The notes under the pieces are model-generated. The model saw only the letters and a list, made by a program, of their open reading frames with translations. It had not been told where the DNA came from and did not search any database. This document shows, one piece after another, positions 1 to 64,000 of a stretch of 64,000 nt of DNA. Where the stretch lies: assembly GCA_000091205.1 (NCBI GenBank), contig AP006486.2; one strand, written 5' to 3'. Source of the stretch: Cyanidioschyzon merolae (Eukaryota). How positions within the stretch are numbered: position 1 is the first letter of the stretch; each line of letters starts with the position of its first letter. The translations under genes were made by a program, and so were the position numbers.

Positions 1-28
1 CCCCCATTCCCCCCATTCCCCCAATTTC
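1..28. repeat. Telomere-like C-strand repeats: three degenerate CCCCCCATT units (cccccatt cccccccatt cccccaatt) at the very start of the window
   Basis: Direct reading: 5'-cccccattccccccattcccccaatt-3'. The complement is AATGGGGGG-like, the telomere unit I recall for Cyanidioschyzon merolae. An AT-richer region with no genes follows to 3379. Confidence 0.45.
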
Positions 29-3000
29 CACGAGTCCTCGTTGCGCGGTCTTCTCGGGGATTCGTTTAACGGCGCTTAGCCTCGTTTGCGTTGCTGGCCC
101 ATGGCTTTCTCTTTTGGGATTGATTTCGCTAGGCATTGTCCAGTCATTGCTATCCACTTGCTTATTAGCTGGGTTCGATATGCGGCAGTGGGGACTTCGT
201 CTCACCGCAAACGTTTTTTTTGAATGTGTCTTCGACGTTCGTAGCGATCCTGGAAACGAATCTCTTGCTTACTTGCGCCTATTCCGCTTTCTATCCAGCT
301 GGCATATTTTTTGTGCATCTCCGACAGGTTATAGTCTCTTCACGTTCACCATGCTCCATTCTGTCAGCTTTCGTCCTTGTATGTCATTGCCATTTTATTC
401 CTGGGGCTCTCTTCGATGACGTTTGTACTTCAGCCTTTCTTCTTCTGCCGCCCAGGGGGTACAAGCTTCTGCTGATTTTCGCCGAAGACCTACGTTTCCG
501 TAGCCATGTTGTACTGCCCGGCCCTAATTTTACATCGGCAAGGGTGCTGTGAAACCGTTGGTATCGATCTTTTTTTGTATTTCCATATCCTGGTGTGAGC
601 CTTGTCTTTATGTCGTGGCTGCAATGCCCGAAACTGCTTTCTTCGTCTACGCCTTTGTTTATCTGTGGGTTTGCACTCCAGCGCTCGTTGGCGTCTCGGC
701 TGGACTGCCCAGACGCCTCCGAGCACCAACATATCTCACGGTTTGGCTGAGTCTTCCTTCCTCTGAACTAGCTTTTTCCGGTCCTGGCGAGTTCTTAGTA
801 CGGTGCTTCGATTAACTTCCGTCGTTGCACCTTTTTTCGCCCAACTTTTGGTGTTCGCAGCAGTAGATATACATGCATTTTTCTGTTTTGGACCATTTCA
901 AGCAGATATCACGTTGTGCGGCTTTTATGCGATGTAGAACGCCCTTTAATATTCATCATGGATTCCTTCGCCTTGCGCTACCCTTTAATTGTTTTGGTGA
1001 GCAACAGTATACATTTGTGGTTGTCTACGGAACGATACTGCAGTCGCGTGTAGTACTGTATTCTCCATAGACTGCAATTCGATCTTTTACCTCTGTCGCA
1101 CTGGTGCAGGGGTTGTTTCGACTCCTATCGACTCACCTGTGATCCGTATTGCTTGTGTTCCGCTTGCCACAAAATCCCCATTGTTGGGCCTTTAGAATCT
1201 GCGAGCAGAAGAACATGTACCACCAGATACCTTTTGCTTGTCGGGCATCAGATGCCCGCCTCTGGAATAGATATTGACTGCGTCGTGGGCTCCTACTGTG
1301 TTTGAGACTGTATGTACTCTGTAACATGCTCTGTCACCCTTTTTCATGGGCAAGATAACTCACACTATTATACCGCTTAGGAAAATGTGTGGCAGCAAAT
1401 ATGAGCGCCAAGATTCACGAATATACATTCAGTCCAGGCATATACTTTCAAGCGCAAGTCATTCAATTCTGGTTTACCATCGATGGATCCGCCTTCCCGA
1501 CCGCTTATTCGTGTGAAACTGGAATCCTTGGCTTCCGATGCGATATTCTCTTCCAGGGTTATCTCCATCTAAGTTCTCGAACTGGATATTCATCAGGACC
1601 TCATTTTCATCGCAGTACTGCAAGCTGCTATCCAAGGTTTTGCTTTTGTGCTTGGTGCCAGGCAGCTTTCGGTGCACAAGATGCCTGATCAGGCATTTTT
1701 CTCGTGGCGTACCCCTATCGGTCCAAAAACACTATTCCAACCATCATGAAGCAGACAGACAAGCTCTTTTGACCACTTTCAATATGCCAAGTCTATTGAC
1801 TATGACAAGCTACTGCATTAGCGATCCATTCACCTCATCTGCAAGCACCTACTTCATGGCCGCAACGAATGAAGCGTAAATTTGCTGTTCCGCCCGTCCA
1901 CTGCTGGTACTATCATTTGGCAGTCATCATGAAGCCCGTGGTATCCTTTCTGTATAGCTTTGCATCTAACTTCCGTCGCACCGGTGCTCGCAAGCGCGCC
2001 AGAGTCCAACGCACGCCCTCCTTTGCGATGCATACTACCCGAGGAAATCAACTCTGGCACCGTCTACAACGAAGAGCCCCGATCGCGCTGGCTATTCTTG
2101 CCTTCCGTCTACACTCAAGGCGATCCTGGTTGGCACTGCAGGGTCTCGCTAGTTTAGGCTAGCATCCAGGCGGGCGTCGCTTATTAAGATGATGTCCGCG
2201 ACAAGTACCTCAATCGTTTACACTATTAGTCGGTGGCCGCCGTGCTAAAATATTGCTGCGGTAGCCTTCATACAACAAAAGAAGCCGCAACTATATCAAT
2301 CGTGAAGCTTGAGACCTTTTTTAAAGGATACATCATATTCTGCATCTTGGTTGCTCCCTTAGCCGGAGGACAAGCCTCCATTCATCAGCAGTAGATTCAA
2401 TCATAGGGGATCTCGCAACGAACTTGCACATAATCGATAGGTACGGTTACAGAATGAGAGCTCCTAGGTTGCCTTCAATTCTGCTCGCCGTGCTGCGGTA
2501 ACTCTCACTTTGGCTAGATTCGCCCCCTGGATCCCGCTGTGTGCTCTATCTTGCCTCTACGCTTTAGCACGCTTGCGGCATGTCCATGGTCTTACAGCGT
2601 ACTTGCGCCCTCTGCTTGGAGTCATTTTCTCGACAACAAGCCCAAATCGGGGACTGGATCCCAACAGTGCGCTACAGTCGATTTTGTACACATTTTGTCC
2701 AACAGACAGCAGGCAAGAGTCTGAGAACTTCTGAGGCGACCCTTCCGCATTTGGAGCAGGCAACATGCGCTTTCGATGCTAGAGCTGTACGTGCGCTGTG
2801 ATGCTGGTAGCTCTGCGACTTTCTTACTCAGCGGTGCTGCAGCAGATGGAATGGATTCATTGATATATACGCTTACCCTAGGAATACCGTATTCTGGTGA
2901 AATGTTCAGTTGCACGGATCGAATTGCACTTGCTCTGGAACTACTATTCGTGGACAGAATCCATGCTAGTACATCAATCCTACAATGCTTACATCCGTTT

Positions 3001-3379
3001 GCGTCGTCGCAGCAAAACTCACTAGTCGCTACCTGTGCACCGGGTTTCCGGGGCAACGACAGCAAATATTTCCAAATCAACGACCTCGCCGTAAAAGCGA
3101 TATTCATAGGCACGCTCGTGCTCATAGGAAATCATTCCTTTACGTTCCGAGAGAGATTCCCAGTACAGTCGTTCCATGTGTATCGCCTCTGAATCACGCC
3201 CCCTCGGCAGGATTTCAGAGCGCTCTCCGCGCACCACTGTATCCGCATTCATTCATTCGTTCTTTCGTTCATTCATCCGTATTCACCGATCTTGTGTACA
3301 TGTCTGCAACATTGTCATTACAGAGGATCAGCATAGACATGATATAGACCTTAAACGACGTAATCGTCAACGCGCATAC

Positions 3380-6300
3380 TCAAGCAGACACTGAAGCTGA
3401 ACCCGAAACCGATGTTGACGCACTCGCAGACACCGCCGCAGAAGCTGTCGCAGACACCGTCGCAGAGGGTGTCGCTGTCGCAGCCACGGGACTCGGAGTC
3501 GGTGTTGAACTAATCACGACACACTGGTTGTTGATGCACTCCTCGTCAGCGCGGCAGCAACGCATCTTGTTCACAAGGTTATCCGAAGGGATCAGGTACG
3601 TCCCGCATTGCTTCGTAGGGTCCTTGCACACACAAAATGACGGCAGCAGCACCTGTTGTTGTTGCTGCTGTTGTTGCAATTGTTGCTGCTGTTGCAGGTT
3701 ATTGTTGTTGCTGAACGGGATGTACGTGCAGTTCTGCGTCTCGGCGTTGCAGCACTCGGGGCCGCATACAGTATAGCTCGAGTTCGATACGTTGCCCGTC
3801 GTGCCGCTCAGCGAGTTCGACACATACCCGTAGGTCTGGCACACGTACTCGGTTACCGGCTGGAAGCACTCGTTGCCGAGCCCCAGGCAGCAACCAGCCT
3901 CCAGACACTGCTGCGGCGCGTAGCTCGTGCGCTGCGTCCCGTGCTGCTCTCCGTACAGGAGCGTGTTCAGCAGACGCACAAACTGGTTGTTGTTGATGTT
4001 ATTGTTCAGCTGCTGGTTCTGATTCACCGCGTTCGTGCACGGCTGGCGCTCAAACTCGCCCACCGCGCACGTCTTCTCGGGCTGGAAGCAGTACGGGTTC
4101 GACTCAAAGTCGCTCTGCTGCTTGCCGTTCTGCACCCACTGGTTCTGCGCCTGCGAGTCGTAGCAGCAGCCCTGGGCATAGCACGTAAACTGGTTGATAC
4201 CCGCGTTGCCGCACGGCTGGCGCTGCGCTCCCGGTGATGGGCAGACGGGTACTGGTGCCTGCACCTCCTGCAGCGCTACAGAGGCCTGCGGTGCATGGTT
4301 GATGTCGTAGTAGCACCAGGGTGCCAGGATGCCGTTTGCCGTTGGCTGCCAGCAGCATCCCGGTATCGCAGTGCACTCGTCTGGATAGATATAGCTCCAG
4401 CCGCAGGGGACGCGCTGCGTCACTGGAACAGCGCTGCACGCCGCTGAGACGCTCTTCAGGGTGCACGCGTTCGTCTGGGAGTTAAAGCAGCACCCGACTT
4501 GCTCGCAAGCGTCCTGGTTTGTGTACTGGCCCGGAGAACCGCAGATTTCACTCGTGCAAACTGGTGTTGGCGTTGCACTCGGTGTCGGGGTTATAAAAGC
4601 AAGTGTCGCACCAGAGGGTAGAATTGTAGAAACCTGGTCGGTGAAAGTTTGAAGCACACTTTGCAGTTCACTGGCGAGGGATGTGTCTCCTGAGATCGTA
4701 ATCACATAGGTCACAACACTGCCGCCCGCAGTGCGCACCAATGCTCGTTCCAGACGAAGATTGCTCTTGTCTAATGTGGTGGCGAGGCGCCTTGATGTGC
4801 CCGAACCGAAGACCGTGTCGCAGTTATCAGTCACGCTGACATTCACTACCTGGCCCGTGAAGCGAGCCTCGAGATCGTTCTGCAAATCCGTCGCCACGGC
4901 CAAACACAGAGAAAGATTCTGAACGGATATCGCAATCGAGGTGGAAATCGTCGTCGGCACGATTGTTGGTGACGTTGTTGCAGTTGGAGTCATCGTCGGC
5001 GTCATCGTCACTGTCGTTGGAGACGCTGTTACAGTAATCGTTGGCGATGATGTAATTGTCGGAGTTAACGTCGCAGTCAGTGTCGGTGTCGGTGTAGGTG
5101 TCAATGTCGGTGTCGGTGTCGGTGTCGCAGTCGGTGTCGGTGTCGGTGTCGGTGTCGCAGTCGGTGTCGGTGTCGCAGTAGCAGTTGGCGTAATCGTTGG
5201 TGTCAGAGTTGGCGTTGATGTTGGCGTAGGCGTAGAGGTAGGCGTAAAGAACGTTTCACTCAGTGCGAAAACATCATTGAGATAGCCAGGTCCGCTAGTG
5301 ATTGAGTATCCAGATCCGCCAAATAGGATCGGATCGGTCCCACTTGTATTCCAGAAAGCTGGTCCAAAGCGACCACCAGGTACAACACTCGGGTCGGATT
5401 CGTTGAAAACTCCATATACTGAAAGAGCATCCACACTTTGGCTTCCATTGATCCACGCCCACTGACCAAGTGTGATATCAAATACCCACAAATCGTTCAA
5501 ATCACCGGGGCTCTCACGAGTATTCCCATATCCTTCACCACCAAAAAGTAGCAGATTACCCAAAGAATCCACAAAACTTACGCCTGAGTCTCTTGCACCT
5601 GGGTAACTGGTTGGGGAGAAAGCACCGATAGTTCCATAAGATCCTGGATTATTAATAGTGGTATTTCCTGCAATCAAAAGCCATACGGATTGACTTATGT
5701 TGTAGACCCAGAGATCATTCAAGTCCCCTTGCCCTAGTGCTGTGCTGTTTCCGTAGCCATAGCCGCCGAACAACCAGAGATTTCCTTCAAAATCTGTCCA
5801 CGTATGCGAGAAGCCGCGCGCACCTGGAGCATTTGAGTTGCTCGCCACGCCAGGTGCACTATAGTTACCAGGATGGTTAACAAGTTGTGATCCGCCTCTG
5901 TATGCCCATTCGAATGTAACAGGGTTGAATGACCAAAGATCTGACAGCAAATTCCCCGCAATATCCTCACCACCAAACAACCAAAAAAGACCATCCGCAC
6001 CCAGCCAGAATGCCACGCTATCTCGGCCTCCGGGGTTGTAAATTTGACTGTAGATATCCTTCGGTCCATAGACTGGATTGGCGTTAAAAGTATCATTCCC
6101 ACTGAACCACGTCCAGATTCCCGTTTCAGTATCGTACCGCCACATGTCGTTCAGGTCTCCCGCATTACCGTTCACATCAAAGCCGTAGCCACCAAACAAC
6201 CAAAAATGGTGCTCGTCCGTCTGCCAATATGCGCTAGACTGACGGCCGCCGGGTATATTATTTGGGCTGCCTGTGCCGACTGTGCCGTACACTCCTGGTT

Positions 6301-6664
6301 GGTCAAGTTCTGAGGAACCTCCTATCCATGTCCACTCGAGCGAGGTCAGGTTGAATTTCCACAGATCATTAAGGAGGCCCTTTGCTGTGTTTCCGAACCC
6401 GAACCCGCCAAACAAGTACACTACGCTCGAACTTCCGACCCAGGCTGCAGAATAGTAACGGCCTCCTGGAACACTCTCTGGAGACGTCTGGTTCAACGTT
6501 CCATACCTGCCAAAGTTACCAGTACCCGTCTCTCCTCCTATCCAGGTCCAGCTAACCGTACTCACAGGCGACAACGCAGCCACAAGCGACACGGAAAACG
6601 TCGCCGCCAACAATAGACAAACAGCTACTCCCAGGGCACGCGCCAGAGAAAGAGCTCGAAACAT
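3380..6664 (-). CDS. Secreted mosaic protein: N-terminal signal peptide, multi-blade Kelch/galactose-oxidase-type beta-propeller, Thr/Pro-rich mucin-like linker, 3-4 trefoil (P-type)-like Cys-rich modules, poly-Gln and a Ser/Ala/Thr-rich tail
   Basis: 1094-aa uninterrupted ORF. Hydrophobic N-terminus [21 protein letters not shown]. Repeated Kelch-like blades (GGR..S/H, W.FGG.G, LNDLW motifs). A ([12 protein letters not shown])n linker is encoded by a (GTCGGT)n hexamer array. Cys modules such as [34 protein letters not shown] and [20 protein letters not shown] match the trefoil pattern CG..(I/V)...(E/Q)C....GCC(F/W/Y)...PWC. Confidence 0.7.
5075..5180. repeat. Hexanucleotide (GTCGGT)n array inside the Kelch/trefoil CDS, encoding the Thr-Pro linker
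   Basis: Direct reading of ggtgtcggtgtcggtgtcgcagtcggtgtcggtgtcggtgtcggtgtcgcag... Confidence 0.7.
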
Positions 6665-9590
6665 CTCGTTCGACGCTCTCTCAGTCCAATAAATACGGAT
6701 ATTTGTTCTTTCTCGAGTGAATATATCTTCACTATTGTTTTTTCGATATGGTCAACACGAACGTAACCGCCGTGTGTTGTGAAAGCCAAAACAACAACGC
6801 ACAACGTGATAGCGCCAAAAGCGCGGAACGCGCGCGCACTGCAGAGGAATTTGAATTGGGGTCATCATGATGCGATGAAGAATTCACGTTGATGTCGAGA
6901 CTGGAGCGTAACGGACGTAGGGAATTCGGGGTTCATAGTCCGAAATATCCAAGTTGAGAGAGGTACTGAAAGCTATATATAGGCTAGTGGGATTTCATTG
7001 GAATGAGTAACTCCCGAGTACTGCTCCTTCCAGGTGCCAGTCAGCAGGGCTCAGCAGGTCACGGCTCTAGGTAAGAAGGATAGCGAATAACGAACTATCG
7101 GTTGCTGAGGTTCGTCCACCACCCGAAACGCAGAAGTATTCCTAATGCGATTCATCTATCTTAAGTTTTCGCAAGACGATTGTGGTGGAAGTATTCCGTG
7201 TTAGACTTATTGTGTTGCAGTCCTGTTCTCGTGGTGACAGCCAAGCTGAGTAGTTGGGAGGTTTATGTAGGTCTGTACCACTGGTATTTGTCTTAGATAA
7301 GAAACATCGAATAATGAGCTCCTGCGTGTCTATTGCGAGGAAAACTAAGAAATATTTCTCGCGTGGGAAGTGGTCTCTCTTTAGGGACAGGCTGTCGCCG
7401 TTCGAAGTGGAACGCATATACGCGTACCCATGCTTCGACCTTCAACCTACGAAGCGAGAATTCGTAGGTGTTTTCTTCATCTATCCTCGTACGGCCTAAG
7501 CTTGGAGACGTGTGTGTCAACCGCTTCTGGCAAGCCGGACACCAACAAGCATTTTCAAGGCTCGCGCAGACCGGTGGTCCGCGGAGGATGCTAGCCCAAT
7601 CGGAGACTTCATAACGTTTCATCAAGTTTTCCAACAAACGCTCCGTGGCGTCTGTTTTTACATCTGCTACCTGCAATCATTTTTCTGGTGCTACAAATAA
7701 CTCTATCTATTTGAGTGTCAGCCTCACGGTATCGCGCCTACCCCGTGGTTTCTCGGTACAGAACAATACCTAGTCTCGCATCTCGGAGTGGGAACTTATA
7801 TGGACTTCGGAAAGGCATTGGTCTGAATTGGTCTTTTGACAGCAGCCAAGAAAACGCCCGAAAGTCTGCGGATTCGTTAATCGAGATCGGATCATTCGTA
7901 AATGCTTGGTCGGAGTCGCATAATATGTAACAGCTTTTCCATGACGGTGCCTAGTATCATCAAAAATCATATTCCCGGTGGCGTCGTTCCGTGACTATTT
8001 TGGTGAGTAGCGGGCAATTTAGAGGTACCATATATACCTTTGGCGACCCGATAGTTTCCCCAGCAAGATCGAGGAAAGTCTCCTCATAGTTATCGAACCA
8101 ACAGCTAGACAGAGCGACCAAGTCGACAGACCAATTCTATCTCGAATTTCCGCCTCGCTCAGGAATTTATGCCAGCACTTGTCTCGCAGTGTGCTTTTCA
8201 TAAAGCACGTTCCCCGGAACGCATCCTATTTTCTTGAACTCTCTACCCAGATACCTCGCCCTGGATTCCCTGTTCTCTTTTATCGACGTACTCGCGCGAG
8301 ATACGCTCACCGGCTCTGTCAGTGAGCGAAGCCATGATCCATTCCTTGGGCCTCTCACACTGATCTGTGTCCGATAGGCTCGCTGCTACCGCTTCATCAG
8401 AGGTTATTTGGAGCTTCTCGCATGTGAAGGCGCACTCGGGAGTCAAGAGCTTCTTCATGCTACGATTCAGCCTCTGGAATATTATACGCAATCTAACCAG
8501 CAGACTGCTTGAGTGGTTCAGCTGCTTGCCCTGCTGTATTCTGTGTGGAACGAAAACAGAATCTCAGTCCGTTCTTGCACCATGATCTTCGCAAGTTGTC
8601 CCCGGCAGTAGATGATGAATGCCTGAAACATCCTTCTATTTAACAATTTACCTTCTCGGGAGAATCTGCCTCGATCCGTTTTAATCTGTAGAGATGGTGC
8701 ACCCTGCTTCCTCGTCATAATGGCGGTGTTCAAGCACGACCCACGTTGCTCTTCTTCAGCACTGCTTCCACTGTACACACGGGGAAGGCGCCGACGGACT
8801 TCATGCCACCTTCGTAGTCCAGCGCCTTCTCTCTCGACGCTCGGTTGCTGTCGTTCGGCTTTTGCAATCTACTGATATATCCTGAAACAGCATCCGGATG
8901 CTAAGACGCACTGGTGCAAAACAATGGACTACTCCGGAACTCGTAGTACCTGTCAATACTCGGAAGTTGCCGCTCATTTTTTCCATTGTACCCATGCAGC
9001 CATTTCTTTCCCCCGGAGACTCTGGTGCGATACATCCGTCTTACGCCCGGGAAGGATCACCGAATGCATGTCATATTATGCACCAGATCCCAAAATGAGC
9101 TCCAACAATAGATATCCCCAATTCTGAACACTTTATTCTGTATTCCAGGACAAATGCGCTCTCTGCAGTTGCAGCAAATGCGCTCTACTCCGATGACGAC
9201 CGCTTCCAGCATTCTCTGGTGCATTCAGTGCGTAGCAGTTCATAGCTATCACTAGATTAATCACTATTGCATTACGCATTATGACTTACGAAGCATTGTT
9301 CGCTCTTCAAAGCAGGAGGAGCGCCATCTCGCTCGCTCAATATCCGATCGGAACTGCCGCAGGCCACCTCCTTGGTACACCGTTGCTCCCACATCTGTCC
9401 TTGAAGCAGCGGTCTGCGCTCCGAAGGCGCATCTCATTTTCATCACTAATAAACCTTACACAGGGGCCAAGACAGTCGACTTGAGGCCTCGCCTCCGTAA
9501 CGCCTGGTCGATCAGATTAAGACTCAGTTCGTAAAGCTGATCTGCCTTGTCGATTGTGTACGTTGGTTCAATAACCTGCGGTTTCGTCTT

Positions 9591-10515
9591 CTATCCCCCA
9601 TCCGTATATTTGCCACGCCACTGATAATACGAGTCCGAGTCCGGGAACTGTCCCTGGGGCGCCACTTCGGCTACGCGGCGGCCGGCCTCATCATTCGGAA
9701 CGTATTGCCGAGTGATATACTTCTGAAGAATCGGGATGAATACGTAGCGGAACCAGCCAAGCTTTTCGCGGTAGAGGTTGCTATCGGCGACAGATCCCGG
9801 GAAAATCGCCACAGAGGTCACCCCGTCGCGGCCGTATCGATCACTGAGCGCCTTCATTGTCAACACGTTCTCGGCTTTGGCGTCTTTGTAGGCTTTTGTG
9901 GGCTCAAACGGACCACTGCCTACCATGCCAGTCGTCTGCGGATCAAGCCCCGCGCCTAGACCAGACAAATCGCCGAGGCGAGCCCGCGGGGGATCGTTCC
10001 CGGCAGCGAATTCGGCGAGTGGGTCTGAGTCGTCGGAACACAATGTGCCCGCGCGATACTTTCAGCTTCGGCAACAGCTCCCGACATAGAAGCAAATGGC
10101 TCAGATGGCATACCTGCATGGTTTCCTCGATGCCGTCCACCGTGAAACGCGGTTTCTTGTCCCGCGGATGCCAGATTGCGGCATTGCAGATCAGGGCATC
10201 CAGGTGATCGACGCGCGCCACACTTGACAGCTCTCTCACAAACTTTAGTACAGAGGCGAAATCAGCCTGACCACAACGGAGCACGGTATAGGCGTCCTTT
10301 AGAAGGTTCACGCTGTTTGCTGCGCGCTCCGCCCGGTCGACGTCACGACATGCCATGACGATGTGCCAGATGCACTTGTTGATCAGAGCGTGAGCTGCAT
10401 ACAGACCGACTCCAGAGCACGCGCCCGTGATCACGGCGATCTGCGACTGTTTCGGGCCATTACGAAGATGCAGCGCGTGGTGCCGGCGCGCTACAGGCGA
10501 ACGCTGCATTACCAA
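9591..10515 (-). pseudogene. POR: Light-dependent protochlorophyllide oxidoreductase (LPOR, SDR family). The body is split over two overlapping ORFs in different frames (9943..10515 and 9591..10043), i.e. a frameshift. The upstream presequence frame also contains an in-frame TAA.
   Basis: The N-part IAVITGACSGVGLYAA...WHIVMACRD...LICNAAIW matches plant POR (VITGASSGLGL...WHVIMACRD...LVCNAAVY). The C-part PRARLGDLSGLGAGL...AYKDAKAENVLTM...GVTSVAIFPGSVADSNLYREK...FIPILQKYITRQYVPNDEAGRRVAEV matches PKANLGDLRGLAGGL...AYKDSKVCNMLTM...[25 protein letters not shown]. The switch between frames falls within about 2 codons, which leaves no room for an intron. Confidence 0.6.
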
Positions 10516-12189
10516 AGGAAGAGGACGCTGGCGGTGGTGACGATGTCCAGCTGCGAAGCAACCGTCACGAGCGGTACCCAGTGCGAACGGTGCTCTGCGT
10601 ACAGCAGGTGAGCGAACTACTCTTTAGCCCTGGTACAGCGGATCAGAGACAAACATGCCTTGTACTTTCTTGGGTTAGGTCGTCTCCGTGCGAAAGCTGC
10701 CGATCACGTCATGGGCTAGAATCGATCGCGTAAGTGTGCGTATCCAGTCAAAAACCTGTTTTGCGTAGCTGCACGAGTGATCTTCCGTCGAGTGGTGCAG
10801 ATGCCAACCTCAATCTCCGTAGACTGTCTAACTTGGAGCACAACCCGCACAAGCGCTCAACGTCAATCTCAGAAACTAGGTTAAACTCGCAGTTTTCCGA
10901 GCAACAATCTCGTCAGTACTAGTCGCAATGCGTTCCGCAACGTTGAGTTCAAAGATCACAATGATCGTTGAGGAACGTCGCTGCAGCTCACCGATGAATA
11001 ACGTAGCGGAGGTACAAGAGACTAACATCCGGTGGTAGTTTTTTTGGAAGCGCCTGCACGTCAGTTGGACACGTTACGTCTAGGGCGGGTCACTCGCCAC
11101 TACTGTACACGGCCGACGACGATGTTTTTCTTTTCAAGGGCATGTGTAGTTGGTTGTGTCGCTTCCGGGCTCGCTGTACTGGTTAGGCTCTTGAATCTAA
11201 TCTTATAGAGTAGATCAGAATACAGTATGTGCTTTTGTCGGATGCCTCGATCGTTCAAGGCGAGATGCAATGCTCAAACGTCGTGGCAGATATAGATGCA
11301 ATATGTTAGCTACGCCTCTGCCAAGATCACCGGATCAATTGACGTAGCGGGGACCATAAGTTAGACAACGAAGCAGCATGGCAATGACCTGAGCTCTCAT
11401 CAGTACCAGCCCCTGACGCAGGAAAGAAGCACAATTCAGGCCAGTTCTTTATTCCGGTGTCCGTGCAGGATGCATAGCAAGCCTAGGGAATAAACTTATA
11501 TCCGTGTTCGAGAACACTACCGTACCTATTACGGTTACGACCAATACAACTGAAGAAACTCTTATTGAGTAGAGTGTTGCATATCTTATCCACACAAGTG
11601 CAAGCCGCAGAGGAAGATACGCGTGTGATAGAAGCATCGCGGGGTATCGTTCCAGGCCCCTGCATCCCCTTGTCTGGCAGGGCAGTGCTGCGATGGGCAG
11701 CAGCGTCGGCACCAGCGACATAACCTATAGCAAGAGTGCATTCTACGGGAGTTTCCAGTCTACGATACCTTATGTTTTGCGGCAGTGCGATGCGAACACG
11801 CATGTGCCAAGGCGGGGTGTCGGACACGTGTCCTTCATCGATCGGAGTAGCGTTTCGCGCAGTGCACGCATCGCGCTCGGTGAGTGCACCTCGGGGATCA
11901 GACAGACATGAGACACGACGCGCGTGCCGCTGTTCAAGGGAAACGTGATCTCGATCAGAAGCGTGTTGTTCAGCTGTAAAAAGTTGGATTTCCGTTGAGG
12001 ACATAGCAAAGTAGAGTTTTCCTTTCGTTTTTGTTCCGAAATTAAACCAGACTAGTCAAGTGTTTTTTCGCTGTATATAACAGAAGCGTTCAAAGAGCGT
12101 TCTTTTCAAAAAAAGGAAAGCTATCACAGAGCAAGTCCACGATCCTGGAGGCCCAGGTTCGCAGGCTGCCAGAAAAAGAACATAAAACG

Positions 12190-14330
12190 GTGTCGAGTCC
12201 CGAAGAAAAGGAAGAGAAGAAGGACCGAAAGCAGGAGGCCCTACGTCGAAGGCGGCAAGAAAGACGACTGTACGACGAGAATATGGTGAAAACTTTCTTT
12301 CTTGGACATATCAAGGATCCCTGTAGGGAAAAGTTGCGAGACGCCATTGAAAAACGTGTTGACTCGTACTCGAAGAGTATTGTAAAGACGTTTTCAGGAC
12401 TAATGCATTTGGCGAGGGAGATGTATCGCGACGTAACGCAAATGGAAACAGTCGATGTTCCTGACGCGTTCTTCGATAGGACATGTATTCGATACCTGAT
12501 GCTTGGCACAGCGGAAGCGCGGAGGGAAACTCAGCTAGTGTATGCCCTCCACGAAAAGTTCGCGGAATTCCGCTCCGAGGCTACCCGACACAGGGGTGAA
12601 TGTTGTATTTACGAATACATGGCAATGGGGTGCCTCACGAATGTGAGGAGCCTTAAGATCTTAAACGTCGTTTCGTTCATGATACGCGTTCTCTTTGCGC
12701 TCTACCCGTGCCTTTTTCGGGAAGGGATTCGAGGAACCATCGATGGTATCAAGAACGATTCCCAGCATGAACGGGATATGAACTTTGTTGAGAAGAGGAC
12801 ATCACGGTGGAGAAAGAACGAGGCTTCTGTTCTCCGCTCTACCATTTAAAGGCATCGTTCGGTCTTGGAGCTTGGCACCCCAAGAGAAACACTTTCAGAT
12901 ATGAGAAAAGAAGAGAGATGTTCCCCCCCTCATCCTGCCTCACTTCATGTTATTTGACCGAGAACTCCGACGGAAGGCCCAAATAGAGCTAAGTATGGAA
13001 AAAATGACGGGTGGGAGAAACGGCATTGAAGTGGTTTTCCAGAAGCGCTTCAATTTCGTTTTTTATGCGAGTTCAAGTCGCATTTTGTGATTATCGACTG
13101 TAGAGGCCTTTTACGACTTCATGAAGGAGATCTATTTAGAGCTCGATGTAATAAACCGAGAGGTCATCGGCGAAAACAGGGACACCGACTAGAAGATTAT
13201 TTTCGATATCACGTGTCTCGAACCGGCCAAAAAAGGTATTCCAGCGGACAATCGATTTCGATATTGTGTACATAAGTGTACATCAAATGCTGTTGCAGGC
13301 ACTTCATCCTATCCCGTCTTCGTTATCGCCCTTGCCGAAGCACGAAAACAAGAAGACGGGCCGCGAAACGCATAGTCCCCATGAAAACGGCTTTGTCGTC
13401 GGCCCTAGCCCCTGAAACACGAGTATCATGACCTTTGCTGTACCCAAGCGTGAGTGCGATGGCACTGACCGAAACTCACGTCAGAAAGACAGCAGGATTT
13501 TGGGGATCTCACGAGAGAAATACTACCAAGAAGCGGGAATCATGAATGCAAGCAAGAAAATTGAGACATGAAATGCAGGAATGAAGGATCTCCTGGAATC
13601 TTTGAGCGAGGTGACGAGCCGAGAAGCGGATTTTGAAGCTTCTCGGAAATTCATAGAAGGTTCGCGTTGCTCATTAGGAGGTACTGTGGAAAGAATATAC
13701 AATGCCCCGGTGGGCTCGAATGCGAATGAATCTGGACTGTGGTAAGCAGCGGGCATTTGCGAATTGTTTCAGCCAGTTGTGCCCTGGAGGAGGATCAGAG
13801 TCAGATGCTCATTGTAGCGTATGGGGCAGGGCGCTGGAAGACCCAAAAAAGGTTTACGCCAGCTCCATCGACAAGAACATATAAGGAGTGCGCAAGGCGA
13901 TTCGTTACGATATAAGTAGATGAGCTTCGAATGACCTATACACACCATAAAGTGGGGTGCACACTTCAGAGAGTGGAGATGGAAAAGTGCCAGCGGAGCC
14001 CTGGGGAAACAGCAAAGTACGGACAGCTGACGAAAGAGCAAATGGAAAGAAGAGCCAAGTTCGTGGACTAGTTGCATTAGTGAGTACAACCCGCAACGGC
14101 ACGAAACAGATAGAGTTTGGGGATCGAGACTTTAACGCCGCCATCAATGGAAGGAAATGCGCGGTGCTGGAGAAAAGACCTCCAAAGTGGACACGAGGGA
14201 TCTTTATTGGACAACCTCTCAGAGTCGAACTATATGAGAAAAAAATTGGAAGCAGTCGTGGGTGGCCGGTCGAGAAAGACTGAGATGCGTTTGCACGTCA
14301 GCTGGAGACTTCTTGTCTAGGGCGCCGGTC
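12190..14330 (+). mobile_element. Degraded TnpB/Fanzor-like (IS200/IS605 OrfB family) element relic. A KR-rich N-terminal ORF (12190..12849) is followed by broken frames and a C-terminal RuvC-III-like motif at 14119..14182.
   Basis: ORF 13957..14283 encodes ...KQIEFGDRDFNAAINGRKCAVLEKRP, matching the TnpB/Fanzor RuvC-III signature (D.NAA.NI..RG). A second paralogous relic lies at 49959..50960 with nucleotide identity 24/25 over cgagacNttaacgccgccatcaat. The region is an AT-richer island and the usual CxxC...CxxC zinc finger is absent, suggesting decay. Confidence 0.4.
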
Positions 14331-14439
14331 ACCACTACTGTACACCGCTGGCGGCTACAACGTTATTCTTTTCAAAGACGTTTGTTTCCAGGGATGAATA
14401 CTGAGCGTCCACAGCAGCACACCTCTCCTTCGAACGCGT

Positions 14440-17400
14440 CTAGTTCATGAAACCGACACAACCCGGCTCGCCGCATAGACATGGGATTTTCATCGCATTG
14501 TCTACGTCGAACATGTAGTTGTAGGTCAGCTCCTCGCCGCGTTTAATCGCTCGAGCGCTGCGAATAACAATCACATCCTGCTTCGGTTCGTCGCTGATTC
14601 GCAGGATTTCGCTGTAGCAATTCGGACGACAAGAATGGTTAATATAGCGTGCGACGCTCCCAATCATTGTCGCATCAATCACCCAATCAGCATCTATACG
14701 AAACATGTAGCACCCAATGCCACGGCGCTCGTAGTGGCGCTCCCGAACGTCGGCCACTGGTGAGGCAATCCGCTCTCCAGCGTACTCAACGATCATCTGA
14801 TCGGCTTGGAGGTCACAGCGCGCAAACAAACCGAACCCGTGGATTCGAGAGCGCAACGGAACACAGTACTTGCGGTGTTCGAGCTGCATCTGTCGATACA
14901 GCCGACGATCAGTTGCCGTTGCAGAGACTACTCGCCAGGCGTCTCGCCTTGGAGGCACACGATCCTGCTCTGGACGTGATCGCAGTGCGCTGCACGCCCG
15001 CTCTGCAGACCCCGGGATATCGGATGCAGCTGATCGCTGTGCAAGGAGCGGGTCATATGCTGCTCCCGCTAACGCACGCTCAAACACTTCCAGGGATCGA
15101 TGCACAGGTGCAAGCTTACTCCATTTTGACTCGTTACTCGGGCGCAAGTACAGGGAACAACGTGCTGCGCCCGCGGATCGCGCTGTCGGGGATGCACCTC
15201 CGACGTCGTGGTCCGGAGAGGTATCCGCGGGCACCGACGCCAACATGCTCGTGGCTAGGTGCTGCACCAGCACCGGCACAGGGCAAAAGAAGCGCTCCGC
15301 AAGTGCCTGACGTTCTTCTGTCGATCGTTCAGCGATGCACTTGGTGAAAAGATGCGTCAAGCGCGCCGGAAGACGCGCTGCCCACAACCGCAGCACACGG
15401 GATATCATCTGGTGCCATAGCGCAGTGATGCACACGCCACTTAACCGATCGTGCGGTGCATCCAGAGCGCACAGCGAGTACCGCGGCTCGTGCGCTACGT
15501 CCGCTGTGCAACTGATAAAGTAAAGCGTTCGTTCAAAGGGTCGGATCATACTCCAAAAGCGCCGCGCTAGGTAACAATCTGGCGGCAGTCGCCACTGAGC
15601 TTCTGTCGATTCCAGCGATGTGCAGTCCAGCGCACCGTAATCGAGCAGTGTCCAGGCACCGACTCGCAATGCTGGTCTCGCATTTAGCGACAAACCGCGT
15701 ACATCCGACGGCAAAGAGTGACCCATACTCGAAAAGGGAAAACTCCACCCCGAGGGTGCAAGTCCAGCTGTCGCCTCGCGACCAAGCAGCGAGCGATGCT
15801 TCCAACACCAGCACAGGCTGCGATGATCGGAGCATTCCCACATAGCATCAGCACCAGCAGCGTTAGCATGTGTCGCTACACAGCGTACGTGAAAGACTTG
15901 GGTACAGCCCAAAAAAGAGCAGAACACAGAGGCACCCGTACGACGACACACAGAACACTTTCTGGACAAGGCAGCTTGTATCGTGCGAGAAAGGCCGGCT
16001 CCCGTTTGCGTCGACAGCGCCAAACAGCCCATGTGAATCCAGCGCAGGGTGCTTTCGGAGAGTCGCAATGGCACCAGACATCCGAGCTGCGCGCTTTCAC
16101 CTCGCTCGGGGCAAGCACATAGCGCACAACGCCGACAATCGGGAACCGCACAGAGACGCGACCACACTAGGTGCTCTGCTTGTAACGCATCTGGTGTAGC
16201 ATGTGGCGCTTGAACCCCAAACGAGGCGGATACACGCTGGCCCAGCGGCCGGCAGACAGTGACTTCAGGCACTGGGTCACGAGTTCCGTATTGGCTTAGT
16301 GAGGTATCGTTCCCCATCAAACACACCGTGTTCTCCTGCACTCCAGTTTCTGCTTCACAATTCGCAAGCATCATGTGCGCATCGATATACACCGAGTTTT
16401 GCGAATGAAGATGTTCTGCTTCGAAGGAGTTTTCCTGCTTCATCACGAGCGGCGTCCGATCGGTGCCCTCTATCCGCGTACCTGAGGCCAAGTGCGAAGC
16501 GAACGCTCCGTCTTGCACGCTCGTCAAAGCGCACGCGCCCAATGGTAGCTGTGCCTCGCACGATACATCCCGCAACCGCGTTCCCGCGAGGCAGTCTCGT
16601 AAAGGGTCTGCGCACTCAGATTCCATAGCGTCCGCATTGCACGCTAGAAGAGGTGCCTCAGAGACACGCCCCTGGCCTGAGGAGCTGCTCACCTTCGGCG
16701 AACGTGAGCAAGCAGGGCCCGTTGCCGCCAGCGTACCGGGAACATGCTGTCGCTTGACCTGATCGCCAGGAAGCGTACTGGTTGCGTTCGAGGTTGCTGC
16801 TGCTGCTGCTGCTGCTGCTGCTTCACAATCACCGCAAAGCAGCAGTGGCATAGCACCGCCGTGGCCGCTATCCAGCCGCCGACCGCAGACAACGCACGGT
16901 ACGGACGAGAGCGTCAGCAGCCACGGAGGCTCCTGAACGGAACTTGGCTCACCACGCTGCAGAACTTGCATCGAATCCCGTTTCCATGCATTCGATTCTG
17001 AGGCATCCTGTCCCGTGTTCTTTGACGCAACGGCTGCATAGGTGCCCGCCTCCTGTTCGACACCGGCTCTGTACGAATTCCTCGGCAAAGGCAAAGCACG
17101 TCCAGGGGTATCCACCTCCGGATAAGGAACGCGCTCCGAGCCTCCGCCTCCGGTGATGCGTCGAGAAGCGGCAAAAGAAGCAGCGCCGGCAGCAGCGAAC
17201 GACACAGGTGGCCTGCGCTTCACAGCGCCAAACGCGGAGGAGTCAGGTACGGCCTCGTTATCCATACAGGGCGCTTGCATCGAGTGATCGACCTCCAGAG
17301 GCACCTCCGAGTCGTTATGCTCGGTTCCTGTGTTCCATAGAACCTGTTCGGACCGTTCTATACTGGATTCGGTTGGTGTTCCTTGACGATCCGCAGGGTG

Positions 17401-20172
17401 ACAGGATGATTCTGCTTCAGGTACAGATGGCAGTGGTATGGAGACGGCGCAGCTGGTACAATTCGGGATCACGCGAATCGGACCCAAGTCCAGCAGATGC
17501 AGCCGACCTGAAGACGACTCGTACTGCTGCTCTTGATGCTGGCATTCCGCGTGATACGCCTCGCCACAAAGCCAGCAAAAGAGCGCCGATGCGCCTGATT
17601 CGTCCACGGTGCCATGACACAGCGCGCAAACATCCCGCTCGAGCGGAATCAGAATTCGGCAAGGAATCAGCGGATCGACTTGAGGTTGAGGAGGTACTTC
17701 CCAGTCGAGCACACCCATCACCTGGGCGTTAGTCTGGTACTCGAGTTGTGCGCGCTCATCGTGGACAACGGAGCGATCATGGCAGCCTGAGTCGATGCGT
17801 TCGCTTGGCGTTCGACACGGTGCAACGAACAGACTACCCGGCTTGCCCGGGACGTTACTTTCGGAAGCAGTCACCTGAGAGCCTGCAGCTGGCGCCGTCT
17901 CTGTGGCAGCGGCCGCGGACAGCGACATCTGGACAAGACTGGTACCCTCGGATGGAGTAGATACTGTCATCAGAGCGTCTGCAGTGACAGCGGATACTCG
18001 CTTTGCCCTCTTGGTCCCATCCGGGCGTGAATGCAACCGAGAGCGTTCGAGTGCCTCCAGCGTGCGCTCCGCAAACGTTACCCAGGACAATGGCTCACAG
18101 TCACCGAACTGAAGCTCTCGTGTGAGCTCCCACAAGCGGTAATTCTCCTGCTCCGTAGTGGCCTCCGAGTGGTGACGACGCTTCCTTTGCCTGCCGGTCA
18201 CCGAATTGCGCTTACCAAGTGCATCATCACCGCGAAACTGAACCTGGGCAACAACACTGCCTCGAGGTGTCTGCAGTGCAGTATCCTGCGGAACCTGCCG
18301 GGAAGCGCGCTCCCCGTTTGCTGATTCCCCTCTGCCGAAACGTACACCGCCGTGCTGCTGCAGTTTTCTCGAAAAGTTTAGCCGCATCACAGCGCTTACC
18401 TGGGACGCTCCAGTCTCCTGCCCCACTGAGTGGCCGCCTTGTCTAGAGGAGAGCGCGTTTTTGGAGTCCCCGGAAGCGCCGCCACCAGCACCGGAAGGAC
18501 CGGTGTGCGTCGCCACCTCACGATCGTACACCTCGACGGGTACCGAACAACGCGAGACATTCCTCGACTGCCCTGTACGAGCGCCGTAACTCGGTTCAAC
18601 GGTACACTCGGACGCGCATGAGGCTCGAAGCTCCGCAAAATCCTTCACAGCGCTTTCGTTCGATGCAGCGGGACTGCTGGTCAGCGCAGATGCCAAGTGA
18701 GCTCGCTCCGGCGATGTTACAGCATCTTGTTGCTGCAAGCGTCGACGAGAAGCTGTATTGACAAGGTGCGTATCCGGACAAGCGTCCGGACGGCGTTTCC
18801 TGGACTTTGTGGGTCGTCTCGCTCGCACAGGGACCGTTTCAATCGCCAAAAATGGACTGTGGAGCTGGAGATCAGAGCGCTTACCACCATCTCCACCACT
18901 GCGAGGTTGTTTGTCGGGATTGTATGTGGCCAGAGGGCGAAGTCGCTCGCCCTGGTGTTCCATGTTCGCAGGCGAGACTTCCGGGACACGCTGGACAAGA
19001 GCGGCGTCAGTTTGTATTTTCTTCATAATCAAGCGCTTTCTCTTGGTGCTCGCATCGTCACAAGTGTTTTGCTGCATCAGCGGCGTCTGTGAATACCAAC
19101 TAGCAGGCGCAGCTAGCGAGCCAATGATATGAGAAACCTCCCGGCATACGCGAGACTTGCGCTGCGGGTGCCTCTTCCATGCAGGTCCACGGTTTGCTGG
19201 AGACGGCACTGCTGGCGTCGCGGTTGCCAGTCCGGTATGGCGGTGGCGGTATTGCTTCCGCCCGGTTGCTGTTTGAACAGCGTGCCCGGTATCCATGCCG
19301 TGCTCATTGTACACCTGCAAAGCGTCACGGCTATCGTTGTGCTCGATTTGCTTCCAATCGCGGGCACCAGACTGTCGTCCGCGACTTGTCCATGAATGCG
19401 TAGACACTGCTTGAGCATTCTCGACACCTGCTGCTCCGTTGCCGCGCTTCAAGCGCCGCTGCGACGGCGCTCTACGAGCGCTTCGCTCAGAAGACGCTTT
19501 GGTTGATTCTGGGGGTGCACTTGCCGTTTCATCCCGACGTTTTGCAGCCAGATGCTGTCGATCCTTTGCAGTGGACACGCTCGCATCAATGCATCCATTC
19601 GGGGATGCGTCTCTTCGAACAGCACGGCCCTTGACAGCCTCTAACTGAACCAGCAGATTAGCGCTGGCCGGCACATCGAGCGTGGCAAGCTCCGAGCCCC
19701 TAAAAAAGCCACATTCCTCAGCGTCCTTCCGGTGAAGACAACAAAAAACCTGTCGTCGTCGCTTACACACAGCAGCACCAACTTTCAGTGCACAGCGCAG
19801 GTGGTAGTACGTCCAGCAGGTTCTCGGACTGCGGTAAGCGCAGGTGATGGTCCCACCAGGTTGTCCACAAACACTGCAGCGAATCGAGTTGCCCCGACGC
19901 ACGACAGAGCCCACCAGGAGCTCATCGATTTCGTTTCGACCCTGACACTCGGCACTGAAGCGCACACACTCTTCATGTACATAAATAGGTTTCTTTGCTG
20001 GTGGTTTGGGTTTCAGTGGCCCCAGTAACTTACCTTCTATACCGCTTGCGTCCTGGTCTAGGCCGCACAGTGCACAGCGTACGCTATCCGCAACGTGCGC
20101 TCCATCCTTCCGTCGACGAGGATTCGCCGGTAACAACTCAGACTTTGACCTTGGACAGAGGCGTCGTGGCAT
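14440..20172 (-). CDS. Histone-lysine N-methyltransferase of the KMT2 (SET1/MLL/Trithorax-like) type: several PHD and extended-PHD fingers, and a C-terminal SET plus post-SET domain
   Basis: The C-terminus ...GIGCYMFRIDADWVIDATMIGSVARYINHSCRPNCYSEI...RGEELTYNYMFD...IPCLCGEPGCVGFMN carries the SET motifs NHSC and ELTYNY and a post-SET CxCxxxxC. PHD-like fingers include CALCHGTVDESGASALFCWLCGEAYHAEC and CSVCGQPGGTITCAYRSPRTCWTYYHLRCA. The ORF is 1938 aa with the track start at TTG 20256; the first in-frame ATG is at 20172. It contains a (GCT)n/poly-Gln tract near 16794-16822. Confidence 0.8.
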   Translation of the reverse strand: MPRRLCPRSKSELLPANPRRRKDGAHVADSVRCALCGLDQDASGIEGKLLGPLKPKPPAKKPIYVHEECVRFSAECQGRNEIDELLVGSVVRRGNSIRCSVCGQPGGTITCAYRSPRTCWTYYHLRCALKVGAAVCKRRRQVFCCLHRKDAEECGFFRGSELATLDVPASANLLVQLEAVKGRAVRRDASPNGCIDASVSTAKDRQHLAAKRRDETASAPPESTKASSERSARRAPSQRRLKRGNGAAGVENAQAVSTHSWTSRGRQSGARDWKQIEHNDSRDALQVYNEHGMDTGHAVQTATGRKQYRHRHTGLATATPAVPSPANRGPAWKRHPQRKSRVCREVSHIIGSLAAPASWYSQTPLMQQNTCDDASTKRKRLIMKKIQTDAALVQRVPEVSPANMEHQGERLRPLATYNPDKQPRSGGDGGKRSDLQLHSPFLAIETVPVRARRPTKSRKRRPDACPDTHLVNTASRRRLQQQDAVTSPERAHLASALTSSPAASNESAVKDFAELRASCASECTVEPSYGARTGQSRNVSRCSVPVEVYDREVATHTGPSGAGGGASGDSKNALSSRQGGHSVGQETGASQVSAVMRLNFSRKLQQHGGVRFGRGESANGERASRQVPQDTALQTPRGSVVAQVQFRGDDALGKRNSVTGRQRKRRHHSEATTEQENYRLWELTRELQFGDCEPLSWVTFAERTLEALERSRLHSRPDGTKRAKRVSAVTADALMTVSTPSEGTSLVQMSLSAAAATETAPAAGSQVTASESNVPGKPGSLFVAPCRTPSERIDSGCHDRSVVHDERAQLEYQTNAQVMGVLDWEVPPQPQVDPLIPCRILIPLERDVCALCHGTVDESGASALFCWLCGEAYHAECQHQEQQYESSSGRLHLLDLGPIRVIPNCTSCAVSIPLPSVPEAESSCHPADRQGTPTESSIERSEQVLWNTGTEHNDSEVPLEVDHSMQAPCMDNEAVPDSSAFGAVKRRPPVSFAAAGAASFAASRRITGGGGSERVPYPEVDTPGRALPLPRNSYRAGVEQEAGTYAAVASKNTGQDASESNAWKRDSMQVLQRGEPSSVQEPPWLLTLSSVPCVVCGRRLDSGHGGAMPLLLCGDCEAAAAAAAAATSNATSTLPGDQVKRQHVPGTLAATGPACSRSPKVSSSSGQGRVSEAPLLACNADAMESECADPLRDCLAGTRLRDVSCEAQLPLGACALTSVQDGAFASHLASGTRIEGTDRTPLVMKQENSFEAEHLHSQNSVYIDAHMMLANCEAETGVQENTVCLMGNDTSLSQYGTRDPVPEVTVCRPLGQRVSASFGVQAPHATPDALQAEHLVWSRLCAVPDCRRCALCACPERGESAQLGCLVPLRLSESTLRWIHMGCLALSTQTGAGLSRTIQAALSRKCSVCRRTGASVFCSFLGCTQVFHVRCVATHANAAGADAMWECSDHRSLCWCWKHRSLLGREATAGLAPSGWSFPFSSMGHSLPSDVRGLSLNARPALRVGAWTLLDYGALDCTSLESTEAQWRLPPDCYLARRFWSMIRPFERTLYFISCTADVAHEPRYSLCALDAPHDRLSGVCITALWHQMISRVLRLWAARLPARLTHLFTKCIAERSTEERQALAERFFCPVPVLVQHLATSMLASVPADTSPDHDVGGASPTARSAGAARCSLYLRPSNESKWSKLAPVHRSLEVFERALAGAAYDPLLAQRSAASDIPGSAERACSALRSRPEQDRVPPRRDAWRVVSATATDRRLYRQMQLEHRKYCVPLRSRIHGFGLFARCDLQADQMIVEYAGERIASPVADVRERHYERRGIGCYMFRIDADWVIDATMIGSVARYINHSCRPNCYSEILRISDEPKQDVIVIRSARAIKRGEELTYNYMFDVDNAMKIPCLCGEPGCVGFMN

Positions 20173-20699
20173 CGACGCCAGCACAAGTGCTAGCGTCAAT
20201 TGCGGACTTCGCTTCCTCCCGACACGTTTAGGTACAAGTAGCCAACTACCTGACAACAGCGAGACCTAGAGTTTAACGAAAACGCAGCACACGTCAACTC
20301 CAGTGGACTCAACTGCGCTCTAAGTACCGAGCGATACCAACAGACCTGCACTTGATCAGGTCCTCCCTGTATACCACCAAAGTCTGGAGGTTTTCCCCAG
20401 ACCAAACGACACCACGACAACCCGTAGAGGCGAATAGCGCGCGCAAAGCCTTTCTTGCCGCTTCGTACTCGGCAGTGCGGCGCCAAAAGGGTACGCGCTG
20501 AACCTGCAACTGCGTCGCCTTTGCTGGGCAGCGATATATGCGCTTTGCCCAGCTTTTGGCACTGGACAGGTCTCCGGGCACGCTGTTTTGCAGTTCAAGG
20601 GCCAACATCGGCACGGACGCTGTGCAACAGCGGCACTTGGGGCCTAACGCTGTCCTCCCGTGACTGGCACGACCCCGGACTGGTTTGCGCTTTTCGAAG

Positions 20700-22208
20700 A
20701 TGCAATCTACGGGGAATACGCTCCTCGGACGCAGCTGCAGGTTACTGCGACTGCGACTGCAGTTGCATAATCATCATCGTCCACAACAGCAGCAGCAGCA
20801 ACAGTCGATTCGTCTGATTCACCGGACAATACCTTCATGGAACAGACATGGCGGAGCCAAGTCAAGCGAGAGCTACGCGCGCACCCCTGAACGACGAGGT
20901 GCTCGCTACTCATCGGTAACGAGCTGGCAGGCCAAGTGCTTGCCATCACTGCGCGGTGCTCCAGGACGACGCAACAGCCGCTGGGCCTCTGTGCTGAACT
21001 CCGCTCTACTATTTGTGTCTGGTGCACTGGTCGTAACTCTGCCCAGCTGGTGTAGCACCGAGTGGTGGCGGTTGCCACTCGGCTCTTTCTGGAAACGCTT
21101 TCAAGCACAGGCGGCAGCGCTTGGTGACGCGCTGAGCGCTGAGGCGTCCGCGGCACAACCTGAAGCGAGCGCTGGACTTCCGAGTATACGCGATAAGCCG
21201 CTGACGCGCTTCGCAATCGCAGACGCGGCAGCTCGTGTTGCCCCGGCAGTTGTCAACATCACCGTCACGGTATCGACGGGTGATCGCTGGCTCTTTGGAC
21301 CTTTTGCGCCTCCGACAACGCTCGCCCAGTCCACTGGTTCGGGATTCATCTTCGACAGTAACGAGGGACTGGTGCTCACCAATGCACATGTTGTTGCGGA
21401 AATGCGCAACGCACCCCAGACGAGTGCGTTGACGGTTACGCTGCAGGATGGACGCTCTTTCTCGGGTGCCGTCGAGAGCGTCGATGCACTCACGGATCTC
21501 GCCATCGTTCGAATTCTGGACCCGGGAACAGACTTGCCGGCAGCCGAATTGGGTGAGTCGAGCGCGTTACGAACTGGCGAATGGGTGATTGCTGTTGGGA
21601 GTCCATTGATGCTTGCGAACACAGTGACCTGCGGGATTGTGAGTGCGACCAACAGAGAGGGTTTCGAGATTGGCTTTCCAGTGGGAGCGCCGCGGTTGGC
21701 CTTTATTCAGACGGATGCGGCGATCAATATCGGCAACAGTGGTGGCCCTCTGGTGAATCTCGACGGTCACGTGATTGGGATTAACACGCTGAAAGCGCTC
21801 AGTTCGGATGGGATCTCGTTTGCACTGCCCATTGATCTCGCCAAGGAGGTAATCCGGCAGCTACGCCAGCACGGTCGAGTGGTGCGTCCGTTTCTAGGCC
21901 TCAAACTACTCACGCTGACACCGGCGCTTGCCGAGGAATTACGACGACGTTCGAGCAGCGGCTTTCCGCCCGATGTGAACGAGGGCGTATGTGTGCCGCA
22001 GGTTCTCCCGGGTGGACCGGCGGAGCGCGGTGGACTTCGCGCTGGTGACGTGATCGTTGCCATCGATGGACAACCTGTTCGTAGCACCCGCGAGATCTTG
22101 GATCTGCTGGGGAATCGGGTAGGACATGCGATCGAGTTTACAGTGATTCGCGGACGTAGAGGCCAGCGAATCACGCTGCAGATTACGCCAGAGCAAGCCA
22201 AAGGCTGA
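20700..22208 (+). CDS. HtrA/DegP-family trypsin-like serine protease with a C-terminal PDZ domain (HtrA2/Omi-like), an N-terminal poly-Gln stretch and one predicted TM helix
   Basis: Catalytic-triad context GSGFIFDSNEGLVLTNAHVV ... D ... GNSGGPLVNLDGHVIGINT. PDZ-like GVCVPQVLPGGPAERGGLRAGDVIVAIDGQPV. Hydrophobic segment LNSALLFVSGALVVTLPSW. First ATG at 20700 (track start 20685 is TTG). Confidence 0.8.
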   Translation: MQSTGNTLLGRSCRLLRLRLQLHNHHRPQQQQQQQSIRLIHRTIPSWNRHGGAKSSESYARTPERRGARYSSVTSWQAKCLPSLRGAPGRRNSRWASVLNSALLFVSGALVVTLPSWCSTEWWRLPLGSFWKRFQAQAAALGDALSAEASAAQPEASAGLPSIRDKPLTRFAIADAAARVAPAVVNITVTVSTGDRWLFGPFAPPTTLAQSTGSGFIFDSNEGLVLTNAHVVAEMRNAPQTSALTVTLQDGRSFSGAVESVDALTDLAIVRILDPGTDLPAAELGESSALRTGEWVIAVGSPLMLANTVTCGIVSATNREGFEIGFPVGAPRLAFIQTDAAINIGNSGGPLVNLDGHVIGINTLKALSSDGISFALPIDLAKEVIRQLRQHGRVVRPFLGLKLLTLTPALAEELRRRSSSGFPPDVNEGVCVPQVLPGGPAERGGLRAGDVIVAIDGQPVRSTREILDLLGNRVGHAIEFTVIRGRRGQRITLQITPEQAKG

Positions 22209-22285
22209 CTGCGACTGTCCGAGCGAGCCCGTACAGCAGCCTGAAGCAGAACATAGACCTCGAGGCCTGCCGCACAGTCCTCTTG

Positions 22286-22305
22286 CTTTCCGTTGCAGCG
22301 GCGGC

Positions 22306-22331
<26 letters not shown>
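22286..22331. repeat. (GCG)n trinucleotide microsatellite in a GC-rich intergenic region
   Basis: Direct reading gcagcggcggcggtggcggcggcggcggcggcggcggcggcggcag. Confidence 0.8.
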
Positions 22332-22338
<7 letters not shown>

Positions 22339-23158
22339 AGGTTCAGCACCTGATATGAACTGCGGCACACGAGCCGGGTAACCACCACGATCTCATCTGG
22401 TGTATTCATGCCTTGATCCGCAGGCTTTTTTCGACACACCCGAGCGGGCCCACCGGATGGGTTTGTGCGAAAATCCCAGCGGATTCGAACGCAGCCGCGT
22501 TTTTGCAGAACGTGGCACGCTGTCCAGGCAGATGCTTGCAAGGCGGAAAACTTTCAGATCGTTACCGTGCAACTGCCGCTCAGTACCCTGACCCGCTGAG
22601 CAACGACCTCGCAGCCAAGCCACAGCGGCTGGAAGCGCATTTGTGCGTTCCAGCACTGCACCATGAATCGACAGAACGACGTGCACACAAGACATCAGCG
22701 CCAGCTGCTACAGTACCACCTCCGTATCGATGCTGCCATCGTGTATGCAGCGCGCATGCTGCTTTGAACATTGAAGAGCGCGCTGCTGGCGCTGGTGCGT
22801 CTCATGCACCCAGTCCGCCTGGTGCTCTGGAACTCGCCTCTGGCAGGATCCTATCGAACACAGCGCCTGATGCGTACCCTGTGCATATCCCGACACCACC
22901 GATCTTTTCCGCAAACAAAGGTGCGCGCTACACAACGGATGCACGATCGAGGTCGTCATCCGGACACGTGTCCACAACGACACGCATGACGCAGGATGCG
23001 TGCGCGCCGCCTCATCAGCCACCGCGGAGACGCACACACGACCTCCTTCGCTACCACGCTTCGACTGTGTTGAGCATGGTGCGGGATCCCGCTCGACGCT
23101 GGTATGCAGCCGCGTGCCACTGCCCGCATATGTGCACGCGTGCTTCCGTCAGTTCGCA

Positions 23159-24094
23159 TTAAATGGGTAGCAAGTCCGCATCTGCGCCCGCGATCTGCTC
23201 CAAGATCGATGGTGTGTTCGCGGCATCCGGCTCTAAGGCCTGCTCAAAACTGTTCATATCAAAGGCGCGAAGCGCCTGTGCTGCCCGTCGCTCTCGCGCA
23301 CGCAGTTCTTGCGCTTGTGTTCGAGCCAATTCCCTTTTCTTTCTATTTTGGACAAGTTTCAGACGAAAGAATTCCTCTCGCTCCTGCTCATCCAGTTCAC
23401 TGAGGATATAGGCAATCGTGTTCTCTAAACGCGGAATGAGAACGTTCTCCAGCGCGTTCACCCGCCTATTGGTAACTTTGATGGCCTCGTCCAAGATCAG
23501 ATAACTGGTTTGCAGGGATGCGAGCTCCACAAGCGCTAGCAACGCCTCGTTATAAGCTTCCCGGCAGGCTGCGATCTGTTGGCCACCACGCCCCAGGCCC
23601 CGATACTGGGCAACAGAGGCAACACCTGTTTGAACTGGCCCAGCAGCGCGCATGTCCTCGGCGTAACCGTCATTCCGAGCGACAGCGACAGCAGCAGCAG
23701 CAGCAGCAGTAGCGATGGTCGAGGTGGCAACCGGTCCCGTGCTCACCGACCCCGAGACGCAGCGGTAGCAGGGCAACGACACACCTGCGACATTGTCAAA
23801 GCGCACCCGTAGTCGAGTTTCCGCACGCTCGACGCTTTCCTGAACAATGTGCTTGAGCTCGTCGCCGACGACGTACTTAACGGCAACGAATCGAAACGAA
23901 GCGTCGCGCAGAAGCTCCGCAGCACGTTGCTTTTTATCCACGATCTCACGCAAAATGGCTCGAAACCGTGCCGTCAAGGCATCACTCTTTTTCTTTAAGA
24001 GTGCATGACCTCGACGGGCGCCCTGCAAACGCGCTTTGACCTGGGTCAAGGTCATGCGCGAGGGCACGACCGGGAGCACCTGGCGCTGACTCAT
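23159..24094 (-). CDS. ATP6V1D: V-type H+-ATPase subunit D, carrying a ~60-aa low-complexity (poly-Ala) insertion
   Basis: [45 protein letters not shown] and ...[77 protein letters not shown] align along their length to human ATP6V1D (...[34 protein letters not shown] ... [37 protein letters not shown]). ATG at 24094. Confidence 0.85.
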
Positions 24095-25491
24095 CTCGGT
24101 GCGCCCTACAGCAAGTCGCACTCTCGTCTACGAGGCTAGACGACCCGGGTCCCGTAAAGCGCACCGCCTTTCACAACGTGTCAGTTGGTGCGCGAACCCG
24201 GTCACTGCTTCTCTCTCGTTGCCCAGCGAGCGCTATACTGGACTTCTCGCAGCAGCCGGCGCTGGGCGGAGGCGCAACGTCACCGGAGCCCGCGGCTTGG
24301 CGGCAGCGTCTCGAGTGCAGCGCTCTGCTTGGCTCAGTGCCGGACGCGTTTTGTATATCATTATTCATAGGGTGGAAGGTATGAGGTCCATGAATCTAGA
24401 TGGATACTCGCGGGACGTGTGAACGCTGCCGACAGCTCGAGTACATAGACAGGCGCAGCACGATTGCAGACCTGATATCCAGAGTGCATGCTGGAGAACG
24501 CTCGAGTTCGGCGTAACGATGATGCGATGCAGTACATATCCCTGGGGCCGAATATCTCTAAAACCATGCCAACATAGCGCTGATGTACTAATGGTATGAT
24601 CCTTCATACCGTCTTTTGCCAGCGGAGCGACGATACCTGTAGAGTCGCTCTAACTCGTGCCGCTATTTGTCGGCAGAACGCAGTACGCTACGTACTTTCG
24701 CCTCAAACCACTGCCATAAGCGGTCTGAGAACGCCTGTTTATCGCCGCGCAGCGTCCGCGCCAGCGCTCTGGACCGAATAGAAGGCGTTCTATGCTGACA
24801 CAGCGCCCAGAGGATCTTACACGAGAACCAGTACCTCCGAAGGAATGCACGAGCTATGGTGGCCGATAGAACTTGCAGGTCTGTCGCGGCATGATGGACG
24901 CTCTTCTGATCGCCGATATCCATCGTGCAATCTCGGGTCCCTGGTTCACGGAAACGACGCTACTCCCATATAAAAGAAAAGTCGACTGCGATGACTGGCA
25001 TCGCTTTACTTTGAATGCGAGAGCGCGTTGAACCCAGGCTCTATGCGGCATAGAGGCGAAAGAATGAGATACGCGCCCATGAGGTTTACTCAATCAGATT
25101 CGAAGGCAGGTCACGACTTGTGCTGGGGTGCGCCATGCCCATAATTCTTTTCTCTGCAGCCAGGTCCAGTCGGTTTCACGCTTTGCGGTATCCCTGCAAT
25201 ACCGGCCAACGGGCTCGAACCGGCCCTCAAACCGTGCCTGGACACAGACCGCATCGCAATGTACACACATCGTGGAGCTCGACCTGCCGAGCGGCAAGCA
25301 TCCCAGCGCCGCTGTTCGCAAGAACAGCTCCTCCAAGAGCAGTTACGTATGTTGAGCACCGCGTACTCGTACAAGCGACGCTTCTCTCCTACGGATGCGG
25401 ATAGCAGGAGCTACATTTTTGTTTCCTGTGTGCTGAGAAACGCCAGACAACGCAGGCAACGCACCCCAACGGCATAATGCAAGCGCTTGTA

Positions 25492-26148
25492 CTAGTCACC
25501 TTCTTTGAGAATGAACCCGGTGCCGCCGCACTGACTACAGCGCGTCTTCCCGAATCCAAAACATACCTCGCAACGTACACCGCCCATGTGTCCAGAGCCG
25601 GCGCAACGATCGCAGCGTAGCTTACCGCGAGCAAGACAGCCTGGACACCGCTCACTGCGTCGTGGTCGTCCGCGCCGGTGAAACGTCGACGAATCTGCAG
25701 CAGTGCTTTCCTGGGGCGGCGGCTCAGCCTCACTGCTCGAGGCCGCTGCTCCCGCCATAGCAGGCTCGTCTGGGTTTGGGTTACTGTCGTCGTCGTCGGT
25801 GTCGTCGTCGGTGGCGGCGTTCGCTCGCAACGTGTTCACCTGCCATATGCCAGACCGAGCGTCCGTTTCCGGAAGACGTGGCGCCCGTGTTCGTGGACTC
25901 GCCACCCGTTTCAGCAAGGGACTGCGGCTAGGTTTCAACAACCGTGGCTGCTGCACATATCTACTCGTTGAAACGGCAGTAGCAGTAGCAGTAGCAGTAG
26001 CAGCTGGTACCCCACGGTACCAACACACCCCAAAACCGAGCGCAAACGCTCTCTGACGACAACAACAAGACCCTAAAGGCGTGCTGTTCATGGATAAAGT
26101 TGAGAAAACCCCATTGCTACCATAAACCAAATGATCCGTCTCGTTCAT
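25492..26148 (-). CDS. Protein with a C-terminal DnaJ-type zinc-finger (CxxCxGxG repeats) domain; the N-terminal region is acidic and low-complexity
   Basis: C-terminus RCPGCLARGKLRCDRCAGSGHMGGVRCEVCFGFGKTRCSQCGGTGFILKEGD has four CxxC(x)G(x)G units, as in DnaJ central domains and BSD2-like plastid proteins. The rest is unrecognised. The start is uncertain (first ATG about 26148). Confidence 0.4.
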   Translation of the reverse strand: MNETDHLVYGSNGVFSTLSMNSTPLGSCCCRQRAFALGFGVCWYRGVPAATATATATAVSTSRYVQQPRLLKPSRSPLLKRVASPRTRAPRLPETDARSGIWQVNTLRANAATDDDTDDDDSNPNPDEPAMAGAAASSSEAEPPPQESTAADSSTFHRRGRPRRSERCPGCLARGKLRCDRCAGSGHMGGVRCEVCFGFGKTRCSQCGGTGFILKEGD

Positions 26149-29100
26149 GTTAGAGGCCCAAGCTACGCACAAGTCTCAGGCGCAGCGCAAAACTGTTCAG
26201 TCAAGGCCATGCGCTCCAAGCGCGCTCCATCGTGCCGCAAGGGCGTGCGGCTCGTGCGCCTGCGAGATAGGGAGGTGCTCTACGCGCTGGCGCTCCGCAG
26301 CGCGTCGAAGCATCGAACGTAGGAGAAGCGGCATGCGCTAAAGTTCACCGCTTGTAGTCGTTGATCATGCGGGGACGGGGTGCGAGTTCGCTGGTATTTG
26401 CTGAAGCTTGCCAATGAAACCTGAACAGTGATGGCTGCTCGTTGCTGCACGGGAACCTGCGGGGTAATTTCTGGGCCTAGTCATGAAGGATCAGGATATG
26501 GGTGTGAAAAATTGATCTTGATGGGAGCTCTTCAACCGGGCACTCCAACGACACGAACGTACTATCAGATGCATCCATACTCTGGAATCGGCAGGGTGAC
26601 GCCTCTGTGAGCGACATTTGCGGTCGCGGCGACTGCGAGTGCGTGTGCCATGCACTTGTCGGCAATGCCTGGACTGGACGCACGCTCGCGTATGTAGACC
26701 TGCACGCCTGCTCCGTGAACGAGCAGCGATGCATGGAACCTCATAGCGCTGCATGCGGGGACGATGCCAGTTTCCAGAGCTGGGTCCTCATGATCGACGC
26801 TGCAGGTGCTGTTCTTTTCATCGATCTGCAACACGCATGTGCGACGGAGTGAGGATGCATGTATACGTCTGTACAGACGTATACATGCTCGTACAATCAT
26901 AGCATAGTTTATCCACGCCTACGTGCACACACCTATGGACGCGCACGAAAACAACATGAGTAGATGCTCGAGCCCGTCGTGCTGCAGACGCTGCGCATCG
27001 AATGAAGCATTTTGAGCAAGTTATGGCAACTCCTGGACAGGTGCGTGTTACTGTGCAGCGCGAGAGAACACATGCCATGGATGCTTCGAGAACAATATAC
27101 GCACGGGGTAAACTGTGGATCGTGGTATGCGCTCGCCCAGGCGTTCTTTGCTGGGAGCGCGCGTCAGTCGAGTGCGGGTGCCGTATGCCAGGGTAGATCG
27201 CGCGAGCTCTCCTAGCTCGCACTGAAGCTAGTGGCGTCAAGCATTCTCGCTTCATCAGCGTATACCAATAAACGTCCGGCATCTGTCGTTTCTAAAGTGC
27301 CCGCGACGTGCACACTGTCACCATTTAAGAGGCAAGATGCGCCGCCGCAGGCGCCGCTGAGCATGGCAACCGACCACAAGCGTTGCGCTCGCTGCAGCCA
27401 GCCTTGCGAGCGGGTTTGCGGGTGTCGCAACGCAGGAGCCAGTTGCACACGAGTCCCGTGAGTCGAATGCACTGTCCTGGTTTCATGGAGACTGGCATGA
27501 GCCCCGCATCCACAGCCGTACATAAGCGATCCACGCGGACATATTTTACGACGGAAATATGTTATTTTTGAAACGTTCGATGACAGAACATCATTCTGGT
27601 TCAAGAATAAGCTAGGGGAATCGTTCGCAATGTGTACATACCGCGCTCCAGGCTTGCTGTATTCCTGAACCGCACCATACCAGTGCTCGCGCTCTTGGCA
27701 TGTGATTTTTTCATCCCAAGTCTGTAGCATTCCAGCATCATGTCAACACTTAGGTCTTAACGAGTTCCTCAAACGGTCGCTGGACACGAATCCATTGGAC
27801 GCTCTGGAAGCTCAAGATATTTGCAAATGCTGATTGCGAATTCCTATGTTCGGTGGACATAGCGCTTCCGCAAACGATTGCTTGGTTTGGACGCACCGTG
27901 GCAAACCGCTTACCAGCGCCTGCCTGGTTATCTGATGTAAAGTCCGCTTCCCGTACACAATCGAGTGCCTCTATCTCGGTTTCATTCTCTTCTTCACAAC
28001 CTGTTTTGCGGCACATTCGTGCTTCGCTTCGTTACTTGTCGTTCTGAGTTCATCCATGGAAATCGTACAGAATCGATTCCCGCACTCGCCGTTCGCTCTC
28101 GACAAAGAAGCAGGAGTCAAGCTGGTGCGTGCCAAGGTATGTCCAGTGCCATAGATGACCACTGAACGACGCGACTTTTCGGTCATTTCGATTGTAGCCT
28201 ATGAGAACGTTGGTGAACGCACGTTCTCCTGCCTTCGCAAAACCGAAAAGGTTGGCGTCCTCGGGCGTGATGAAAAAGAACTCCTCCGGAAATCATTGCG
28301 ATGGTTCATATGGATTGTAACATACTCCCTGGAACGCAATATCCCCTTTCATTCGTCCTCATTTTCACGCGCGGGAGAGTTGAAACTACTACACACTCAT
28401 CGTACGCGTCTTGAAGCACTCGACATTGATCAGAACACAGTTTTTGTTTGTGAGATCGGCTTGAGGCCTTTCGGCACCTGCGCTGCCCATGTGCCGGTCA
28501 ACAACGTATTACCATACTCTTGGAGGCGTATGTGCAAGTCGCTGATCCTACGATCAGGCCGTGTTTTATCTTCTGTGCGGGAGATTTTTCTGCGTTGCCT
28601 CACGAAGGATCGATCAAAAACTCGCAAAGGTCACTGAAGCGTTGACCGGGTGGTTTTCGCGGCTCCTACGAGCAGTTGCTTGACGAGGCGCGTCATGACA
28701 AGGGAAACTAGCCGAGCTTTCCGCGTGTGAGAAGCTACGCACTGCGGAACGAAGCCACAGATCTTACTGTGTCGAACATTCTCCCGGTTCGTACGTTGAA
28801 ATCAGAAGGCCTTTGAAACTGTGCTTGACAATGGTTTTTTCATCGGACCTCCTCGACCTGGTTCCGAAAAGTTCGTTCCCTTGTTTCTCCTGTGGTTTCC
28901 TTGCCTTCTAGTTCACCAAGCGCGGTGGTATACATGTGGTTGCAATGTTCCGTAACCGTTCGTACTTTTTACAGGGAACAAGTACTGGGTTCGTGGTAGC
29001 ACTGAAGCTTGCCTATTCTGCCCACGTATATATGTTGTGTCCCTCGAGGATCTTTTCGTCAGCTTCGGCACGATTGCCGCTCCCAATCGCGGAGGAGCAC

Positions 29101-30056
29101 AAGTGCAATACCGCAGTTCCGGGCTGGCAGACGTAAACTACGACATGTCGAAGAACGGCGTCTAGGATACGAACGAACCTTCCATAGGTCCATGACCGTA
29201 GAGTTGGCGTTCGGCATCAGAGAAGACGCCATCGACTGGATTCAACGAGGAGATATGTGCCGGCACCAAGAGCAGTGCAACGCGAAGCGCAGCAGTGTGC
29301 TCCACGACTTCTGTTGCATGATGATAAGCGACGTTGTCATCGACCAGAACAGAGGAATGTGAGATGGAGAATCTCCAACGTGCTTCACTAAAAATATGCG
29401 ATATTGGATGACCCTGTACGAATGGACATTTCGAGGCGACCACAGCACTGCATCGTCGCAGAGTCTGACGTTCACTTCAGGCTCACCTGTCCCCTATTTG
29501 CGAACAGCGGTTTGCCGCTCTTCGGGTACCCATATATTACAGATGTGCCAATTGCTCCTGAATGAAGTCTCACTGGGTGATAGGACCACCCGTCTTTTCT
29601 ACGATAAGCGTTCGCGTTTTGGTTCGAACTTCATTGTGTATTGCCCAATGCAAGACGATCTCCGACACCTGCGCACTTTTTGCGTAGTCCAGTGATGTCT
29701 CTTCATCACTGTTCGTATTAACAGCATGGAAGCATCGCGTCTGGACATTCCTTTGATATTTTTCAATGACCATTCCGACTGAAGTGGATTGACGGGGTCA
29801 TCGCGCAGATAGACGATGATAAGCGCTGTTCTGGGTACACGACGAGCGCCACTTGGACTAGGTGAAGCGTGGTTCACCCACCTGCTGACCACAGAATAAC
29901 TGAGTTGTTGTGAGATGCAGATCCTGCATCGCAACCCAGCACAAGGTGCCGATGTCTTACCGCGGGCATTCACCAACCCACAGGATACATGCCTTTTATT
30001 GAATACCTGAGAAAAATCAACCGAAACGAAAAGCGCGTGCTGGTACAGATGGCCCA

Positions 30057-30226
30057 GAATTCACTGCTCTTCATATTACACGGTCACTAGAATGCGACCA
30101 GGTTGCACGTACCACAGAAAATGCAGCAACGTACGCTGCCAGAATTCACTGCTCTTCATATTACACGGTCACTAGAATGCGACCAGGTTGCACGTACCAC
30201 AGAAAATGCAGCAACGTATGCTGCCT
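30057..30226. repeat. Two tandem copies of an 85-bp unit (98% identical) just 3' of the WD40 gene
   Basis: gaattcactgctcttcatattacacggtcactagaatgcgaccaggttgcacgtaccacagaaaatgcagcaacgta(c/t)gctgcc occurs at 30057-30141 and 30142-30226. Confidence 0.85.
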
Positions 30227-30492
30227 CGGATACGCGTAAACGGCAGCAGCTCGACGACAAAGCGAGAGCTCCGTACGCAGTAGGCACGCTGTTTCAGTTG
30301 ACTCGGAAAGCAGCGCAGAGCGAGCCAGCGAAACCAGAGACGTTAACGCGACTCTCTGGGGATTTTGCGAGCGCGTACATGCCTGCAGGAGAGGCGGTTT
30401 CCACTCTGGAACGCGCCGTTCCGGAGCAGCCCGACAGCGCACTGGACGTCGTCCAGTGCAGTGGCAGTGCGAGCGCTTCATCAGCGCACCAC

Positions 30493-33400
30493 CTACCAGT
30501 GCTTCTCTCGAATGCTCAACAGGTACTCGATGCGCTGCGTTGGCGATCCCGGTGAACCCGCCGCATTCCCGTTCTTCTCCGACCAGGACAAACAACGCTC
30601 ACCCGCATCGAGAGAAGACTTGGGTGATGCCGTCGCAGCTGCAGCTGCCGTCGCCACCATCTCCCACAGACGCACCGCACCGCTCTCGTCCGCAGTCACC
30701 AGTACCATTCGATTCGACAGGGACGCAAGCCGAACGCAGGTGAGCCCATCGTGATGGATGGTCTGCCGAACCGCAGGCTCGATCTCCGGTACTACGAGTC
30801 CACGTCGCGTCTTCCGCGGCGACGGCAGTGCATTCAAGTCTAGTTCCCAAATGCACAGACGCGCATCTTGTCCGACGGTGGCCAAGCGATAAAACGCAGC
30901 AGGTGCAGCATCTTCCGATGACCATCCCTGTCCAGACAAGGAACTGGAAGCGTAACCGTCCAATTCGAGTTCCAAAGCGGGTAACCAGCACACTGAGGTT
31001 ACAAAGCTGGAATGACCTCGACCACGCACCAGGCATCGCATCTCTTCGCAGGGTGATCGCGGCGCTCGCCATATGGTGAACGTATCGTCCTCACCGCCCG
31101 CAGCGATGAACTGACCGTCGGGTGACCAGGCCATACAGAGAAAGGCCCCGTAGTGGGATCGAGCTTGCGCGATCCAGGTCGCGCTCGGGAGATTCGCTGA
31201 CGTTTCGGCGAGCACCGGCCAATCTAACGACGGCAGCGCGAGCACGTGCAACATGCCGTCTCGACTGGTACAGGCCAGCAGATTCTCGTGTACAGAGATA
31301 CTCGTGATACCAGCATGGGATGGAATCTGGGCAAGCAACGAGGTATGATACTTGTCGGGCCCAAGACCTTGTGGTAGCGAATGAACGAGGATGCTTCCAT
31401 TGCCGCGCGCTGTTATGAGCCGATCGCGGCTGCTGGTCACCGCTAGCGCCATGACCATGACCTGCTTTGTTTGCTCTGCAACTGATGCTAGGGAGCTCGG
31501 CAATGCGATACAGTCGTAGCCTCCATCCAGCGTCCGTAGCGGATCGCGATGTACTAAAACCTCACCGTTTGCAAAGCCAATGATCGCCAGAACGGTGTCC
31601 TCTGCGGCAGACAAACTAAGCGTATGGCAAGTCGGCAGCACACGGAAGCGGAACTTTTGGAGCACCCGCCCACTCGTATCGCCCTGAATGATGAAGACCT
31701 GATCACGAAAGTTGAGCAGCAGCAGTGGCACGAGATCGCCTGGTAGTCGCTTGTCGACAGCGGCGCAGTCTCCGGTGCTCGGTAAGCTTGATGTACGTCC
31801 ACCAGCGCTAGTGGTTACCGTCCTGCGATCAGGACAGATATCCGCTCGCACCTCGCAAGCTTCACTCGGTGCGGCCGCATAGGCGTCGCCACCCTCTGAG
31901 AGCGCAGGACTGGATGGATGTGTTTGCGCCTTGTCGCGGCTGGTACCGGTCCAGCGATTCAGCCAGCTCATCATCGAGCGACTCGGCACTGCGTTTGGTG
32001 CGGCGAGGTGCTCGAGCTGCCCCGCTCGCATATCCGCCGTCTCGCAGGATACACGCTCTAGATCCAAGGTCATGAGCTCAGGTGCGATGAGCGATCGCGA
32101 TTGCGCTTTGCCCTCCGTGGAAGCCTCGGGTGCCGTGGCGTCACCTATGCGGGCGAGAGGGCCATTTCCCGCAGAGCTGCCACCATCGGATAGCCGCACC
32201 GAGGACGCGCGTCGACGGCTGAAGAGGCCTCGACGCTCGCGCCCGTTGCCCCCTACTGCCGACGGCGGTGGCGTCAGCGAACGGAGAGCGTCGGCAGACG
32301 TCGCGGCAACCTGCGATGCGACCGTTGCGCGACGTCCATTCACGTCACTCCCGCTGCCTGCGAGTGCAGTCGACGCCAGCAACTCACTGTCTGCGGAGAA
32401 TGTTCGGCGGTACGCAGCCATGACTGAGGCGTTCTCGACGTAAGCATTCATCAGCATCATGCTCAGAATCGCATGCGGAATCAAAATCATAGAGACCTGG
32501 GTACCACGAGCGCCCCAGCCATAATTGACGCGCCGGCTTATGACCGAGCTGCCGATGCTGAGAAATCCGCCCAAGGGCGAAGTACTTTGCAGCTCGCCGG
32601 CAGCGGCAGGCGACGAACCAGTGCTCCCGCCTCCCACCAGCTGTGTCGACTGCGGACTCGATGCCGCTGCCGAGTTCTGCGACTGATGACCGCCCAAACC
32701 CATGATGCTCGCGCCGCTCGCAGCAAACGAGGTCAGTCGGCTCAGCATGCTTCTGGTTTCTGAGCCGGCGCTGCCCGCCGCACTGCCTGCGCTCGCCGTT
32801 CGCTTCCCGTTCACAACGACGGGTGCACGCTCTGCAGTCAAGTCCGCCCTCTCCCGTGGCTCAGTGGCATAGAGACGCTCACCATACCACTCGGTCCGCA
32901 GCTCAAACGCCTCAAGTCCGGGCACATGGATGCTTTTGCGTAGCACCTTCCGAGGGCTTGTCAGAGCAGCGGCGGGAGATCCCGGGTAGTACTCAGAAAG
33001 CCCCGAAACGCTTGGCACTGAGGATGCGTTCTCCTGAACGTCAGGACTTGCACTACCCTCCAGTTTCTTCCCCGCGTTCATCGTAGCACTGGTGCGTTTC
33101 GGAGGTGCAGACCTCGTGTCGTCGGGCACACTCGTAAAACTGGACTCCCGTGAGTCGGCCGGGACACTAGACCTCGCACGGACCGGGCGCGACCCAGTAC
33201 CGGGACGCCAACTACTCAGGCAGCTGTTCAGACCTTGGCCTGTTGTCGTTGACGATCCAGGTGGCGAACCTTGGTGTGCAGCACCGGCAGCAGCACCAAC
33301 GGGCACTTCTCGTACCGTCGAACGTGAACTTGCTGCTGCAGTGCGGTGCGCATTTGCGCCCCCCGGAGCGCGAACGGGATGCGTGCGTGACGCAATGCAC

Positions 33401-33654
33401 GCATCGTTCGCCGGCGCACGCATGACGCGATGCGTGCACTCCTTTGCAGTCGGCGATGATGATGATAACAACGATGATGATGATAACAATGACGATAACA
33501 ACGATGATGATGATAACAATGACGATAACGATGATGATGATAACAATGACGATAACGATGGTGATGATAACGATGGTGATGATAACGATGATGATGATAA
33601 CGATGGTGATGATAACGATGGTGATGGTAACGATGATGCTACAAGGACATCCAT
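30493..33654 (-). CDS. WD40 beta-propeller protein with a long Ser/Ala/Gly-rich low-complexity N-terminal half. Motif resemblance to WDR20/DMR-N9 family, unverified.
   Basis: WD-repeat signatures WSPDGQFIAAGGEDDTFTIWR, GHSSFVTSVCW and LATVGQDARLCIWELD; the last resembles WDR20 ...VGQDTQLCLWDL. The N-terminal ~100 codons overlap a minisatellite, so the true start is uncertain. Confidence 0.6.
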   Translation of the reverse strand: MDVLVASSLPSPSLSSPSLSSSSLSSPSLSSPSLSSLLSSSSLSSLLSSSSLLSSLLSSSSLLSSSSPTAKECTHRVMRAPANDACIASRTHPVRAPGGANAHRTAAASSRSTVREVPVGAAAGAAHQGSPPGSSTTTGQGLNSCLSSWRPGTGSRPVRARSSVPADSRESSFTSVPDDTRSAPPKRTSATMNAGKKLEGSASPDVQENASSVPSVSGLSEYYPGSPAAALTSPRKVLRKSIHVPGLEAFELRTEWYGERLYATEPRERADLTAERAPVVVNGKRTASAGSAAGSAGSETRSMLSRLTSFAASGASIMGLGGHQSQNSAAASSPQSTQLVGGGSTGSSPAAAGELQSTSPLGGFLSIGSSVISRRVNYGWGARGTQVSMILIPHAILSMMLMNAYVENASVMAAYRRTFSADSELLASTALAGSGSDVNGRRATVASQVAATSADALRSLTPPPSAVGGNGRERRGLFSRRRASSVRLSDGGSSAGNGPLARIGDATAPEASTEGKAQSRSLIAPELMTLDLERVSCETADMRAGQLEHLAAPNAVPSRSMMSWLNRWTGTSRDKAQTHPSSPALSEGGDAYAAAPSEACEVRADICPDRRTVTTSAGGRTSSLPSTGDCAAVDKRLPGDLVPLLLLNFRDQVFIIQGDTSGRVLQKFRFRVLPTCHTLSLSAAEDTVLAIIGFANGEVLVHRDPLRTLDGGYDCIALPSSLASVAEQTKQVMVMALAVTSSRDRLITARGNGSILVHSLPQGLGPDKYHTSLLAQIPSHAGITSISVHENLLACTSRDGMLHVLALPSLDWPVLAETSANLPSATWIAQARSHYGAFLCMAWSPDGQFIAAGGEDDTFTIWRAPRSPCEEMRCLVRGRGHSSFVTSVCWLPALELELDGYASSSLSGQGWSSEDAAPAAFYRLATVGQDARLCIWELDLNALPSPRKTRRGLVVPEIEPAVRQTIHHDGLTCVRLASLSNRMVLVTADESGAVRLWEMVATAAAAATASPKSSLDAGERCLSWSEKNGNAAGSPGSPTQRIEYLLSIREKHW
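33450..33650. repeat. Minisatellite of 15/30-bp units (gatgatgataacaatgacgataac...), open in three frames at the WD40 gene 5' end
   Basis: Direct reading. It encodes (DDDNN)n on the plus strand, (SLSSP)n in the WD40 frame and (IVIIT)n in a second minus-strand frame. Confidence 0.7.
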
Positions 33655-36286
33655 CGATCACGAGGCACGCCATACAGCAGCAATGCTGTAAATACTGGAG
33701 TGCGCCGGGCGCTCCGTACCGCACAAGTGTATGGGCCGGCTGTCGAGGCTTGTTGTGAGCGATCAAAGACACAGTTCATGTCAGTGGTGTTTGTACGAGT
33801 CGGTGATGTAGGCGTTCTCGGGAGCGTTGACGGGAGGCCTGTTACATTGTCGGAGGTGGGTATTGAAGAGTGTTTTCGGAGCGGACGTGCGGGTCATGGA
33901 ACTTGACGGGTTTTTGGAATGCTTGACGAATATTTCTGATCACTGATGGCAAGTGCGGAGTCGCCGGGGAACCCGATCATTGCATGCGTTTTGTCCGGAT
34001 AAGGCGTACCCGGCAGGACGCAGGGTGCCTTGATGTGACTCGTGTGCGTTGTTAGGGAGGGCGTTTCGTCGATGGACAGCGACTACAGCAGCGGTGCAGC
34101 CCGTGTTGCGCTAGGCGTCGACGTGAGGCTCAGTAGCCGGAAAATGATCGCTGGATCAAGAGTCGATACTCAGCGAAACGGTCGGTCTGGAGCTAGCGGA
34201 TCTTTTTGGGGTATCCAGAGCGATTCAGTGGTCTTTTGCATTGATTGCCGATTACCATCTGCTATCCTGGGGATTCTGGGTAAGTTCAACGGGCGTGCAT
34301 CGACAATACAGTCCTGGAGTGTGCTTCGGGTGTCGCTGCGCGCCGCTGCCTGCGATGCACGTGTCGCTGCGACGCAAGACAGCGAACACGAGCACTCGGA
34401 AGCGCGACGTCAACAGGCATCGAAGCGAGCACCTCGTTGCAGTCATAGAGCCATGAGTTGCGACCATGCTGGTGCAGATGCAGCGTACAAAAAAAGGCAC
34501 CAGGTCAGCTTCATTGACTTGGCAGAAGCGCATGAGCAAGCGAGCCCGCACCAATGCCCATGCCCGAATGCGCTCTCGCTATACTCGGGTTCGGTGGACA
34601 TGGAATGCGGCATCGCTTGCGCTGTTCCTGCCTTTTGATTTCTTTGAAACGCTCGTCGATGTGCAGCATCGGTATCCAAGGTGTGGCAATAAGAGCTTAC
34701 GTATTTATAGATATTGCTTGAGGCTCCGGTTCCTGTTTTCGGAATCGATGGTACGAATCTTCGCAGCTAGACTAGGCTACTTCCCCAGAATCTATGTATT
34801 TGGCGACGCTGTCGAACAAGTGTTCCTAAAATGGCCGAAATCTGCATCCTGTTCATCATTAAAATCTCCCATTCCTCTCATATGCACACGTGTAGCACCC
34901 TCAAATGATGCCGTCTTCAAGAAGTATATCCGAAATCTTCATCCAATTCATCATGAAAAGCTTTCGCGCTTCTCGTTTCTTTACGAGTATCATCCCCAAA
35001 TCATGCATTTTTCAAGTTTCCGATCTTTTTCCGGTCCGAGGAAGCTCATATGCTCAACGATTGAATGCAGCTGGATTCATGAGGAAACATATTCGACGGC
35101 TCCCGCTGACCACTTTAGGCGTTCATGGAGGAAACCTAGCAATCGCTTCCAATGGACACTAGGTCGACGTTGTGCATGAAGGCGACGTAGACGGACCAGC
35201 ATGTATAGACTCATTTGCTCGCCTGGATTTTTCTTGCAGAACTTGTTTCATCATGGACAAAATCTCGTTCCGCACATCCTCTTCCGGATCGAACAGCATG
35301 GGCTCGCGCACGCACCAGACAGAGTACCCGCCGAGGGTATCGCGCGGAAGAAGCCCCTGATCGTCAGGACCGGCAGCGGGTGCGAAAACCGAAGAGGTCG
35401 GCATCGAACGTAGCCTCTTATACCCGTCCAGGGCATGTCAAGAGAAATGAAGCAAGCGTCCGCGCGCCATAGCGCGGCGCTTGGAGAATCATGCCTCTTG
35501 GACATGCGGGCTTTCCTGATCACAATCAAGCATCACTGCTGCGAAAGGCGCAGCGCGGCGGTGCACAAAGGGCATGGAAACGGAAAGCAGGACATAGATC
35601 GCAGCTTTCGACTGTCGATGAAATTCGGTGATAACTGCTGGATACTACTTCTTCGGGACTTGAACGGAACCATCGGCATCCTCCAACTGTTAAGAACAGA
35701 GCTCTATGGAAAGAAGAACCCGTCGTATTTACACCTGGAGATAAAAGAGAGGAGAGCGCCTGCCGAGACTGGTGTTAGTGACTCTCTGGGAAGCATCGCG
35801 AGCTCTCGTGCGAACGCGCTAATGCGCTGCATCGACCTGCTCCATCAGATGCCGACATACGTGTAGCACAAACACCACGCAGCTCAGTACCAGCACGACA
35901 TACCCAAAGCTCGGTACGTACCTTCACCTGTTGGTGCTCAATGCAGCTCGAGTCGTCGCCAACGCCTTCCGAATACGCCTTGTGCCAAGGCAGATGCACC
36001 TGCCTCCACCAGCAGCTCCGGAAACGATGCGGCGCGCGCTGATCGCCGTGCGTGTGTGCGTGCGAGCATGCGAGCGTGCGTGCGTGATTGCATGCGTGCA
36101 CGGCGGTAATCGCGCCTCCGTGAACCAGCCACAGCGTCGGATTCGATCGCCGCGCGGCTGCATTCACGGAAATCGCCTGATCAACAGCATTGTTCTGCGC
36201 TGGGCGTGCTACCCGATCGGTGCGACGGTGAATACGCTGGTGCTCCAGTCGCTCGCTTTCGTTTCACTCGTAACCAATCAGTATCC

Positions 36287-37357
36287 ATGCCAAGTGACGG
36301 ATTTTGTTTCGTCAGTACTTGGTCGGGCGTGCATGCTGTGCGGACGCCGCAGCGACCGGTGTGCGGGTCCGTCGGACACGCGATACCACGTCACCGACTC
36401 TGGAGACGACGTGCAGGCGTACTTGGCACGCAAGCGAGTACAGTGCGCTCAGAGGGCACAGTCTCCGTGACAGCACCGCGTCGTCAGCAGGGTCTCATTC
36501 AGCACAAACGAGAAGCCTTCTGGTTCTATCGTTTTCTCTCCCTCGTCTATGATACGGTCGTGAATCCCTTTCACTGGACGACTGAGATGCGCGACGCATC
36601 CCTGCGTCAAGCAGGTTTGGAAGAGGGGCGCGGGCGTCCTGACTTTAAAGTGCTTGATGTTGGTGGAGGAACAGGTTTCTGTACGGAGGGTATCGTGCAG
36701 TACGTTTCGCCGAGTCAAGTAACGCTGCTGGACCAGTCGCCACACCAGATGCAAGTTGCAAAGCGCAAGCCGAGTCTCCAGGGCGTAACGTTCGTCCAGG
36801 GCGACGCTGAAGCACTCGCTTTCCCAACTGACTCGTTTGACCGCGTCGTCTCGGCGGGCTCGATCGAGTATTGGCCAGAGCCGCAGCGCGGCATCGCTGA
36901 AGCGTACCGCGTGCTAAAACCTGGCGGCTTGGCGACGATCATTGGGCCGGTACGCGCAACCAACCCAGTTAGTCGCTTTTTTTGTGACTTGTGGATGCTT
37001 TTCCCCATGGAAGAGGAGTATCGTGTATGGTTCACTCGTGCCGGCTTTACCGATCTCAAGGTTTCCTACATAGGCCCGCCAGCATACAAAGGTATTCGGC
37101 AGCATGGGTTGATCATGGGGCTAACCATCACTGGTCGCAAACCAGCGCCAGGGGAGGCGAAAATCCAGCTGGGTCCCATGCGGGAGCGGTTGGATCAGTC
37201 GAAACCGATGTCACTGGGAGAGCGCTTGATATTCTTGGCGCGATGGATCCTTGGATGTATCGCTGGATTTTACTACTTTGTGCTTCCATTTGCGATCATG
37301 TTGTATGCCGCCATCTTCATTCGAGACTCAAAACGCGCCAACAAGGAAGCTGCTTAG
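36287..37357 (+). CDS. VTE3: MPBQ/MSBQ methyltransferase (VTE3/APG1; chloroplast inner-envelope 37-kDa protein E37 family): SAM-dependent methyltransferase of plastoquinone/tocopherol synthesis with a ~65-aa N-terminal presequence
   Basis: LIQHKREAFWFYRFLSLVYDTVVNPFHWTTEMRD...VLDVGGGTGFCTEGIV...VTLLDQSPHQMQVAKRK...GDAEALAFPTDSFDRVVSAGSIEYWPEPQRGIAEAYRVLKPGGLATIIGPV...FFCDLWMLFPMEEEY..WF..AGF.D...YIGP.AYKGIRQHGLIMG...TG.KPA.GE...QLGP is near-colinear with plant VTE3 from the mature N-terminus to the C-terminal TM helix. First ATG at 36287 (track start 36206 is GTG). Confidence 0.85.
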   Translation: MPSDGFCFVSTWSGVHAVRTPQRPVCGSVGHAIPRHRLWRRRAGVLGTQASTVRSEGTVSVTAPRRQQGLIQHKREAFWFYRFLSLVYDTVVNPFHWTTEMRDASLRQAGLEEGRGRPDFKVLDVGGGTGFCTEGIVQYVSPSQVTLLDQSPHQMQVAKRKPSLQGVTFVQGDAEALAFPTDSFDRVVSAGSIEYWPEPQRGIAEAYRVLKPGGLATIIGPVRATNPVSRFFCDLWMLFPMEEEYRVWFTRAGFTDLKVSYIGPPAYKGIRQHGLIMGLTITGRKPAPGEAKIQLGPMRERLDQSKPMSLGERLIFLARWILGCIAGFYYFVLPFAIMLYAAIFIRDSKRANKEAA

Positions 37358-38292
37358 GACGCTGGCCGTGCAACGACACGATGCCTCTGGCCCTGGTTGC
37401 GCCGTCTGCGCCATGTGCATGATCCGGTTGGTGTGTGTGACGGACGCGATGCGGTTGCATCAGCACAGGGCGGATGTGATTCACGCGGCACCGTACGCAT
37501 GGTCAATCCTCGGTGCTGCGCTTGCGCGTGGCCGGCTCAGCGTTGGAACTTTCTACACGGCCGCGACGGGTACGAAATGCTCGCAGTGCATAATTTGAGC
37601 GACGAGTGAGTCTTGCGGTGCAGCTCACGAAGCTTCTGTGAATGGTATGCGACCCAGAAAACAGCGCCAGCGACCATGGCCTGCCTCTTGGCCAGGCGCA
37701 CATACGCGATTTGCTTTGCTGCAGACGCGCTCGTCGAAGAACTCGCGAATTGACTGACGATGGGCATCGCGTATAGTCGTACGCGCTTGTATTTTTGACT
37801 TTGAGACGACAAGCGAATCGTACCCCGAGTCCGGGGCGCACTGGATACGCACCATACCTGCCGCTGCTTCCGATGACATTGACGGCTGCGGTCGGCGAAC
37901 TTAACCTGAGTTCTCGGAGCGCGCCACCAGCCAATAGGTCCCCTGATTTTCGTGGTGTAAACGCACCGTTGACCATATTGCAATACTAAGATGTGTTTGA
38001 TTGACCGAACAACTGCGGAGAGCGTGCGCAGCATTGGCCTCAGACAGCGGATTGATCGCAGGAAACCCATCTGCAGCCTCTGCGGAAATCCGAGTCGTTC
38101 GAGACACCCCAAACAACGGTAACGATAACGTATTCAGGACAAGGAAACGACGGTTGGTATGTTCGACGATGACGCTAGTGAAATTTACGACTCTGTCTTT
38201 ACGAGCACGCGCTCGAAACTAGTGCGTCTTGCGCTTCAGCGGTGAGCGCTCGGAGACGGATCCCGCGAGCCGCCGTTGTGCCCAGCGTCCGC

Positions 38293-38733
38293 TCACTGTG
38301 CCAACTGGTTACGCAAATCTTCGAGCGCGTCCCGCAGCTCTCCCATATGCTGTTGCTGCTCCTCGATCCGCTGTAACAAGTAGTCCAGGTAACGCACAAC
38401 TGGCTCTCCAGATGCGGGCGGATTCCAGGACTCCAGCGGCTTCCTTCTGCCGTCTGTTGCTGGTGCACGTCCTCCGACACCATTTTTCGTCGGTGTCACC
38501 ACTTCGTAGCGCCCCGCTGCGTGAAACTGGGCGTCGAAGTGAGGCTTGCAGAACAATGTCCCACTGATCTGGGCATAAGTGCCGAGCGCGAGCTTCTTGT
38601 TGCAGGTGTGACAACGGAAACAGTTCGCGTGGTAAATACGACCATCTGTAGCTATCCTCTCAGCAGCGTAGACGGTCTTGTTACAAAGACAACAAACTTC
38701 GGACGAACCTCCGTAGATCATGGCGCTCGTCAT
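38293..38733 (-). CDS. Small LIM-domain protein with a C-terminal coiled-coil
   Basis: CCLCNKTVYAAERIATDGRIYHANCFRCHTCNKKLALGTYAQISGTLFCKPHF fits the LIM pattern C-x2-C-x17-H-x2-C-x2-C-x2-C-x17-C-x2-H; ...YLDYLLQRIEEQQQHMGELRDALEDLRNQLAQ is coiled-coil-like. First ATG at 38733. Confidence 0.55.
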   Translation of the reverse strand: MTSAMIYGGSSEVCCLCNKTVYAAERIATDGRIYHANCFRCHTCNKKLALGTYAQISGTLFCKPHFDAQFHAAGRYEVVTPTKNGVGGRAPATDGRRKPLESWNPPASGEPVVRYLDYLLQRIEEQQQHMGELRDALEDLRNQLAQ

Positions 38734-40658
38734 AGCGGGAGTCGGTGAAGCGTTCAGGTTGAAGACAGCGGGGATTTCAAATTGAAGGAGAAAGGCCAAA
38801 CGGCTAGCAACATCGCGAACATCGATCACGAAAATGGACACGTGTCCGCGCGCATTGCACAGGATGCGCGTGATGTTTTTTCATGGACAAAACGATTCCA
38901 TAGGCCAGCGTTCTCCGATGATGCGCATTTTTCTTTTCTTACTTTTTTTGTGTATTTTTTTTCAGTGTGCGATGAGATATCCATCAAACCCCTACACTCA
39001 AGTTACATTACCCAGACTTTTTCTCGGATATTCTGGTCGTTTCATACGTCCTATCGTGTGTGCTTAGAGCCTGCAGTTCCGTATTCGCCTTTGCACCTTA
39101 ACCGCTGGAGCTGATAGTTCATAGAGCTAGAACGGCTTTTCTATACCACAGAGGGCGTCGGCTCGAGGCGTGCTTCACCCGACGTAGAATCGGGTCTCGT
39201 CGTCAGTTTGTGCTCGGACAGTCTGCAGGCGCAAACTTGCCTTCGCTGCACGACACGCTGGAGAAACTTCGCTGTTAGAATGAATCCTGGGAGCCGCCTC
39301 TCTCCTTCGTGATCATGCATGGAATGCGTTGTTGTCGGTTGGCAATGCGGGTTTGTGCTTGACGCTCACCACAGTGGATAGGCGCAGAAAGCGCACTGGG
39401 CCCGTGTGCGTATCCGATTCGCTGGACCTTTTGCATAGAAGGTAGCATGCGCGTGATGGGCGCTCCCTCGACTGCCGCCACCGTCGTCGCGTGTGCGATC
39501 TGGAATCAGCGCTGTGGACTGGCGCTCTAGGGTCGATGCAGTATGTCTGCCTGCTTGCCTGGCTGCCTGCCTGTTGAAGCACGGGTACGCATGCGATAAC
39601 GCTGCCACTAGGGCCGTGATACTCGTGCTCGTGCACAGCCTGTCTTTTTTTGCTATTCTTATGTACTGGAGTAGCGCCGAGGAGAACGCTTCGTGCCGCC
39701 GATCTCGGTGACAAGGTGCACTATAGGTGCTCGCGTGAAGCTGGGCAGGTTCGCGCACCGCAGCGGCGCCTCGCAGCAGGCACGAATAGAGACGATCACC
39801 AGCAGCTGATGACGTGATGGAACTCGAGTGCGTATGAGTTCCTTCGGCTGTCTTCGATAGGTTTTGCCGTCATCGGCAGCTATGTGGTCCGCGATGAAAG
39901 CAACTGTGCCGAGGAGTGCTGAGAACCCTGCGAGCGACAAAGCGCCCGCCAGCTCTTCACAAGCGGCGAACGAGCGGTCGAGCGAGCACGCCACAGACGA
40001 GGTTAGCTGGGTACGACGCCGCCAAGCCGACGTGGTCGAGGACGTTATGTACCGCGAGCGTATGACGCTTCGCGTGTGCGCGTTGGGTTTTGGTGCGTTC
40101 AGTAGAGTTCGTGGCGCACTGGTGATCCGCGATTGCCAGTATCAGAATAGACTGATAATTGGAACTTGTCAATCCGTTCCAGCCGCTTGATGTTTTATCG
40201 GAAATAGTTTACATGGACGGAACCGAGACTCGAAGCACAGCGATCGCGATAAGCGCCGAACGGTTCATTCATGTACACGGGATACTTTGTCGTTAGTCGG
40301 AATGGCTTGGTTGACACGTTGCCACCGGAGTAGTTTAGATCATCAGAACCAGATGATTCGGAACGCGCCCAAACAAAACTTCACAAAAGACCAATAATAT
40401 CCCTCGTATTTGTAGGCACGAGACTCCGCTGTCTTCCGTTGCTTACCCGTAGCATCTACACATCACGCATTCTTCAAGTTCTTGATCTTTCTATTTCAAG
40501 CCAACTCGTGAATGCAGTGACTCGCGCCGTTTTGGTGGACAAGGCATCAAACTCGACGTCGTCCATTGGTGAATGCTTCACGAGCTCATCCCGACTGTTC
40601 ACTGGACTAATATCGTCAAGTAAGTGATTGAGTTTGAAAGACCAATCCTCCTTTCGTT

Positions 40659-41006
40659 GTGGCTATCGACGAAGCTGCATTCCACAGTAGCATGATCCAT
40701 CGCCCGCAATATGCTACCAGGGGTTCCCGTCTCTTCTGCTCCGAAAGAAAACGGTCTTGGTTTTGGACTTTAGTCACCGCAGCGATCGCTTCTAGTCGAG
40801 CACTGGCTATCGTTGTGCGCGAAGGCAGCGTGGACGGATCACGATTCCTGGCCATGATCTCCAGCCTGGATATTCCTTCTGGTACGTGTTTCATCATGAA
40901 CAACATCGCGTTCCATGAACCCGCTGTCGGATGGATCAGCATAAGCTTTCACGCGCTGCAGACAGCGTTCTTGACGAGCGGATCGCACAGAATAAAAAGT
41001 CCATGA
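40659..41006 (+). repeat. Copy 1 of a dispersed ~0.3-kb element family with conserved coding potential (boxes AIDEAAFHSSM ... ISSL..SGTCFIMNN)
   Basis: Homologous over ~100 aa (same frame) and ~70-80% nt identity with 51524..51958(-). Box 1 is also present at 59385..59465(-) and 63772..63852(-). Confidence 0.45.
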
Positions 41007-43389
41007 TTATGGGGTACGGCACCGAGCGCTGATACGAGCGAGTGCATCTAGCGAAGCGTTCTGTACACAACAGGGGCGTGTTCCGAGCGTTGGTGCAAAC
41101 GTTCACGTGCCACTGGACCGAAATCGGACCGCAAGGTGTTGTCGCCAGATGGGAACACATGGCTCGAGTCGAGTGTCACCGCTGCGACCGGCGCGCCAGT
41201 GCTGGGCGCAAACGCGAAGCTGAGGAAGGCAAGCCACTCGTAGACCGCAACCACTGCACGGGCAGGAGAGGCGTCGAGCGCAGCAGCCGGTGGCTGTGAA
41301 ATCGGGACTTCATGTTGCCGTCAATGTCCTTTGACCTCTGACAAAGGAGCTGGAAAGGCAAGCGAGATCCGCGTATTTAAAGCCGGATACAAGCAAGAGA
41401 AGAAAGCCTACAACGCCTAGTGTTGATGTAAATATGGGAAGAACCCAAAAATTTAGCGTTCACACCCCTCTTGAGTAAGTGGACTTGTCCCTTTTTCTTC
41501 TGACACCGGTGCCATGTCCCCGAATCGATGCATCGAAAAGGATGCGCTCGGGTGCGAAAACGCTGCCCGGTACCCGATTTGAAGCCTTTTCCTGGACATC
41601 ATATCGGTATCCTCGGTGACTTGGAATGATGGAACAAAATAATCGTTTCCGGTGATTTTATATACGGCGCTTCAGCATAGTCCGTGGAAATGTCGCTCGA
41701 CGTTAGGCGACTGTATGCTGCGGAAGCATGCAACATTCCCGAATGATGCGCTTTGCATTGCAGACTTGATGTAAAACGCTTTGTCTCTGCGCACATTGTT
41801 ACTGATGGATTCACGTGAGAGGACGCCCCTCATGCTCGAGTTCCTCGCCATCGGACGCTCGACCCGCTTTTTCGTACACCATATGGGGCATGAGGCTCTG
41901 GTCCAAACCCGATATCTCTTCCGCTATCAGCATGAACCCGGGATCTTGAAGCGCATATGTTGTCCTGAATATGTATTGAAGGGATCCGTGCACCGTTGAT
42001 TCCTGCACTCGTTGGGCGCTCTCTTCGAAGGCACAGCCGTGCCGCCTTTTGCGTACGACAGCGTCACGGGACGTCACCGACCGATGAGACTTTTCGGTGA
42101 CGTTTTTATCCAGCTGAGCGAACAAATCATGGAATGCGCACTTGTCGCCTTCGTAGAACGGTAATTGTTGGCGAACCCAGTGCACCCTAATTTTTCCTAT
42201 GGAGACGTTGGGACACATACAGTCCGCCTGAATAAAGCGTACAAGGCATGGCCCTGTTCCCGGTACGATGCTCAGAGCGAGTCAAGATCAGACATCAAGC
42301 CGCCATTCCGCTTGTCGGTATGCGACCCGTTGTCCATTGTGCCCGAATCCCAACGACTCCAGTCCATGGGAAACTTATCCCGTATTGTTTCTCCTGGCTT
42401 GCGCATTGCTCGTGTTGTTGCACGCAGCATTCGGTCGATGCATTCCAAAACAATGTAGACAGCTACCAACCCTGCGTCTGGAACGACTACGAACGGTCCA
42501 GGGACATGCTGCGCCAAGGCCCGCGAAATCAGACGAGCCTTTATTGTGTTGGATGCAATGCAACGCTCCAGGATGCCCTGCATCTCACTGTTTGGTAGCT
42601 TCTCCCCGTCACGATGCTGATGTAGCCAGGCATGGAAAACGGCTGCTCGCTGGTATTGCCGCGCTCACAGGTTCTCGTTGCTCTCTCTTTGCGTCACGTT
42701 TTGGGTGCATCTGCTTCCGGTTTGCACGTTGGTTTTTCTCCTTCCCATATGCTCGGTGTGGGGGCATAGATGTAATCACTGTACTCTACAACCGTTTTCA
42801 TTCTCTGGTAGCAGTCGGACAGAGAGGACCACGGCATAAAAAACTATCTTTTCTGTGTACATACGTATCTGCTGGCTCTTAGGTGCCTTTTCATCGTCAT
42901 CTGCATAGCGACCGTACCCGCAAACCGAAGCAACGCTTCCGTTCAGCGTATGCGGAGGCTGAGAACCACGTGCTTACAGGAGCACTTGCGATACCTGCTC
43001 ATGCAACATCTATGAGATGGGACTCTCCGGAAACGGCAAAGCCGTTGCTCGTTATACCTCACGAGGCAAACAAGAGACCTCGCCCCGGGAGGTACGCTCT
43101 TGGTGCACGAGCGATACCCTGAGAGCAAAGCGCGTTGCTCCTGGTTGTGCCTGTGCTGGATGCGCGCTCACCCAGCTGCAGCTAGGCACGTCTCCCGTTG
43201 ACCTTTATCACTGTATCTCGTGTATCCGGTGCCTACCTCAAAGTCTTCCAAACTATTCAGGCAACTTCATTCCTGAAAGGCTATCTACCTACCAGTATGT
43301 CTACGTTTGCGCGAACATCACGTGCGCTGCTCGCTATCGCTCATCGATATCCGACGTCTTCCCGTTCCACACGTACCTAGAGACGATTC

Positions 43390-44340
43390 ATGGAAGCAGC
43401 AGTGGACTGGTATGACTTTTGGAACTATTATTACTTGGGCAAATACCAGGCTGCCAATGACGTGTGCACGACCCTACTAGAACCGAACCAGTGGCCTCGG
43501 TCGGTTCTCCTGGCAGTGATCCGTTTACGACTTGCGTTGCGCGACCTGGAAGGGATTCGCGCTCTCCGGAACCTAGTGAACGACACGTGGACCTCCTCGG
43601 TTATCCACGAGCTCATCGAGACACTCCAAAAAAACGTGCCTCCCATAGACGACGGGGAACGCTTGCGTTCGGTCGTGTTCGGAGACGGGTCAGCGCTCGA
43701 CGCGGTCGATGAAGCGGGACGGCTGCTAGCAGCGCTGGCGCTCCAACGAGCAGGCCTGTACCTGGACGCTCTCGAGACGCTGCCACTGTCTCGTTGCGAA
43801 AACGATGCGGAATCAAGAGCGTGTCGTATCTGTTTATGGTTGCACCTCAACCGGCTGGACCGGGCACAGCTCGAGCAACAGGCGCTTGAGCACTGGTTCG
43901 AGCGACAGCTCGCCGACGGCGATCAGCGTGCCGTCGGAACACTGGTACAGCTGAGCAGGGCAACGCTTGCGGTAGCTAGCAACGACGCTGAAGACGTCGC
44001 AATCGAAGCTGCGTTGCGTTCGTGCAGGGATCTCGCAGAGCGCTACGGGCCCTCGACGAAGCTACTGAACCTCACCTACTTGTGCCTGGTACGTCTGGGT
44101 CGTACCGAGGCATCCGAGAGCACACTGCAGCAGGCGATGAACCTGGATGCACAAGACCCGGATACCATGGCGAATACTGCTGCCAGTGCCGCGAAGACAT
44201 CGATGATGATGATGGCGTTTCCGGAAGCCGCAACAGCGACCCAGCGCCCTATCGAATATCTGCGCAAGTATGCCCCGTGGCATCCGTGGATTCGTGCTCA
44301 GGATGACTTTGAACGCAAGCTCCGGGGCTTGGCAACCTGA
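43390..44340 (+). CDS. COPE: Coatomer (COPI) subunit epsilon
   Basis: N-terminus WYDFWNYYYLGKYQAANDV vs human COPE LFDVKNAFYIGSYQQCINE. C-terminus HPWIRAQDDFERKL vs HPFIKEYRAKENDFDRL. TPR-like helical body, 316 aa. ATG verified at 43390. Confidence 0.7.
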   Translation: MEAAVDWYDFWNYYYLGKYQAANDVCTTLLEPNQWPRSVLLAVIRLRLALRDLEGIRALRNLVNDTWTSSVIHELIETLQKNVPPIDDGERLRSVVFGDGSALDAVDEAGRLLAALALQRAGLYLDALETLPLSRCENDAESRACRICLWLHLNRLDRAQLEQQALEHWFERQLADGDQRAVGTLVQLSRATLAVASNDAEDVAIEAALRSCRDLAERYGPSTKLLNLTYLCLVRLGRTEASESTLQQAMNLDAQDPDTMANTAASAAKTSMMMMAFPEAATATQRPIEYLRKYAPWHPWIRAQDDFERKLRGLAT

Positions 44341-44400
44341 GCATCCACTTTGCACGATTTCTTTGTGAGTGTTTGTGTGTTTAGCGGTGAGACGCAAGCC

Positions 44401-47400
44401 TCACGCCCGCGATGGTGGACCCCGTCGCGCCGCTCGCTTCTGGGTACGGTATCGCTCCACGATGGTCGACAAGTGCGGTGTGGGTAGCGCGGCATTTCTT
44501 GTTCGCTCTCGCTCCCTCAAGACTCGTTGAAACGCTTGCCAGAACGCCACTATCTCATCGAAAGTGGGTCGTTGCTGTCGTCGCTGACGGAAACAGCCAT
44601 CTAGAAGCGATTTCAGGCCTTCGTCGGTGTCCGGTGGCGCTCTGAGACGTTCACCGCGCTGCGCTACTCGATAAATGACCTGAATGGGGTGTTCATCGGA
44701 CCAGGGCTTGTCACTGGTGATCAGCTCCCACACAATAACGCCGTAGGACCAGACGTCGCTCTTCTCATCGACGGTTTCTTGACGCATGACCTCGGGCGCC
44801 ATCCACTCGGGCGTACCCGCAGCACCCGTTGCCAACATGGTGTGCACACGAGAGCGGCTCAGACCAAAGTCGGTGACAATGGGCGTGCCTGTTTCGGCGT
44901 CGATGAGCACATTCGGGGACTTGAGGTCCCGATGGATCACCGGTGGCTGCTGCGCATGCAAGTACTGAACGCCTTGGGCGATCCCGAGAGCCAGTTGGGC
45001 AATTTCGGCGAGGCTGAAGGCAGGGCCGTCCGCAGCGGCCTTGCGCGCATGAATGAGACGATAGAGTGAGCCGCCGCTCACAAAACCCAGCACAATGCAG
45101 AGATGCGGTGACTTGGTTACCGCACCGATAAAAGGCACGATGTTCGGATGTTTCAATCGGCTGAGGAGAACCATCTCTTTCTGGAAATCCTCCACGGTTT
45201 CCAGACTGTAACCGTCGTCGTCGCGGGTCAGTTGTTTGACGGCGACGATGACACCGCGCCATTCGGCCATGAACACTTCACCAAAGGCACCGGCTCCGAG
45301 TTTGCTTCCAAAGCGAAGCTCTTCGTACGGAATATCCCATTTTTCACGCCATTCTCGGTCAAAAAGCAGTGGGGCATTCCCGTAATATTCCATCTCCGAG
45401 GCAGTAGATCCGTCGATGGGCCCGTCTTCCGCCTGTTGCTGCTGTTGTTGTTGTTGCTGCTGAGACGCTTCGCCAGCGGCGTTCAAGTCGCGCGTTCGAG
45501 CCGCCTGTAATGCTCGCTGTGCCTCTGTGTGCAGGTCGCGATCCGGCCTGGTCGATTTGTCTGCGAGCCATCCAGAAGACAGCGCGGATGCGGCATCAGC
45601 AGGGCCCTGCATGGTGCGTCGCTCCTCGAGGGCGCGTCCTCGAGCATCCGATGCCAACGCTGACTGCTGCTGCTGCCACATCTGCTGAGCGAGCGCACTC
45701 CTGCTCTGCTGCTGACGCAGGTGATCCACGCGTTCAAGACGACGATGAATTTGGGCGAGTTCTCCGATCGAACGCGTCAGCGCCTCGTGGTTGCTCTCGC
45801 GGCAGTCCAGAATGCTGCTTTTCGGGATGCAGTGAACGAGGGCCGGCAGGTCTGTACTCCGCCAGTAGATCATAAAGACGGTTTCAGGTCCACGCTCTAG
45901 CGCTCGGCACAGGGCCAAGGAGAACAGCGTCGCACATTGAGGTGAACGAAAGAAACCGTCGGAAACCAGAGCGACAAACCTCTTCGAATGCAGCATCGAA
46001 CTGTACCATTCATCCATAAAGAAAGCGGAGCGAATATCGGCCTCTTGGTCGGGAGAAACCGGCCCGTCAGCTCGACCTTGCTCCGATTGTTGCGCGTAAT
46101 GCGAATGTTCTGCTGCTCCGAGCGCAACCGTTGTGCCTTCCACGAATCCAATTCGCTCAGCGCTAGCGACGGGTTCGCTTCTGTCGCTGGACGACCTGTG
46201 CTGACCCTGGCCAGGATTTGATGCTGTCCAGTGTGTCGTGGGTGCAGCTCCACGATGATCATTCCGTGCCGCCGCCGCCGCCGCCAAAGACGCACCAGTC
46301 AGATCCGCAGTGGCGGGCGCTTGTTCCGCACCATCCATCGCTGGCGTTTCAGCGCTGACGCCAGGTTCGTCGTCGGCGACACTATGTTCAGGCCCGCTTT
46401 CCAAGGGCTCAGTGACCGCGTCGGCTGCATGACGCTGGAGCGCACGCTCCCTGAGGCTCCCTCTTGTGACGCCCTGTGCGTCTCCTTTGGACGTCAATGT
46501 CGTCGTATCGACGGTCTGTGGCTCAGCAGTTGCAGGCGTCGCAGATGCACCCGAAAGATTCGGGAAACCCCAGTGCGCAGTGCGCAATCCCCCGTCGTTC
46601 GACGGGGCCGCAATGTCCCACTCTTGGCGTTCGACCAGTTCTGTCGCAGCAACGTCCAGTGCACGACTGTGCACATCAAACACCTTAAAGCCAAAACGCA
46701 CGCGCAGTACGTGAATAATTTCCCATGCAACTTTGGTATCGTCCCGGTGGTACAATACGAAAAAATCCCGTTCTAGGCGACGCTTCGACGATGCCATCGC
46801 TTGCGAGGTAGCAATGGTGTCCGCGACCGGAGATACCAACTCGGGTGCGAGTTCGCTGCGCGTCTCGCCAGGAGCGCCCGAAAGCGGAGGTGCATCTCCG
46901 ACGCCATCTCCGGTCTGCACCGAAGCGACATGCTCGGACTTGGAACGCTTCGGGTCATAGCGCCCCTCTTCATCCATGCACTCACGGAACGACGAGAGCA
47001 GCCGCTGAACGCTCGGCGTGCAGAAGCCTCGCGGCACCAAGATGCGAATGAGGGGCAAGCTCAACCCGGCGCTACACCATCGCAGGGCCGCATCCAGCAG
47101 GTATGTCAAGACGTCGACTGCATCGGCCGCATACTCGAGACACAGCGGAAACATGACACTGCGGATACCCGTTCTGCCAGAGCAGAGCAGTGTTAAAAAT
47201 CCAAAAGCATGTTGGATGACTCGCTTGTACGATTGGGCCCGGTCGCCGTCGATCACCAGAATTCGGCGGAATTCGATGCCTCGCGGACGCGGGCGATGCA
47301 AAACGTTCGTCAACCAGGCAGCGTAGTGTCGTCGATAGGCGCGCTGCGGTTTTGCCTCGGCAGCTAGATCTGAGAGTTCGAGGCCGACTGAGCGCAGCTC

Positions 47401-48741
47401 GTCGAGCACGCTAGGGAGCTCGCACGGTCTTTCGGACGCGAAGTTGCCGGCGTCGGGGTTTCGTGCGCTTTCTAGACGCTCCGCTGTCTGGGCGGAGCGG
47501 GCGCCCTCGGATGCCGCCTCAAGCAATGTTGAGTTCTGGGACGCATCCGCGTGATTCCCGTTTCGCTCATCACTCAACGCGTCGTTGGTGCTCGAAAGCA
47601 CCCCGTGTCGGGCGTAAATCGAAGACGGGCGCGCAGCGGCTCTGGCTTCTGCGGGCGCCTGTGTCCTGGATTTCGCACAGATGGCGAGCAGGTCGACGGC
47701 GTCACCAGGTTGCATGGACACCGGCGATCCCTCGCTTATTTCTACAATGGATCGGCCAGAACCTCGAAGGATCGTGAAATATTGAACGCAGTTGAACGAC
47801 TGCCGAGGCAGCGGCACGGGCGGCAACGATACCTGCGCACGCGCCTCCTCCTGGAGAGTCTGGGGGCGCGCCCCATCGCTATCGCCGGTGTTGTCCGCGG
47901 GAACGCTGTCGCCATTGCTATCAGCGGCAGCATCGGGGTAGGGCGTTGCCACTCGTGCGTTGGTATCCACAGCACTACCGTGGTCCCCTGAGGACACGGA
48001 TAGAGAGCCCTGTTCTTGCACCTGGTCATGTGCTGACCACTGAGTGTCGTCAGTCGCAACGTTATCCTCGCTTGTCGACCGTACAACATCGGCAACACCA
48101 CGCTGAGTTGACGACTCTGGAGCCGTCTCTGCCCCATTCTGGATTTGCATAGTAGATGCAGTTGCGCCTGTGGGTGCTGCATCAGGAGCCTCAGGCTGCG
48201 CGCTGACCCCTGAACCTGTCGATCGGTCGGATCCGCTCGCAGTGGGCAACCGACTCGATACATTCCTGGATTCCGCCAAGATCGGGCTTTCTGCCAACGA
48301 CCCGCAAGTTCCATCCGTAGATTGGAACTCCTTCGCGCGCACCTGCTGAGCAGCACTCGCCGAGTTTTGCGCACGAATCGAGCCTGATGTCGAAGGTGCC
48401 CCTTTGCGATGCCGTGGTCGTGCAGCTTTACCAGTTTTTGATGCACTTGCACTCTGGGGCCGGTCACGCGCTGCGATGCTCGTAGCGGATGCCGAAGTTT
48501 TGATGCGCTCGGGCGTCGTACTTCCCTGGGCCCAGAGAGCCGTACTGGCGCCGAGCTCTGACGGCCCCAGTGTCGCGCCCATATTTCCCAGACCACTCAG
48601 ATAGGATTTTGCGAGCCACGTCAATATTCGGATGGGGAATGGACGCTTATCTGTTGGATTTGGCGTACGAAGCAGGCGCTTTCGTTGTTGGACGCCTCTG
48701 TCGTCGAGAGGCGTCGTAGTATGTCCCGAAGAGGGCGCCAT
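44401..48741 (-). CDS. Large TIR-like domain + TKL-group Ser/Thr protein kinase fusion: low-complexity N-terminal region, unknown middle domain, TIR-like domain (nt about 45880-46780, split by a ~190-aa low-complexity insertion), poly-Gln, C-terminal kinase
   Basis: Kinase: GSKLGAGAFGEVFMAEWRGVIVAVKQL...VIHRDLKSPNVLID...VTDFGLSRS...GTPEWMAPEV...DVWSYGVIVWEL (Raf/IRAK-like TKL features). TIR-like: DFFVLYHRDDTKVAWEIIHVLRVRFGFKVFDVHSRALD vs plant TIR [34 protein letters not shown], and SKRFVALVSDGFFRSPQCATLFSLAL vs [22 protein letters not shown]. ATG verified at 48741. Confidence 0.75.
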   Translation of the reverse strand: MAPSSGHTTTPLDDRGVQQRKRLLRTPNPTDKRPFPIRILTWLAKSYLSGLGNMGATLGPSELGASTALWAQGSTTPERIKTSASATSIAARDRPQSASASKTGKAARPRHRKGAPSTSGSIRAQNSASAAQQVRAKEFQSTDGTCGSLAESPILAESRNVSSRLPTASGSDRSTGSGVSAQPEAPDAAPTGATASTMQIQNGAETAPESSTQRGVADVVRSTSEDNVATDDTQWSAHDQVQEQGSLSVSSGDHGSAVDTNARVATPYPDAAADSNGDSVPADNTGDSDGARPQTLQEEARAQVSLPPVPLPRQSFNCVQYFTILRGSGRSIVEISEGSPVSMQPGDAVDLLAICAKSRTQAPAEARAAARPSSIYARHGVLSSTNDALSDERNGNHADASQNSTLLEAASEGARSAQTAERLESARNPDAGNFASERPCELPSVLDELRSVGLELSDLAAEAKPQRAYRRHYAAWLTNVLHRPRPRGIEFRRILVIDGDRAQSYKRVIQHAFGFLTLLCSGRTGIRSVMFPLCLEYAADAVDVLTYLLDAALRWCSAGLSLPLIRILVPRGFCTPSVQRLLSSFRECMDEEGRYDPKRSKSEHVASVQTGDGVGDAPPLSGAPGETRSELAPELVSPVADTIATSQAMASSKRRLERDFFVLYHRDDTKVAWEIIHVLRVRFGFKVFDVHSRALDVAATELVERQEWDIAAPSNDGGLRTAHWGFPNLSGASATPATAEPQTVDTTTLTSKGDAQGVTRGSLRERALQRHAADAVTEPLESGPEHSVADDEPGVSAETPAMDGAEQAPATADLTGASLAAAAAARNDHRGAAPTTHWTASNPGQGQHRSSSDRSEPVASAERIGFVEGTTVALGAAEHSHYAQQSEQGRADGPVSPDQEADIRSAFFMDEWYSSMLHSKRFVALVSDGFFRSPQCATLFSLALCRALERGPETVFMIYWRSTDLPALVHCIPKSSILDCRESNHEALTRSIGELAQIHRRLERVDHLRQQQSRSALAQQMWQQQQSALASDARGRALEERRTMQGPADAASALSSGWLADKSTRPDRDLHTEAQRALQAARTRDLNAAGEASQQQQQQQQQQAEDGPIDGSTASEMEYYGNAPLLFDREWREKWDIPYEELRFGSKLGAGAFGEVFMAEWRGVIVAVKQLTRDDDGYSLETVEDFQKEMVLLSRLKHPNIVPFIGAVTKSPHLCIVLGFVSGGSLYRLIHARKAAADGPAFSLAEIAQLALGIAQGVQYLHAQQPPVIHRDLKSPNVLIDAETGTPIVTDFGLSRSRVHTMLATGAAGTPEWMAPEVMRQETVDEKSDVWSYGVIVWELITSDKPWSDEHPIQVIYRVAQRGERLRAPPDTDEGLKSLLDGCFRQRRQQRPTFDEIVAFWQAFQRVLRERERTRNAALPTPHLSTIVERYRTQKRAARRGPPSRA

Positions 48742-49958
48742 TCCAGTTCTGGTTACTGTTGCGTCCCGAGCATACAGCTGCGGTAGGCCTTGGTCTTATC
48801 ACAGAATAATGGCAGCGGTTCGCTTGAGCAAGGCCCACCGTTTCCCGCTCCGTAAACAACGCGCCGGTAAACACTCAGGTATATAAACTGACGCAAGATG
48901 CGGCTTCCGCAACCCGAACTGGAAGCGCAGCACCTGCCCCAGCACTTTCTGCCCTTAAAAAGGTTTGCGTGGCCGTCTGGTGCGCTGCTGGGCAACCGCC
49001 AGTCCAAGGTAAGGGACAGTACAACAAAAACTCGCCCTTTGGACGACTCCACGAAGGTTCCCTGTACCTCCGTGTACTTGTGAATAACGTTCACTTCGAG
49101 CTGCAGCGCGAGCAACAGCTGCACCAGACCCCGCTATACCTTCAGCTGCCACTCTCAACAAAGAACACTCTCCCCAAAGCGTGTAGAAGCAAGCGAGCCT
49201 CAGCCTCTAACCCCAGAGAAGTAGTCAGCGCACTTGCAAACGTCGCCAGCACCACCACAGTAACTTTCAGAGCTTAACGACCAGCTTAGCGCGCGTACAA
49301 GTCTCTGTAGTCTCTGAAAGCACGGGCACCTGAAAGACCCTCGACAACCTCAAGGTATGCAGCTGGAATCGACGTGCTCCGGCCGCCGTTGCGACGCGCG
49401 CGCAGAACATGGACACGGATGCGCCATGTGCACGCATGTGCGCATTCCGGGACACGTCACCAGGCGCTCCGCTGCGTGCAGCACCTCAGCGGCATCGCTC
49501 AGGCGCACTGCATCGATGCGTGGATCCGAAGGCGCGTACACCGCGCACCGCCCGATGTTTTTTCCATTTGTGTATATATATTGACCGTCTCGAAAGCAGG
49601 GAGGACACATTCCACTTTTAGTCCCTCTACTCGTTTGTTTTCCACCTCAATCATGTGGTATCGAATGCTGTTTTGTAGTGTATAGAAGGCGATCGACAAC
49701 ACGATGCAATGTAGTGTATAGATCGAAGATGAATAACCTGTTGGATATGTATTCTTAACTGAAGAATGCAAGGAGCACTGCATTCCTCTTTTAGGTCAGT
49801 CATATCAAAGTACTCAGATGGTTGAGGTACACTGAGAGAAACAATCGTAGGCGCGACGCACCAGTAACCGATATTCTCGAAGACTGCTTGCGATGCATGG
49901 CAGAAAACGAACCGTGGATCACCTAGCGCAAAGCAAACGTTACGATAGTAGCAACTAG

Positions 49959-50960
49959 GTGTGTCTCTTTTTTCCAATAGCTAGTTCACTTGGTCCTGAG
50001 GACACTGGGATACAGTCGCAAAAAAATATTCTAGTTCACGCACAGCCATCTTCCACTGTAATCGAAATCCCCACAGCTTTCCGGGAACGTCGAGATCGAT
50101 ATGAAGCACAGGAGCGTCGACTTGTTTTCTATGCCGATGGGCCCTTTTTCCGGAAGAAACCGTCGGAGCGTATATGGGTATGCGCATAGAAGACGTCCGT
50201 GGTGTGTATGATCGAACTCAAAGAGAACGAGGATATCAACACCAGTTCTAGCTGCATTGGAGTCATTCTGCGGCCTCAGTTTCGCTCGCAGAGAAGGATC
50301 ATACGAAAGCAACCACTTTGCCGAATCATTGAAGACTTTTTTTCAAGACGTCTGGTGACTTTCTTCTTTTACGCAACGTGGTATTCCACCATTCTTCTCG
50401 CGTTCCTGCTTTTGAAGATTCTATCAGGATAGAGATGCTTTTCATTCCAGCGTTCTCTTCGTGGTCCAACATCATTGAAGGAGCATTTTCTATCCTGAGA
50501 AGTAATGATCGCTTCTCTAGGCGAGTCGCTGAATCTTTAAGCCCATTCGTATACCGGGACACGTTTGGTCTTTCTTGCGCAAGCACTTCTCCATCTGGGA
50601 AGCGCCTCACCTAAGGCCATAAAAAAGTGCGTTCATTTGCAGATATAAAAAATTTAAGCAATGAGCTGGGGTCTACACTTCAGAGCGTCAAGATGGAGAG
50701 AAGGCAGCGGATCATTGCGGCAACAGAAAAGCTCAGAGAGCTGACAGAGCCGGATTTGGCAATGAGGGCACGCATCCTAGCAGTCCCCACTATGCTGCGT
50801 TCAACCAGAGGCGATAAACGCATGAAATTCGTGAACCGAGACGTTAACGCCGCCATCAATTTCAGGAGATCTGCAGTGCTGAAGACGAGACCTGCGGAAA
50901 TTACGTGAATCAACTTTTTGGGACACCCTCTCAGATCCGAGGTGTGCAGGGAGAAACTGA
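49959..50960 (+). mobile_element. Second degraded TnpB/Fanzor-like relic: four consecutive plus-strand ORFs in shifting frames ending with the RuvC-III-like motif (50825..50890) and a conserved tail
   Basis: ORF 50627..50908 ends ...TMLRSTRGDKRMKFVNRDVNAAINFRRSAVLKTRPAEIT, paralogous to 13957..14283. Similarity continues past the stop into the next frame (INFLGHPLRSEV vs GIFIGQPLRVEL). The region is an AT-richer island. Confidence 0.45.
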
Positions 50961-51523
50961 AACCGATAGCAGGGGGCCTGTCGAAACAGACGGGGAGGCA
51001 TCTGTGATTGCATACTCATTTACCGTCCATAGATGTGAACCGTTGTTCGCTTCACTGGAACATAGTCCAGAACGCGGGCGAACACGTGAAAGTGCGCTGC
51101 CTCATCTAGTTGTCATGAACATGAGCGTCTGTGAGATTTCTCTGGACTGCTTCCTTCCCAGCTGGGTCATTTCCGGGACTGGATACGCTGGTGCTTCGTG
51201 TCCCGCCAGCTACGATGTCAGCGCTAGCGTGACGATTACGCAGTTCCCCGCAATTGCAGACGCATTTCGTTACCAGGCAGAGGTTGTGATCTATGCTTCG
51301 CTTCTCACTTTCGTCTACTTTGTAAAAAGCCTCAATGCGCCTTTCGCAACGATGCCACCTGACTCAGGTCGATTGTTCCCAAACGTTCACGCCAACTCCA
51401 CTGCCAGGCGGTGCACTGTGGCGAGTGACGGCTTGCTTCAGGACCCAGAACATCTCAGAGGCGGATACAAAAGGCTTCTCTCGATAGTCTCCCCGGCTCC
51501 GGGTCCAATGCCTTACTCCATGA

Positions 51524-51958
51524 TCACGGACGTGTTCTGTGTGATACCCTCGGCGAGTATTCTTCCCGTTGCATACGCATATACACGCTCTTTCTTTCAA
51601 TAGAGGCGTTTCGGAACTCGGTATTATTCATGATAATACAAGTACCGGAAAGAGAATACAGGCTCGAGATCTTGTCCAAAAGATGCGCTCCATCTACGCG
51701 CACTCGGTGCAAAACGCTGCCACATGCTGCAATGGGAGTGGTCAATGCGATGACTGGAGTCCGAATCGGAGAACCTTTCCCATGCAAGCAGCAGAGACGG
51801 ATGCTTCTGACAGCATATCCGGCGAATGGTCTCATGCTGCTAGTGAATCCCGTATCATCGATAGACAAAAGAGAAGAGAATTCGTTTTTCGACCGGAATC
51901 GAGTAGTAGTCGTGGACGTGAAAAGTTCAGTGAACCTACCGCATGAGCTTGTGAGCAA
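51524..51958 (-). repeat. Copy 2 of the dispersed ~0.3-kb element family (SIDDTGFTSSMRP ... ISSLYSLSGTCIIMNN), convergent with and ~600 bp from the second TnpB/Fanzor-like relic
   Basis: Protein-level and nucleotide-level homology to 40659..41006 and to the box-1 segment inside the LepA-flanking repeats. Confidence 0.45.
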
Positions 51959-52626
51959 GTCGACTAGGGACCATGTCGAGTTTTTTCACCTCATGAATGC
52001 AGCGGCGCGTGATGCTGTCCCCGCGACTTGCATTGTAACAAAAAGACGAGATACTTGAAACATGCGTGATGGATACATTCTATACATCAGGATCGAAGAA
52101 GTCTGGCGTCCTCTGCGCATGCTCTGGGCGATGATACAGGTTTTACCACAGAGTTCAGTTCGACGGTGTCGCAAATTATCTCGATTCCGGTGACGGAACA
52201 AATTCGAGCGGCAACGCGTCGGAGTTGCTTCTCCGAAACGACACCCTAGATTCCCGAACCTATATATGCGTCCGTGAACCCTTATTGATGCAATTGGAAT
52301 GTCAAAGCTTTAAATCTAAAACGAGAGTTTGCAAAAAATCGAAACGCAGGAACAGACTGAGCATCTCCGTATCTGCTTTTCCTCTGACACGGGTTTAGAT
52401 CGCCGCTGCGTACATCGTTTCCCAGAAGAAATTTCGCATGATATAGTTCCTGCCCTAGACGCTGAAGACGCTTGCCGACTCTGTGATACCTGATCGCGTC
52501 TTCAACCCTAAGCCAAAGAAAAACCGTGTCCTGACCTCGTGAGCGACACGTCCACAGACAGGTTTCCTGCGGCTTGTAGTCGCTAGCGCGCGTGCTTACC
52601 GGAGGTCAAACGCATAGGTGCCAGTT

Positions 52627-53295
52627 ATGGAGCCGGAGCAACCTGAAGCAGTGCTGTCTGGCGAAGAGCAAAAAGCATCAGGTGATTGTGATCAGATCCG
52701 CCTGTACATGTACGACTTTGGCCAGTGCGATGTCCACCGCTGTACCGGACGAAAACTGCTTCGTTGCGGTCTCCTGCGCACACAGCGGCTGAATGTTCCG
52801 TGTCATGGTGTCTTGCTCTCACCGGACGCAACCAGAGTGCTTTCGGCGGCCGATCTTCCACTAGTCGCCAAAGGTGGACTCGCTGTCATCGACTGCTCTT
52901 GGAACCAGGTTGAAGCACCGTTGTTGCGCCGCGTGCGTTGCCGAGGTCCCGGTCAAAGGAGGCTCCTTCCGTCGTTACAGGCTACGAACCCAGTCAACTA
53001 CGGGCGTGGTGCGCGCCTGACCTGTGCTGAGGCACTTGCAGCAGCGCTTTACATCCTCGGACAGAAGACAGCAGCAATTAGGGTCCTAGCTCCGTTTCGC
53101 TGGGGTGATGCGTTCTGGTCGGTGAACCAGACCGCCCTCGACATGTACGCCTCGTGTGCAGATGCGGAGTCCCTGGTGGCTGCGGAAGCTTCATGGCTTG
53201 CGCAGCTCGCTCAGGAGCATGAGCAGAACAAGACCCAATGGGATCCGTTTGCCGGTCTGGACTCGAGTGACTCGGACGAAGCGGAAGCATGCTGA
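52627..53295 (+). CDS. TSR3: TSR3-family ribosome-biogenesis protein (18S rRNA aminocarboxypropyltransferase)
   Basis: YMYDFGQCDVHRCTGRKLLRCGLL...GVLLSPDA...AADLPLVAKGGLAVIDCSWNQVE...RLLPSLQATNPVNYGRGARLTCAEALAAALYILG...FRWGDAFWSVNQ..LD.YA.C matches the TSR3 consensus (DFGQCD..RCTG.KL.R.G, V.DCSW, L.AANPVNYG....L...EA.AA). First ATG at 52627. Confidence 0.75.
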   Translation: MEPEQPEAVLSGEEQKASGDCDQIRLYMYDFGQCDVHRCTGRKLLRCGLLRTQRLNVPCHGVLLSPDATRVLSAADLPLVAKGGLAVIDCSWNQVEAPLLRRVRCRGPGQRRLLPSLQATNPVNYGRGARLTCAEALAAALYILGQKTAAIRVLAPFRWGDAFWSVNQTALDMYASCADAESLVAAEASWLAQLAQEHEQNKTQWDPFAGLDSSDSDEAEAC

Positions 53296-54284
53296 TTCTG
53301 CGGTGTTCGATTCGCCCCGCTGCCTGCAATGGTGTGAATACGTGAGATAATGAGGCTGTGTGCACGCCTTGCTGAAAAATTGTGGATGCTTGGATAAGCA
53401 TGCATACGAGACGTGCATTTGGTACACATGCCCCGGTCACTCAGCGCCACGTTCACAGTCGACTGGCTGGTAGATGACGAAGCTGCACAGACAGCGAAGC
53501 GTGTTCCTGCACGAAAAGCACGTCGAGACGATTTCACAATGGACCCGTCTTTGTGCTCGAGTCGCTGATCCACAAAGCAATGCAGAAAGGCAGTTTATTT
53601 CGGTAGGAATCTCGTTGAGATCGCGACAGTGCGAACCGCCAAGAACGGCGTCACGGTACATACCAAACTCGAGGTCAGTTGCAAGTCGTACCTGAGATCG
53701 TGGTAAGAATTCAGAATTTTAGATACATGAAGATGTGCTGTCTTGAAAGACAAGCGCACACGGCCCAGCACACGAGCACGTCGAATGCTTGAACACTGCA
53801 TTCGCGCGGATTCTAGGTCTGAAATCCCTATAAGCAATTGGCCTGAACAGAGTCGCTCGTGGAGCGCTCTCCATTACGCGGGCATTGTCCAGCACGCAGA
53901 TGCGGACACAGCGTCCAGGCACCGTGCACAGTACCCCCAATACCGGATGGGGCTTATTTACAGATGAAAAGTTCGGTGCAACGTCGAGTCATGGAGCAGA
54001 GTATCATCTGTGCCAGACGGCGCTTATGAAACGAGTGAAAAAATTCGATACGGACGTTTGTGGAGCCATGGATTGTATCTGCCTTCTGTTCTGCGTTGGA
54101 CGTCACGATCCACCAGCTCCCGGCTCGTGAAGGTGTCCGCTTGCGATGCATAGTATGCAACTGCAAGCTGGTGTCCCATCATGTGAGTACAAGCCATGGG
54201 CGAGCCCCAGACGCGCCGCCCACAGGTGACCGTGCGTCTCCCGTATCGTCAATAGTCGGCAGCGATAAACAAGGATCCCACGCC

Positions 54285-55103
54285 CTAATTGTCGCTGCTT
54301 GCTTGGATACGTGTTAAAATCTGCAGCAGATTCAAAAACAGGTTCAACACATCAAGATAGAGAGAGACGCAGGCAATCGACCAATCGTCCGGGCCAAGGT
54401 GATGAATGATCAGACTGGTGTCGAAGAGAATATAGCCACAGAAAACGAGTGCGGACACCACGCTCAGGACGAAGGAGAACGTTGTCGAAAAATGCCCCAT
54501 CCATCCCAGTACCGCATTCAGGACTGCTGCCCCCAACACGACGAGCAGTGCTGCGCCTAGGAACCCTCCGAGGAAGCTGAAGTCGCGCTGCGAGCGCCAA
54601 CAGTAAATCGTCAGTCCGCCAAAAACAAGCGCTGTCAAGAAACAAGCCTCAAAGACGATGAAACCAAACCCTGAAGCGGCGTATATAGCGCAGATCATCG
54701 CAACTGACAGAGCCTCGAAGAACGTGAAGACGCTCAGCGCTGGGAGACTCCACTTTGGCCGCGAGCGAGCCCAGAACAGACCCACCAGCGCCCCCAGTGT
54801 GCCCAAGAAGCACACCCAAATCAGCCAGGAAGATGCAGAAATTACCCATTGATTGAGGCTCCCACTGATCATGAACGCGCCCGAGAGCACCGCAGTAAAC
54901 CCGAGCTGGGCTGCGAGCACTGTATACACCTTTCGCAGAAAGTCCAAGCGGATGCGCTCCATGCAAGCTGCAACGGTCACCCCGACGTCATATTCCTCGA
55001 GGTCAGCGTGTCCGAGCGCCCGTGAAGCACTGCGCTTCACACTGTACTCGTACGTGTTGTAGTTGCCGCTCTCGATATCAACTGAAGCGCTTTTGGACCC
55101 CAT
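54285..55103 (-). CDS. TMBIM / Bax-inhibitor-1-like (Lifeguard/GAAP family) seven-TM protein
   Basis: RLDFLRKVYTVLAAQL...FEALSVAMICAIY...TALVFGGLTIYCWRSQRDFSFLGG...LVFCGYILFDTSLIIHHLGPDDWSIACVSLYLDVLNLFLNLLQIL parallels TMBIM4/GAAP (R.AFIRKVY..L..Q...FT.LEALTVAV...T.VFFGLT.Y.LQSK.DFS..G...F.G.IIYDT..L.H.L.PE......ISLYLD.INLFL.LLR.L). ATG at 55103; an N-terminal extension is possible. Confidence 0.75.
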   Translation of the reverse strand: MGSKSASVDIESGNYNTYEYSVKRSASRALGHADLEEYDVGVTVAACMERIRLDFLRKVYTVLAAQLGFTAVLSGAFMISGSLNQWVISASSWLIWVCFLGTLGALVGLFWARSRPKWSLPALSVFTFFEALSVAMICAIYAASGFGFIVFEACFLTALVFGGLTIYCWRSQRDFSFLGGFLGAALLVVLGAAVLNAVLGWMGHFSTTFSFVLSVVSALVFCGYILFDTSLIIHHLGPDDWSIACVSLYLDVLNLFLNLLQILTRIQASSDN

Positions 55104-56373
55104 CACGACAGCGTGTGCCCTGGAACGAGATTGTCGGAGAGGGCGCGTCAGTCGCTCGAAGAGCGACACGCAGGCGTCCGCGTCGTTCGCGTGCGTTCCA
55201 GCGAACGGGACTTTAATGTATATTGCTATACAAATAATGACACTCGTGGTGCCGACAGCCTTGCGCACCCGCGCGCCCCCTCAAGCAGCACATCCGGCGC
55301 CTGATGTGCGATCCAGCGAGGCCTGCACCGTTGAACACAATTCGCAGTCAACTGGGTCATACCTGCATAATCATAGACAACGATTCACAGCGCGACGCAT
55401 ACTGGTCGTCTCGGGGGATGCAGCGCCCGATCAGCACGCGATGTGCGTAGCGTGTGTATGCGAGCTTTTTCGCACCATATCTGCGTTCACTTGCTAGCTC
55501 GAAAGAGCGCGTTCAGAAACCGCAGAGCCGCGCATGTGAACGCGATCACGCGCTCGGCACAGCATCCTGCAATCATGGACAATGGCGCTCGAGCCGTAGA
55601 CAGGTAAGCAGCGTCTACGGCCTGTTGCCGCGCGGTCTGTGACCTCCAGCGCGGCACCAACCGTGGTACGCAAGGCTGAGATCTGCGCCTTTACCCTCTG
55701 AGGCTGCAAACCAGAGTCCCAGTCGAGAAGACACCCGCTCTAACGCCCTATGCTGTTCCACCTGAGCTCCAGATGTTATCGATAAAGAATCCCTGTGAAC
55801 GGCATCGCGCTTCCTCCGGTACGCCAAGACGCAGCTGCCTTCACAGTCTCTCATGGCGAACAGAGCGTCGAGTGCGCGATTCGTGCCAACATCACGAGTC
55901 TCTTGTGCACGAGAAGCGTGGAATGCGTCGAGCACAAAGGTCGACCCCATGCCAGCGCCCTCCCCGAGCCTGCATCCGTACCAGGCGACGATGGCATGTA
56001 GCTAGCCCACCATGCACCCAAGCGGTAACGCGTCAGCGACAGTGCCGCCGCCGCCGCCGCTGGCGCTGGCGCTGGCGCCTGCAGTCGCTGTGAACGCGCC
56101 ACAAGGGCCAGTCTGCAGGATGCTGTGTAAATGCGACAATCCGGTCCCAACGGCTGAACGTGCTGGCGACGCTCGTTGGCATCCGCTTCTGACTCTAGGT
56201 GCTATGCCTCCGGAGACCTACGTGCGGCAGGGACAGTGCCAACTCGGTGCATAGCGGCGTTTCCGAAGAGGTTGTCACGGCGGAAACGGGTCACTGGTTA
56301 GCGCTGAGATCATCAGTGAAGTCGAGAGTAGCCTGGGTGACACGGGTTTGCGGCAAAGATAGAAATCAAGGAG

Positions 56374-58083
56374 ATGGAGGGTGAACCACCGCGCACCACG
56401 AGCGAGAACGAGATGACGACTAGCAACGAGGCTGAAGAGTCAGCGTTCGAGCTTCATTTCAAAAGCAGTACGGGTAGCAAGTTTACGCTGCCTGTCCAAG
56501 ACCTTGAAGAAAAGATCGAGGCACTGAAGCAACGTTTAGCGGAACCGAGTGGCTTCGCGCCCGAGACAATGCGCGTCATCTACAAGGGTCGAGTCCTGAA
56601 GGACGCTGAAACTTTACGGGAGCTTCAGGAAAAATATGGACTCGAGTCTGGACATACCATGCACTTGGTACGTGGCGTTCGTCCAGCTGCGGCGCCTGCC
56701 GGAGCACCGACGGGGAGCGCGCTCCCCGGCGTCGGTGGCCCGGTACCAGCGACTCCCGCTAGTGCGGCCTCATCCGCGCCTTCACTTGGGTCTTCTGCCG
56801 GAAGTGCGGGAAATCTCGCAGGTTCAACGCCAACGCCGTCGAGTGCCGGCTTTGATATGTTTGGGCAAGCACGCGCAGCTACTTGGAACGGAACAGCGGC
56901 GAACGCGAGCGCAGCCACTGGTGCTCCCCTGGGCTACGCACCAGATGCTGCCTCAACCGGGGCAAACGTCGGTAGTGCTGGTGCTGGTGGTGGATCCTCT
57001 TCTATGCAACGACTCCAACAGCAAATGCAGCAGGCGCTGCTTGCGAATCCGAACGCGATGCAGGAGATCCTCAGTAGCCCCTTGATGGAATCCATGGCGG
57101 AGAATCCCGAACTCATGCGGGCGTTGATGATGGCGAACCCGCAGATTCGGGAAATGATCAACCAGAATCCCGAGATCGGTCATGTTTTGAATGACCCAGG
57201 AGTCCTGCGCCAGACATTACAGCTGATGCGTAATCCTCACCTCATGCAGGAAATGATGCGCACAAGTGACCGAGCAATGGCTAATATCGAGTCGATGCCA
57301 GGAGGTTTCGACGCGCTGCGGCGTCTCTACACGGACATCCAAGGACCTCTGGAATCCAGCGGGCCCATGGCACCAGGTGCCGGTGCCAGCACTTTCACGA
57401 GAGCCACTCCGTCGAATCCGACTAGTAGTGACACTGGAAATGGGCGTTCCTCGACGACGCTACCGTTGCCGCCGTCATGGGCGGCAGGCGCCACTCCAGC
57501 AACCACTGGCAACAATGGCAGCCAGATGCCTTGGTCTAGTCCAGACCTGTCGGAAGAGGCGGCAGTTCGGGCAACGCGAGCTATTTTGGATAACCCGGAG
57601 CTGTTCCGCCTCACCCAGGAGCAGTTCATCGCCTCTGACACGTTCCTGCTCGCGAATCCAATGGTGTCGGCGATGGCGGCCATGAACCCGCAGATGATGC
57701 AAGCGCTCCAGGACGTCCAGTTTCGACGAAATCTCTTTACGAGAGAATTTTTCGAGTCCACGCTTGCGATGCAGGAGGCACAACTGCGCTTTCGACGGGC
57801 GATTCACCAGGCGTTGCTCCAGAGCGGGTACGACCCGGCGATTGCAACGACACCGCAACCCATGGCTTCGGCAACAGCTGGTGGACCACGGCAAACCCGT
57901 GGTGCGACATTTACAGATCCGACGGCTCAGATGACGCGTGAACAATTGGAGCAACATTTTGCGACCCAGTTGCAACAGATGCGGGAAATGGGTTTCTTCG
58001 ATACAGATGCCTGTATCGCGGCGTTGCGTGCGACCGGGGGAAACGTAGCGGCCGCTTTGGATCGGCTCCTGAACGGTTCCTAA
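56374..58083 (+). CDS. DSK2: Ubiquilin / Dsk2-type UBL-UBA shuttle protein (N-terminal ubiquitin-like domain, STI1 repeats, C-terminal UBA)
   Basis: UBL: LHFKSSTGSKFTLPVQDLEEKIEALKQRLAEPSGFAPETMRVIYKGRVLKDAETLRELQEKYGLESGHTMHLV. STI1: NPELMRALMMANPQIREMINQNPEIGHVLNDPGVLRQTLQLMRNP.LMQEMMRT.DRAM.NIES.PGGF..L.R.Y. UBA: LQQMREMGFFDTDACIAALRATGGNVAAALDRLL. ATG verified at 56374. Confidence 0.85.
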   Translation: MEGEPPRTTSENEMTTSNEAEESAFELHFKSSTGSKFTLPVQDLEEKIEALKQRLAEPSGFAPETMRVIYKGRVLKDAETLRELQEKYGLESGHTMHLVRGVRPAAAPAGAPTGSALPGVGGPVPATPASAASSAPSLGSSAGSAGNLAGSTPTPSSAGFDMFGQARAATWNGTAANASAATGAPLGYAPDAASTGANVGSAGAGGGSSSMQRLQQQMQQALLANPNAMQEILSSPLMESMAENPELMRALMMANPQIREMINQNPEIGHVLNDPGVLRQTLQLMRNPHLMQEMMRTSDRAMANIESMPGGFDALRRLYTDIQGPLESSGPMAPGAGASTFTRATPSNPTSSDTGNGRSSTTLPLPPSWAAGATPATTGNNGSQMPWSSPDLSEEAAVRATRAILDNPELFRLTQEQFIASDTFLLANPMVSAMAAMNPQMMQALQDVQFRRNLFTREFFESTLAMQEAQLRFRRAIHQALLQSGYDPAIATTPQPMASATAGGPRQTRGATFTDPTAQMTREQLEQHFATQLQQMREMGFFDTDACIAALRATGGNVAAALDRLLNGS

Positions 58084-58588
58084 ACCGTGATCATTCATGG
58101 ATTGAATCTACAGGTTCGTGAACGGGCTTGGACTGCTATGCGCAAAAGAAGACGCCCTGGGCGTGCGTGCTGTGTCCCCGGTTTCTGACACGGCCTGTGC
58201 GACCCTCGCACTGCTGTTGCTGGTACGCACAGACCTGTTCGCGGGATTCGCGTACCACCAGCACTGAGGATGTAGGAGGTGCTGCGCATCAGTGCTCAGA
58301 GGCTGGCGAGAGGCCGCTTGCGAGCTTTCCGTGAGCCAATGCTCTTCGTCACTGCATCGTTGATAGATGGAGGGGCATCCCGTAAATGTCATGTGGGATT
58401 GCGTACTTCGTGACTGTGCTGCAACGGCGGGGCCTGGTCGATTGTTCCGCCGGAAGCTGCACATTGGTTGCGGCAATGCCCTGAGGACTATCCTGCTCTC
58501 CGCGCACCAGATCGAGGTTTCTTCACGCGGTGCACGCCTCGGGAAGTGGTGTCCAGTGTACGCAGGTCGTATCATGCAGTAAACTCAG

Positions 58589-59613
58589 GTCAACGTGAAA
58601 AAGTATGGATCCACTTTGCTGACTCTTGCGTACGCTGTAATATCTGGGTATCTTGTCGTTGTTGTTACACCAACACCACTCATTTCACGATACGCCCCCT
58701 GGCTGCTCTTTTTTGCAGTCTTGGACAATCCGCTTCACATACGGGCGTATCTAGTGTCCATCCGGCGCCGTCGCAAGCAGTCGCAGAATGCTCCGATACA
58801 AACAAACGTCCCGATATGGGTGCTTCCTGCGTTAGCCAGCGCACCGGGTACGGACTGGCAGGAGTCGCAGTCTACGCTTCGCTTGCCGTGCTCATTCTCG
58901 TTGTATACAATATCAATGCGCTCGTCGCAGCGCAGACTGCGTGGGCTCTATCAGGTGTTTCTGTTTGCGTACTAGCGCGCTCCCTGAGACGATTGCCCTC
59001 TCGCGCTGCACAGCTTGCGTTATCGCTCGGTAGACGCACTGTGGGCAGGTACAGGAGACTCTTGGGGATACCGTTGACCGTCTCCTCGCCCGGGTACTCT
59101 GGCCTAGGGTCACGAGCGTCCGCTGTGCCATTCACTAGGCGAGGGCGTTGTACGCTGTCCGGTGCATGCGCAAGTGCACACTGTTGCATTCGAGAGTGGA
59201 TTTGCATCACGTGATGTTCCCCATGAGCACGAGACAAGTGCCGCAGGGACTAGTCAGTGTCGTGAACAATTCGAGAGGTGTCGATCCGTCGACGCTCGCT
59301 CTGTGCACCGCACGATCACACGCTCAGCTGGAAGTGATCGCTGCGATGCCTGCATTCCTGGTCCCTGGATCGTTCACGATACTTGAAGCAAAGACGGCAG
59401 ACGCGGGGCACGTATCGCACCCGAGGACGCATGCTGGTATGGAATGCCGTCTCGTCGATGGCCGCAGCCAAAGGCAGCATCGTGTCTCGAACGGCACTGA
59501 ATGCCTGGCGAAGCAAGATCAGCGAATGTGTCGCATGACCATGAGTGCACAAGTCGCCAACGGAAGACGTCGAGTACGGTTCGTGGTCCATCCAGAGACG
59601 CGATTTACCGCAC
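58589..59613. repeat. Direct repeat R, copy A (at least 1025 bp), 3' of LepA; it contains a box-1 copy of the dispersed element family
   Basis: Colinear with 62976..64000 at a constant offset of 4387 bp with only scattered substitutions (about 97% identity) and no indels noticed. It may extend beyond 59613, but copy B is cut by the window end. Confidence 0.9.
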
Positions 59614-59991
59614 CTGCGAGGCGCCACAGACCAGGAAGATCGAGGACTTGAAATATGAGCGATTTGGGCATGCCCTATGGATCGAGAGGAAAAACGCAGA
59701 TACTCGTGTGTATGCATTGGGTAAGGATCTCGGATACTTTACGAACCAGTGTCCGACGGCGTCGTGTATCATCTCGATTCCGTTCACGCACCGAATGCCA
59801 GCACCACAAGACTCGAAAGCGTCACGCTAACACAGACTACGACCGAGGATCCCGGAACCAGGTCTGAACCTGTGAGCACATCTCGGTGCACTTGGAATGT
59901 CCGTACAGTACGTCTTGACCTGGGTTCTGAATAGAATCGCAAGGCGCAAAAACACCCATCCGTCCAGTGTTCTGGTCTCATTTATGAGGCA

Positions 59992-62313
59992 TTAGGAAGC
60001 GGCGTCACGTTTCGCCGTCAGAATCGCTCGAAACGCCTCCTTCGGCACGCGAATGCCGCTTGCGAGGGCTCGTTCCGCGGCGATTTTCTTTCCTCGTTTT
60101 TGTTTTTCGAGCAGTTTCTTCTTGCGTGTGACGTCGCCACCGTACAACTTGGCGGTCACGTCCTTCCGCAGCGCGTTCAGATGCTCGGAGGCAATGACCT
60201 TGGACCCAATACGCGCTTGGATGGCGACTTTGAACTGTTGACGCGGGACGATCTCCAAGAGTCGCTGACACAGACTCCGTCCAATCGCTTGTGCCGCTGA
60301 TTGATGACAGATGACGCTCATGGCGTCCACAACTTCACCGTGAATGGAGATGTCGAGCTTCACCAGGTCACTCGCTCGATACCCAACCAGGCGATAGTCG
60401 AGGCCAGCGAAGCCCTTGCTCCGCGACTTGAGCTGGTCGAAAAAGTCACTCACCATCTCCCCCAGGGCCATCTCGTAAATGAGCACCACCCGGGATTCGG
60501 TGAGGAAGCGCATGTCGAGGAACTCGCCACGACGGCTCTGGGCGAGCTCCATGAGCGATCCCACGTACTCTGCTGGTGTGATCATTTCGATACGCACATA
60601 GGGTTCCTCGATTCGTTCAATATTCGTCGGTGGCGGCAACTTGCACGGATTGTCGATCTCGAGGACCTCGCCGCTGGTCGTATGAACGCGGTAGACAACC
60701 GAAGGTGCCGTCGTCACAAGATCGAGGTCGTATTCTGTCTCGAGGCGCTCGATGACCACATCGAGATGGAGCAGGCCCAGAAAACCGCAACGGAAGCCAA
60801 AGCCCAGTGCCGGCGAGTTTTCGTTTTCATAGTAGAGCGCAGCGTCGTTGAGTTTCAGTTTTTCGAGAGCATCTCGTAACTGGTTATACATGCTTGCATC
60901 GGCGGGGAAGATACCGCTGAACACCATCGGCTTGACCTCTTTGTAGCCCGGAAGCGGTTCAGATGCAGGATGGCGTGCTAGGGTAATCGTGTCGCCAACG
61001 CGAGCGTGCGCTACGGTTTTGATGCCAGCCACCAGGTAGCCGACCTCGCCAACGGACAGCTCTTCGACAGGAAGCGGTTTCGGTGTGAAAACGCCAATTT
61101 CATCGACGTCGTATTCGCGGCCATTCGCCATAAAGCGAATACGATCCGACTTGCGTAAGGTACCGTCAACGATACGAAAGTAGACCACGACTCCGCGATA
61201 ATCGTCATAGGCGCTATCGAATATGAGCGCGCGGAGCGGGGCATTCTCGTCGCGGACTCGGGGTGGCGGAATCCGTTTCACGATTGCCTCCAGTGTCTCT
61301 TCGATGCCAATACCCAGTTTCGCCGAGGTCCGAACTGCATCGCGCATATCAATACCGATGACCTGCTCGACCTCCTGGGATGCCTGCTCTGGCTGCGCTG
61401 CCGGCAGATCTATTTTGTTCAGAATTGGGACGATCTCCAAATTGTTCTCCATCGCCAGGTACGCATTCGCGAGTGTCTGCGCCTCGACACCCTTGGTCGC
61501 ATCCACCAGCAGAAGTGCACCCTCGCACGCTTGCAGTGAACGAGAGACCTCATAGGAAAAATCCACATGGCCCGGTGTGTCGATCAGGTTCAGCACATAA
61601 GTCTGGCCGTCGTGTGCGGTATAGTTCATTCGCGCTGCCTGCAGCTTCACCGTAATCCCTCGCTCACGCTCCAGTTCCAGCGAGTCAAGGTATTGCTCTC
61701 GCATCTCACGCGCACTTACTGCGCCTGTTCGTTCGAGTAGCCGGTCCGCCAGGGTAGATTTGCCCGCGTCCACGTGAGCAGTAATAGAAAAGTTTCGAAT
61801 GCGCGACGGTGGTACCCGGATCAGGCGTCCCTGTGGCTGCGCGTGTTGTTCACCATCTGTTTGGAAGGGCGGCGTTGGTGCCACTGGCTTCGACGGTGTC
61901 TCACGTGTTGTGTTCTGTGGCAGCGACTGCTGAGCTCTCAGACTGAGAGCGCGTCCCGAGTCTCGCGCACACCTCTTCAAGTCTAGCGGGAGTCGAGCTC
62001 TATCTGCAAATGCTGCTGGTAACAGAGCGCACTGCCGCCAGTTCATATGGCGTCGAAACACGTTGTATAGCGTCGGACTCATGACGGCAAAGGCAAGTGC
62101 TGGTGCCTGCCAACGCCCCGAAAGCCGATCCCGCTCCGAGTTCGTAGGGAGCACGCCCGACCTACTGGTGCCAGTTCCGCTGCGCAGGCACTGCACACGC
62201 CCGGCACACGCCAAGGCGCGTGCCTCTGAAGGAAGCTGGCGCTCGGGGACTATACGCTGCGGTTCGTACGCACACTGGCCTCTACTTGGAACGCGTTCAG
62301 CATTGGTATGCAT
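59992..62313 (-). CDS. GUF1: Translation factor LepA/EF4 (GUF1-type organellar GTPase) with a ~170-aa N-terminal extension (presequence)
   Basis: [22 protein letters not shown]...[22 protein letters not shown]...[43 protein letters not shown]...[12 protein letters not shown] and a C-terminal ...[15 protein letters not shown] match LepA throughout. ATG verified at 62313, though a later Met could be the true start. Confidence 0.85.
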
Positions 62314-62975
62314 GACACTAAGCGTGTCCGAGTCTACGAGTACCGTTCACCGGAACGACAGGCAATTAGAGACGCACTGCTCGTGTTCTCTACGAGAGCA
62401 CGTCAACGACCACTCCCTGCCCTGAGACCCAACGAAGCCAACGAAGTTCTGTGTCAGTGAGCGGTCGTGGTAGATACCCCTGCTGCAAAGCAACGCAAAG
62501 CAACAGCACCGTAATAAAGTGGCAACAGAAACGTTTCCCTGAGGCCGAACACCAGCACAACGCCTGCGCCTGTAGTCCGGCGATACAGCGCACGGCCGGC
62601 GCCAGTACCGCAACAGGCCGTACAGGCTGGCAAGTGCGTCGCCGTGCCCGGGTTCAGTGGACGGATCCGGTGCTGTGCTTGCAGCGTGATGCTCACGTTG
62701 GATGGACACGAATGGATAGCACTGGAAGAAAAGAGTGAGAGACGAGACTTCGACGCCTCTGCAAGGCCAATGCGTGCGCACAGTGGAGCACTCGCTCTGG
62801 GTAAACGGTAACAAGTCGAAATCGCACCCTAGGGGTACGGCACGGGTAGCTGCGATATCTTCGTTCGGCATCGCGAACGAGCTACGAACGTGCAATGCGA
62901 GTGTCTGTATGACGACAGGAGAGATACGTGGGATATCACGCTGGAGCGCTGCTGACTGCGTTGCGTTGTACGCGT

Positions 62976-64000
62976 GTCAACGTGAAAAAGTATGGATCCA
63001 CTTTGCTGTCTCTGGCGTACGCTGTAATATCTGGGTATCTTGTCGTTGTTGTTTCACCAACACCACTCATTTCACGATACGCCCCCTGGCTGCTCTTTTT
63101 TGCAGTCTTGGACAATCCGCTTCACATACGGGCATATCTAGTGTCTATCCGGCGCCGTCGCAAGCAGTCGCAGAATGCTCCGATACAAATAAACGTCCCG
63201 ATATGGGTGCTTCCTGCGTTAGCCAGCGCACCGGGTACGGACTGGCAGGAGTCGCAGTCTACGCTTCGCTTGCCGTGCTCATTCTCGTTGTATACAATAT
63301 CAATGCGCTCGTCGCAGCGCGGACTGCGTGGGCTCTATCAGGTGTTTCTGTTTGCGTACTAGCGCGCTCCCTGAGACGATTGCCCTCTCGCGCTGCACAG
63401 CTTGCGTTATCGCTCGGTAGACGCACTGTGGGCAGGTACAGGAGACTCTTGGGGATACCGTTGACCGTCTCTTCGCCCGGGTGCTCTGGCCTAGGGTCAC
63501 GAGCGTCCGCTGTGCCATTCACTAGGCGAGGACGCTGTACGCTGTCCGGTGCATGCGCAAGTGCACACTGTTGCATTCGAGAGTGGATTTGCATCACGTG
63601 ATGTTCCCCATGAGCACGAGACAAGTGCCGCAGGGACTAGTCAGTGTCGTGAACAATTCGAGAGGTGTCGATCCGTCGACGCTCGCTCTGTGCACCGCAC
63701 GATCACACGCTCAGCTGGAAGTGATCGCTGCGCTGCCTGCATTCCTGGTCCCTGGATCGTTCTCGATGCTTGAAGCAAAGACGGCAGACGCGGGACACGT
63801 ATCGCACCCGAGAACGCATGCTGGTATGGAATGTCGTCTCGTCGATGGCCGCAGACCAAGGCAGCATCGTGTCTCGAACGGCACTGAATGCCTGGCGAAG
63901 CATGATCAGCGAATGTGTCGCATGACCATGAGTGCACAAGTCGCCAACGGAAGACGTCGAGTACGGTTCGTGGTCCATCCAGAGACGCGATTTACCGCAC
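62976..64000. repeat. Direct repeat R, copy B, 5' of LepA; runs to the window end
   Basis: See copy A. Confidence 0.9.

What the first reader, a model, noticed from the sequence alone, without database searches (positions are those of the whole stretch)
1..3379. Window appears to start at a chromosome end: telomere-like C-strand repeats plus a 3.3-kb gene-less AT-richer subtelomere
Positions 1-28 read CCCCCATT CCCCCCATT CCCCCAATT, the complement of AATGGGGGG-type telomere units (the unit I recall for Cyanidioschyzon merolae). The next ~3.3 kb is AT-richer than the rest and has only short, unconserved ORFs. Subtelomeres are where duplicated genes, pseudogenes (see the LPOR frameshift copy) and mobile-element relics accumulate, which fits what follows in this window.
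Basis: partly seen in the sequence, partly recalled or inferred. Interest (0 to 1): 0.5.

Follow-up and report, generated by a model that had tools for sequence, protein, structure and literature searches.

The report
Known red-alga chromosome end (telomere)

Summary
Bases 1-28 are 2.9 units of CCCCCCATT, the C-strand of the AATGGGGGG telomere of Cyanidioschyzon merolae. Window coordinates equal those of NC_010130.1, chromosome 4 of strain 10D: the published GFF places its first gene, CMD002C (Kelch+trefoil), at 3380-6664(-), exactly the window ORF, and annotates nothing in 1-3379. Three proteins further in are 100% identical to 10D proteins on a 513,455-bp contig. Published tables already list chr4 18-14396 as a duplicated subtelomere with content 'KT,<P>'. 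Four hot-spring metagenome contigs carry diverged copies (82-94%) of 1-3600; three join telomere repeats at the same junction and the fourth starts in a poly-C run. The stretch has 48.5% GC against 55.1% for the window, but so does all non-coding DNA out to 14.4 kb. Two details are not in the papers I read. First, about 1 kb next to the telomere has T about twice A on the C-strand, and so did every end of this clade examined, across sequence families with no detectable similarity. Second, one 167-codon ORF (2622-3125, minus strand) stays open in diverged copies with dN/dS near 0.5. Verdict: already known, low interest.

The parts
1..28 (+). Innermost telomere repeats, C-strand: CCCCCATT, CCCCCCATT and the variant unit CCCCCAATT. 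This is the complement of AATGGGGGG. The assembly holds only this stub; the real array is reported as 400-700 bp.
   Evidence: Literature: PMC1955436; PMC13353863. It aligns with perfect CCCCCCATT arrays at the ends of metagenome contigs L017, L025 and L050.
29..1100 (+). Telomere-adjacent T-rich, A-poor domain (A 16%, T 36%, C 26%, G 22%; AT skew about -0.4). This is the fastest-diverging part of the subtelomere.
   Evidence: the skew exceeds every one of 308 interior 1-kb windows. The same skew occurs at ends with no sequence similarity to this one. Identity to relatives is lowest here.
1101..2621 (.). Non-coding spacer.
   Evidence: In L017, L025 or L050 these ORFs carry stops or frameshifts, and substitutions show no codon periodicity. 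There is no Pfam or Rfam hit.
2622..3125 (-). Conserved 167-codon ORF, a candidate small unannotated gene. Its antisense shadow ORF at 2776-3192(+) shares the same wobble positions.
   Evidence: 14 metagenome protein clusters at 67-97% identity, most of them 160-167 aa. dN/dS is 0.45-0.5 against 1.4-2.9 in the other two frames. Against a gene: no Pfam hit, AlphaFold pLDDT 41.7, and absence from the 10D GFF v2.0.
3246..3276 (+). (CATT)n microsatellite about 100 nt beyond the stop codon of the Kelch+trefoil gene.
3380..6664 (-). CMD002C, a secreted Kelch + trefoil (K+T) protein. It is the first annotated gene of the chromosome, with its 3' end towards the telomere.
   Evidence: Pfam Kelch and Trefoil hits. 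GFF coordinates are identical. Best named relative is the Cyanidiococcus K+T gene, the last gene before a telomere.
9591..10515 (-). Frameshifted protochlorophyllide oxidoreductase-like (short-chain dehydrogenase) pseudogene, the '<P>' of the published table.
   Evidence: adh_short E = 4e-15 on 9943-10515(-); the sequence continues in another frame at 9591-10043(-). Listed as 'KT,<P>'.
11815..14353 (+). Degenerate copy of the dispersed repeat CMe-1A, which encodes Fanzor1 (a TnpB-like protein). It is the inner edge of the subtelomere.
   Evidence: tblastn with the published CMe-1 consensus gives 12175-14002 in four pieces across three reading frames, E = 1e-130. Related copies lie about 1.2 kb from the telomere in other end contigs.
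14440..20256 (-). CMD005C, a SET/Trithorax-like gene. It is the first gene beyond the published subtelomere boundary at 14396.
   Evidence: The annotated start is at 20172.

Best explanation
The window is positions 1-64000 of chromosome 4 of Cyanidioschyzon merolae 10D. Bases 1-28 are the innermost units of the telomere, read on the strand whose 5' end is the chromosome tip. Telomerase adds AATGGGGGG to the complementary 3' strand. The natural array is 400-700 bp, but end-cloning and Sanger sequencing recovered only about 2-3 units per end. Bases 29-3379 are telomere-associated DNA with no annotated gene. They form the outer part of a roughly 14.4-kb subtelomere that is duplicated among chromosome ends and carries a Kelch+trefoil gene, a dead protochlorophyllide-reductase copy and a decayed Fanzor1 repeat. 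Shown here: the sequence, its identity with chromosome 4, the junction and the duplicated family. Taken from the literature: array length, telomerase synthesis and H3K27me3 cover. Inferred: that the 3.3 kb acts mainly as a fast-evolving spacer between the telomere and the first gene.
For: Repeat units at 1-28. AATGGGGGG is the telomere unit at all 40 C. merolae ends, at most about 2.5 units were sequenced at any end, and arrays measure 400-700 bp by Southern blot. Three proteins are 100% identical to 10D proteins BAM79109, BAM79113 and BAM79114 on a 513,455-bp contig, the published length of chromosome 4. GFF v2.0 of NC_010130.1 lists CMD002C at 3380-6664(-) and CMD005C at 14440-20172(-), identical to the window ORFs, with nothing annotated before 3380. 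Cho 2023 Suppl. Dataset 5 lists the chr4 start subtelomere as 18-14396 with 'KT,<P>'. Independent metagenome contigs L017 (94%), L025 (85%) and L050 (84%) start with perfect CCCCCCATT arrays and join the same sequence at the same point. A Cyanidiococcus chromosome end has 8 such units beyond a K+T gene in the same orientation. H3K27me3 covers 36 of 40 ends, and 4L is not among the exceptions.
Against: Only 2.9 units are present and the innermost is a variant, so on sequence alone this could be an interstitial relic. I could not fetch the 10D chromosome itself, so identity of position 1 rests on matching gene coordinates and the published telomere-to-telomere claim. 'Gene-less' is weakened by the conserved ORF at 2622-3125(-).
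Confidence: 0.96

Rival explanations
1. The 3.3 kb is not gene-less. ORF 2622-3125(-), or its antisense partner 2776-3192(+), is a small lineage-specific protein-coding gene that belongs to the duplicated subtelomeric block.
For: 14 diverged metagenome variants, most keeping a 160-167-codon frame. dN/dS is 0.45-0.5 against 1.4-2.9 in the control frames. The ORF always lies downstream of a trefoil gene wherever the contig reaches that far. Locus number CMD001 is unused in the GFF.
Against: No homologue outside this one end family. No Pfam domain. AlphaFold pLDDT is 41.7. The codon-usage score is near zero. It is not annotated in 10D. The pairwise comparisons are not independent, and the signal cannot tell the two strands apart. 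The distant hits of the plus-strand ORF are unrelated repetitive bacterial adhesins.
Confidence: 0.3
2. The repeats at 1-28 are an interstitial telomere-like relic or a chance match, and the chromosome continues to the left.
For: Only 2.9 units, one of them imperfect.
Against: Expected chance matches are 0.03 per window. Gene coordinates equal those of the telomere-to-telomere chromosome record. Three independent contigs end in longer perfect arrays at the same junction. The published subtelomere starts at base 18.
Confidence: 0.02
3. The sequence comes from Cyanidiococcus yangmingshanensis or another alga with the same AATGGGGGG unit, not from C. merolae.
For: Cyanidiococcus has the same unit and the same GC content.
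Against: Proteins are 100% identical to 10D proteins. The best Cyanidiococcus K+T protein is only 64% identical. GFF coordinates match 10D.
Confidence: 0.01
4. The first ~1 kb is a functional or mutational module tied to the telomere, not neutral spacer. It could be, for example, the template of a TERRA-like transcript, or the footprint of end replication or C-strand fill-in.
For: T is about twice A on the C-strand for about 1 kb at every 9-mer-type end examined: families A, B and C, L118, and the two Cyanidiococcus ends L006 and L134. These families share no detectable similarity. For 8 of 10 ends the skew lies beyond the 99th percentile of interior windows, and the sign is always the same.
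Against: Only about six independent sequence families were sampled. There is no expression or mutation data. The one Cyanidium end examined lacks the domain. Subtelomeric strand asymmetry is already described in other eukaryotes (paper list, titles and abstracts only).
Confidence: 0.4

Closest known systems
Telomere and subtelomere of C. merolae 10D chromosome 4, left end (Nozaki et al. 2007, PMC1955436; Cho et al. 2023, PMC9812998, Suppl. Dataset 5)
   Same: It is this very locus. The unit AATGGGGGG is the same, the published subtelomere is 18-14396 with content 'KT,<P>', and the first gene CMD002C lies at 3380-6664(-).
   Different: Nothing differs. Here I add independent metagenome copies, the divergence gradient, the 1-kb T-rich domain and the conserved small ORF.
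Cyanidiococcus yangmingshanensis chromosome ends (GCA_026122185.1 contig 4 right end, L006; contig 3 right end, L134)
   Same: The 9-nt unit is the same, and L006 has 8 units at the contig end. A K+T or K+Hog gene is the last gene and points towards the end. A gene-free 4-6 kb follows, and the last kb has the same T>A skew on the C-strand.
   Different: The spacer DNA shows no detectable similarity to window 29-3379. There is no ORF167 homologue. L134 has no telomere array at the contig end.
Yeast-type subtelomeres (core X / Y' elements)
   Same: Blocks are duplicated among chromosome ends, carry fast-evolving gene families and mobile-element relics, and lie in repressive chromatin.
   Different: No element is common to all ends; Nozaki 2007 reports eight element types and nine unique ends. 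The repressive mark is H3K27me3. No origin or ARS function has been shown.
Fanzor1 element CMe-1A (Bao & Jurka 2013, PMC3627910)
   Same: Window 12175-14002 matches the published 734-aa consensus at 51-80% identity, E = 1e-130.
   Different: The copy here is frameshifted and dead. The family is dispersed through the genome (about 150 copies; further relics at window 27.9-28.2 kb and 50.65-50.98 kb) and is not specific to subtelomeres.

Membership tests
AATGGGGGG-type telomere of Cyanidioschyzon and Cyanidiococcus | Tandem 9-nt unit CCCCCCATT/AATGGGGGG | tested here: met
   1-26, period 9, 2.9 copies; two canonical units (the outermost truncated by the record start) plus the variant CCCCCAATT. 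The unit is as published.
AATGGGGGG-type telomere of Cyanidioschyzon and Cyanidiococcus | Lies at the physical end of the chromosome, with the C-rich strand running 5'->3' inwards | tested here: met
   Window coordinates equal NC_010130.1 coordinates. The published subtelomere starts at base 18. The orientation is as expected for a left end.
AATGGGGGG-type telomere of Cyanidioschyzon and Cyanidiococcus | The same subtelomeric sequence joins a repeat array in independent isolates | tested here: met
   L017, L025 and L050 begin with 3 or more perfect units and align to the window from the junction inwards.
AATGGGGGG-type telomere of Cyanidioschyzon and Cyanidiococcus | Array of several hundred bp maintained by telomerase (RNA template CCCCCCAUU) | not testable with these tools
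   The assembly holds only 28 nt. The 400-700 bp figure comes from the Southern blot in Nozaki 2007.
Duplicated subtelomeric element of C. merolae, type 'KT,<P>' | Kelch+trefoil gene and POR pseudogene next to the telomere | tested here: met
   Pfam Kelch and Trefoil on 3380-6664(-). adh_short on the frameshifted 9591-10515(-).
Duplicated subtelomeric element of C. merolae, type 'KT,<P>' | Homologous DNA at other chromosome ends of the same genome | tested here: inconclusive
   The other 10D ends could not be fetched. One metagenome sample holds three distinct copies at 94%, 85% and 82.5%, while its interior DNA is 98.9% identical to the window; several strains could also explain this. The literature states conservation between chromosomes.
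Fanzor1 / CMe-1A repeat | Significant similarity to the published CMe-1 consensus protein | tested here: met
   tblastn E = 1e-130 over consensus residues 18-629, in four pieces across three reading frames. Pfam, NCBIfam, PHROGs and PDB sequence searches found nothing.
Protein-coding gene (ORF 2622-3125, minus strand) | Reading frame kept and non-synonymous changes suppressed in diverged copies | tested here: met
   Most of 14 variants are 160-167 aa. dN/dS is 0.45-0.5 against 1.4-2.9 in the other frames. The signal is weak and is shared with the antisense ORF.
Protein-coding gene (ORF 2622-3125, minus strand) | Recognisable domain, confident fold, or homologues beyond close relatives | tested here: not met
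   No Pfam hit. pLDDT 41.7. Homologues occur only in family-A ends.
Protein-coding gene (ORF 2622-3125, minus strand) | Transcribed and translated | not testable with these tools
   No expression data can be read for unannotated DNA. The ORF is absent from GFF v2.0.

The most novel reading that the evidence does not exclude
Every chromosome end examined in the Cyanidioschyzon/Cyanidiococcus clade carries, directly inside the telomere, a roughly 1-kb domain in which the C-strand has about twice as much T as A. This holds although the underlying sequences fall into about six groups with no detectable similarity. That would point to a telomere-linked process with a fixed length scale, such as a TERRA-like transcription unit or biased end-replication or fill-in synthesis, that shapes DNA composition. 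A conserved 167-codon ORF in the spacer may also be an unannotated subtelomeric gene.
Probability: 0.3. Interest if true: 0.45.

Novelty: already known. Interest (0 to 1): 0.12.

Why it matters
It matters little as a discovery. This chromosome end, its telomere unit and its duplicated subtelomere were published in 2007 and re-tabulated in 2023 and 2026. The result is useful as a check: a reader working from sequence alone named the organism and the structure correctly. The two side observations are cheap to test in an organism with a tiny, complete and genetically tractable genome. If real, they would offer a simple system for asking how telomere proximity shapes sequence composition.

Tried and rejected
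- Exact-protein look-ups of the K+T protein, LepA and two spacer ORFs found no record, so the 10D chromosome itself could not be fetched.
- Most of the 120 metagenome hits to the two-unit telomere pattern were chance internal matches in unrelated samples. Only about 15 were terminal hits of Cyanidiales type.
- Rfam at relaxed threshold gave only two sub-threshold chance hits, both inside the K+T gene. No tRNAs were found.
- Decayed telomere repeats were rejected as the origin of the T-rich domain: G is 22% and there is no 9-nt periodicity.
- A universal core element shared by all ends was rejected: no similarity between end families, with reversed-sequence controls clean.
- Distant hits of ORF 2776-3192(+) were heterogeneous bacterial adhesins and are taken as spurious.
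- AlphaFold models of ORF167 and of the Fanzor-like protein were too poor (pLDDT 42 and 39) to justify fold searches.
- Pfam, NCBIfam, PHROGs and PDB sequence searches did not recognise the Fanzor-like repeat. It was identified only by comparison with the published consensus.
- tblastn found no K+T or Hog gene relics in 1-3379 or 6.7-9.5 kb.

Full report
**Observation.** Bases 1-28 read CCCCCATT CCCCCCATT CCCCCAATT. Tandem Repeats Finder reports 1-26 with period 9 and 2.9 copies. CCCCCATT occurs nowhere else in the 64 kb. A two-unit pattern with up to three mismatches matches only at 9-26, against 0.03 matches expected by chance.

GC of 29-3379 is 0.485 against 0.551 for the whole window. The non-coding stretches 6665-9590 and 10516-14439 have 0.487 and 0.494. 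The AT-richer zone therefore runs to about 14.4 kb, interrupted only by a gene and a pseudogene.

No ORF in 1-3379 exceeds 167 aa. The longest stop-free run is matched by 9% of shuffles. Pfam, Rfam and tRNA scans find nothing there.

**Identity of the locus.** AATGGGGGG is the published telomere unit at all 40 chromosome ends of Cyanidioschyzon merolae 10D (PMC1955436).
- At most about 2.5 units could be sequenced at any end, although Southern blots indicate arrays of 400-700 bp.
- The same unit occurs in Cyanidiococcus. Cyanidium has a 10-mer (PMC13353863).

Three window proteins are 100% identical to 10D proteins BAM79109, BAM79113 and BAM79114: coatomer epsilon, ubiquilin and LepA. They sit on a contig of 513,455 bp, the published length of chromosome 4.

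The decisive evidence is the GFF v2.0 in the supplement of PMC13353863. It lists, on NC_010130.1, the first gene CMD002C at 3380-6664(-) and the next gene CMD005C at 14440-20172(-). These are exactly the window ORFs. The window is therefore chromosome 4, positions 1-64000, and nothing is annotated in 1-3379.

Cho et al. 2023 (PMC9812998, Suppl. Dataset 5) list the chr4 start subtelomere as 18-14396 with content 'KT,<P>'. The chr5 start has the same content, and the other end of chr4 has 'POR,KT'. H3K27me3 covers 36 of the 40 ends, and 4L is not among the exceptions (PMC5405695).

**Independent sequence evidence.** I scanned metagenome contigs for two telomere units. Most hits were chance internal matches. 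About 15 were terminal hits from hot-spring samples.

| Contig | Identity to window | Window span |
|---|---|---|
| L017 | 94.3% | 1-3601 |
| L025 | 84.9% | 1-2864 |
| L050 | 84.4% | 1-4591 (then 79% over 5145-6713) |

All three contigs begin with perfect CCCCCCATT arrays and meet the subtelomere at the same junction.

Interior contigs from the L017 sample are 98.9% identical to the window. That sample also holds a third copy, L128, at 82.5%; it starts in a poly-C run rather than in telomere units. This fits several paralogous ends, although mixed strains cannot be excluded.

Divergence is greatest next to the telomere. Identity in the first 600 nt is 85-88% for L017 and 66-71% for L050. It rises to 99-100% (L017) around 1.5-2.4 kb.

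In Cyanidiococcus (L006) a Kelch+trefoil gene is the last gene, with its 3' end towards the end of the contig. About 6.2 kb of gene-free DNA and eight AATGGGGGG units follow it.

**Anatomy of the subtelomere.**
- **1-28:** telomere stub.
- **29 to about 1100:** T-rich domain.
- **1101-2621:** spacer whose ORFs are broken in relatives and show no codon periodicity.
- **2622-3125(-):** conserved ORF.
- **3246-3276:** (CATT)n microsatellite.
- **3380-6664(-):** CMD002C, Kelch plus trefoil.
- **9591-10515(-):** frameshifted short-chain dehydrogenase, the POR pseudogene.
- **About 11.8-14.35 kb:** a dead copy of the Fanzor1 repeat CMe-1A. It was identified by tblastn with the consensus published by Bao & Jurka (PMC3627910): E = 1e-130, four pieces across three reading frames.
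- **14440 onwards:** the SET-domain gene CMD005C.

The Fanzor-like family is dispersed. More relics lie at 27.9-28.2 kb and 50.65-50.98 kb. In another family of end contigs a copy sits about 1.2 kb from the telomere.

**Two things not in the papers I read.**

*The T-rich domain.* On the strand that continues the telomeric C-strand, the first kb has A 16% and T 36%, an AT skew of about -0.4. None of 308 interior 1-kb windows reaches this value. The same skew, always of the same sign and lasting about 1 kb, occurs at every 9-mer-type end I could examine: sequence families A, B and C, the singleton L118, and two Cyanidiococcus ends.
- These families show no detectable similarity to one another, with clean reversed-sequence controls.
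- It is not decayed telomere repeat, because G is 22% and there is no 9-nt periodicity.
- The one Cyanidium end examined lacks it.
- Subtelomeric strand asymmetry is described in other eukaryotes, judging from titles and abstracts only. The kind of feature is therefore not new, and its cause here is unknown.

*The conserved ORF.* ORF 2622-3125(-) has 14 metagenome relatives at 67-97% identity, most of them 160-167 aa. dN/dS is 0.45-0.5, against 1.4-2.9 in the other two frames.
- The antisense ORF 2776-3192(+) shares the same wobble positions and scores 0.5-0.6, so the coding strand is not settled.
- There is no domain, no homologue outside this end family, and no confident fold (pLDDT 41.7). 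It is not annotated in 10D.
- I rate it a possible small gene at about 0.3.

**Verdict.** Both the observation and the interpretation are correct, and the feature is already described in the literature, so interest is low. The most novel reading that remains is that the 1-kb compositional domain reflects a telomere-linked process, and that the spacer holds an unannotated gene.

Noticed in passing
window 29-1100; also L006, L134, L008, L027, L052, L085, L114, L118, L124 (first kb inside the telomere array): A domain of about 1 kb has T about twice A on the telomeric C-strand. It appears at every AATGGGGGG-type chromosome end examined, although the sequences fall into about six groups with no detectable similarity. 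It is absent from the one Cyanidium end examined (L133).
   Followed up: partly
window 2622-3125 (-), overlapping 2776-3192 (+): A 167-codon ORF in the 'gene-less' spacer stays open in most of 14 diverged metagenome variants, with dN/dS about 0.5. It has no domain, no confident fold and no annotation. Locus number CMD001 is unused in the published GFF.
   Followed up: partly
window 11815-14353 (+); relics also at 27884-28180 (-) and 50651-50977 (+): These are frameshifted copies of the Fanzor1 (TnpB-like) repeat CMe-1A of Bao & Jurka 2013. In other end contigs (L008 with three copies, L027, L045, L052, L060, L113, L124) a copy lies about 1.2 kb from the telomere.
   Followed up: yes
window 1-3600 versus L017, and window 33380-54325 versus L001 (same metagenome sample, Ga0078972): The subtelomere is about five times more diverged than interior DNA of the same population (5.7% against 1.1%). 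Divergence is steepest in the 600 nt next to the telomere.
   Followed up: partly
L133 1-200 (Cyanidium caldarium contig 6, left end): Eight CCCCCCCATT units are followed by a C-rich tandem repeat of about 35 nt (AACTCACACCC..CCCGATCCCACCC). This subtelomere design is quite different from that of Cyanidioschyzon.
   Followed up: no
window 58589-58888 and 62976-63275: A 300-nt direct repeat at 98% identity, 4.4 kb apart, flanks the LepA gene region.
   Followed up: no
window 30054-30223: A perfect-looking tandem duplication of an 85-nt unit (98-99% identity) lies just downstream of the WD40 gene.
   Followed up: no
L128 (window orientation), first 70 nt: This family-A contig begins with a poly-C run of about 33 nt instead of telomere units. 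It may be an assembly artefact or a degenerate array.
   Followed up: no

Follow-up and report, generated by a model that had tools for sequence, protein, structure and literature searches.

A terminal Cyanidioschyzon merolae gene of the K+T family, predicted to encode a secreted protein in which a Thr/Pro stalk links a Kelch propeller to trefoil domains

Chromosome ends of the Cyanidiales, red algae of hot springs, carry a family of genes that was first mapped as 'T' genes (Nozaki 2007), then detailed in Cho 2023 and treated again in Plant Cell 2026. Its members, present in 12-24 subtelomeric copies and annotated with a signal peptide, join a Kelch domain via a Thr/Pro/Ala linker to either a trefoil or a Hint domain; in Cho 2023 the K domain is described as 'identified as galactose oxidase', and the Cyanidium copies are more than 80% identical to each other (PMC9812998). 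Family members are transcribed and have been seen by proteomics (PMC12112623, PMC13353863), and their expression is induced by Ni (PMC12112623). Of the 15 TFF-like genes in C. merolae, 13 show predominant expression in diploid cells, which are walled, a figure for the family rather than for any given copy; the Hog (K+Hint) genes, 17 in number, are expressed mostly in haploid, wall-less cells (PMC13353863).

Other described systems share one part or another of this architecture. The solved chains of the vertebrate trefoil factors TFF1, TFF2 and TFF3 (PDB 6V1C, 6V1D, 1PS2, 2PSP) are small peptides of 59-106 residues with one or two P-domains, in tandem in TFF2; these factors are secreted and linked to mucin-like sequence, and in TFF3 Asp20 and Trp47 provide the sole side-chain contacts to the ligand (PMC7221086). 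In GH31 proteins (MGAM, sucrase-isomaltase, a Piromyces GH31 with six trefoils), the P-domain is accessory to a large extracellular protein. Metazoan gel-forming and membrane mucins (PTS, with or without SEA) have a Thr/Pro-rich repetitive stalk from short tandem DNA repeats, and in bacteria such as Bdellovibrio, Chitinophagales and Fulvivirga, Kelch surface proteins with several propellers combine many tandem blades with Ig-like or T9SS sorting domains.

The window analysed here is a stretch of 64,000 nucleotides of C. merolae DNA (assembly GCA_000091205.1, contig AP006486.2), for which a sequence-only reading had proposed a single uninterrupted ORF encoding a secreted mosaic of Kelch and trefoil domains. 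The frame was recovered as proposed, with an ATG start, no internal stop and 1094 aa (Table 1). We conclude that it is a real gene, predicted to encode a secreted protein in which a Kelch propeller is joined by a Thr/Pro stalk to trefoil (P-type) domains. From N- to C-terminus the parts are a signal-peptide-like segment, the propeller, the stalk, a Cys-rich array, poly-Gln and a Ser/Ala tail, and GC3 inside the ORF is a mosaic, ranging from 0.28 to 0.90 and high in the trefoil cassette. Features that go beyond the sequence-only reading are a telomere repeat that opens the window, an insert of ~125 aa, two Cys modules that are not trefoils, and a tail rich in Ser and Ala. An exact-sequence look-up of the 1094-aa protein matched no record.

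Table 1. Positions in the window of the K+T coding sequence, its parts and the chromosome end
Feature	Protein (aa)	Window	Strand	Remarks
Complete K+T coding sequence	1-1094	3380..6664	minus	1094 aa + stop codon
Signal-peptide-like N-terminus	1-30	6575..6664	minus	hydrophobic core, V-A-A end
Predicted six-bladed Kelch beta-propeller	35-470	5255..6562	minus	Pfam Kelch families and six sequence repeats
Thr/Pro(/Ala) mucin-like stalk	471-572	4949..5254	minus	composition, TRF
Orphan non-repetitive insert in stalk	573-697 (~125 aa)	4574..4948	minus	Cys at aa 587 and 615
T1, shortened P-domain-like module	703-734	4463..4558	minus	C-x4-C-x11-C-x4-CC-x7-C
T2, canonical trefoil/P-type domain	743-786	4307..4438	minus	C-x10-C-x9-C-x5-CC-x12-C; RVPCG, GCCW, PWCY
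T3, trefoil/P-type with long third loop	808-861	4082..4243	minus	C-x9-C-x9-C-x4-CC-x24-C; QPCG, GCCY, PYCF
T4, degenerate trefoil-like module	866-935	3860..4069	minus	43-aa Asn/Gln-rich insertion between Cys2 and Cys3
M5, five-Cys module	942-981	3722..3841	minus	Cys invariant in three genera
Asn/Gln homopolymer tract	986-1004	3653..3709	minus	poly-Gln aa 990-1004
M6, seven-Cys C-terminal module	1011-1049	3518..3634	minus	strongly conserved across all relatives
Ser/Ala/Thr/Val-rich tail	1050-1094	3383..3517	minus	encoded by 12/24-nt repeats
Telomere repeat (CCCCCCATT)n, reverse complement of AATGGGGGG		1..26	no strand	marks chromosome end

Because the window opens with a repeat of the AATGGGGGG type, the unit given for C. 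merolae telomeres in PMC1955436, the K+T gene is the first from the chromosome end, its 3′ end lying 3.35 kb from the repeat. A frameshifted LPOR pseudogene lies in the same subtelomere, 3 kb from the gene, and no K, T or H paralogue or pseudogene fragment was found elsewhere within the window. The search for red algal orthologues proposed with the sequence-only reading returned Cyanidiococcus CCYA04G1438 (71% full-length identity) and Cyanidium CDCA06G1732 (48%), both collinear with the present protein, of the same architecture and with all cysteines invariant; their contigs end in the same type of repeat, and the orthologues are there the terminal genes. With its signal-peptide-like segment, Kelch domain, Thr/Pro/Ala linker, trefoil block and subtelomeric location, the gene belongs, as one copy, to the K+T family already published from Cyanidiales subtelomeres and is the terminal gene of the left chromosome end. 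A Kelch-plus-trefoil protein in a wall-less alga had been expected to be unusual: the architecture itself stands, but not its oddity, the K+T family being published and the diploid phase walled. Since the family was published earlier, the observation is correct but not new; the gene family is already known and nothing in the finding is categorically novel. Details not described in the family papers cited here are the stalk insert, the GC3 mosaic, a Pro at the sugar-binding Asp/Asn of TFFs, the cnidarian, fungal and protist relatives of the trefoils, and a propeller ~40% identical to bacterial multi-Kelch proteins.

The signal peptide that had been suggested was called from hydropathy alone: the N-terminus reads MFRALSLAR, continues with a hydrophobic core (Kyte-Doolittle, KD, 2.5) and ends VAA|LSP, and an equivalent hydrophobic segment is present in the Cyanidiococcus and Cyanidium orthologues, hence in all three genera. 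Downstream of it, a hydropathy scan detected no TM-grade segment, and the C-terminus is not hydrophobic. The last 25 residues of the tail have a mean KD of 0.86 and its 19-residue windows reach 0.84 at most, values below those expected of a TM segment or a GPI signal; the Cyanidium orthologue has no such tail. Among 15 N-x-S/T sequons, 12 are common to at least one orthologue and 4 are kept in all three genera.

The propeller is made of six blades of ~72 aa, each with the motifs W-x-W..G, PG-x-R, LFGG and LNDLW. In Pfam it matched Kelch families only, all above their cut-offs (PF24681, 96.5 bits; Kelch_3, 63.1; Kelch_4, 60.9; Kelch_6, 40.5; Kelch_1, 34.3), which settles in favour of Kelch the check on its family. 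The qualifier 'galactose-oxidase-like', on the other hand, did not hold: no galactose oxidase chain was among the PDB matches of the whole protein or of the propeller profile, the galactose-oxidase C-terminal domain PF09118 had no Pfam match in the protein, and the galactose oxidase propeller has seven blades, versus six sequence repeats here. The propeller is also devoid of cysteine, the first one past the signal peptide being at aa 587, which by itself argues against a Tyr-Cys cofactor. Judging from these comparisons, 'galactose-oxidase-like' is a mere Pfam description of Kelch_3 and Kelch_4. NanM (N-acetylneuraminate epimerase) was likewise rejected, with 24.9 bits for NF010730 against a cut-off of 416, and 20.2 bits for PF24996 against 45. 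A bacterial-type multi-Kelch protein is 42% identical to the propeller over 455 aa. Among the best 120 matches, the bacterial multi-propeller proteins have the same blade motif and 35-42% identity over all six blades; these matches were ordered by summed bit score, so that long multi-propeller bacterial proteins were favoured and eukaryotic relatives with one propeller and comparable identity would go unlisted. The bacterial proteins have neither a trefoil nor a Hint domain. Descent of the propeller from a bacterial multi-Kelch protein is a tentative proposal.

The (TP)n linker had been attributed to a hexanucleotide array, and this is what TRF found: the period-6 repeat GTCGGT, ×16.7, at 5076-5175, gives the codons ACA-CCG (Thr-Pro) in coding orientation and accounts for part of the stalk. 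Linker length differs widely between paralogues. Metazoan mucin stalks are built likewise; unlike metazoan mucins, the algal protein has no VWD, CysD or SEA domain. Compared to CCYA04G1438 and CDCA06G1732, which lack the stalk insert, the present copy has a longer linker and the additional ~125 aa. A word-indexed protein search found no homologue of the insert at E≤1, and Pfam gave no significant match (E>0.1). Besides the present gene, the insert was found only in Cyanidioschyzon-like metagenome copies, a metagenome DNA scan detecting three close ones (93-97% identity) in hot-spring contigs; it differs from a metagenome copy by 9 nonsynonymous and 2 synonymous changes. Its AF2 model is ferredoxin-like, with a pLDDT of 62. 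SEA domains have a G|SVVV site in the beta2-beta3 hairpin, and the string 'GGSVVT' at a predicted strand start prompted us to consider this domain for the insert. It was rejected: there was no Pfam SEA match, and the top 50 Foldseek hits were generic ferredoxin-like folds, none of them SEA (best E 5e-3).

The C-terminal block has 36 Cys, all conserved, and includes two canonical P-type trefoils and diverged relatives. Over the whole protein, Pfam Trefoil (PF00088, curated gathering cut-off 21 bits) scored 47.2 bits in three stretches. Tested alone, T2 reached 45.8 bits (E 5e-12), T3 31.6 and T1 19.8, just below the cut-off. The approximate pattern C-x9-10-C-x9-C-x4-CC-x10-12-C, with CG after Cys2, GCC[FW] and PWC[FY], is followed by T2 and T3, and partly by T1 and T4. 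In the PDB, T2 matched TFF3 (E 3e-5), TFF1 and MGAM, T1 and T2 together aligned with the tandem TFF2, and the T3 part of the profile aligned to TFF2 domain 1; by hhalign, T1 is related to T2 (E 5e-5) and T3 (E 3e-6). The Trefoil HMM check set beforehand came out in favour of trefoils, with scores above the cut-off and alignments to TFF3, TFF1, TFF2 and the MGAM P-domain. An AF2 model of the block, built from a 7-sequence alignment, had a mean pLDDT of 47, T3 being modelled best (59-75); with this pLDDT-47 model, Foldseek returned five PDB chains, the top three TFF3 or TFF1, at TM 0.49-0.61 on target and E 0.9-3.4, which is at most suggestive of the three-loop trefoil fold with disulfides 1-5, 2-4 and 3-6. 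T4 had no Pfam match and aligned to T3 with E 0.007 over just 14 columns around C3..CC, and its cysteines are kept in the orthologues. 'Three to four' trefoils had been announced; as predicted here, T2 and T3 are canonical trefoils, T1 is a truncated relative and T4 is doubtful. Between T1-T3 and a metagenome paralogue we counted 1 nonsynonymous and 2 synonymous differences (omega 0.14). The other two modules were tried as diverged trefoils and rejected: neither matched Pfam, and hhalign probability was at most 6% for M5 against every other module and below 1% for M6. The poly-Gln tract, also foreseen, is encoded by a period-3 array at 3654-3710 and differs in length among orthologues.

With the algal modules as profile, a reciprocal and exhaustive search at E≤1e-3 retrieved 182 representatives. 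We scanned 17 of the matches; 16 were Pfam-Trefoil proteins and the remaining one (P0136) had no Pfam match. The confirmed ones came from Clytia, Oculina, Lissotriton, Syngnathus, a Piromyces GH31, an MMETSP transcript and unnamed metagenome proteins, so that relatives include cnidarians, a neocallimastigomycete fungus, whose GH31 enzyme has six trefoils, and an MMETSP protist; the profile also matches MGAM, SI and the fungal GH31 cluster. T2 and T3 have in common with the vertebrate TFFs the six-Cys spacing and the motifs R-x-x-CG, GCC[FWY] and P[WY]C[FY], and the tandem arrangement recalls TFF2. We argue that the algal modules probably belong, as genuine members, to a P-domain family shared across eukaryotes, and are not a convergent reinvention of the vertebrate type. 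There are also differences: the algal protein is a 1094-aa mosaic, the third loop of T3, with 24 residues, is unlike those of vertebrate TFFs, and, unlike in GH31 proteins, the trefoils are paired with a Kelch propeller and the GH31 catalytic domain is absent. Moreover, the Asp/Asn that contacts sugar before Cys2 in vertebrate TFFs is absent from T1-T4. The position of TFF3 Asp20 is occupied by Pro in T2, T3 and T4 and by Ile in T1; that of Trp47, before Cys6, is Trp in T2 only and Tyr in T3.

The best overall explanation, to which we give a probability of roughly 0.7, is a K+T copy whose trefoil block serves as an anchor to wall or matrix and whose Kelch head is a second binding surface. The protein would enter the secretory pathway, and its stalk, once O-glycosylated, would become a stiff, mucin-like spacer holding the head outward. 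The disulfide-knotted trefoil block, expected to resist acid and proteases, would anchor the protein in the cell wall or extracellular matrix, in a lectin-like way or by cross-linking. Given the diploid-phase expression of TFF-like genes versus the haploid expression of K+Hint genes, assembly or cross-linking of wall or matrix at pH 1-2 would be the likeliest role. The pairing of head and anchor is not obligatory, as there are T-only and K-only genes, and the change at the sugar-contacting Asp/Asn makes the comparison with lectins weaker.

A different origin was proposed by the Plant Cell 2026 authors (PMC13353863), for whom trefoil-like modules arose independently in Cyanidiophyceae, convergent with vertebrate TFFs, and shield the surface against acid in the manner of stomach TFF and mucin. 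The habitat, at pH 0.05-4 (PMC12112623), and the mucin-like Thr/Pro stalk speak for such a coat. Convergence on an otherwise vertebrate-only domain, however, fits poorly with the Pfam score of T2, in which every motif residue matches and not the cysteines alone, and with the recovery of true Trefoil proteins from cnidarians, neocallimastigomycete GH31 and an MMETSP protist; we hold this proposal as a whole to be unlikely. The acid-protective role is compatible with a wall or matrix anchor, and the unsupported part is convergence. We are equally hesitant about a variable family of surface adhesins in which shuffled heads, stalk lengths and tails diversify cell-cell, mating or substrate recognition, like the yeast adhesins FLO and EPA, which are subtelomeric too. 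Subtelomeric location in three genera, very different stalk lengths, cassettes exchanged between copies, the 9 nonsynonymous and 2 synonymous changes in the insert and an expression that varies with life-cycle phase would all suit it, but across copies and genera both the propeller and the trefoil block show high conservation and no hypervariability (above 80% among Cyanidium copies, PMC9812998), and the substitution counts are too small to speak of positive selection.

Much less probable is a secreted enzyme, its propeller of galactose-oxidase or NanM type acting on wall sugars and targeted by the trefoil block. The Pfam label of Kelch_3 and Kelch_4 ('Galactose oxidase, central domain'), the K-domain identification of Cho 2023 and the JGI label N-acetylneuraminate mutarotase of bacterial relatives point that way, against which stand the missing galactose oxidase chain and C-terminal domain, the six repeats and the NanM score. 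That the gene is a decaying, functionless subtelomeric pseudogene is the least credible reading, even with the LPOR pseudogene nearby and an insert bearing no sign of purifying selection: the 3.3-kb frame is intact, 36 of 36 block cysteines are conserved, omega is low in the trefoil block, and family members are transcribed and have been picked up by proteomics. Returning to the anchor-and-head reading, it could tentatively be extended to one phase-switched surface-display system formed by K+T and K+Hint together, although we would not expect this to hold in full. In such a system a single type of Kelch head, carried on a glycosylated stalk, would have two anchors, one to the membrane in haploids, through Hint autoprocessing and a lipid, the other to wall glycans in diploids, through the trefoil lectin; heads, stalks (insert included) and tails would be swapped in subtelomeres, and the propeller might have come from a bacterial multi-Kelch protein by horizontal transfer.

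Of all subtelomeric gene families in this model extremophile alga, the present one is the most abundant. That its trefoils are probably true P-domains is relevant to how a domain of medical importance arose, and C. merolae offers a simple, genetically tractable system for P-domain and extracellular Kelch binding at pH 1-2. The K+T family could further serve to follow the shuffling of protein cassettes by recombination in subtelomeres. Among the metagenome copies, one and the same stalk-insert-trefoil block follows a propeller in L003 and nothing but a signal peptide in L004. The K+Hint ('hedgehog') protein of Cyanidiococcus, CCYA03G1141 (P0064), belongs to the same subtelomeric family, with the same signal peptide and Thr/Pro stalk and a propeller 58% identical to the present one, and differs by a C-terminal Hint autoprocessing module that replaces the trefoils. 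From these two cases, and from the GC3 mosaic of the present gene, we infer that head, stalk and tail cassettes have probably been shuffled among copies by subtelomeric recombination.

The gene under study occupies window 3380-6664 as one open reading frame, as the sequence-only reading had proposed; the frame lies on the minus strand, begins with ATG and spans 1094 codons. The gene belongs to a family already described in Cyanidiales. 'Trefoil factor' (T) genes were mapped to C. merolae chromosome termini by Nozaki et al. 2007, and Kelch domains fused to trefoil or Hint domains through a Thr/Pro/Ala-rich linker are the commonest subtelomeric duplicated genes of the group, with 12-24 copies per genome, annotated signal peptides and no known function (Cho et al. 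2023, PMC9812998). The closest relatives of the protein are CCYA04G1438 of Cyanidiococcus (71% full-length identity) and CDCA06G1732 of Cyanidium (48%), both with the same architecture and with each cysteine invariant; hot-spring metagenome fragments are 93-98% identical to the gene. No Kelch + Hint gene was found in the window. A Cyanidiococcus paralogue, CCYA03G1141, has the same head and stalk followed by a Hint tail (PF01079), read as starting at 'GAKCFPADA'. The earlier observation and its interpretation were thus correct, except in calling the head galactose-oxidase-like and in the precise number of modules, and since the family itself is described, the interest left lies in the function of the Kelch + trefoil gene, the origin of its domains, an orphan insert and the mosaicism of its cassettes.

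Features of the encoded protein and of a trefoil paralogue
Feature	Position	Characters	Pfam Trefoil (PF00088)
N-terminus		MFRALSLAR, hydrophobic core (Kyte-Doolittle 2.5), ends VAA/LSP	
Kelch propeller	aa 35-470	six repeats, ~72 residues apiece	
Thr/Pro-rich stalk	aa 471-572	defined by composition	
Insert	aa 573-697	non-repetitive, ~125 residues, between Thr/Pro stalk and T1	
T1	aa 703-734	first and last loops short	19.8 bits, below cut-off (21)
T2	aa 743-786	C-x10-C-x9-C-x5-CC-x12-C; RVPCG, GCCW, PWCY	45.8 bits
T3	aa 808-861	C-x9-C-x9-C-x4-CC-x24-C; PYCF	31.6 bits
T4	aa 866-935	43-residue Asn/Gln insertion, Cys2-Cys3	no match
M5	aa 942-981	5 Cys	no match
Poly-Gln tract	aa 990-1004	period-3 array at window 3654-3710	
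M6	aa 1011-1049	7 Cys	no match
Trefoil paralogue without Kelch	L004 (metagenome contig) 4563-5891 (Ga0080006_1201739)	signal peptide, Thr/Pro stalk, insert, trefoil block; no Kelch	

Judged by its hydropathy, the N-terminus resembles a cleavable signal peptide, in agreement with the earlier claim. A Kyte-Doolittle scan detected no hydrophobicity of transmembrane grade downstream of it (maximum 1.59), and neither a hydrophobic C-terminus nor a membrane anchor was found in the 1094-aa protein. Four N-glycosylation sequons are common to all three genera. The (TP)n linker was traced, as predicted, to a hexanucleotide array: Tandem Repeats Finder reported a period-6 array, GTCGGT x16.7, at window 5076-5175, which reads ACA-CCG, that is Thr-Pro, on the coding strand. 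The poly-Gln tract was likewise recovered.

The head had been described as a galactose-oxidase-like Kelch propeller, and only the Kelch part of this description stood. Each repeat carries the motifs W-x-W..G, PG-x-YG, PG-x-R, LFGG and LNDLW, and the scores of PF24681 (96.5 bits), Kelch_3 (63.1), Kelch_4 (60.9), Kelch_6 (40.5) and Kelch_1 (34.3) all exceed the curated cut-offs. The Kelch domain of the family was 'identified as galactose oxidase' by Cho et al. 2023 (PMC9812998). 'Galactose-oxidase-like' comes only from the text with which Pfam describes Kelch_3 and Kelch_4. No galactose oxidase chain of the PDB was matched by the whole protein or by a four-sequence propeller profile; among solved structures the best relatives, none stronger than E 5e-11, are a dynein heavy-chain Kelch domain, muskelin, KLHDC3 and LZTR1. 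The Pfam scan found no galactose-oxidase C-terminal domain. Galactose oxidase has seven blades, whereas the algal propeller has six sequence repeats, and these contain no cysteine, which argues against a Tyr-Cys cofactor. On these grounds the galactose oxidase identity was rejected, as was NanM, whose models score far under their cut-offs. Bacterial multi-propeller Kelch proteins (Bdellovibrio, Chitinophagales, Fulvivirga, Terracidiphilus and others) have the blade motif in common with the algal propeller, and those among the matches listed are 35-42% identical to it over the whole set of six blades, one of them reaching 42% along 455 residues (E 5e-96); ordering by summed score favours long multi-propeller proteins in this listing. 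These likenesses hint at a bacterial origin of the propeller, without establishing it.

The segment aa 698-1050 holds 36 cysteines, and three to four trefoils had been read in this region. Two modules, T2 and T3, are canonical; T2 aligns with TFF3 (E 3e-5), TFF1 and the MGAM P-domain, and T3 with TFF2 domain 1. The remainder of the count is less secure, T1 being a truncated relative (hhalign E 5e-5 and 3e-6 against T2 and T3) and T4 doubtful (E 0.007 against T3, across 14 columns). No kinship to the other modules was found by hhalign for M5 (probability ≤6%) or for M6 (<1%), and these two are further conserved Cys modules beside the trefoil set. An AlphaFold2 model built from a 7-sequence alignment had a mean pLDDT of 47, and with this low-confidence model Foldseek returned five PDB chains, the top three being TFF3 and TFF1 (TM 0.49-0.61 on target, E 0.9-3.4).

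Were the algal trefoils acquired by descent, or do they imitate P-domains by convergence? When 1.84 billion representatives were searched exhaustively by HMMER with a profile of T1-T3, 182 proteins scored at E≤1e-3. Seventeen of these were scanned with Pfam, and 16 proved to be genuine multi-Trefoil proteins; those with a name include proteins of the cnidarians Clytia and Oculina, of a newt and of a pipefish, and an MMETSP protist transcript. One matched cluster includes Piromyces GH31 enzymes, its representative having six trefoils and a CBM26. Because such matches are spread across eukaryotes, and the likeness extends to non-cysteine residues of the motif, the simpler reading is common descent, from a P-domain widespread among eukaryotes. 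The profile also matched, in 16 stretches (E 1e-26), a 963-aa protein from an ENA contig of 283 kb, P0136, in which the Pfam scan detected no Trefoil; it may represent a P-domain-like repeat protein that is divergent and unclassified.

In TFF3, Asp20 and Trp47 are the only residues contacting GlcNAc-alpha-1,4-Gal, binding being abolished by D20A or W47A; Asp20 directly precedes Cys2, and is replaced by Asn in TFF1 and TFF2 (PMC7221086). The algal modules differ: at the Asp20 position T2, T3 and T4 carry Pro and T1 Ile, and at the Trp47 position Trp is found in T2 only, with Tyr in T3. They keep the fold signature but not this particular sugar contact of TFF3, and if they are lectins, their ligand is probably different from that of TFF3.

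Thirteen of the 15 C. merolae TFF-like genes are predominantly expressed in diploid, cell-walled cells, and Kelch + Hint/Hog genes mostly in haploid ones (Plant Cell 2026, PMC13353863); several 'trefoil factor' genes are induced under nickel stress (transcriptome, PMC12112623). We propose that the protein would be secreted, with an O-glycosylated stalk, and that the disulfide-rich trefoil block would anchor it in the diploid-phase wall or matrix, or cross-link there, in a lectin-like and acid-stable manner, so that the Kelch head is displayed as a second surface for binding. More speculatively, in the sister Kelch + Hint genes the same head would instead undergo processing and lipid anchoring in haploid cells, which lack a wall.

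The sequence-only reading had overlooked the insert. Neither the Cyanidiococcus nor the Cyanidium orthologue carries it, and several metagenome paralogues lack it as well. A word-indexed protein search gave no relatives at E≤1, and Pfam no significant match (E above 0.1). A single-sequence AlphaFold2 model (pLDDT 62) showed a ferredoxin-like beta-alpha-beta...beta-alpha-beta order, for which Foldseek returned only non-significant, generic ferredoxin-like matches; as no SEA domain was among them, this candidate was dropped. The insert is a real feature that recurs: it is encoded at 93-97% identity on three hot-spring metagenome contigs, on one of them (L003) within a Kelch + trefoil gene and on another (L004) within a trefoil gene having its own signal peptide and no propeller. 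From codon 498 on, the window gene and this L004 paralogue are 96% identical in DNA, which shows cassette exchange between genes with different heads. Between the two, the insert differs by 9 nonsynonymous and 2 synonymous changes (omega about 1.6, on small counts), and T1-T3 by 1 and 2 (omega 0.14). The insert is thus an element of the stalk that is restricted to a lineage and shows no sign of purifying selection, and the trefoil block is constrained. In a predicted 389-aa JGI metagenome protein, P0131, the M5-M6 end of the trefoil block (91% identity) is joined with a C2 domain and a Gly-rich stretch; this is either a chimeric gene call or assembly artefact, or another cassette fusion.

GC3 is also strongly mosaic along the gene. 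Blades 1-3 have about 0.55, blades 5-6 and the stalk 0.28-0.40, the insert 0.63 and the trefoil block 0.72-0.90; nine other genes of the window have 0.56-0.66. The Cyanidiococcus orthologue (L001 10001-12694) repeats this step, its propeller being at about 0.5 and its trefoil block at about 0.8 (background 0.57-0.67), and in that of Cyanidium (L002 5222-7831) GC3 is 0.63-0.85 in the trefoil block, mostly near the norm of this GC-rich genome, and somewhat lower in the propeller. Together with the sharing of cassettes, the mosaic agrees with separate cassettes having undergone recombination or gene conversion, gene conversion among subtelomeres being one possible cause.

The window starts with CCCCCATTCCCCCCATTCCCCCAATT, which the sequence-only reading had not picked up; it is the reverse complement of AATGGGGGG, reported as the telomere repeat of each of the 40 C. 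merolae chromosome ends (PMC1955436). Counted inward from the chromosome end, this gene thus comes first, its 3' end lying 3.35 kb from the repeat. CCYA04G1438 and CDCA06G1732 are also terminal genes of their contigs, adjoining AATGGGGGG-type repeats. The C. merolae repeat was called unique to that species in 2007, but AATGGGGG(G)-type repeats at the end of the Cyanidiococcus contig L001 and at the start of the Cyanidium contig L002 show it to be common across Cyanidiales, so that the repeat by itself does not tell the species. Taken with the T plus P content of the subtelomere and the 93-98% identical metagenome fragments, it points to C. merolae or a very close relative. Between the Kelch + trefoil gene and the next large gene, encoding a SET/PHD protein (14440-20256), window 6665-14439 (~7.8 kb) is unusually gene-poor for a compact genome and presumably consists of degenerate subtelomeric sequence. 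A 219-aa ORF at 12190-12849 (+) has no Pfam match, and no longer one was found there besides fragments of protochlorophyllide reductase (TIGR01289 LPOR). These are two neighbouring ORFs in different frames at 9591-10515 (-), covering positions 2-131 and 151-282 of the model, and represent a frameshifted pseudogene or a sequencing frameshift; they correspond to the element marked 'P' where Nozaki 2007 maps the C. merolae subtelomere.

What the first reader, a model, noticed from the sequence alone, without database searches (positions are those of the whole stretch)
9591..10660. LPOR gene disrupted by a frameshift and by an in-frame stop in the presequence
Homology to protochlorophyllide reductase runs continuously across two ORFs in different frames, which overlap at 9943-10043. 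The frame switch lies between HIVF and LAEFAAGN (corresponding to LIIVGSITGNTNTLAGN in plant POR). No intron can sit there, so it is a 1-nt indel. Upstream, the only ATG that would give a transit-peptide-length extension (about 10656) is separated from the enzyme body by a TAA (about 10624). This is either a subtelomeric pseudogene copy of an essential chlorophyll-synthesis gene or an assembly error.
Basis: seen in the sequence. Interest (0 to 1): 0.5.

Follow-up and report, generated by a model that had tools for sequence, protein, structure and literature searches.

The report
Dead subtelomeric copy of chlorophyll gene
This is a decayed, non-functional extra copy of the light-dependent protochlorophyllide reductase gene near the left end of Cyanidioschyzon merolae chromosome 4, one of many such broken copies at this alga's chromosome ends, so it is real but ordinary.

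Summary
The window is the left end of C. merolae 10D chromosome 4: a telomere repeat at bases 1-26 and exact matches to four annotated proteins of the 513,455-bp chromosome.

The relic spans 10665..9456, not 10660..9591, and has five disabling lesions:
- the ancestral ATG is now GTA;
- an in-frame TAA at codon 14;
- two separate 1-nt deletions 45 nt apart, with a 15-codon stretch read in the third frame;
- an in-frame TAG 135 nt before the ancestral stop.

A conserved Cys (FPGC motif) is also Ser.

The start loss and the TAA recur in two independently assembled environmental contigs of the same locus, and the TAG in the one that reaches it. The C-run deletion recurs in other paralogues. Only the T-run deletion is unconfirmed.

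Polarised substitutions are neutral on this branch (dN/dS about 0.9) and constrained on the intact branch (about 0.07). A 430-bp tract is a gene-conversion mosaic from another paralogue.

Annotated intact-looking POR genes exist elsewhere (CMG217C, CMN338C, CMD190C). Subtelomeric POR copies were described by Nozaki et al. 2007.

Verdict: a genuine unprocessed pseudogene, with low novelty.

The parts
1..26 (.). Telomere repeat: CCCCCATT, CCCCCCATT and a degenerate CCCCCAATT, the reverse complement of AATGGGGGG
   Evidence: AATGGGGGG is the C. merolae telomere unit (Nozaki 2007, PMC1955436).
3380..6664 (-). Intact 1094-aa Kelch + Trefoil ORF, the 'T' (trefoil factor) gene of the subtelomeric element
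   Evidence: Pfam Kelch 1.9e-27 and Trefoil 1.9e-12. The legend of Nozaki Fig. 3 lists T and P genes at chromosome ends.
3470..14380 (.). Repeated subtelomeric block that has paralogous copies elsewhere. Chromosome-specific DNA begins with the SET-domain gene at 14440..20256.
   Evidence: blastn of 47 fetched loci against the window gives a paralogue depth of up to 33 over 9-11 kb and zero beyond about 14.4 kb.
9456..10665 (-). POR (LPOR) pseudogene, from the ancestral start position to the ancestral stop
   Evidence: 91% nucleotide identity to the intact POR CDS in L001 over 1212 nt.
10663..10665 (-). Ancestral start codon ATG mutated to GTA
   Evidence: Shared with L007 and L008.
10624..10626 (-). 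In-frame TAA at codon 14 of the transit peptide
   Evidence: Shared with L007 and L008.
10037..10038 (-). 1-nt deletion in a T run (TTT to TT, CDS position 628), the first frameshift
   Evidence: Not seen in any other copy retrieved, so it is either specific to 10D or a base-call error.
9988..9992 (-). 1-nt deletion in a C run (C6 to C5, CDS position 675), the second frameshift
   Evidence: The same deletion is in L035, L037 and L039.
9792..9794 (-). Conserved Cys codon of the FPGC motif changed from TGT to TCT (Ser)
   Evidence: It aligns with the YPGC motif of AtPORB. The environmental orthologue L007 has TTT (Phe) here.
9591..9593 (-). Premature TAG (GAG to TAG, codon 359)
   Evidence: Shared with L007 and L014.
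9634..10059 (-). Gene-conversion or recombination tract (CDS 607-1034) whose nearest relative is a different paralogue (L035, 98.4%) rather than the orthologue L007 (91.8%)
   Evidence: Differences to L007 are 35/426 inside the tract and 3/778 outside (Fisher p = 1.6e-13).
11483..12004 (-). 173-aa ORF upstream of the pseudogene, with no Pfam match. It was used here as an anchor to fetch orthologous contigs.

Best explanation
The feature is an unprocessed, duplicated pseudogene of the nuclear gene for light-dependent NADPH:protochlorophyllide oxidoreductase. It lies 9.5-10.7 kb from the telomere at the left end of C. merolae 10D chromosome 4.

It arose when a subtelomeric block carrying POR and its flanks was copied between chromosome ends. 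This happened after the Cyanidioschyzon/Cyanidiococcus split. The copy has since evolved without protein-level constraint. It lost its start codon, gained two nonsense codons and two 1-nt homopolymer deletions, and replaced a conserved Cys.

It continues to exchange sequence with other POR copies by ectopic gene conversion. It makes no enzyme. Chlorophyll synthesis relies on the annotated full-length copies at other chromosome ends.

Shown: the lesions, their presence in independent assemblies, the neutral substitution pattern, the mosaic tract, and the repeated block. Inferred: the duplication mechanism and transcriptional silence (H3K27me3 is published for this end only in general terms).
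For: - Identity of the window: exact matches to BAM79109, BAM79110, BAM79113 and BAM79114 on the 513,455-bp chromosome, which is chromosome 4, and a telomere repeat at 1-26.
- Homology includes non-coding flanks: about 190 bp upstream and 90 bp downstream of the CDS align to the intact copy. The wider block at about 3.5-14.4 kb is repeated.
- Five disabling lesions.
- Independent assemblies of the orthologous locus share the start loss and TAA-14 (L007 from JGI 3300005573, L008 from ENA), and L007 also shares TAG-359.
- The C-run deletion is also present in L035, L037 and L039.
- Polarised with the Cyanidiococcus-type outgroup L004, the window branch has 10 synonymous and 29 non-synonymous changes (dN/dS about 0.92). 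The intact branch has 9 and 2 (about 0.07).
- The TIGR01289 score drops from 311.7 bits for intact P0001 to 253.6 bits for the frame-corrected relic.
- Annotated full-length paralogues exist, and the plastid lacks LIPOR.
- None of the eight candidate ORF products tested is in a 15-billion-protein collection, which includes the NCBI C. merolae proteins.
- In hot-spring metagenomes, 18 or more of 21 distinct full-length copies carry stops or frameshifts.
- Nozaki 2007 lists POR as a gene of the subtelomeric elements.
Against: - The T-run deletion at 10038-10037 is not seen in any other sequence and sits in a homopolymer, so that one lesion could be a base-call error.
- I could not read the other 39 chromosome ends of 10D, read pile-ups, or RNA-seq. 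Lack of expression is therefore not shown.
- The pairwise dN/dS to the intact copy is 0.36. It looks constrained until it is polarised. The polarised counts are small (39 changes, 12 sites unpolarised).
Confidence: 0.93

Rival explanations
1. Assembly or sequencing error: the locus is really an intact, functional POR gene, and the disruptions are artefacts of the reference sequence.
For: Both frameshifts are 1-nt losses in homopolymer runs, which is a typical error signature. The T-run deletion is unique to this sequence.
Against: The start loss and TAA-14 are reproduced in two independent metagenome assemblies, and TAG-359 in one of them. The C-run deletion is seen in three other paralogues. 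There are 29 non-synonymous against 10 synonymous changes on this branch. The mosaic is coherent with real paralogues at 98.4% identity. Even with both deletions repaired, the gene has no start codon and two stop codons.
Confidence: 0.02
2. The locus is still expressed as protein by recoding (two +1 frameshifts and stop-codon readthrough), or as a shorter enzyme from the internal ATG at 10509.
For: In the environmental orthologue L007 the frameshifts are absent, and a 306-aa ORF from the internal ATG (V53M) to TAG-359 is called as a gene with an adh_short domain. The NADPH-binding motif GACSGVG and the catalytic YKDAK are retained.
Against: Such a product would lack the transit peptide and the last 45 residues. 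The conserved Cys is Ser in 10D and Phe in L007. In 10D it would need two frameshifts plus readthrough, and I identified no recoding signal at either site. dN/dS is about 0.9 (window) and 0.8 (L007). The lesion patterns differ between copies, as expected for decay and not for a conserved recoding device.
Confidence: 0.02
3. It is a non-coding but useful sequence. The pseudogene array would act as a reservoir of donor and acceptor sequence for gene conversion with the functional POR genes, or as a buffer or heterochromatin element at chromosome ends. This is not exclusive with pseudogene status.
For: There is a clear conversion mosaic: the window's tract at CDS 607-1034 derives from an L035-like paralogue, and L007's tract from an L014-like one. 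Many copies are kept at contig and chromosome ends with the same orientation. H3K27me3 covers 36 of 40 ends, and two of the four exceptions are 7R and 14R, which are chromosomes carrying intact POR genes.
Against: Gene conversion among subtelomeric repeats is expected as a passive by-product. There is no evidence that conversion reaches the functional copies or is selected. The intact branch shows strict purifying selection with almost no non-synonymous input.
Confidence: 0.08

Closest known systems
C. merolae functional POR genes CMG217C (BAM79708.1, chromosome 7) and CMN338C (BAM81403.1, chromosome 14), plus CMD190C on chromosome 4
   Same: The relic shares about 91% nucleotide and 87% amino-acid identity over the whole 403-codon gene, and the similarity extends into the flanks. 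It has the same transit-peptide and mature-enzyme layout, the same LPOR-specific loop, and the YKDAK catalytic motif.
   Different: It has no start codon, two nonsense codons and two frameshifts. The conserved Cys is Ser. The substitution pattern is neutral. It is not annotated as a CDS.
Subtelomeric homologous elements of C. merolae (Nozaki et al. 2007, BMC Biol 5:28), which carry 'P' (POR), 'T' (trefoil factor), 'H' (hedgehog) and other genes
   Same: It lies next to the AATGGGGGG telomere repeat, within a block of about 11 kb that is repeated elsewhere. It contains a T gene and a P sequence.
   Different: The paper's text names the PH elements (6L, 7R, 8L, 8R, 11L, 14R, 18R, 19R) but does not mention 4L. 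It does not say which P copies are dead, and the word pseudogene does not occur in it. Its Figure 3 could not be read.
Subtelomeric gene duplications in Cyanidiophyceae (Cho et al. 2023, Nat Commun 14:10) and subtelomeric gene families in yeast, Plasmodium and trypanosomes
   Same: Genes spread between chromosome ends, selection on the duplicates is relaxed, and the ends carry H3K27me3.
   Different: Cho et al. emphasise adaptive amplification of functional genes. The terms protochlorophyllide, pseudogene and gene conversion are absent from that paper's main text. Here the duplicate is plainly dead and shows conversion.
Light-dependent protochlorophyllide oxidoreductase structures (AtPORB 7JK9/9TL6; cyanobacterial 6R48, 6RNV, 6L1H)
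   Same: The intact paralogue aligns end to end with these structures at E=1e-66 to 1e-77. The region hit by the frameshifts is the LPOR-specific loop, TLAGNVPPKANLGDL in AtPORB.
   Different: The relic cannot encode this fold as one chain.

Membership tests
LPOR (TIGR01289, SDR superfamily) | Full-length sequence similarity to the LPOR profile | tested here: inconclusive
   The frame-corrected conceptual translation scores 253.6 bits (E=3e-75) over profile positions 2-312 of 315. This is below the curated cutoff of 331.35. The intact C. merolae PORs also fall below it, at 310-312 bits. The cutoff is therefore not diagnostic for this lineage. The relic loses about 58 bits relative to its intact paralogue.
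LPOR (TIGR01289, SDR superfamily) | Gly-rich NADPH-binding motif and catalytic YxxxK | tested here: met
   GACSGVG (GASSGVG in the intact copy) and YKDAK are readable in the two ORFs.
LPOR (TIGR01289, SDR superfamily) | LPOR-specific insertion loop in one frame with the rest of the enzyme | tested here: not met
   The loop-coding DNA is present, but it is split across three frames by the deletions at 10038-10037 and 9992-9988.
LPOR (TIGR01289, SDR superfamily) | Conserved Cys of the (F/Y)PGC motif | tested here: not met
   TGT to TCT (Ser) at 9794-9792. The motif aligns with YPGC of AtPORB. The functional importance of this Cys is from my own knowledge of the LPOR literature and was not tested here.
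LPOR (TIGR01289, SDR superfamily) | Uninterrupted ORF with a start codon and plastid transit peptide | tested here: not met
   ATG to GTA at 10665-10663, TAA at 10626-10624 and TAG at 9593-9591.
Unprocessed (duplicated) pseudogene | Homology to a functional paralogue that extends into non-coding flanks, with no poly(A) or retroposition signature | tested here: met
   The 5' and 3' flanks align to L001. Homology to the paralogous loci spans a block of about 11 kb.
Unprocessed (duplicated) pseudogene | Multiple independent disabling lesions | tested here: met
   There are five lesions. Four are corroborated in other assemblies or paralogues.
Unprocessed (duplicated) pseudogene | Neutral substitution pattern on its own branch | tested here: met
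   dN/dS is about 0.92 (10 synonymous, 29 non-synonymous) on this branch, against about 0.07 on the intact branch. The changes were polarised with L004. The counts are small.
Unprocessed (duplicated) pseudogene | No functional transcript or protein | not testable with these tools
   No RNA-seq, ChIP or proteome data could be queried. The literature says only that 36 of 40 ends, with 4L not among the exceptions, carry H3K27me3.
C. merolae subtelomeric homologous element (Nozaki 2007) | Lies next to the AATGGGGGG telomere repeat | tested here: met
   Window 1-26.
C. merolae subtelomeric homologous element (Nozaki 2007) | Homologous to other chromosome ends of the same genome | tested here: inconclusive
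   The other 10D chromosome ends could not be fetched. As a proxy, the 14 loci from metagenome contigs longer than 20 kb (13 contigs, one with a copy at each end) all have the 3' end of the POR copy within 7.4 kb of a contig end and facing that end. The block at 3.5-14.4 kb is repeated in these contigs.

The most novel reading that the evidence does not exclude
The dead subtelomeric POR copies may not be mere debris. They could form an actively recombining pool that exchanges tracts with the two or three functional POR genes, which also sit at chromosome ends. If so, gene conversion with pseudogenes, or epigenetic choice among ends (7R and 14R are among the few ends free of H3K27me3), would shape the sequence or dosage of the only protochlorophyllide-reducing enzyme in an alga that lacks LIPOR.
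Probability: 0.08. Interest if true: 0.45.

Novelty: new member of a known kind. Interest (0 to 1): 0.2.

Why it matters
It matters little for biology at large. A subtelomeric duplicate of a housekeeping gene that has decayed is what subtelomeres are expected to produce, and the POR-bearing subtelomeric elements of C. merolae were published in 2007.

It has three modest uses:
- It is an annotation note for a model genome. Chromosome 4 left end, 9456-10665, should be flagged as a POR pseudogene with five lesions.
- It shows that all annotated functional copies of an essential chlorophyll-synthesis gene sit at chromosome ends, among many dead copies that still undergo gene conversion.
- It warns that POR copy numbers in Cyanidiales genomes and hot-spring metagenomes are inflated by pseudogene fragments, several of which the JGI source labels 'protochlorophyllide reductase'.

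Tried and rejected
- Exact look-ups of the two annotated C. merolae POR proteins to fetch their chromosomal DNA found nothing on record. I therefore could not verify their positions or compare chromosome ends within 10D.
- Look-ups of eight possible ORF products of the relic, intended to find an independent assembly of 10D carrying the same frameshifts, found none. The T-run deletion stays unverified.
- The Mikulski 2017 supplements held here contain no entries for CMD001-003, CMD190, CMG217 or CMN338. Locus-level H3K27me3 could not be read.
- Rfam, tRNA and tandem-repeat scans of the window found nothing relevant to the finding.
- No fetched metagenome locus reaches a telomere repeat. 'Subtelomeric' for those copies therefore rests on proximity to contig ends.
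- I rejected an intron at the frame switch. The shifts are exact 1-nt gaps in an otherwise collinear alignment.
- I rejected an alternative genetic code. Other genes in the window translate exactly to the annotated proteins under the standard reading.
- I do not use the TIGR01289 cutoff as a membership criterion, because the intact paralogues also fail it.

Full report
**What the window is.** The window starts with CCCCCATT, CCCCCCATT and CCCCCAATT. This is the reverse complement of AATGGGGGG, the telomere unit reported only for Cyanidioschyzon merolae (Nozaki et al. 2007, PMC1955436). Four ORFs of the window are exact matches to C. merolae 10D proteins BAM79109, BAM79110, BAM79113 and BAM79114. 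All four lie on a 513,455-bp record, which is the length of chromosome 4. The window is therefore the left end (4L) of chromosome 4 of strain 10D, and the finding lies 9.5-10.7 kb from the telomere.

**Checking the observation.** The ATG at 10656 and the in-frame TAA at 10626-10624 are also as described.

A frame-corrected conceptual translation matches the LPOR profile TIGR01289 over positions 2-312 of 315 (E=3e-75). It is 87% identical over its whole length to a protein cluster that contains the two NCBI-annotated C. merolae PORs, BAM81403.1 and BAM79708.1.

**Lesions found by DNA alignment.** I aligned the DNA to an intact copy, L001, which encodes P0001. P0001 belongs to the same 90% cluster as BAM81403.1 and differs from it at only a few residues.
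- The ancestral ATG is GTA at 10665-10663.
- TAA replaces codon 14 at 10626-10624.
- One T is missing from a TTT run at 10038-10037.
- One C is missing from a C6 run at 9992-9988.
- Codon 359 is TAG (from GAG) at 9593-9591. Homology then continues for 135 nt to the ancestral TAA at 9458-9456.
- The Cys codon of the FPGC motif is TCT (Ser) at 9794-9792.
- The Met at the start of the mature region (MGPKQ) is Asn.

Between the two deletions the true reading, TTQTHSPNSLPGTIP, lies in the third frame. tblastn with the intact protein gives three HSPs in three frames. The plant segment TLAGNVPPKANLGDL corresponds to SLPGKIPPQARLGDL.

**Real lesions or assembly error?** I used the neighbouring 173-aa ORF (11483..12004) as an anchor to fetch independent assemblies of the same locus.
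- L007 is the end of a 176-kb JGI hot-spring metagenome contig. It is collinear with window 22008..8929 at 98.3% identity.
- L008 (ENA) covers the 5' part of the relic.
- Both carry GTA in place of ATG, the TAA at codon 14 and the Met-to-Asn change. L007 also carries TAG-359.
- The C-run deletion is absent from L007 but present in three other paralogous copies: L035, L037 and L039.
- Only the T-run deletion is unique to the window, and I could not find an independent 10D assembly to check it.

Even if that one base were an error, the gene would still have no start codon, two nonsense codons and one frameshift.

**Selection.** I polarised substitutions with a Cyanidiococcus-type orthologue (L004, encoding P0003; a 397-aa member of its protein cluster is annotated in the C. 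yangmingshanensis genome).
- The window's branch has 10 synonymous and 29 non-synonymous changes in the mature region, giving dN/dS of about 0.92.
- The intact copy's branch has 9 and 2, giving about 0.07.
- The unpolarised pairwise value of 0.36 is the average of a neutral branch and a constrained branch.

The relic has therefore evolved neutrally for essentially all of its separate history. The profile score falls from 311.7 bits for the intact copy to 253.6 bits. The curated cutoff of 331 bits is failed even by the intact Cyanidiales enzymes, so I do not use it.

**Mosaic structure.**
- Against its orthologue L007, the window differs at 3 of 778 sites outside CDS 607-1034 and at 35 of 426 sites inside it (Fisher p = 1.6e-13).
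- Inside this tract (window 10059..9634) the window is 98.4% identical to L035, a different paralogue. It shares the C-run deletion, the Ser codon and the Leu-to-Pro change next to the T run with L035.
- L007's tract is 98.1% identical to yet another paralogue, L014.

At least one of the two orthologous loci has therefore been overwritten by ectopic gene conversion since the strains diverged. I cannot say which.

**Context.**
- The block from about 3.5 to 14.4 kb is repeated in many other loci. Unique DNA begins with a SET-domain gene at 14440..20256.
- The block also holds an intact Kelch-Trefoil ORF at 3380..6664. This is the 'trefoil factor' T gene that Nozaki et al. list, together with P (POR), among the genes of the subtelomeric homologous elements.
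- A scan of metagenome contigs returned 35 POR-bearing loci. In the 14 loci from contigs longer than 20 kb (13 contigs, one with a copy at each end), the 3' end of the copy lies within 7.4 kb of a contig end and faces that end. The window has the same orientation.
- Of 21 distinct full-length copies, at least 18 carry nonsense codons or uncompensated frameshifts, in many different combinations. The sample is biased by my pseudogene-derived query, so this fraction is indicative only.

**Where the working genes are.**
- The C. merolae database annotates three POR genes: CMD190C, CMG217C and CMN338C (Hunsperger et al. 2015, supplement).
- The CMG217C alignment sequence printed in that supplement agrees with BAM79708.1 (P0133), which lies on the 584,452-bp chromosome 7. 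BAM81403.1 lies on the 852,727-bp chromosome 14, which matches the chromosome letter of CMN338C; that assignment is an inference.
- The plastid genome has no chlL, chlN or chlB, so POR is the only route to chlorophyllide.
- Nozaki et al. place 'PH' elements at 7R and 14R, among other ends.
- Mikulski et al. 2017 found H3K27me3 at 36 of 40 chromosome ends. The exceptions are 3L, 7R, 14R and 16R.

That the two best-conserved POR genes sit at two of the four unmarked ends is suggestive. I infer their positions from gene numbering and the PH list and did not verify them. The 4L end is not among the exceptions.

**Comparison with what is known, and novelty.** This is an unprocessed pseudogene within a published family of subtelomeric repeats. 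The searchable text of Nozaki 2007 does not use the word pseudogene. The main text of Cho et al. 2023 does not mention pseudogenes, gene conversion or protochlorophyllide. Neither text names the 4L copy. The lesion map, the neutral rate and the conversion tract may therefore be new details, but the kind of object is familiar.

**Verdict.** Interest is low (0.2).

Noticed in passing
Literature cross-check; no window coordinates: The ends of chromosomes 7 and 14 that carry the annotated intact POR genes (CMG217C, CMN338C) are two of only four chromosome ends reported to lack an H3K27me3 domain at the very tip. The gene positions are inferred from gene numbering and were not verified.
   Followed up: partly
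L030 and L031 (the two ends of JGI contig Ga0080006_1178247, 76,260 bp): The same metagenome contig ends in a POR copy at both ends. The copies are in inverted orientation, both are cut at CDS position 850, and both carry TAG at codon 278. This is either a short linear element or chromosome fragment with terminal inverted POR copies, or an assembly artefact.
   Followed up: no
window 3380..6664 (-), with a repeat at 5076-5175: There is an intact 1094-aa Kelch + Trefoil ORF with a GTCGGT x 16.7 hexanucleotide array in its linker. The translation from the first ATG is not in the protein collection, although other window genes match 10D annotations exactly. The annotated start may differ, or the gene may be unannotated.
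   Followed up: partly
window 11483..12004 (-): A 173-aa ORF with no Pfam match lies inside the repeated subtelomeric block. Its exact sequence is conserved in six environmental contigs but is absent from the NCBI C. merolae proteins. It is unclear whether it is a gene.
   Followed up: partly
P0005 / L026 and L028 (metagenome): Some environmental POR copies carry a +1 insertion at CDS 844 that is compensated by a -1 deletion at CDS 945. This gives a full-length 403-aa ORF with about 34 scrambled residues across the FPGC region. Gene callers and the JGI annotation label such products protochlorophyllide reductase.
   Followed up: no
P0165 (JGI, 485 aa): This is a chimeric product. POR residues 1-304 are fused after REKRG to an unrelated Lys/Glu-rich tail. 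P0008 (304 aa) ends at the same REKRG residues, which suggests a recurrent rearrangement breakpoint in the family.
   Followed up: no
window 1-14000 compared with the rest: G+C is lower (0.47-0.54) in the subtelomeric block than in the chromosome-specific part (mostly 0.55-0.61).
   Followed up: no

What the first reader, a model, noticed from the sequence alone, without database searches (positions are those of the whole stretch)
12190..14330. Relic of a TnpB/Fanzor-like (OMEGA-family RNA-guided nuclease) element, copy 1
ORF 13957..14283 ends with GDRDFNAAINGRKCAVLEKRP. This is the RuvC-III D-x-NAA-x-NI-RR signature that terminates TnpB (IS200/IS605 OrfB) and eukaryotic Fanzor proteins. It sits in an AT-richer island, together with a KR-rich (NLS-like) 219-aa ORF 1.1 kb upstream and broken frames in between. 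The CxxC zinc finger normally preceding RuvC-III is not recoverable, which argues for decay. Fanzor/TnpB elements are rarely annotated in compact algal genomes.
Basis: partly seen in the sequence, partly recalled or inferred. Interest (0 to 1): 0.7.

Follow-up and report, generated by a model that had tools for sequence, protein, structure and literature searches.

The report
Dead Fanzor1 transposon copy in red alga

Summary
The motif is real: ORF 13957-14283 reads ...EFGDRDFNAAINGRKCAVLEKRP. The window is Cyanidioschyzon merolae 10D, from a 513,455-bp chromosome.

A profile of close relatives maps twelve collinear pieces across 12538-14314 (E down to 2e-30). The 219-aa "KR-rich" ORF is the N-terminal domain of the same protein (E 2e-28).

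Direct Pfam, NCBIfam and PDB searches found nothing. A broader profile of algal relatives hits solved Fanzor1 structures (E 3e-22, 3e-14, 4e-7). An AlphaFold model of the nearest full-length relative matches only Fanzor1 first (Foldseek E ~1e-17).

The copy is dead:
- start codon lost
- about eight frameshifts
- three in-frame stops
- RuvC-I Asp changed to Ser

It spans about 11868-14390, perhaps from about 11243, and is wider than reported.

Bao & Jurka (2013) already described this family as CMe-1A: about 150 copies, about 80% identical to the consensus, about 3 kb, no terminal inverted repeats.

One correction: the missing CxxC zinc finger is not decay. It is absent from all 14 family members and 56 clade members examined.

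Verdict: interpretation supported, already known, low interest.

The parts
11243..11867 (+). Possible 5' extension of the element, about 625 bp. It is present in only some paralogous copies. It is a candidate for the TE-N2_CMe-like 5' 635 bp that Bao & Jurka include in the CMe-1A consensus.
   Evidence: Non-syntenic loci L023 and L021 align from 11243 and 11314. Other loci start at 11631, 11655, 11711 and 11813. The match to the 635 bp in PMC3627910 is inference from length only.
11868..14390 (+). Core CMe-1A-type element, shared by all paralogous copies. It consists of a 5' leader, a broken Fanzor1 gene and a 3' untranslated tail ending in a hairpin.
   Evidence: blastn to L001/L002 and to about 80 metagenome loci gives 73-79% identity. 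nhmmer 5' model covers 11868-13216 (E 0) and the 3' model covers 13380-14394 (E 1e-282). In the 5' alignment, flanks diverge before CATCGCGCTCGGTG. Paralog conservation falls to background at about 14380.
12123..12125 (+). Former start codon, now ATC. It is followed by an in-frame TAA at 12183-12185.
   Evidence: L002 has AGTTATGAAAAAGAAAGTGCACGATCCTGGAGG where the window has AGCTATCACAGAGCAAGTCCACGATCCTGGAGG.
12190..12849 (+). 219-aa ORF. It is the N-terminal (K/R-rich tail plus helical) domain of the Fanzor1 protein and the longest surviving open stretch.
   Evidence: The clade profile A2 hits 12208-12702 at profile positions 4-170, E 2.4e-28. BLASTP to P0172 residues 31-198 gives 36% identity, E 4e-27.
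12923..13391 (+). Middle part of the protein, broken over three frames. The family's variable acidic repeat linker is largely missing here.
   Evidence: Family HMM pieces: 12923-13063, 13060-13110, 13106-13186 and 13182-13391. HMM positions 287-321 are not matched.
13392..13424 (+). RuvC-I motif relic, FVVGPSP*NTS, where the family has FVVGADPGNTN. The catalytic Asp is now Ser (13407-13409) and the next Gly codon is a stop (13413-13415).
   Evidence: consensus; coordinates. D421 is invariant in the clade alignment.
13808..13837 (+). LIVAYGAGRW. This is the position of the canonical RuvC-II glutamate, occupied by Gly as in other Fanzors (rearranged active site).
   Evidence: The rearranged RuvC-II site is described in PMC10530073.
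13913..13939 (+). Stop codon (13913-13915) followed by VDELRMTY. The alternative catalytic Glu is retained at 13922-13924.
   Evidence: E592 is invariant in the clade alignment. The PDB alignments place it on the DEFRTS / DEYKTS motifs of PpFz and SpuFz.
14062..14151 (+). RGLVALVSTTRNGTKQIEFGDRDFNAAING. This is the cysteine-less counterpart of the zinc-ribbon (TNB) segment plus the RuvC-III motif. The catalytic Asp is retained at 14128-14130.
   Evidence: The family HMM piece 14044-14250 scores E 2.3e-30. No CxxC pairs occur in 14/14 family and 56/56 clade members.
14318..14320 (+). Ancestral stop codon (TAG) of the Fanzor1 reading frame.
   Evidence: Family proteins end ...GRRLHVSWRLL. The window in frame 2 reads ...MRLHVSWRLLV*.
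14331..14345 (+). Conserved 3'-tail motif (A/G)CCACTACTGTACAC.
   Evidence: It occurs only at 14331-14345 and 11096-11110 in the window. It matches exactly, once per 3' end, in 30 of 82 loci.
14358..14384 (+). 3' subterminal hairpin, degenerate in this copy: CAACGTTATTCTTTTCAAAGACGTTTG.
   Evidence: Most copies form a 9-10 bp stem in one of two variants, CGTCGTTCGA-CTTT-CGAACGGCG or AACGTTTTTC-TTTT-GAAAGACGTT. By reading the two sequences side by side I count one G:C-to-T:A double change between them; no tool computed this.

Best explanation
Window 11868-14390 (+), possibly from about 11243, is one old, inactivated copy of the CMe-1A transposable-element family of Cyanidioschyzon merolae.

Its single gene encoded a Fanzor1 protein. 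Fanzor1 is the eukaryotic relative of bacterial TnpB and uses a guide RNA to direct a split RuvC nuclease domain to cut double-stranded DNA.

Shown here:
- family membership
- domain order
- the state of the three catalytic positions
- the inactivating lesions

Inferred from characterised Fanzors (PMC10530073; solved SpuFz, PpFz and GtFz complexes): the ancestral protein entered the nucleus through its K/R-rich N-terminus. It bound a guide RNA transcribed from the 3' end of the element and cut DNA matching the guide.

This copy can do none of that. It has no start codon, about eight frameshifts and three in-frame stops, and its RuvC-I aspartate is now serine. It is neutral junk DNA, about 50 bp from the stop codon of the convergent 1938-aa ORF that ends in a SET-like domain (identified by eye only).

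How the family moved is not known. It encodes no transposase and has no terminal inverted repeats. It ends in a conserved 3' hairpin.
For: Organism: four window ORFs are identical to C. merolae 10D proteins BAM79109, 79110, 79113 and 79114 on a 513,455-bp record.

Family:
- 128 database proteins match the stitched C-terminal half at 50-73% identity, E down to 1e-133.
- 427 related metagenome stretches were confirmed by tblastn.
- DNA identity to other copies is 73-79% over the whole element.
- The family HMM maps twelve collinear pieces, and the clade HMM maps the N-terminal ORF.

Fanzor1 identity:
- The clade profile hits PpFz 9cf0 (E 2.7e-22), SpuFz 8gkh (E 2.5e-14) and GtFz 9cer (E 4.2e-7). 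The DPG, DEFRTS and RD.NAA.N motifs align.
- The AF2 model of P0172 has pLDDT 89 and pTM 0.87.
- Its seven best PDB matches are all Fanzor1, at E about 1e-17 and TM 0.52-0.73, followed by Cas12 proteins.
- The relic aligns with P0172 at E 4e-61.

Lesions.

Prior description: Bao & Jurka 2013 list one Fanzor1 family, CMe-1, in C. merolae. They give CMe-1A as about 150 copies, about 80% identical to the consensus, about 3 kb, no TIRs, TSDs undetermined (PMC3627910).
Against: - No direct hit of the relic, or of the narrow family profile, to Pfam, NCBIfam or PDB TnpB/Fanzor entries. The link to Fanzor is transitive, through relatives.
- The Repbase CMe-1A consensus could not be compared directly. 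Identity with that named family rests on host, gene type, copy number, length, divergence and lack of TIRs.
- The defining C4 zinc finger of the 2013 motif is absent.
- No guide-RNA structure was detected in the 3' 190 nt. That region is no more conserved than the coding sequence.
Confidence: 0.93

Rival explanations
1. The locus is a live, intron-containing Fanzor gene. On this view the frame changes are introns, not decay.
For: Some algal Fanzor1 genes have 5-10 exons (PMC3627910; CrFNuc in PMC10530073).
Against: - Stops and substitutions fall inside the conserved motifs themselves: D-to-S and G-to-stop within GADPGN, and P-to-stop directly before VDEF.
- Frame changes occur with overlapping or adjacent profile coordinates, leaving no intervening sequence.
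- The start ATG is mutated.
- Other copies carry the same region as one continuous ORF of 450-590 aa.
Confidence: 0.02
2. The NAAIN motif is a chance match or belongs to an unrelated protein family.
For: Pfam, NCBIfam and PDB give no TnpB or Fanzor hit for the relic.
Against: - Collinear profile matches run over about 2.1 kb with E down to 1e-30.
- The relatives fold as Fanzor1.
Confidence: 0.01
3. It is a bacterial IS200/IS605-type TnpB acquired by recent horizontal transfer, or contamination, rather than a eukaryotic Fanzor.
For: Fanzor and TnpB are homologous and share the RuvC-III motif.
Against: - It is embedded between C. merolae nuclear genes.
- The named relatives are green-algal proteins from Tetrabaena and Haematococcus.
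- It has the Fanzor-type rearranged RuvC-II site.
- The best structural matches are Fanzor1; no TnpB entry appears among the 50 matches listed.
- There is no TnpA next to it.
Confidence: 0.02
4. The relic is part of a larger mobile unit of at least 7 kb. On this view the unit is anchored at the Fanzor 3' end, carries upstream host DNA including a protochlorophyllide reductase (POR) copy, and moved by one-ended, Helitron-like transposition.
For: - Several metagenome contigs share window about 7236-14353 at 76-84% identity but have four or more different downstream flanks, which start at the element's 3' end.
- 5' ends of copies are graded (11243 to 11868) while the 3' end is constant.
- There is a conserved 3' hairpin.
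- One-ended transposition is reported for Fanzor1-carrying Helitron2 elements in Chlamydomonas (PMC3627910).
Against: - Recombination between dispersed copies, or segmental duplication ending in a copy, gives the same pattern, because homology must stop where the repeat stops.
- In L083 identity drops from 84% (POR side) to 71% (Fanzor side), as expected for a recombinant or a different copy.
- No asymmetric terminal inverted repeat was found.
- No RepHel gene was seen among the ORFs of at least 70 aa listed for 6.6-11.9 kb. The planned profile scan of 6650-9650 was prepared but never run.
- Metagenome misassembly across a repeat is not excluded.
Confidence: 0.12

Closest known systems
CMe-1A / CMe-1 Fanzor1 element of Cyanidioschyzon merolae (Bao & Jurka 2013, Mobile DNA 4:12; Repbase)
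   Same: - same host
- single Fanzor1 gene and no transposase
- about 3 kb if the 625-bp 5' extension is counted
- no TIRs
- high copy number
- old: 73-79% DNA identity to other copies, against the published 'about 80% to consensus'
   Different: Nothing was found that separates it. The Repbase consensus itself could not be aligned here. This copy is broken, whereas a few family members are reported intact.
Solved Fanzor1 nucleases SpuFz1 (8GKH), PpFz (9CF0) and GtFz (9CER)
   Same: - overall fold (TM 0.52-0.73 for a close relative of the relic)
- RuvC-I DPG aspartate
- Gly at the canonical RuvC-II site, with an alternative Glu in DE(F/Y)(R/K)TS
- RuvC-III RD.NAA.N
- K/R-rich disordered N-terminus
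   Different: - only 12-15% sequence identity
- the CxxC...CxxxxC zinc ligands of SpuFz and PpFz are replaced (HHELGC ... LALVSTT in the family; LLWCxST in the wider clade)
- no guide RNA identified
Chlamydomonas Fanzor1 elements CRe-1/2/3 (CrFNuc, 'Fanzor1c') on Helitron2 transposons
   Same: - The named relatives by profile are green algae: Tetrabaena (Volvocales by my own knowledge of taxonomy, not looked up here) and Haematococcus.
- 3' hairpin.
- Constant 3' end with variable 5' ends.
   Different: - no asymmetric terminal inverted repeats
- no detectable link to a RepHel element
- intron-less gene
Bacterial TnpB (IS200/IS605 OrfB; Pfam PF01385, PF07282)
   Different: - no Pfam hit
- no TnpA partner
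- rearranged RuvC-II site
- much larger N-terminal half
- no zinc ribbon

Membership tests
Fanzor1 (eukaryotic TnpB-like RNA-guided nuclease) | Significant sequence and fold similarity to experimentally characterised Fanzor1 proteins | tested here: met
   The clade profile hits PpFz, SpuFz and GtFz at E 2.7e-22, 2.5e-14 and 4.2e-7. The AF2 model of relative P0172 matches the same three at Foldseek E about 1e-17, TM 0.52-0.73. The relic aligns with P0172 at E 4e-61.
Fanzor1 (eukaryotic TnpB-like RNA-guided nuclease) | RuvC-I catalytic Asp (DPG motif) | tested here: not met
   It is invariant in the family and clade (D421). In this copy it is Ser (13407-13409) and is followed by a stop. The feature was lost by decay, so this counts against activity, not against ancestry.
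Fanzor1 (eukaryotic TnpB-like RNA-guided nuclease) | Rearranged RuvC-II: Gly or Pro at the canonical Glu position, with an alternative Glu downstream | tested here: met
   LIVAYGAGRW lies at 13808-13837 and VDE at 13916-13924, with 32 residues between the second Gly and the Glu. The feature is defined in PMC10530073.
Fanzor1 (eukaryotic TnpB-like RNA-guided nuclease) | RuvC-III RD.NAA.NI motif with catalytic Asp | tested here: met
   GDRDFNAAING is present, with the Asp at 14128-14130.
Fanzor1 (eukaryotic TnpB-like RNA-guided nuclease) | C4 zinc finger (OrfB_Zn_ribbon / TNB) between RuvC-II and RuvC-III, part of the 2013 motif definition | tested here: not met
   None of 14 family members and none of 56 clade members has two CxxC knuckles. 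PF07282 gives only sub-threshold hits, E 0.002 and 0.07, in two relatives. This is a clade-level loss. The segment still folds in the model at pLDDT 78-88.
Fanzor1 (eukaryotic TnpB-like RNA-guided nuclease) | Structured guide RNA (fRNA / omega RNA) encoded at the 3' end of the element | tested here: inconclusive
   RNAalifold on 46 3' ends predicts only 4 pairs with no covariation. There is no Rfam hit and no excess conservation at the 3' end. Only a terminal 9-10 bp hairpin is consistently present.
Fanzor1 (eukaryotic TnpB-like RNA-guided nuclease) | RNA-guided DNA cleavage | not testable with these tools
   This needs biochemistry on an intact family member. This copy cannot encode a protein.
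CMe-1A element (Repbase; Bao & Jurka 2013) | Found in C. merolae; about 3 kb; one Fanzor1 gene; no TIRs; many diverged copies | tested here: met
   Host. Length is 2.5 kb for the core, or 3.15 kb with the 5' extension. No terminal inverted repeats were found. Four hundred or more related stretches occur in related genomes. Identity is 73-79%.
CMe-1A element (Repbase; Bao & Jurka 2013) | Alignment to the Repbase consensus; 5' 635 bp equals TE-N2_CMe | not testable with these tools
A 625-bp optional 5' extension (11243-11867) fits by length only.
Helitron2 non-autonomous element | 3' subterminal hairpin | tested here: met
   Hairpin at 14358-14384, present in most copies.
Helitron2 non-autonomous element | Asymmetric terminal inverted repeats: a 5' terminus complementary to the sequence just upstream of the 3' hairpin | tested here: not met
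   The reverse complement of GCCACTACTGTACAC never occurs on the element strand in the window or in 82 loci. No terminal inverted pairs were found by the repeat finder.
Bacterial TnpB (IS200/IS605 OrfB) | Match to Pfam PF01385/PF07282 or to the NCBIfam TnpB models | tested here: not met
   Searches gave no hit. It is related only at superfamily level.

The most novel reading that the evidence does not exclude
CMe-1A copies may be more than passive relics. Their constant, hairpin-bearing 3' end could be the anchor of a one-ended copying process that carries variable amounts of upstream DNA. On this reading, that process duplicated the neighbouring POR-containing host segment, giving C. merolae its two intact POR genes plus the pseudogene at 9591-10515.
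Probability: 0.1. Interest if true: 0.5.

Novelty: already known. Interest (0 to 1): 0.15.

Why it matters
It matters little in itself. This is one of roughly 150 decayed copies of a transposon family published in 2013.

It has three practical uses:
1. It shows that standard Pfam or NCBIfam TnpB models miss this algal Fanzor1 clade entirely. Annotation pipelines will therefore leave such relics unlabelled.
2. It shows that the clade has lost the zinc-binding cysteines while keeping the fold. This bears on what the TNB domain needs in order to function.
3. It gives exact coordinates and lesions for masking this part of the C. merolae chromosome.

Tried and rejected
Searches that found nothing useful:
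- Pfam on the two ORFs and a stitched C-terminal half: no hits at E up to 10.
- NCBIfam and PDB phmmer with the stitched relic: only chance hits, a primase and an FAD oxidoreductase.
- Pfam on intact family members: nothing relevant.
- The narrow family profile against PDB: nothing. A wider clade profile was needed.
- RNAalifold on 46 3' ends: no consensus structure.
- Rfam on 11000-14600: no match.

Hypotheses rejected or left open:
- A more conserved 3' end as a sign of an overlapping guide RNA: not seen.
- Helitron2-type asymmetric inverted repeats, or any TIR: none.
- Outer extension of the 3' hairpin by covariation: the apparent outer pairs are conserved CAC/GTG, not covarying.
- Independent copies of the 3' hairpin elsewhere in the window: none. 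The hairpin therefore belongs to the element, not to a target repeat.
- Solo copies of the 11243-11867 segment in the fetched loci: none.
- A Mariner-Fanzor composite in other loci: one DDE-like hit in L027, not adjacent to a Fanzor. This is unresolved.

Steps that could not be completed:
- Look-ups of the two C. merolae 10D POR genes, to read their neighbourhoods: not on record.
- A six-frame Pfam scan of 6650-9650 was prepared but not run.
Full report
**Observation**

ORF 13957-14283 (+) ends ...KQIEFGDRDFNAAINGRKCAVLEKRPPKW..., and a 219-aa ORF with a K/R/E-rich start lies at 12190-12849. GC is 0.47-0.48 across 12-14 kb, against 0.53-0.59 in the neighbouring gene.

- YTMPRWARMRMNLDCGKQRAFANCF
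- LIVAYGAGRWKTQKRFTPAPSTRTYKECARRFVTI*VDELRMTY
- FVVGPSP*NT

These lie in order upstream of the RD.NAA motif but in different frames. That is the layout of a TnpB/Fanzor RuvC domain.

**Organism**

Four window ORFs are identical to C. merolae 10D proteins BAM79109, BAM79110, BAM79113 and BAM79114, on a 513,455-bp record.

**Direct family searches fail**

- Pfam, NCBIfam and PDB sequence searches with the relic gave nothing relevant.
- Pfam on intact relatives also gave nothing.
- A narrow family profile found nothing in the PDB.

**Relatives**

- The stitched C-terminal half finds 128 proteins at 50-73% identity, E down to 1e-133. All come from JGI or ENA metagenomes. The window's own proteins also have cluster members at 90% identity or more among JGI, ENA and Logan metagenome sequences.
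- Their consensus shows FVVGADPGNTN, LVVAYGAGRW, RFVTIPVDEFRTSYTHHELGC and RGLLALVSTT..KRMEFVNRDFNAAINIR.
- A family HMM places twelve collinear pieces on 12538-14314, with E down to 2.3e-30.
- A full HMMER scan of 1.84 billion representatives found 1,437 relatives, many of 600-700 aa. Two are named, from the green algae Tetrabaena socialis and Haematococcus lacustris.
- The 80-sequence clade profile hits the 219-aa ORF at E 2.4e-28. That ORF is therefore the N-terminal domain of the same protein.

**Link to Fanzor**

- The clade profile hits Parasitella Fanzor1 (9cf0, E 2.7e-22), Spizellomyces Fanzor1 (8gkh, E 2.5e-14) and Guillardia Fanzor1 (9cer, E 4.2e-7). The DPG, DEFRTS and RD.NAA.N motifs align.
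- D421, E592 and D658 are invariant or nearly so in the clade.
- An AlphaFold2 model of the nearest full-length relative, P0172, has pLDDT 89 and pTM 0.87.
- Its seven best PDB matches are all Fanzor1, at E about 1e-17 and TM 0.52-0.73. Cas12 proteins follow at E 1e-4 or weaker.
- The relic aligns to P0172 at 43% identity over 281 aa (E 4e-61) and 36% over 170 aa (E 4e-27).
- Gly at the canonical RuvC-II position, with a Glu further on, is the rearranged site described for Fanzors (PMC10530073).

**State of this copy**

- The start ATG is now ATC (12123-12125), followed by a TAA at 12183-12185.
- There are eight frame changes between the twelve profile pieces. Two of them rest on weak pieces.
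- In-frame stops lie at 13413-13415, 13569-13571 and 13913-13915.
- The RuvC-I Asp is Ser (13407-13409).
- The alternative Glu (13922-13924) and the RuvC-III Asp (14128-14130) survive.
- The ancestral stop codon is at 14318-14320.

It is a pseudogene.

**Zinc finger**

None of 14 family members and none of 56 clade members has two CxxC knuckles between the alternative Glu and RuvC-III. PF07282 reaches only E 0.002 and 0.07 in two relatives. The loss is a property of the clade.

**Boundaries**

- All paralogous copies align from about 11868 (CATCGCGCTCGGTG...).
- nhmmer models built from other copies cover 11868-13216 and 13380-14394.
- Conservation among 42 copies is 0.73-0.89 up to 14339, falls to 0.66 for 14340-14379 and to 0.40 beyond 14380.
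- Some copies extend further 5', to 11813, 11711, 11655, 11631, 11314 or 11243.
- The longest extension, about 625 bp, fits the published statement that the 5' 635 bp of CMe-1A equals TE-N2_CMe. That match is inference from length only.

**The 3' tail**

- The 3' tail carries the motif (G/A)CCACTACTGTACAC.
- It also carries a 9-10 bp hairpin in two variants. By reading the two sequences side by side I count one G:C-to-T:A double change between them; no tool computed this.
- No TIRs or Helitron2-type inverted repeats were found.
- No guide-RNA-like consensus structure was detected, and there is no Rfam match.

**Literature**

Bao & Jurka 2013 (PMC3627910) list one Fanzor1 family in C. merolae. 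They describe CMe-1A as follows:
- about 150 copies, each about 80% identical to the consensus
- a consensus of about 3 kb
- target-site duplications undetermined
- no TIRs and an unknown transposon class
- a few copies still intact

The present locus fits on every point that could be tested. The finding is therefore a correct rediscovery of a known family.

**Other pieces in the window**

- A 345-bp CMe-1A fragment lies at 50661-51005 (nhmmer E 2e-51).
- A 110-bp 3' terminus lies at 11046-11155 (E 3e-18).
- A more diverged Fanzor relic, seen only at protein level, lies at 28192-27986 (-).
- The relics at about 28 kb and about 50.7 kb each lie just downstream of a Tc1/mariner-type DDE_3 relic (Pfam E 3.6e-6 and 5.8e-5).

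**Neighbourhood**

- A protochlorophyllide reductase (POR) pseudogene lies at 9591-10515 (-). C. merolae 10D has two intact POR genes elsewhere.
- Several metagenome contigs share the segment from about 7.2 kb to the element's 3' end, but have different sequence beyond it.
- The simplest reading is segmental duplication or rearrangement by recombination among dispersed copies. In L083, identity drops from 84% on the POR side to 71% on the Fanzor side, which fits this.
- A one-ended, 3'-anchored mobilisation that carries upstream DNA is not excluded. I give it about 0.1.

**Verdict**

The element is already known. Interest is low.

Noticed in passing
window 29383-29174 (-) with 28192-27986 (-); window 50342-50560 (+) with 50657-51005 (+): Two Tc1/mariner/IS630-type DDE relics (Pfam DDE_3, E 3.6e-6 and 5.8e-5) each lie just upstream of a Fanzor1 relic on the same strand. 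This hints at an older Mariner-type transposon that carried Fanzor1. Only one, unclassified, Fanzor1 family is published for C. merolae.
   Followed up: partly
window 9591-10515 (-): A light-dependent protochlorophyllide reductase (POR) pseudogene, split into ORFs 9943-10515 and 9591-10043. A 331-aa counterpart in L075 matches Arabidopsis PORB at E 1.5e-55. C. merolae 10D has two intact 403-aa POR genes on other chromosomes (BAM81403, BAM79708).
   Followed up: partly
window about 7236-14353 compared with L036, L067, L013, L041, L083 and L085: This whole segment (the POR copy plus the Fanzor element, and in L085 also part of the trefoil-domain gene at 3471-5567) is shared at 71-84% identity by contigs. 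Their sequence beyond the element's 3' end differs from the window and from each other. The cause could be a duplication or rearrangement breakpoint at a CMe-1A copy, or an assembly artefact.
   Followed up: partly
window 11046-11155 (+): A solo 3' terminus of another CMe-1A copy, with the tail motif and a decayed hairpin. It lies about 90 bp before the possible 5' extension of the main copy.
   Followed up: yes
clade alignment A2; family alignment A1: The whole algal Fanzor1 clade (red and green algae) lacks the two CxxC zinc knuckles of the TNB domain. The segment is still modelled with confidence (pLDDT 78-88).
   Followed up: partly
L001-L082, 5' ends of copies (equivalent to window 11243-11868): Copies share one 3' end but have graded 5' ends, at 11243, 11314, 11631, 11655, 11711, 11813 and 11868. 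The last of these is the most common. The cause is unknown: truncation, alternative 5' modules or one-ended copying.
   Followed up: partly
L001 10465-10693, L002 2547-2702; window gap between 13241 and 13380: A 75-bp (25-aa, acidic) tandem repeat of variable copy number lies in the linker before RuvC-I of family members. It is mostly absent from the window copy.
   Followed up: no
window 58589-58888 and 62976-63275; 35221-35352 and 40864-40995; 30054-30223: Other repeats: a 300-bp pair at 98% identity, a 132-bp pair at 71% that also matches L001 and several loci, and an 85-bp tandem duplicate.
   Followed up: no
window 3380-6664 (-) compared with L085 11883-12887: The 1094-aa ORF is read by eye as Kelch-like, Thr/Pro-rich and trefoil-like. 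Its counterpart in L085 is only 334 aa, and that L085 gene carries a precomputed Pfam Trefoil hit. The window has about 3.6 kb that L085 lacks, between positions 5567 and 9209.
   Followed up: no

What the first reader, a model, noticed from the sequence alone, without database searches (positions are those of the whole stretch)
14110..14330. Conserved 3' tail shared by both TnpB-like relics extends past the stop codon - candidate omega-RNA / right-end scaffold
Between 14110-14330 and 50820-50960, similarity continues beyond the copy-2 stop codon and across a frame change (…RPAEIT* then INFLGHPLRSEV, vs …RPPKWTRGIFIGQPLRVEL). The conservation is therefore at nucleotide rather than protein level. 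In IS200/605 and Fanzor elements the guide (omega) RNA scaffold overlaps the 3' end of the nuclease ORF and the right element end. A nucleotide-conserved tail is what such a scaffold would look like.
Basis: inference. Interest (0 to 1): 0.55.

Follow-up and report, generated by a model that had tools for sequence, protein, structure and literature searches.

The report
Coding tail of dead Fanzor genes
The shared "tail" is the decayed protein-coding end of two dead Fanzor1 (eukaryotic TnpB-like) nuclease genes, not a guide RNA; the only plausible guide-RNA scaffold is a short structured stretch just downstream, and only copy 1 has it.

Summary
The similarity is real: 14125-14223 vs 50837-50935 is 74% identical (E 2e-9). 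The reading of it is wrong. Copy 2 has no frame change. Its "stop" (TGA 50905-50907) is an in-frame nonsense mutation of a near-invariant Arg codon (CGA in copy 1, 14194-14196). The only frameshift is a 1-nt insertion in an A-run of copy 1.

Relatives found in metagenomes read straight through the tail to an ancestral stop at 14318-14320. Third codon positions vary 1.3-2.6 times more than first and second positions across the tail. Synonymous sites are not unusually conserved, and no RNA structure signal appears in 14110-14300. The protein family is Fanzor1 (profile hits to solved Fanzor1 structures, E 2.8e-20).

Family homology does continue about 65-75 nt past the true stop (14321 to about 14390) and ends sharply there. 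This module holds two small hairpins, an invariant ACUACUGUA stretch and a long terminal hairpin. It matches experimentally defined Fanzor1 omega-RNA scaffolds in position, size and architecture. Covariation support is thin.

A second, ORF-less copy of the module lies at 11039-11166. Copy 2 lacks it. Both relics are dead. This is an ordinary new member of a known kind.

The parts
12110..14320 (+). Copy 1: decayed Fanzor1 ORF with many stops and frameshifts. The RuvC-I Asp is lost (GADPGNTN has become GPSP*NTS).
   Evidence: tblastn of the best-preserved family ORF (L010, 778 aa) maps to 12110-14211 in several frames. The family profile hits solved Fanzor1 structures.
14110..14320 (+). C-terminal coding tail of copy 1, from RuvC-III (DRDFNAAIN) through RPPKWTR to the ancestral stop. 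This is the flagged region.
   Evidence: Relatives read ...RPPELTRENFIGQPLKVELYEKKLEAVVGGRSKKAGRRLHVSWRLL*. The codon-position diversity ratio is 2.56, 1.34 and 1.58 across the tail. No consensus structure was found. Folding z-scores are -1.33 and +1.27.
14194..14196 (+). CGA Arg codon of the conserved RPxxLxR motif. The homologous codon in copy 2 is the TGA.
   Evidence: R680 is at least 90% conserved among 62 diverse family members and aligns to the C-terminal RPxxFSR of PpFz1 and SpuFz1.
14239..14245 (+). A-run carrying a 1-nt insertion, the only frameshift in the tail.
   Evidence: Alignment A3 shows GAGAAAAAAATTGG here against GAG-AAAAAGTTGG in relatives. tblastn splits into two frames here.
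14318..14320 (+). Ancestral stop codon (TAG) of the Fanzor1 ORF, sitting in the 3' arm of hairpin H1.
14276..14404 (+). 3' module of copy 1 (covariance-model match). It is the candidate omega-RNA scaffold and right end. Its parts are: alternative helix H0 (5' arm at about 14284-14292, pairing with 14306-14314); H1 AGAC 14306-14309 / GTCT 14315-14318; H2 14321-14333; single-stranded ACTACTGTAC 14334-14343; a long terminal hairpin 14344 to about 14392 with its inner hairpin at 14359-14382. Conservation ends at about 14382-14390.
   Evidence: nhmmer E 4.7e-27. CM R1 scores 94 bits, E 2.3e-27. Information content drops after GGCGTT. Named structure: 76.8% of cells paired against 32-52% for slid controls. 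This copy is decayed, with z -1.73.
11039..11166 (+). Second, ORF-less copy of the 3' module (solo module). It begins at about 11046, at the 5' arm of H0, and is followed directly by the 5' region of copy 1.
   Evidence: blastn 11047-11137 vs 14284-14375 at 75%, E 2e-9. nhmmer E 1.5e-24. CM R1 scores 87 bits. It folds into H1 + H2 + long hairpin with z -2.41. The same arrangement occurs in L022, L028/L046, L052 and L073.
50661..51004 (+). Copy 2: a fragment of a divergent Fanzor1 subfamily, truncated at both ends (about 115 codons, from near RuvC-III to about 9 codons before the ancestral stop). It has no 3' module.
   Evidence: blastn to the loci covers only 50661-51004. The closest matches are L048 5403-5617 and L049 at 75%. 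tblastn 50822-51004 covers q1-61 in one frame. There is no CM hit.
50905..50907 (+). In-frame nonsense codon TGA (from CGA Arg). This is the "copy-2 stop" of the finding.

Best explanation
SHOWN. Both regions are dead relics of Fanzor1 genes, the eukaryotic relatives of the TnpB RNA-guided nuclease. Copy 2 acquired an in-frame CGA>TGA nonsense mutation, and copy 1 acquired a 1-nt frameshift. This makes the homology look as if it runs past the ORF.

SHOWN. The real non-coding conserved end of this element family lies downstream: about 65-75 nt from the true stop (14321) to about 14385-14390. It may be joined by the last 20-40 nt of the ORF.

INFERRED. In active ancestors this module was most likely transcribed with or after the Fanzor mRNA and processed into the omega-RNA scaffold. 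The scaffold would comprise a small stop-codon hairpin, a GC hairpin, a single-stranded ACUACUGUA stretch and a long terminal stem-loop. The guide would be the unique flank immediately 3' of the element end, as shown experimentally for other Fanzor1 systems. In this window everything is decayed and non-functional.
For: Coding nature of the tail:
- Relatives read through it.
- One-frame tblastn runs through the TGA.
- The third-position excess is 2.56, 1.34 and 1.58 across the tail, and pos3 diversity (0.23-0.26) equals that of the rest of the ORF.
- The RPxxLxR motif is conserved across 62 diverse members and aligns with the C-termini of PpFz1 and SpuFz1.

Fanzor1 identity:
- Profile vs PDB gives 9cf0 at E 2.8e-20, 8gkh at 1.4e-12 and 9cer at 2.8e-6.
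- 28 of 62 members hit PF07282.

No RNA signal in the coding tail.

Post-stop module:
- 68 distinct family 3' ends stay alignable about 70 nt past the stop, then diverge.
- Hairpins pair in 77% of cells against 32-52% in slid controls.
- On the CM-fitted alignment, 90 cells changed on both sides against 54.8+-5.6 (0/500 shuffles).
- The loop-closing pair of H2 is GC in 25 sequences and CG in 18.
- The terminal hairpin is kept in two different registers and sequences.
- G.U pairs exceed A.C 167:38 and 67:37 in the terminal stem.
- The best copies fold with z of -3 to -4.3.

Literature:
- The GtFz1 omega-RNA overlaps the last 17 codons (PMC10432273).
- fRNAs come from the 3' non-coding region abutting the right end (PMC10530073).
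- Published SpuFz1 omega-RNAs fold as a small 5' hairpin plus a longer 3' stem-loop ending at the guide. This is the same layout as here.
Against: - RNAalifold predicts no consensus pairs on the unbiased 61-sequence alignment. On 25 sequences of one variant it predicts only the terminal hairpin, with a covariation term near 0.
- On the MAFFT alignment the covariation measures barely exceed shuffles.
- The outer part of the long stem (H3) is only 56-60% paired and no better than a +1 slide.
- Post-stop nucleotide diversity (0.23-0.36) is no lower than at synonymous sites.
- There is no Rfam match and no significant sequence similarity to published Fanzor1 omega-RNAs.
- No RNA data are available.
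- No copy with an intact ORF was found among 68 distinct family 3' ends.
- The same hairpins could act at the DNA level.
Confidence: 0.8

Rival explanations
1. The omega-RNA scaffold extends well into the ORF and covers 14110-14330, as in bacterial ISDra2 TnpB. On this view the tail similarity between the two relics is RNA-level conservation.
For: In TnpB and GtFz1 the omega-RNA does overlap the 3' end of the ORF (PMC10432273). Helix H0 (about 14284-14292 with 14306-14314) pairs in 81% of cells against 44-64% for slid controls. A short overlap of 20-40 nt is therefore possible. Protein constraint is weaker in the last 40 codons.
Against: Synonymous diversity is not reduced in the tail. RNAalifold gives only -3.5 kcal/mol with no convincing helices over 14110-14300. 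Folding z-scores are -1.33 and +1.27. H0 shows no covariation above shuffles. Copy 2 ends before the module and gives no CM hit. The supposed frame change does not exist.
Confidence: 0.07
2. The post-stop module is a DNA-level or mRNA-level element rather than a guide-RNA scaffold. It could be a single-strand hairpin end recognised by a transposase acting in trans (HUH/Helitron/IS605-like, or the 3' recognition stem of a copy mechanism). Alternatively it could be a 3' UTR or terminator structure.
For: - The 3' end is sharp, while the 5' ends are ragged or belong to several unrelated "heads".
- There are no terminal inverted repeats.
- There is no transposase inside the unit.
- The terminal hairpin is followed by a short TG-rich run.
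- Fanzors are known passengers of Helitron and other transposons (PMC10288648, PMC10530073).
- The G.U excess fits top-strand ssDNA as well as RNA.
Against: There is no Helitron CTRR terminus and no RT, Rep or Y1 ORF in the unit. The position, size and two-hairpin layout match experimentally defined Fanzor1 omega-RNAs (PMC10432273). In OMEGA systems the transposon end and the scaffold are the same DNA, so this rival is not exclusive.
Confidence: 0.25
3. The similarity is chance or low-complexity, or reflects a recent local duplication of the ORF end.
For: None beyond the modest pairwise identity (67-74%).
Against: E is 2e-9 in the self-comparison. Both copies match a family of hundreds of relatives (one search found 398 relatives; one search found 1455 cluster representatives). 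The two copies belong to different subfamilies, and copy 2 is closest to L048/L049. They are old independent insertions, not a recent duplication.
Confidence: 0.01

Closest known systems
Fanzor1 elements with a 3' omega-RNA (Spizellomyces punctatus SpuFz1 / Spu-1 elements; Parasitella parasitica PpFz1; Guillardia theta GtFz1)
   Same: - The protein family profile matches their solved structures, including the RuvC-III NRDxNAAxNI motif and the C-terminal RPxxFSR motif.
[quoted passage not shown]
- The layout is a small hairpin, a linker and a longer 3' stem-loop ending where the flank becomes unique. The SpuFz1 scaffold is 75 nt plus a 14-15 nt guide (PMC10432273; folds).
- ORF-less copies of the module exist, comparable to the S. 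punctatus "ghost loci" and the extra fRNA copies in Chlamydomonas (PMC10432273, PMC10530073).
   Different: - No 30-nt terminal inverted repeats were found.
- The ORF carries a family-specific extension of about 41 codons beyond RPxxLxR.
- There is no detectable sequence similarity to published omega-RNAs.
- 5' regions are modular or truncated.
- All copies seen, including both in the window, are pseudogenes.
- RNA expression is untested.
Bacterial IS200/IS605 TnpB with omega-RNA (e.g. ISDra2)
   Same: An RNA-guided RuvC nuclease gene whose guide-RNA scaffold derives from the 3' end of the gene and the transposon right end. The guide is the flank.
   Different: In ISDra2 the scaffold overlaps a long stretch of the ORF, whereas here no RNA signal is seen in the coding tail. 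There is no TnpA and the host is eukaryotic. The protein matches Fanzor1 structures rather than TnpB at the sequence level.
Mariner/Tc1-associated Fanzor1 (Bao & Jurka 2013, cited from my own knowledge; association statistics in PMC10530073)
   Same: The copy-2 fragment lies directly downstream of a repeat whose translation gives a weak DDE_3 hit (PF13358, E 0.0045). The pair recurs in L013.
   Different: The hit is below Pfam's threshold. No TIRs were defined. The fragment is truncated at both ends.

Membership tests
Fanzor1 (protein family) | Sequence or profile homology to experimentally characterised Fanzor1 nucleases | tested here: met
   A profile of 62 diverse relatives hits PpFz1 9cf0 (E 2.8e-20), SpuFz1 8gkh (1.4e-12) and GtFz1 9cer (2.8e-6). 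28 of 62 members hit PF07282 Cas12f1-like TNB. Window copy 1 is 60-64% identical to the close family.
Fanzor1 (protein family) | Conserved RuvC motifs (DPG..., DEFRT..., NRDxNAAxN) | tested here: met
   Family alignment A4 has D421 and E592 invariant and D658 at least 90% conserved. In the window, copy 1 keeps VDELRMT and DRDFNAAIN but has lost the RuvC-I Asp (GPSP*), and copy 2 keeps only NRDVNAAIN. Both are therefore inactive relics.
Fanzor1 (protein family) | Predicted fold matching TnpB/Fanzor | tested here: inconclusive
   AlphaFold2 on the shallow 10-sequence alignment gave pLDDT 31.7 and was unusable. No fold search was run.
Omega-RNA / fRNA of a Fanzor element | Conserved non-coding sequence between the ORF end and the transposon right end, followed by a variable flank (guide) | tested here: met
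   68 distinct 3' ends are conserved to about 65-75 nt past the stop and then diverge. Information content drops after GGCGTT at window 14382. This holds for copy 1 and for the solo module at 11039-11166. It does not hold for copy 2.
Omega-RNA / fRNA of a Fanzor element | Conserved secondary structure supported by covariation | tested here: inconclusive
   Named helices pair in 77% of cells against 32-52% for slid controls. The fitted alignment exceeds all shuffles. H2 has a GC/CG swap of 25:18. However, RNAalifold finds 0 pairs on the full MAFFT alignment and only the terminal hairpin on a subset, with no covariation term. H3 is not better than a +1 slide.
Omega-RNA / fRNA of a Fanzor element | Transcribed, processed and bound by the nuclease | not testable with these tools
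   No RNA-seq or biochemical data are available, and the host organism is unidentified.
Omega-RNA / fRNA of a Fanzor element | Homology to a described RNA family or to published Fanzor1 omega-RNAs | tested here: not met
   Rfam 15 gives no match at E<=10 for 13900-14500. Local alignment to the published Spu, Pp and Gt omega-RNAs gives z of -1.6 to 3.1, which is inconsistent. This lowers the claim of homology to those RNAs, not the claim of the same role.
   The frame is the same. The third-position excess is 1.3-2.6. pos3 diversity equals that of the rest of the ORF. There is no structure signal.
Helitron / IS200-IS605-type single-strand transposon end | 3' subterminal hairpin plus a defined terminus (CTRR for Helitrons) and an HUH transposase | tested here: not met
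   A 3' hairpin is present, but the ends read ...GGCGTT(T)G plus a TG-rich run, not CTRR. There is no Rep or Y1 ORF in the 3.2-kb unit. A partner acting in trans cannot be excluded.
Spu-1-like Fanzor transposon | About 30-nt terminal inverted repeats flanking the Fanzor gene | tested here: not met
   No consistent inverted repeats between the element ends were found in four full loci. 5' regions differ between subfamilies.

The most novel reading that the evidence does not exclude
The 3' module may not be only a guide-RNA scaffold. It may be the cis-acting end of a 3'-anchored copying mechanism: a strand-specific hairpin recognised on single-stranded DNA or RNA. This would explain why this TIR-less Fanzor1 family has one sharp 3' end, many 5' truncation points, several unrelated 5' "heads" and an ORF-less solo module. 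If so, it would be a Fanzor1 lineage that spreads without the cut-and-paste transposons Fanzors usually ride in.
Probability: 0.1. Interest if true: 0.6.

Novelty: new member of a known kind. Interest (0 to 1): 0.2.

Why it matters
The result matters mainly as a correction. A stop codon in a pseudogene is not the end of the ancestral ORF, so homology that runs past it is not evidence for an RNA element.

The follow-up does place two dead relics in a large, apparently undescribed Fanzor1 family. The metagenome scan found 398 relatives, and there are 1455 cluster representatives in the wider family. The family carries a compact 3' module of about 70-100 nt with the position and layout of known Fanzor1 omega-RNAs. 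If an intact or reconstructed member were active, the module would give a testable scaffold for a new Fanzor1 editor. The TIR-less, 3'-anchored copy pattern would then bear on how Fanzor elements move. For this window itself, nothing functional remains.

Tried and rejected
- Pfam on the window relics alone gave no hit. A PDB search with the shallow close-family profile gave only a spurious angiogenin hit. Both were resolved by building a diverse profile.
- AlphaFold2 on the 10-sequence alignment failed with pLDDT 32, so no fold search was run.
- RNAalifold over the whole tail plus module gave a weak structure of -3.5 kcal/mol.
- RNAalifold on the 61-sequence module alignment gave 0 pairs. On the 25-sequence subset it gave only the terminal hairpin.
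- The long-range helix H3 on the MAFFT alignment was no better than a +1 slide. A duplex-energy test gave only modest support: self -11.1 vs non-self -10.0 kcal/mol, p 0.03.
- The Rfam scan found nothing.
- A search for terminal inverted repeats found none.
- A candidate left-end motif (TTTTTC..GACAAAACGTTT) in one \"head\" subfamily also occurs inside the ORF, so I did not accept it as an end.
- I considered synteny as the explanation for the long upstream matches (9030-12400). I rejected it because nothing matches downstream of 14400.
- Pairwise codon-position counts between the two window copies (14/11/18) were uninformative. The family-wide analysis was used instead.
- An exact-protein look-up to identify the host failed. 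A literature search for Fanzor in cyanidiophyte red algae, my guess at the host, found nothing. The host stays unidentified.
Full report
CONTEXT. The window is an intron-poor eukaryotic nuclear region. Pfam finds a SET-domain ORF at 14440-20256(-), a kelch/trefoil protein, V-ATPase subunit D, a LepA/GUF1-like GTPase, coatomer epsilon and others. The flagged interval 14110-14330 lies at the 3' end of a stop- and frameshift-ridden ORF relic (copy 1, about 12110-14320, + strand). Its partner 50820-50960 lies in a short relic (copy 2, 50661-51004, + strand).

The stated frame change is not there. Copy 2 reads ...NRDVNAAINFRRSAVLKTRPAEIT*INFLGHPLRSEVCREKLKPIAGGLSKQTGRHL in a single frame. One tblastn HSP spans 50822-51004 through the TGA. 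The TGA (50905-50907) aligns with CGA (14194-14196) in copy 1, so it is a simple CGA>TGA nonsense change.

The only frameshift is in copy 1: one extra A in the run 14239-14245. After it the ancestral frame continues as KKLEAVVGGRSRKTEMRLHVSWRLLV* to TAG 14318-14320.

WHAT THE TAIL IS. A protein search with the reconstructed copy-1 sequence found 138 relatives at 50-70% identity. All that reach the C-terminus read ...RPPELTRENFIGQPLKVELYEKKLEAVVGGRSKKAGRRLHVSWRLL*. A metagenome scan found 398 encoding loci, of which 80 were fetched.

Across 44 distinct copies, nucleotide diversity at third codon positions exceeds that at positions 1 and 2 throughout the ORF. This includes the tail. The ratios are 2.56 (MEFVNRD... 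block), 1.34 and 1.58, falling to about 1 only in the last nine codons. Third-position diversity in the tail (0.23-0.26) is the same as elsewhere in the ORF, so there is no synonymous-site suppression of the kind an overlapping RNA would cause.

RNAalifold on 46 sequences over 14110-14405 gives only -3.5 kcal/mol with no convincing helices in the coding part. The window segments 14110-14200 and 14201-14300 fold no better than shuffles (z -1.33 and +1.27).

Copy 2's homology to every relative stops at or before 51004, about 27 nt before the ancestral stop. The shared tail is therefore entirely ancestral coding sequence.

WHICH FAMILY. Pfam and PDB searches with the close family alone were negative, and AlphaFold2 on the shallow alignment failed. 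An exhaustive profile search then found 1455 cluster representatives. A profile of 62 diverse full-length members hits solved Fanzor1 structures: Parasitella 9cf0 (E 2.8e-20), Spizellomyces 8gkh (1.4e-12) and Guillardia 9cer (2.8e-6). 28 of 62 members hit PF07282.

The alignments run to the C-terminal motif RPxxF/LxR, where PpFz1 and SpuFz1 end. The Arg of that motif is at least 90% conserved in the family and is the very codon mutated to TGA in copy 2. This family carries about 41 further codons, under weaker protein constraint.

Copy 1 has lost the RuvC-I Asp (GPSP* in place of GADPGN). No copy with an intact ORF was found among the 68 distinct family 3' ends examined; the longest open stretches are 778 and 772 aa.

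WHAT LIES BEYOND THE TRUE STOP. Aligning 68 distinct family 3' ends shows homology continuing about 65-75 nt past the stop and then breaking into unrelated flanks. Information content falls after GGCGTT (window 14382), with a weak TG bias to about 14390.

An nhmmer profile and a covariance model of this module hit the window exactly twice. One hit is 14276-14404. The other is an ORF-less copy at 11039-11166. Neither hits copy 2.

The anatomy of the module is as follows:
- H1: AGAC/GTCT, with the stop codon in its 3' arm.
- H0: an alternative helix, GGCGTCT pairing with AGACGTT. It is 81% paired but shows no covariation.
- H2: a GC hairpin, GGCG(G/C)...(C/G)CGCC.
- A nearly invariant ACTACTGTAC stretch.
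- A long terminal hairpin whose inner palindrome exists in two registers, CGTTCGA-CTT-TCGAACG or CGTTTTTC-TTTT-GAAAGACG. Its outer arms pair the segment after ACTACTGTAC with the TG-rich terminus.

HOW STRONG IS THE STRUCTURE EVIDENCE? On the MAFFT alignment the named helices pair in 76.8% of cells against 32-52% when partners are slid. The covariation measures exceed shuffles only modestly. H2's loop-closing pair is GC in 25 sequences and CG in 18.

On the model-fitted alignment, which leans towards the structure, 90 cells changed on both sides against 54.8+-5.6, with 0/500 shuffles reaching that value. G.U pairs outnumber A.C 167:38 and 67:37 in the terminal stem, so the fold is specific to the sense strand. 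Well-preserved copies fold with z of -3 to -4.3 into the same layout. The window's own copy 1 module is decayed (z -1.73), and the solo module gives z -2.41.

Against this, RNAalifold predicts nothing on the 61-sequence alignment. On a 25-sequence subset it predicts only the terminal hairpin, with no covariation term. The outer stem is no better than a +1 slide. Post-stop diversity is about that of synonymous sites. I therefore treat the hairpins as real and conserved, and the covariation support as thin.

COMPARISON WITH WHAT IS KNOWN. [quoted passage not shown] In GtFz1 it overlaps the last 17 codons. S. punctatus also has ORF-less \"ghost\" loci carrying the scaffold region (PMC10432273). 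Other Fanzors co-purify with RNAs from the 3' non-coding region abutting the right end, and Chlamydomonas has about 20 extra fRNA copies (PMC10530073).

The published SpuFz1 RNAs fold as a small 5' hairpin, a linker and a longer 3' stem-loop ending at the guide. This is the same layout, size and position as the module here. There is no sequence similarity to them and no Rfam match.

The best-supported mechanism is that, in active ancestors, the module was the omega-RNA scaffold and right end, with the guide being the flank beyond about 14390. This is an inference by analogy, and I rate it about 0.5-0.6 on its own. A purely DNA-level role as a single-strand transposon end cannot be excluded. 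In OMEGA systems that is the same DNA anyway.

ELEMENT ARCHITECTURE. The common unit runs from window ~11868 to ~14390. It comprises a 250-nt leader, an ORF starting at ~12110 and the 3' module. Upstream of ~11868, subfamilies carry at least four unrelated \"heads\". Within the window-type head there are many different 5' end points. Deletion derivatives keep a head plus the tail. No terminal inverted repeats were found and there is no transposase inside the unit.

Five loci match the window continuously from 9030 through the solo module into copy 1. None matches downstream of 14400, so this is a repeated composite and not synteny. How the family moved is unexplained.

VERDICT. The flagged similarity is the decayed coding end of two dead Fanzor1 genes. 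A candidate omega-RNA/right-end module does exist for copy 1 and as a solo copy at 11039-11166. It lies mostly outside the flagged coordinates, is absent from copy 2 and is non-functional here. This is a new member of a known kind and of low interest.

Noticed in passing
window 11039-11166 (+): An ORF-less solo copy of the Fanzor 3' module. It begins at about 11046, at the 5' arm of helix H0, and is followed directly by the 5' region of copy 1. The same solo-module-plus-element arrangement is conserved in loci L022, L028/L046, L052 and L073. It resembles the "ghost" or standalone omega-RNA loci reported for other Fanzors.
   Followed up: partly
window 9030-11045; ORFs 9594-10515 (-): This region is repeated (76-87% identity) in the same five loci upstream of the solo module. 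It holds a split short-chain dehydrogenase fragment (PF00106, E 4e-15). It may be a captured gene fragment inside a larger composite repeat. Its upstream limit is unknown because the loci end there.
   Followed up: partly
window 49661-50653 (+), directly upstream of copy 2: Another repeat (69% to L013 7116-8111; also L015 318-1). Its frameshifted translation gives a weak DDE_3 hit (PF13358, E 0.0045, below threshold), with an FIPAFSSWSNIIEGAFSILR stretch matching that profile. It is probably a Tc1/mariner/IS630-like transposase relic next to the Fanzor fragment. The pair recurs in L013.
   Followed up: partly
L012 ~2142-2283 and L041 ~2123-2259: A copy-2-type Fanzor C-terminal fragment (EKLKPIAGGPS...) sits immediately 5' of a main-type element. 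The two subfamilies are therefore repeatedly found head-to-tail.
   Followed up: no
window 58589-59613 and 62976-64000: A 1025-bp direct repeat at 98% identity flanks the LepA/GUF1-like ORF (59992-62313). The second copy runs to the window end.
   Followed up: no
window 30054-30225; 33454-33638; 35138-35352 vs 40781-40995: There is an 86-bp tandem duplication at 99% identity, and a second short tandem at 81% inside or near the 1053-aa WD40 ORF. A 215-bp dispersed repeat pair at 69% was also seen.
   Followed up: no
family ORFs, e.g. L010 3074-5407; window ~13280-13400: The Fanzor ORF carries a variable number of acidic repeats of about 23 aa (KHEEKKEAGPATQEVEDNDLVV) immediately N-terminal of RuvC-I. 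Copy number differs between copies.
   Followed up: no
window 14390-14440: The right end of copy 1 lies only about 50 nt from the stop codon of the convergent 1938-aa SET-domain ORF (14440-20256, -). The element is therefore inserted in that gene's 3' flank.
   Followed up: no
loci L002-L081, region equivalent to window ~11243-11930: Family copies share one sharp 3' end. They carry at least four unrelated 5' "heads" joined near window 11868, and many distinct 5' end points. No terminal inverted repeats were found. The mode of mobility is unexplained.
   Followed up: partly
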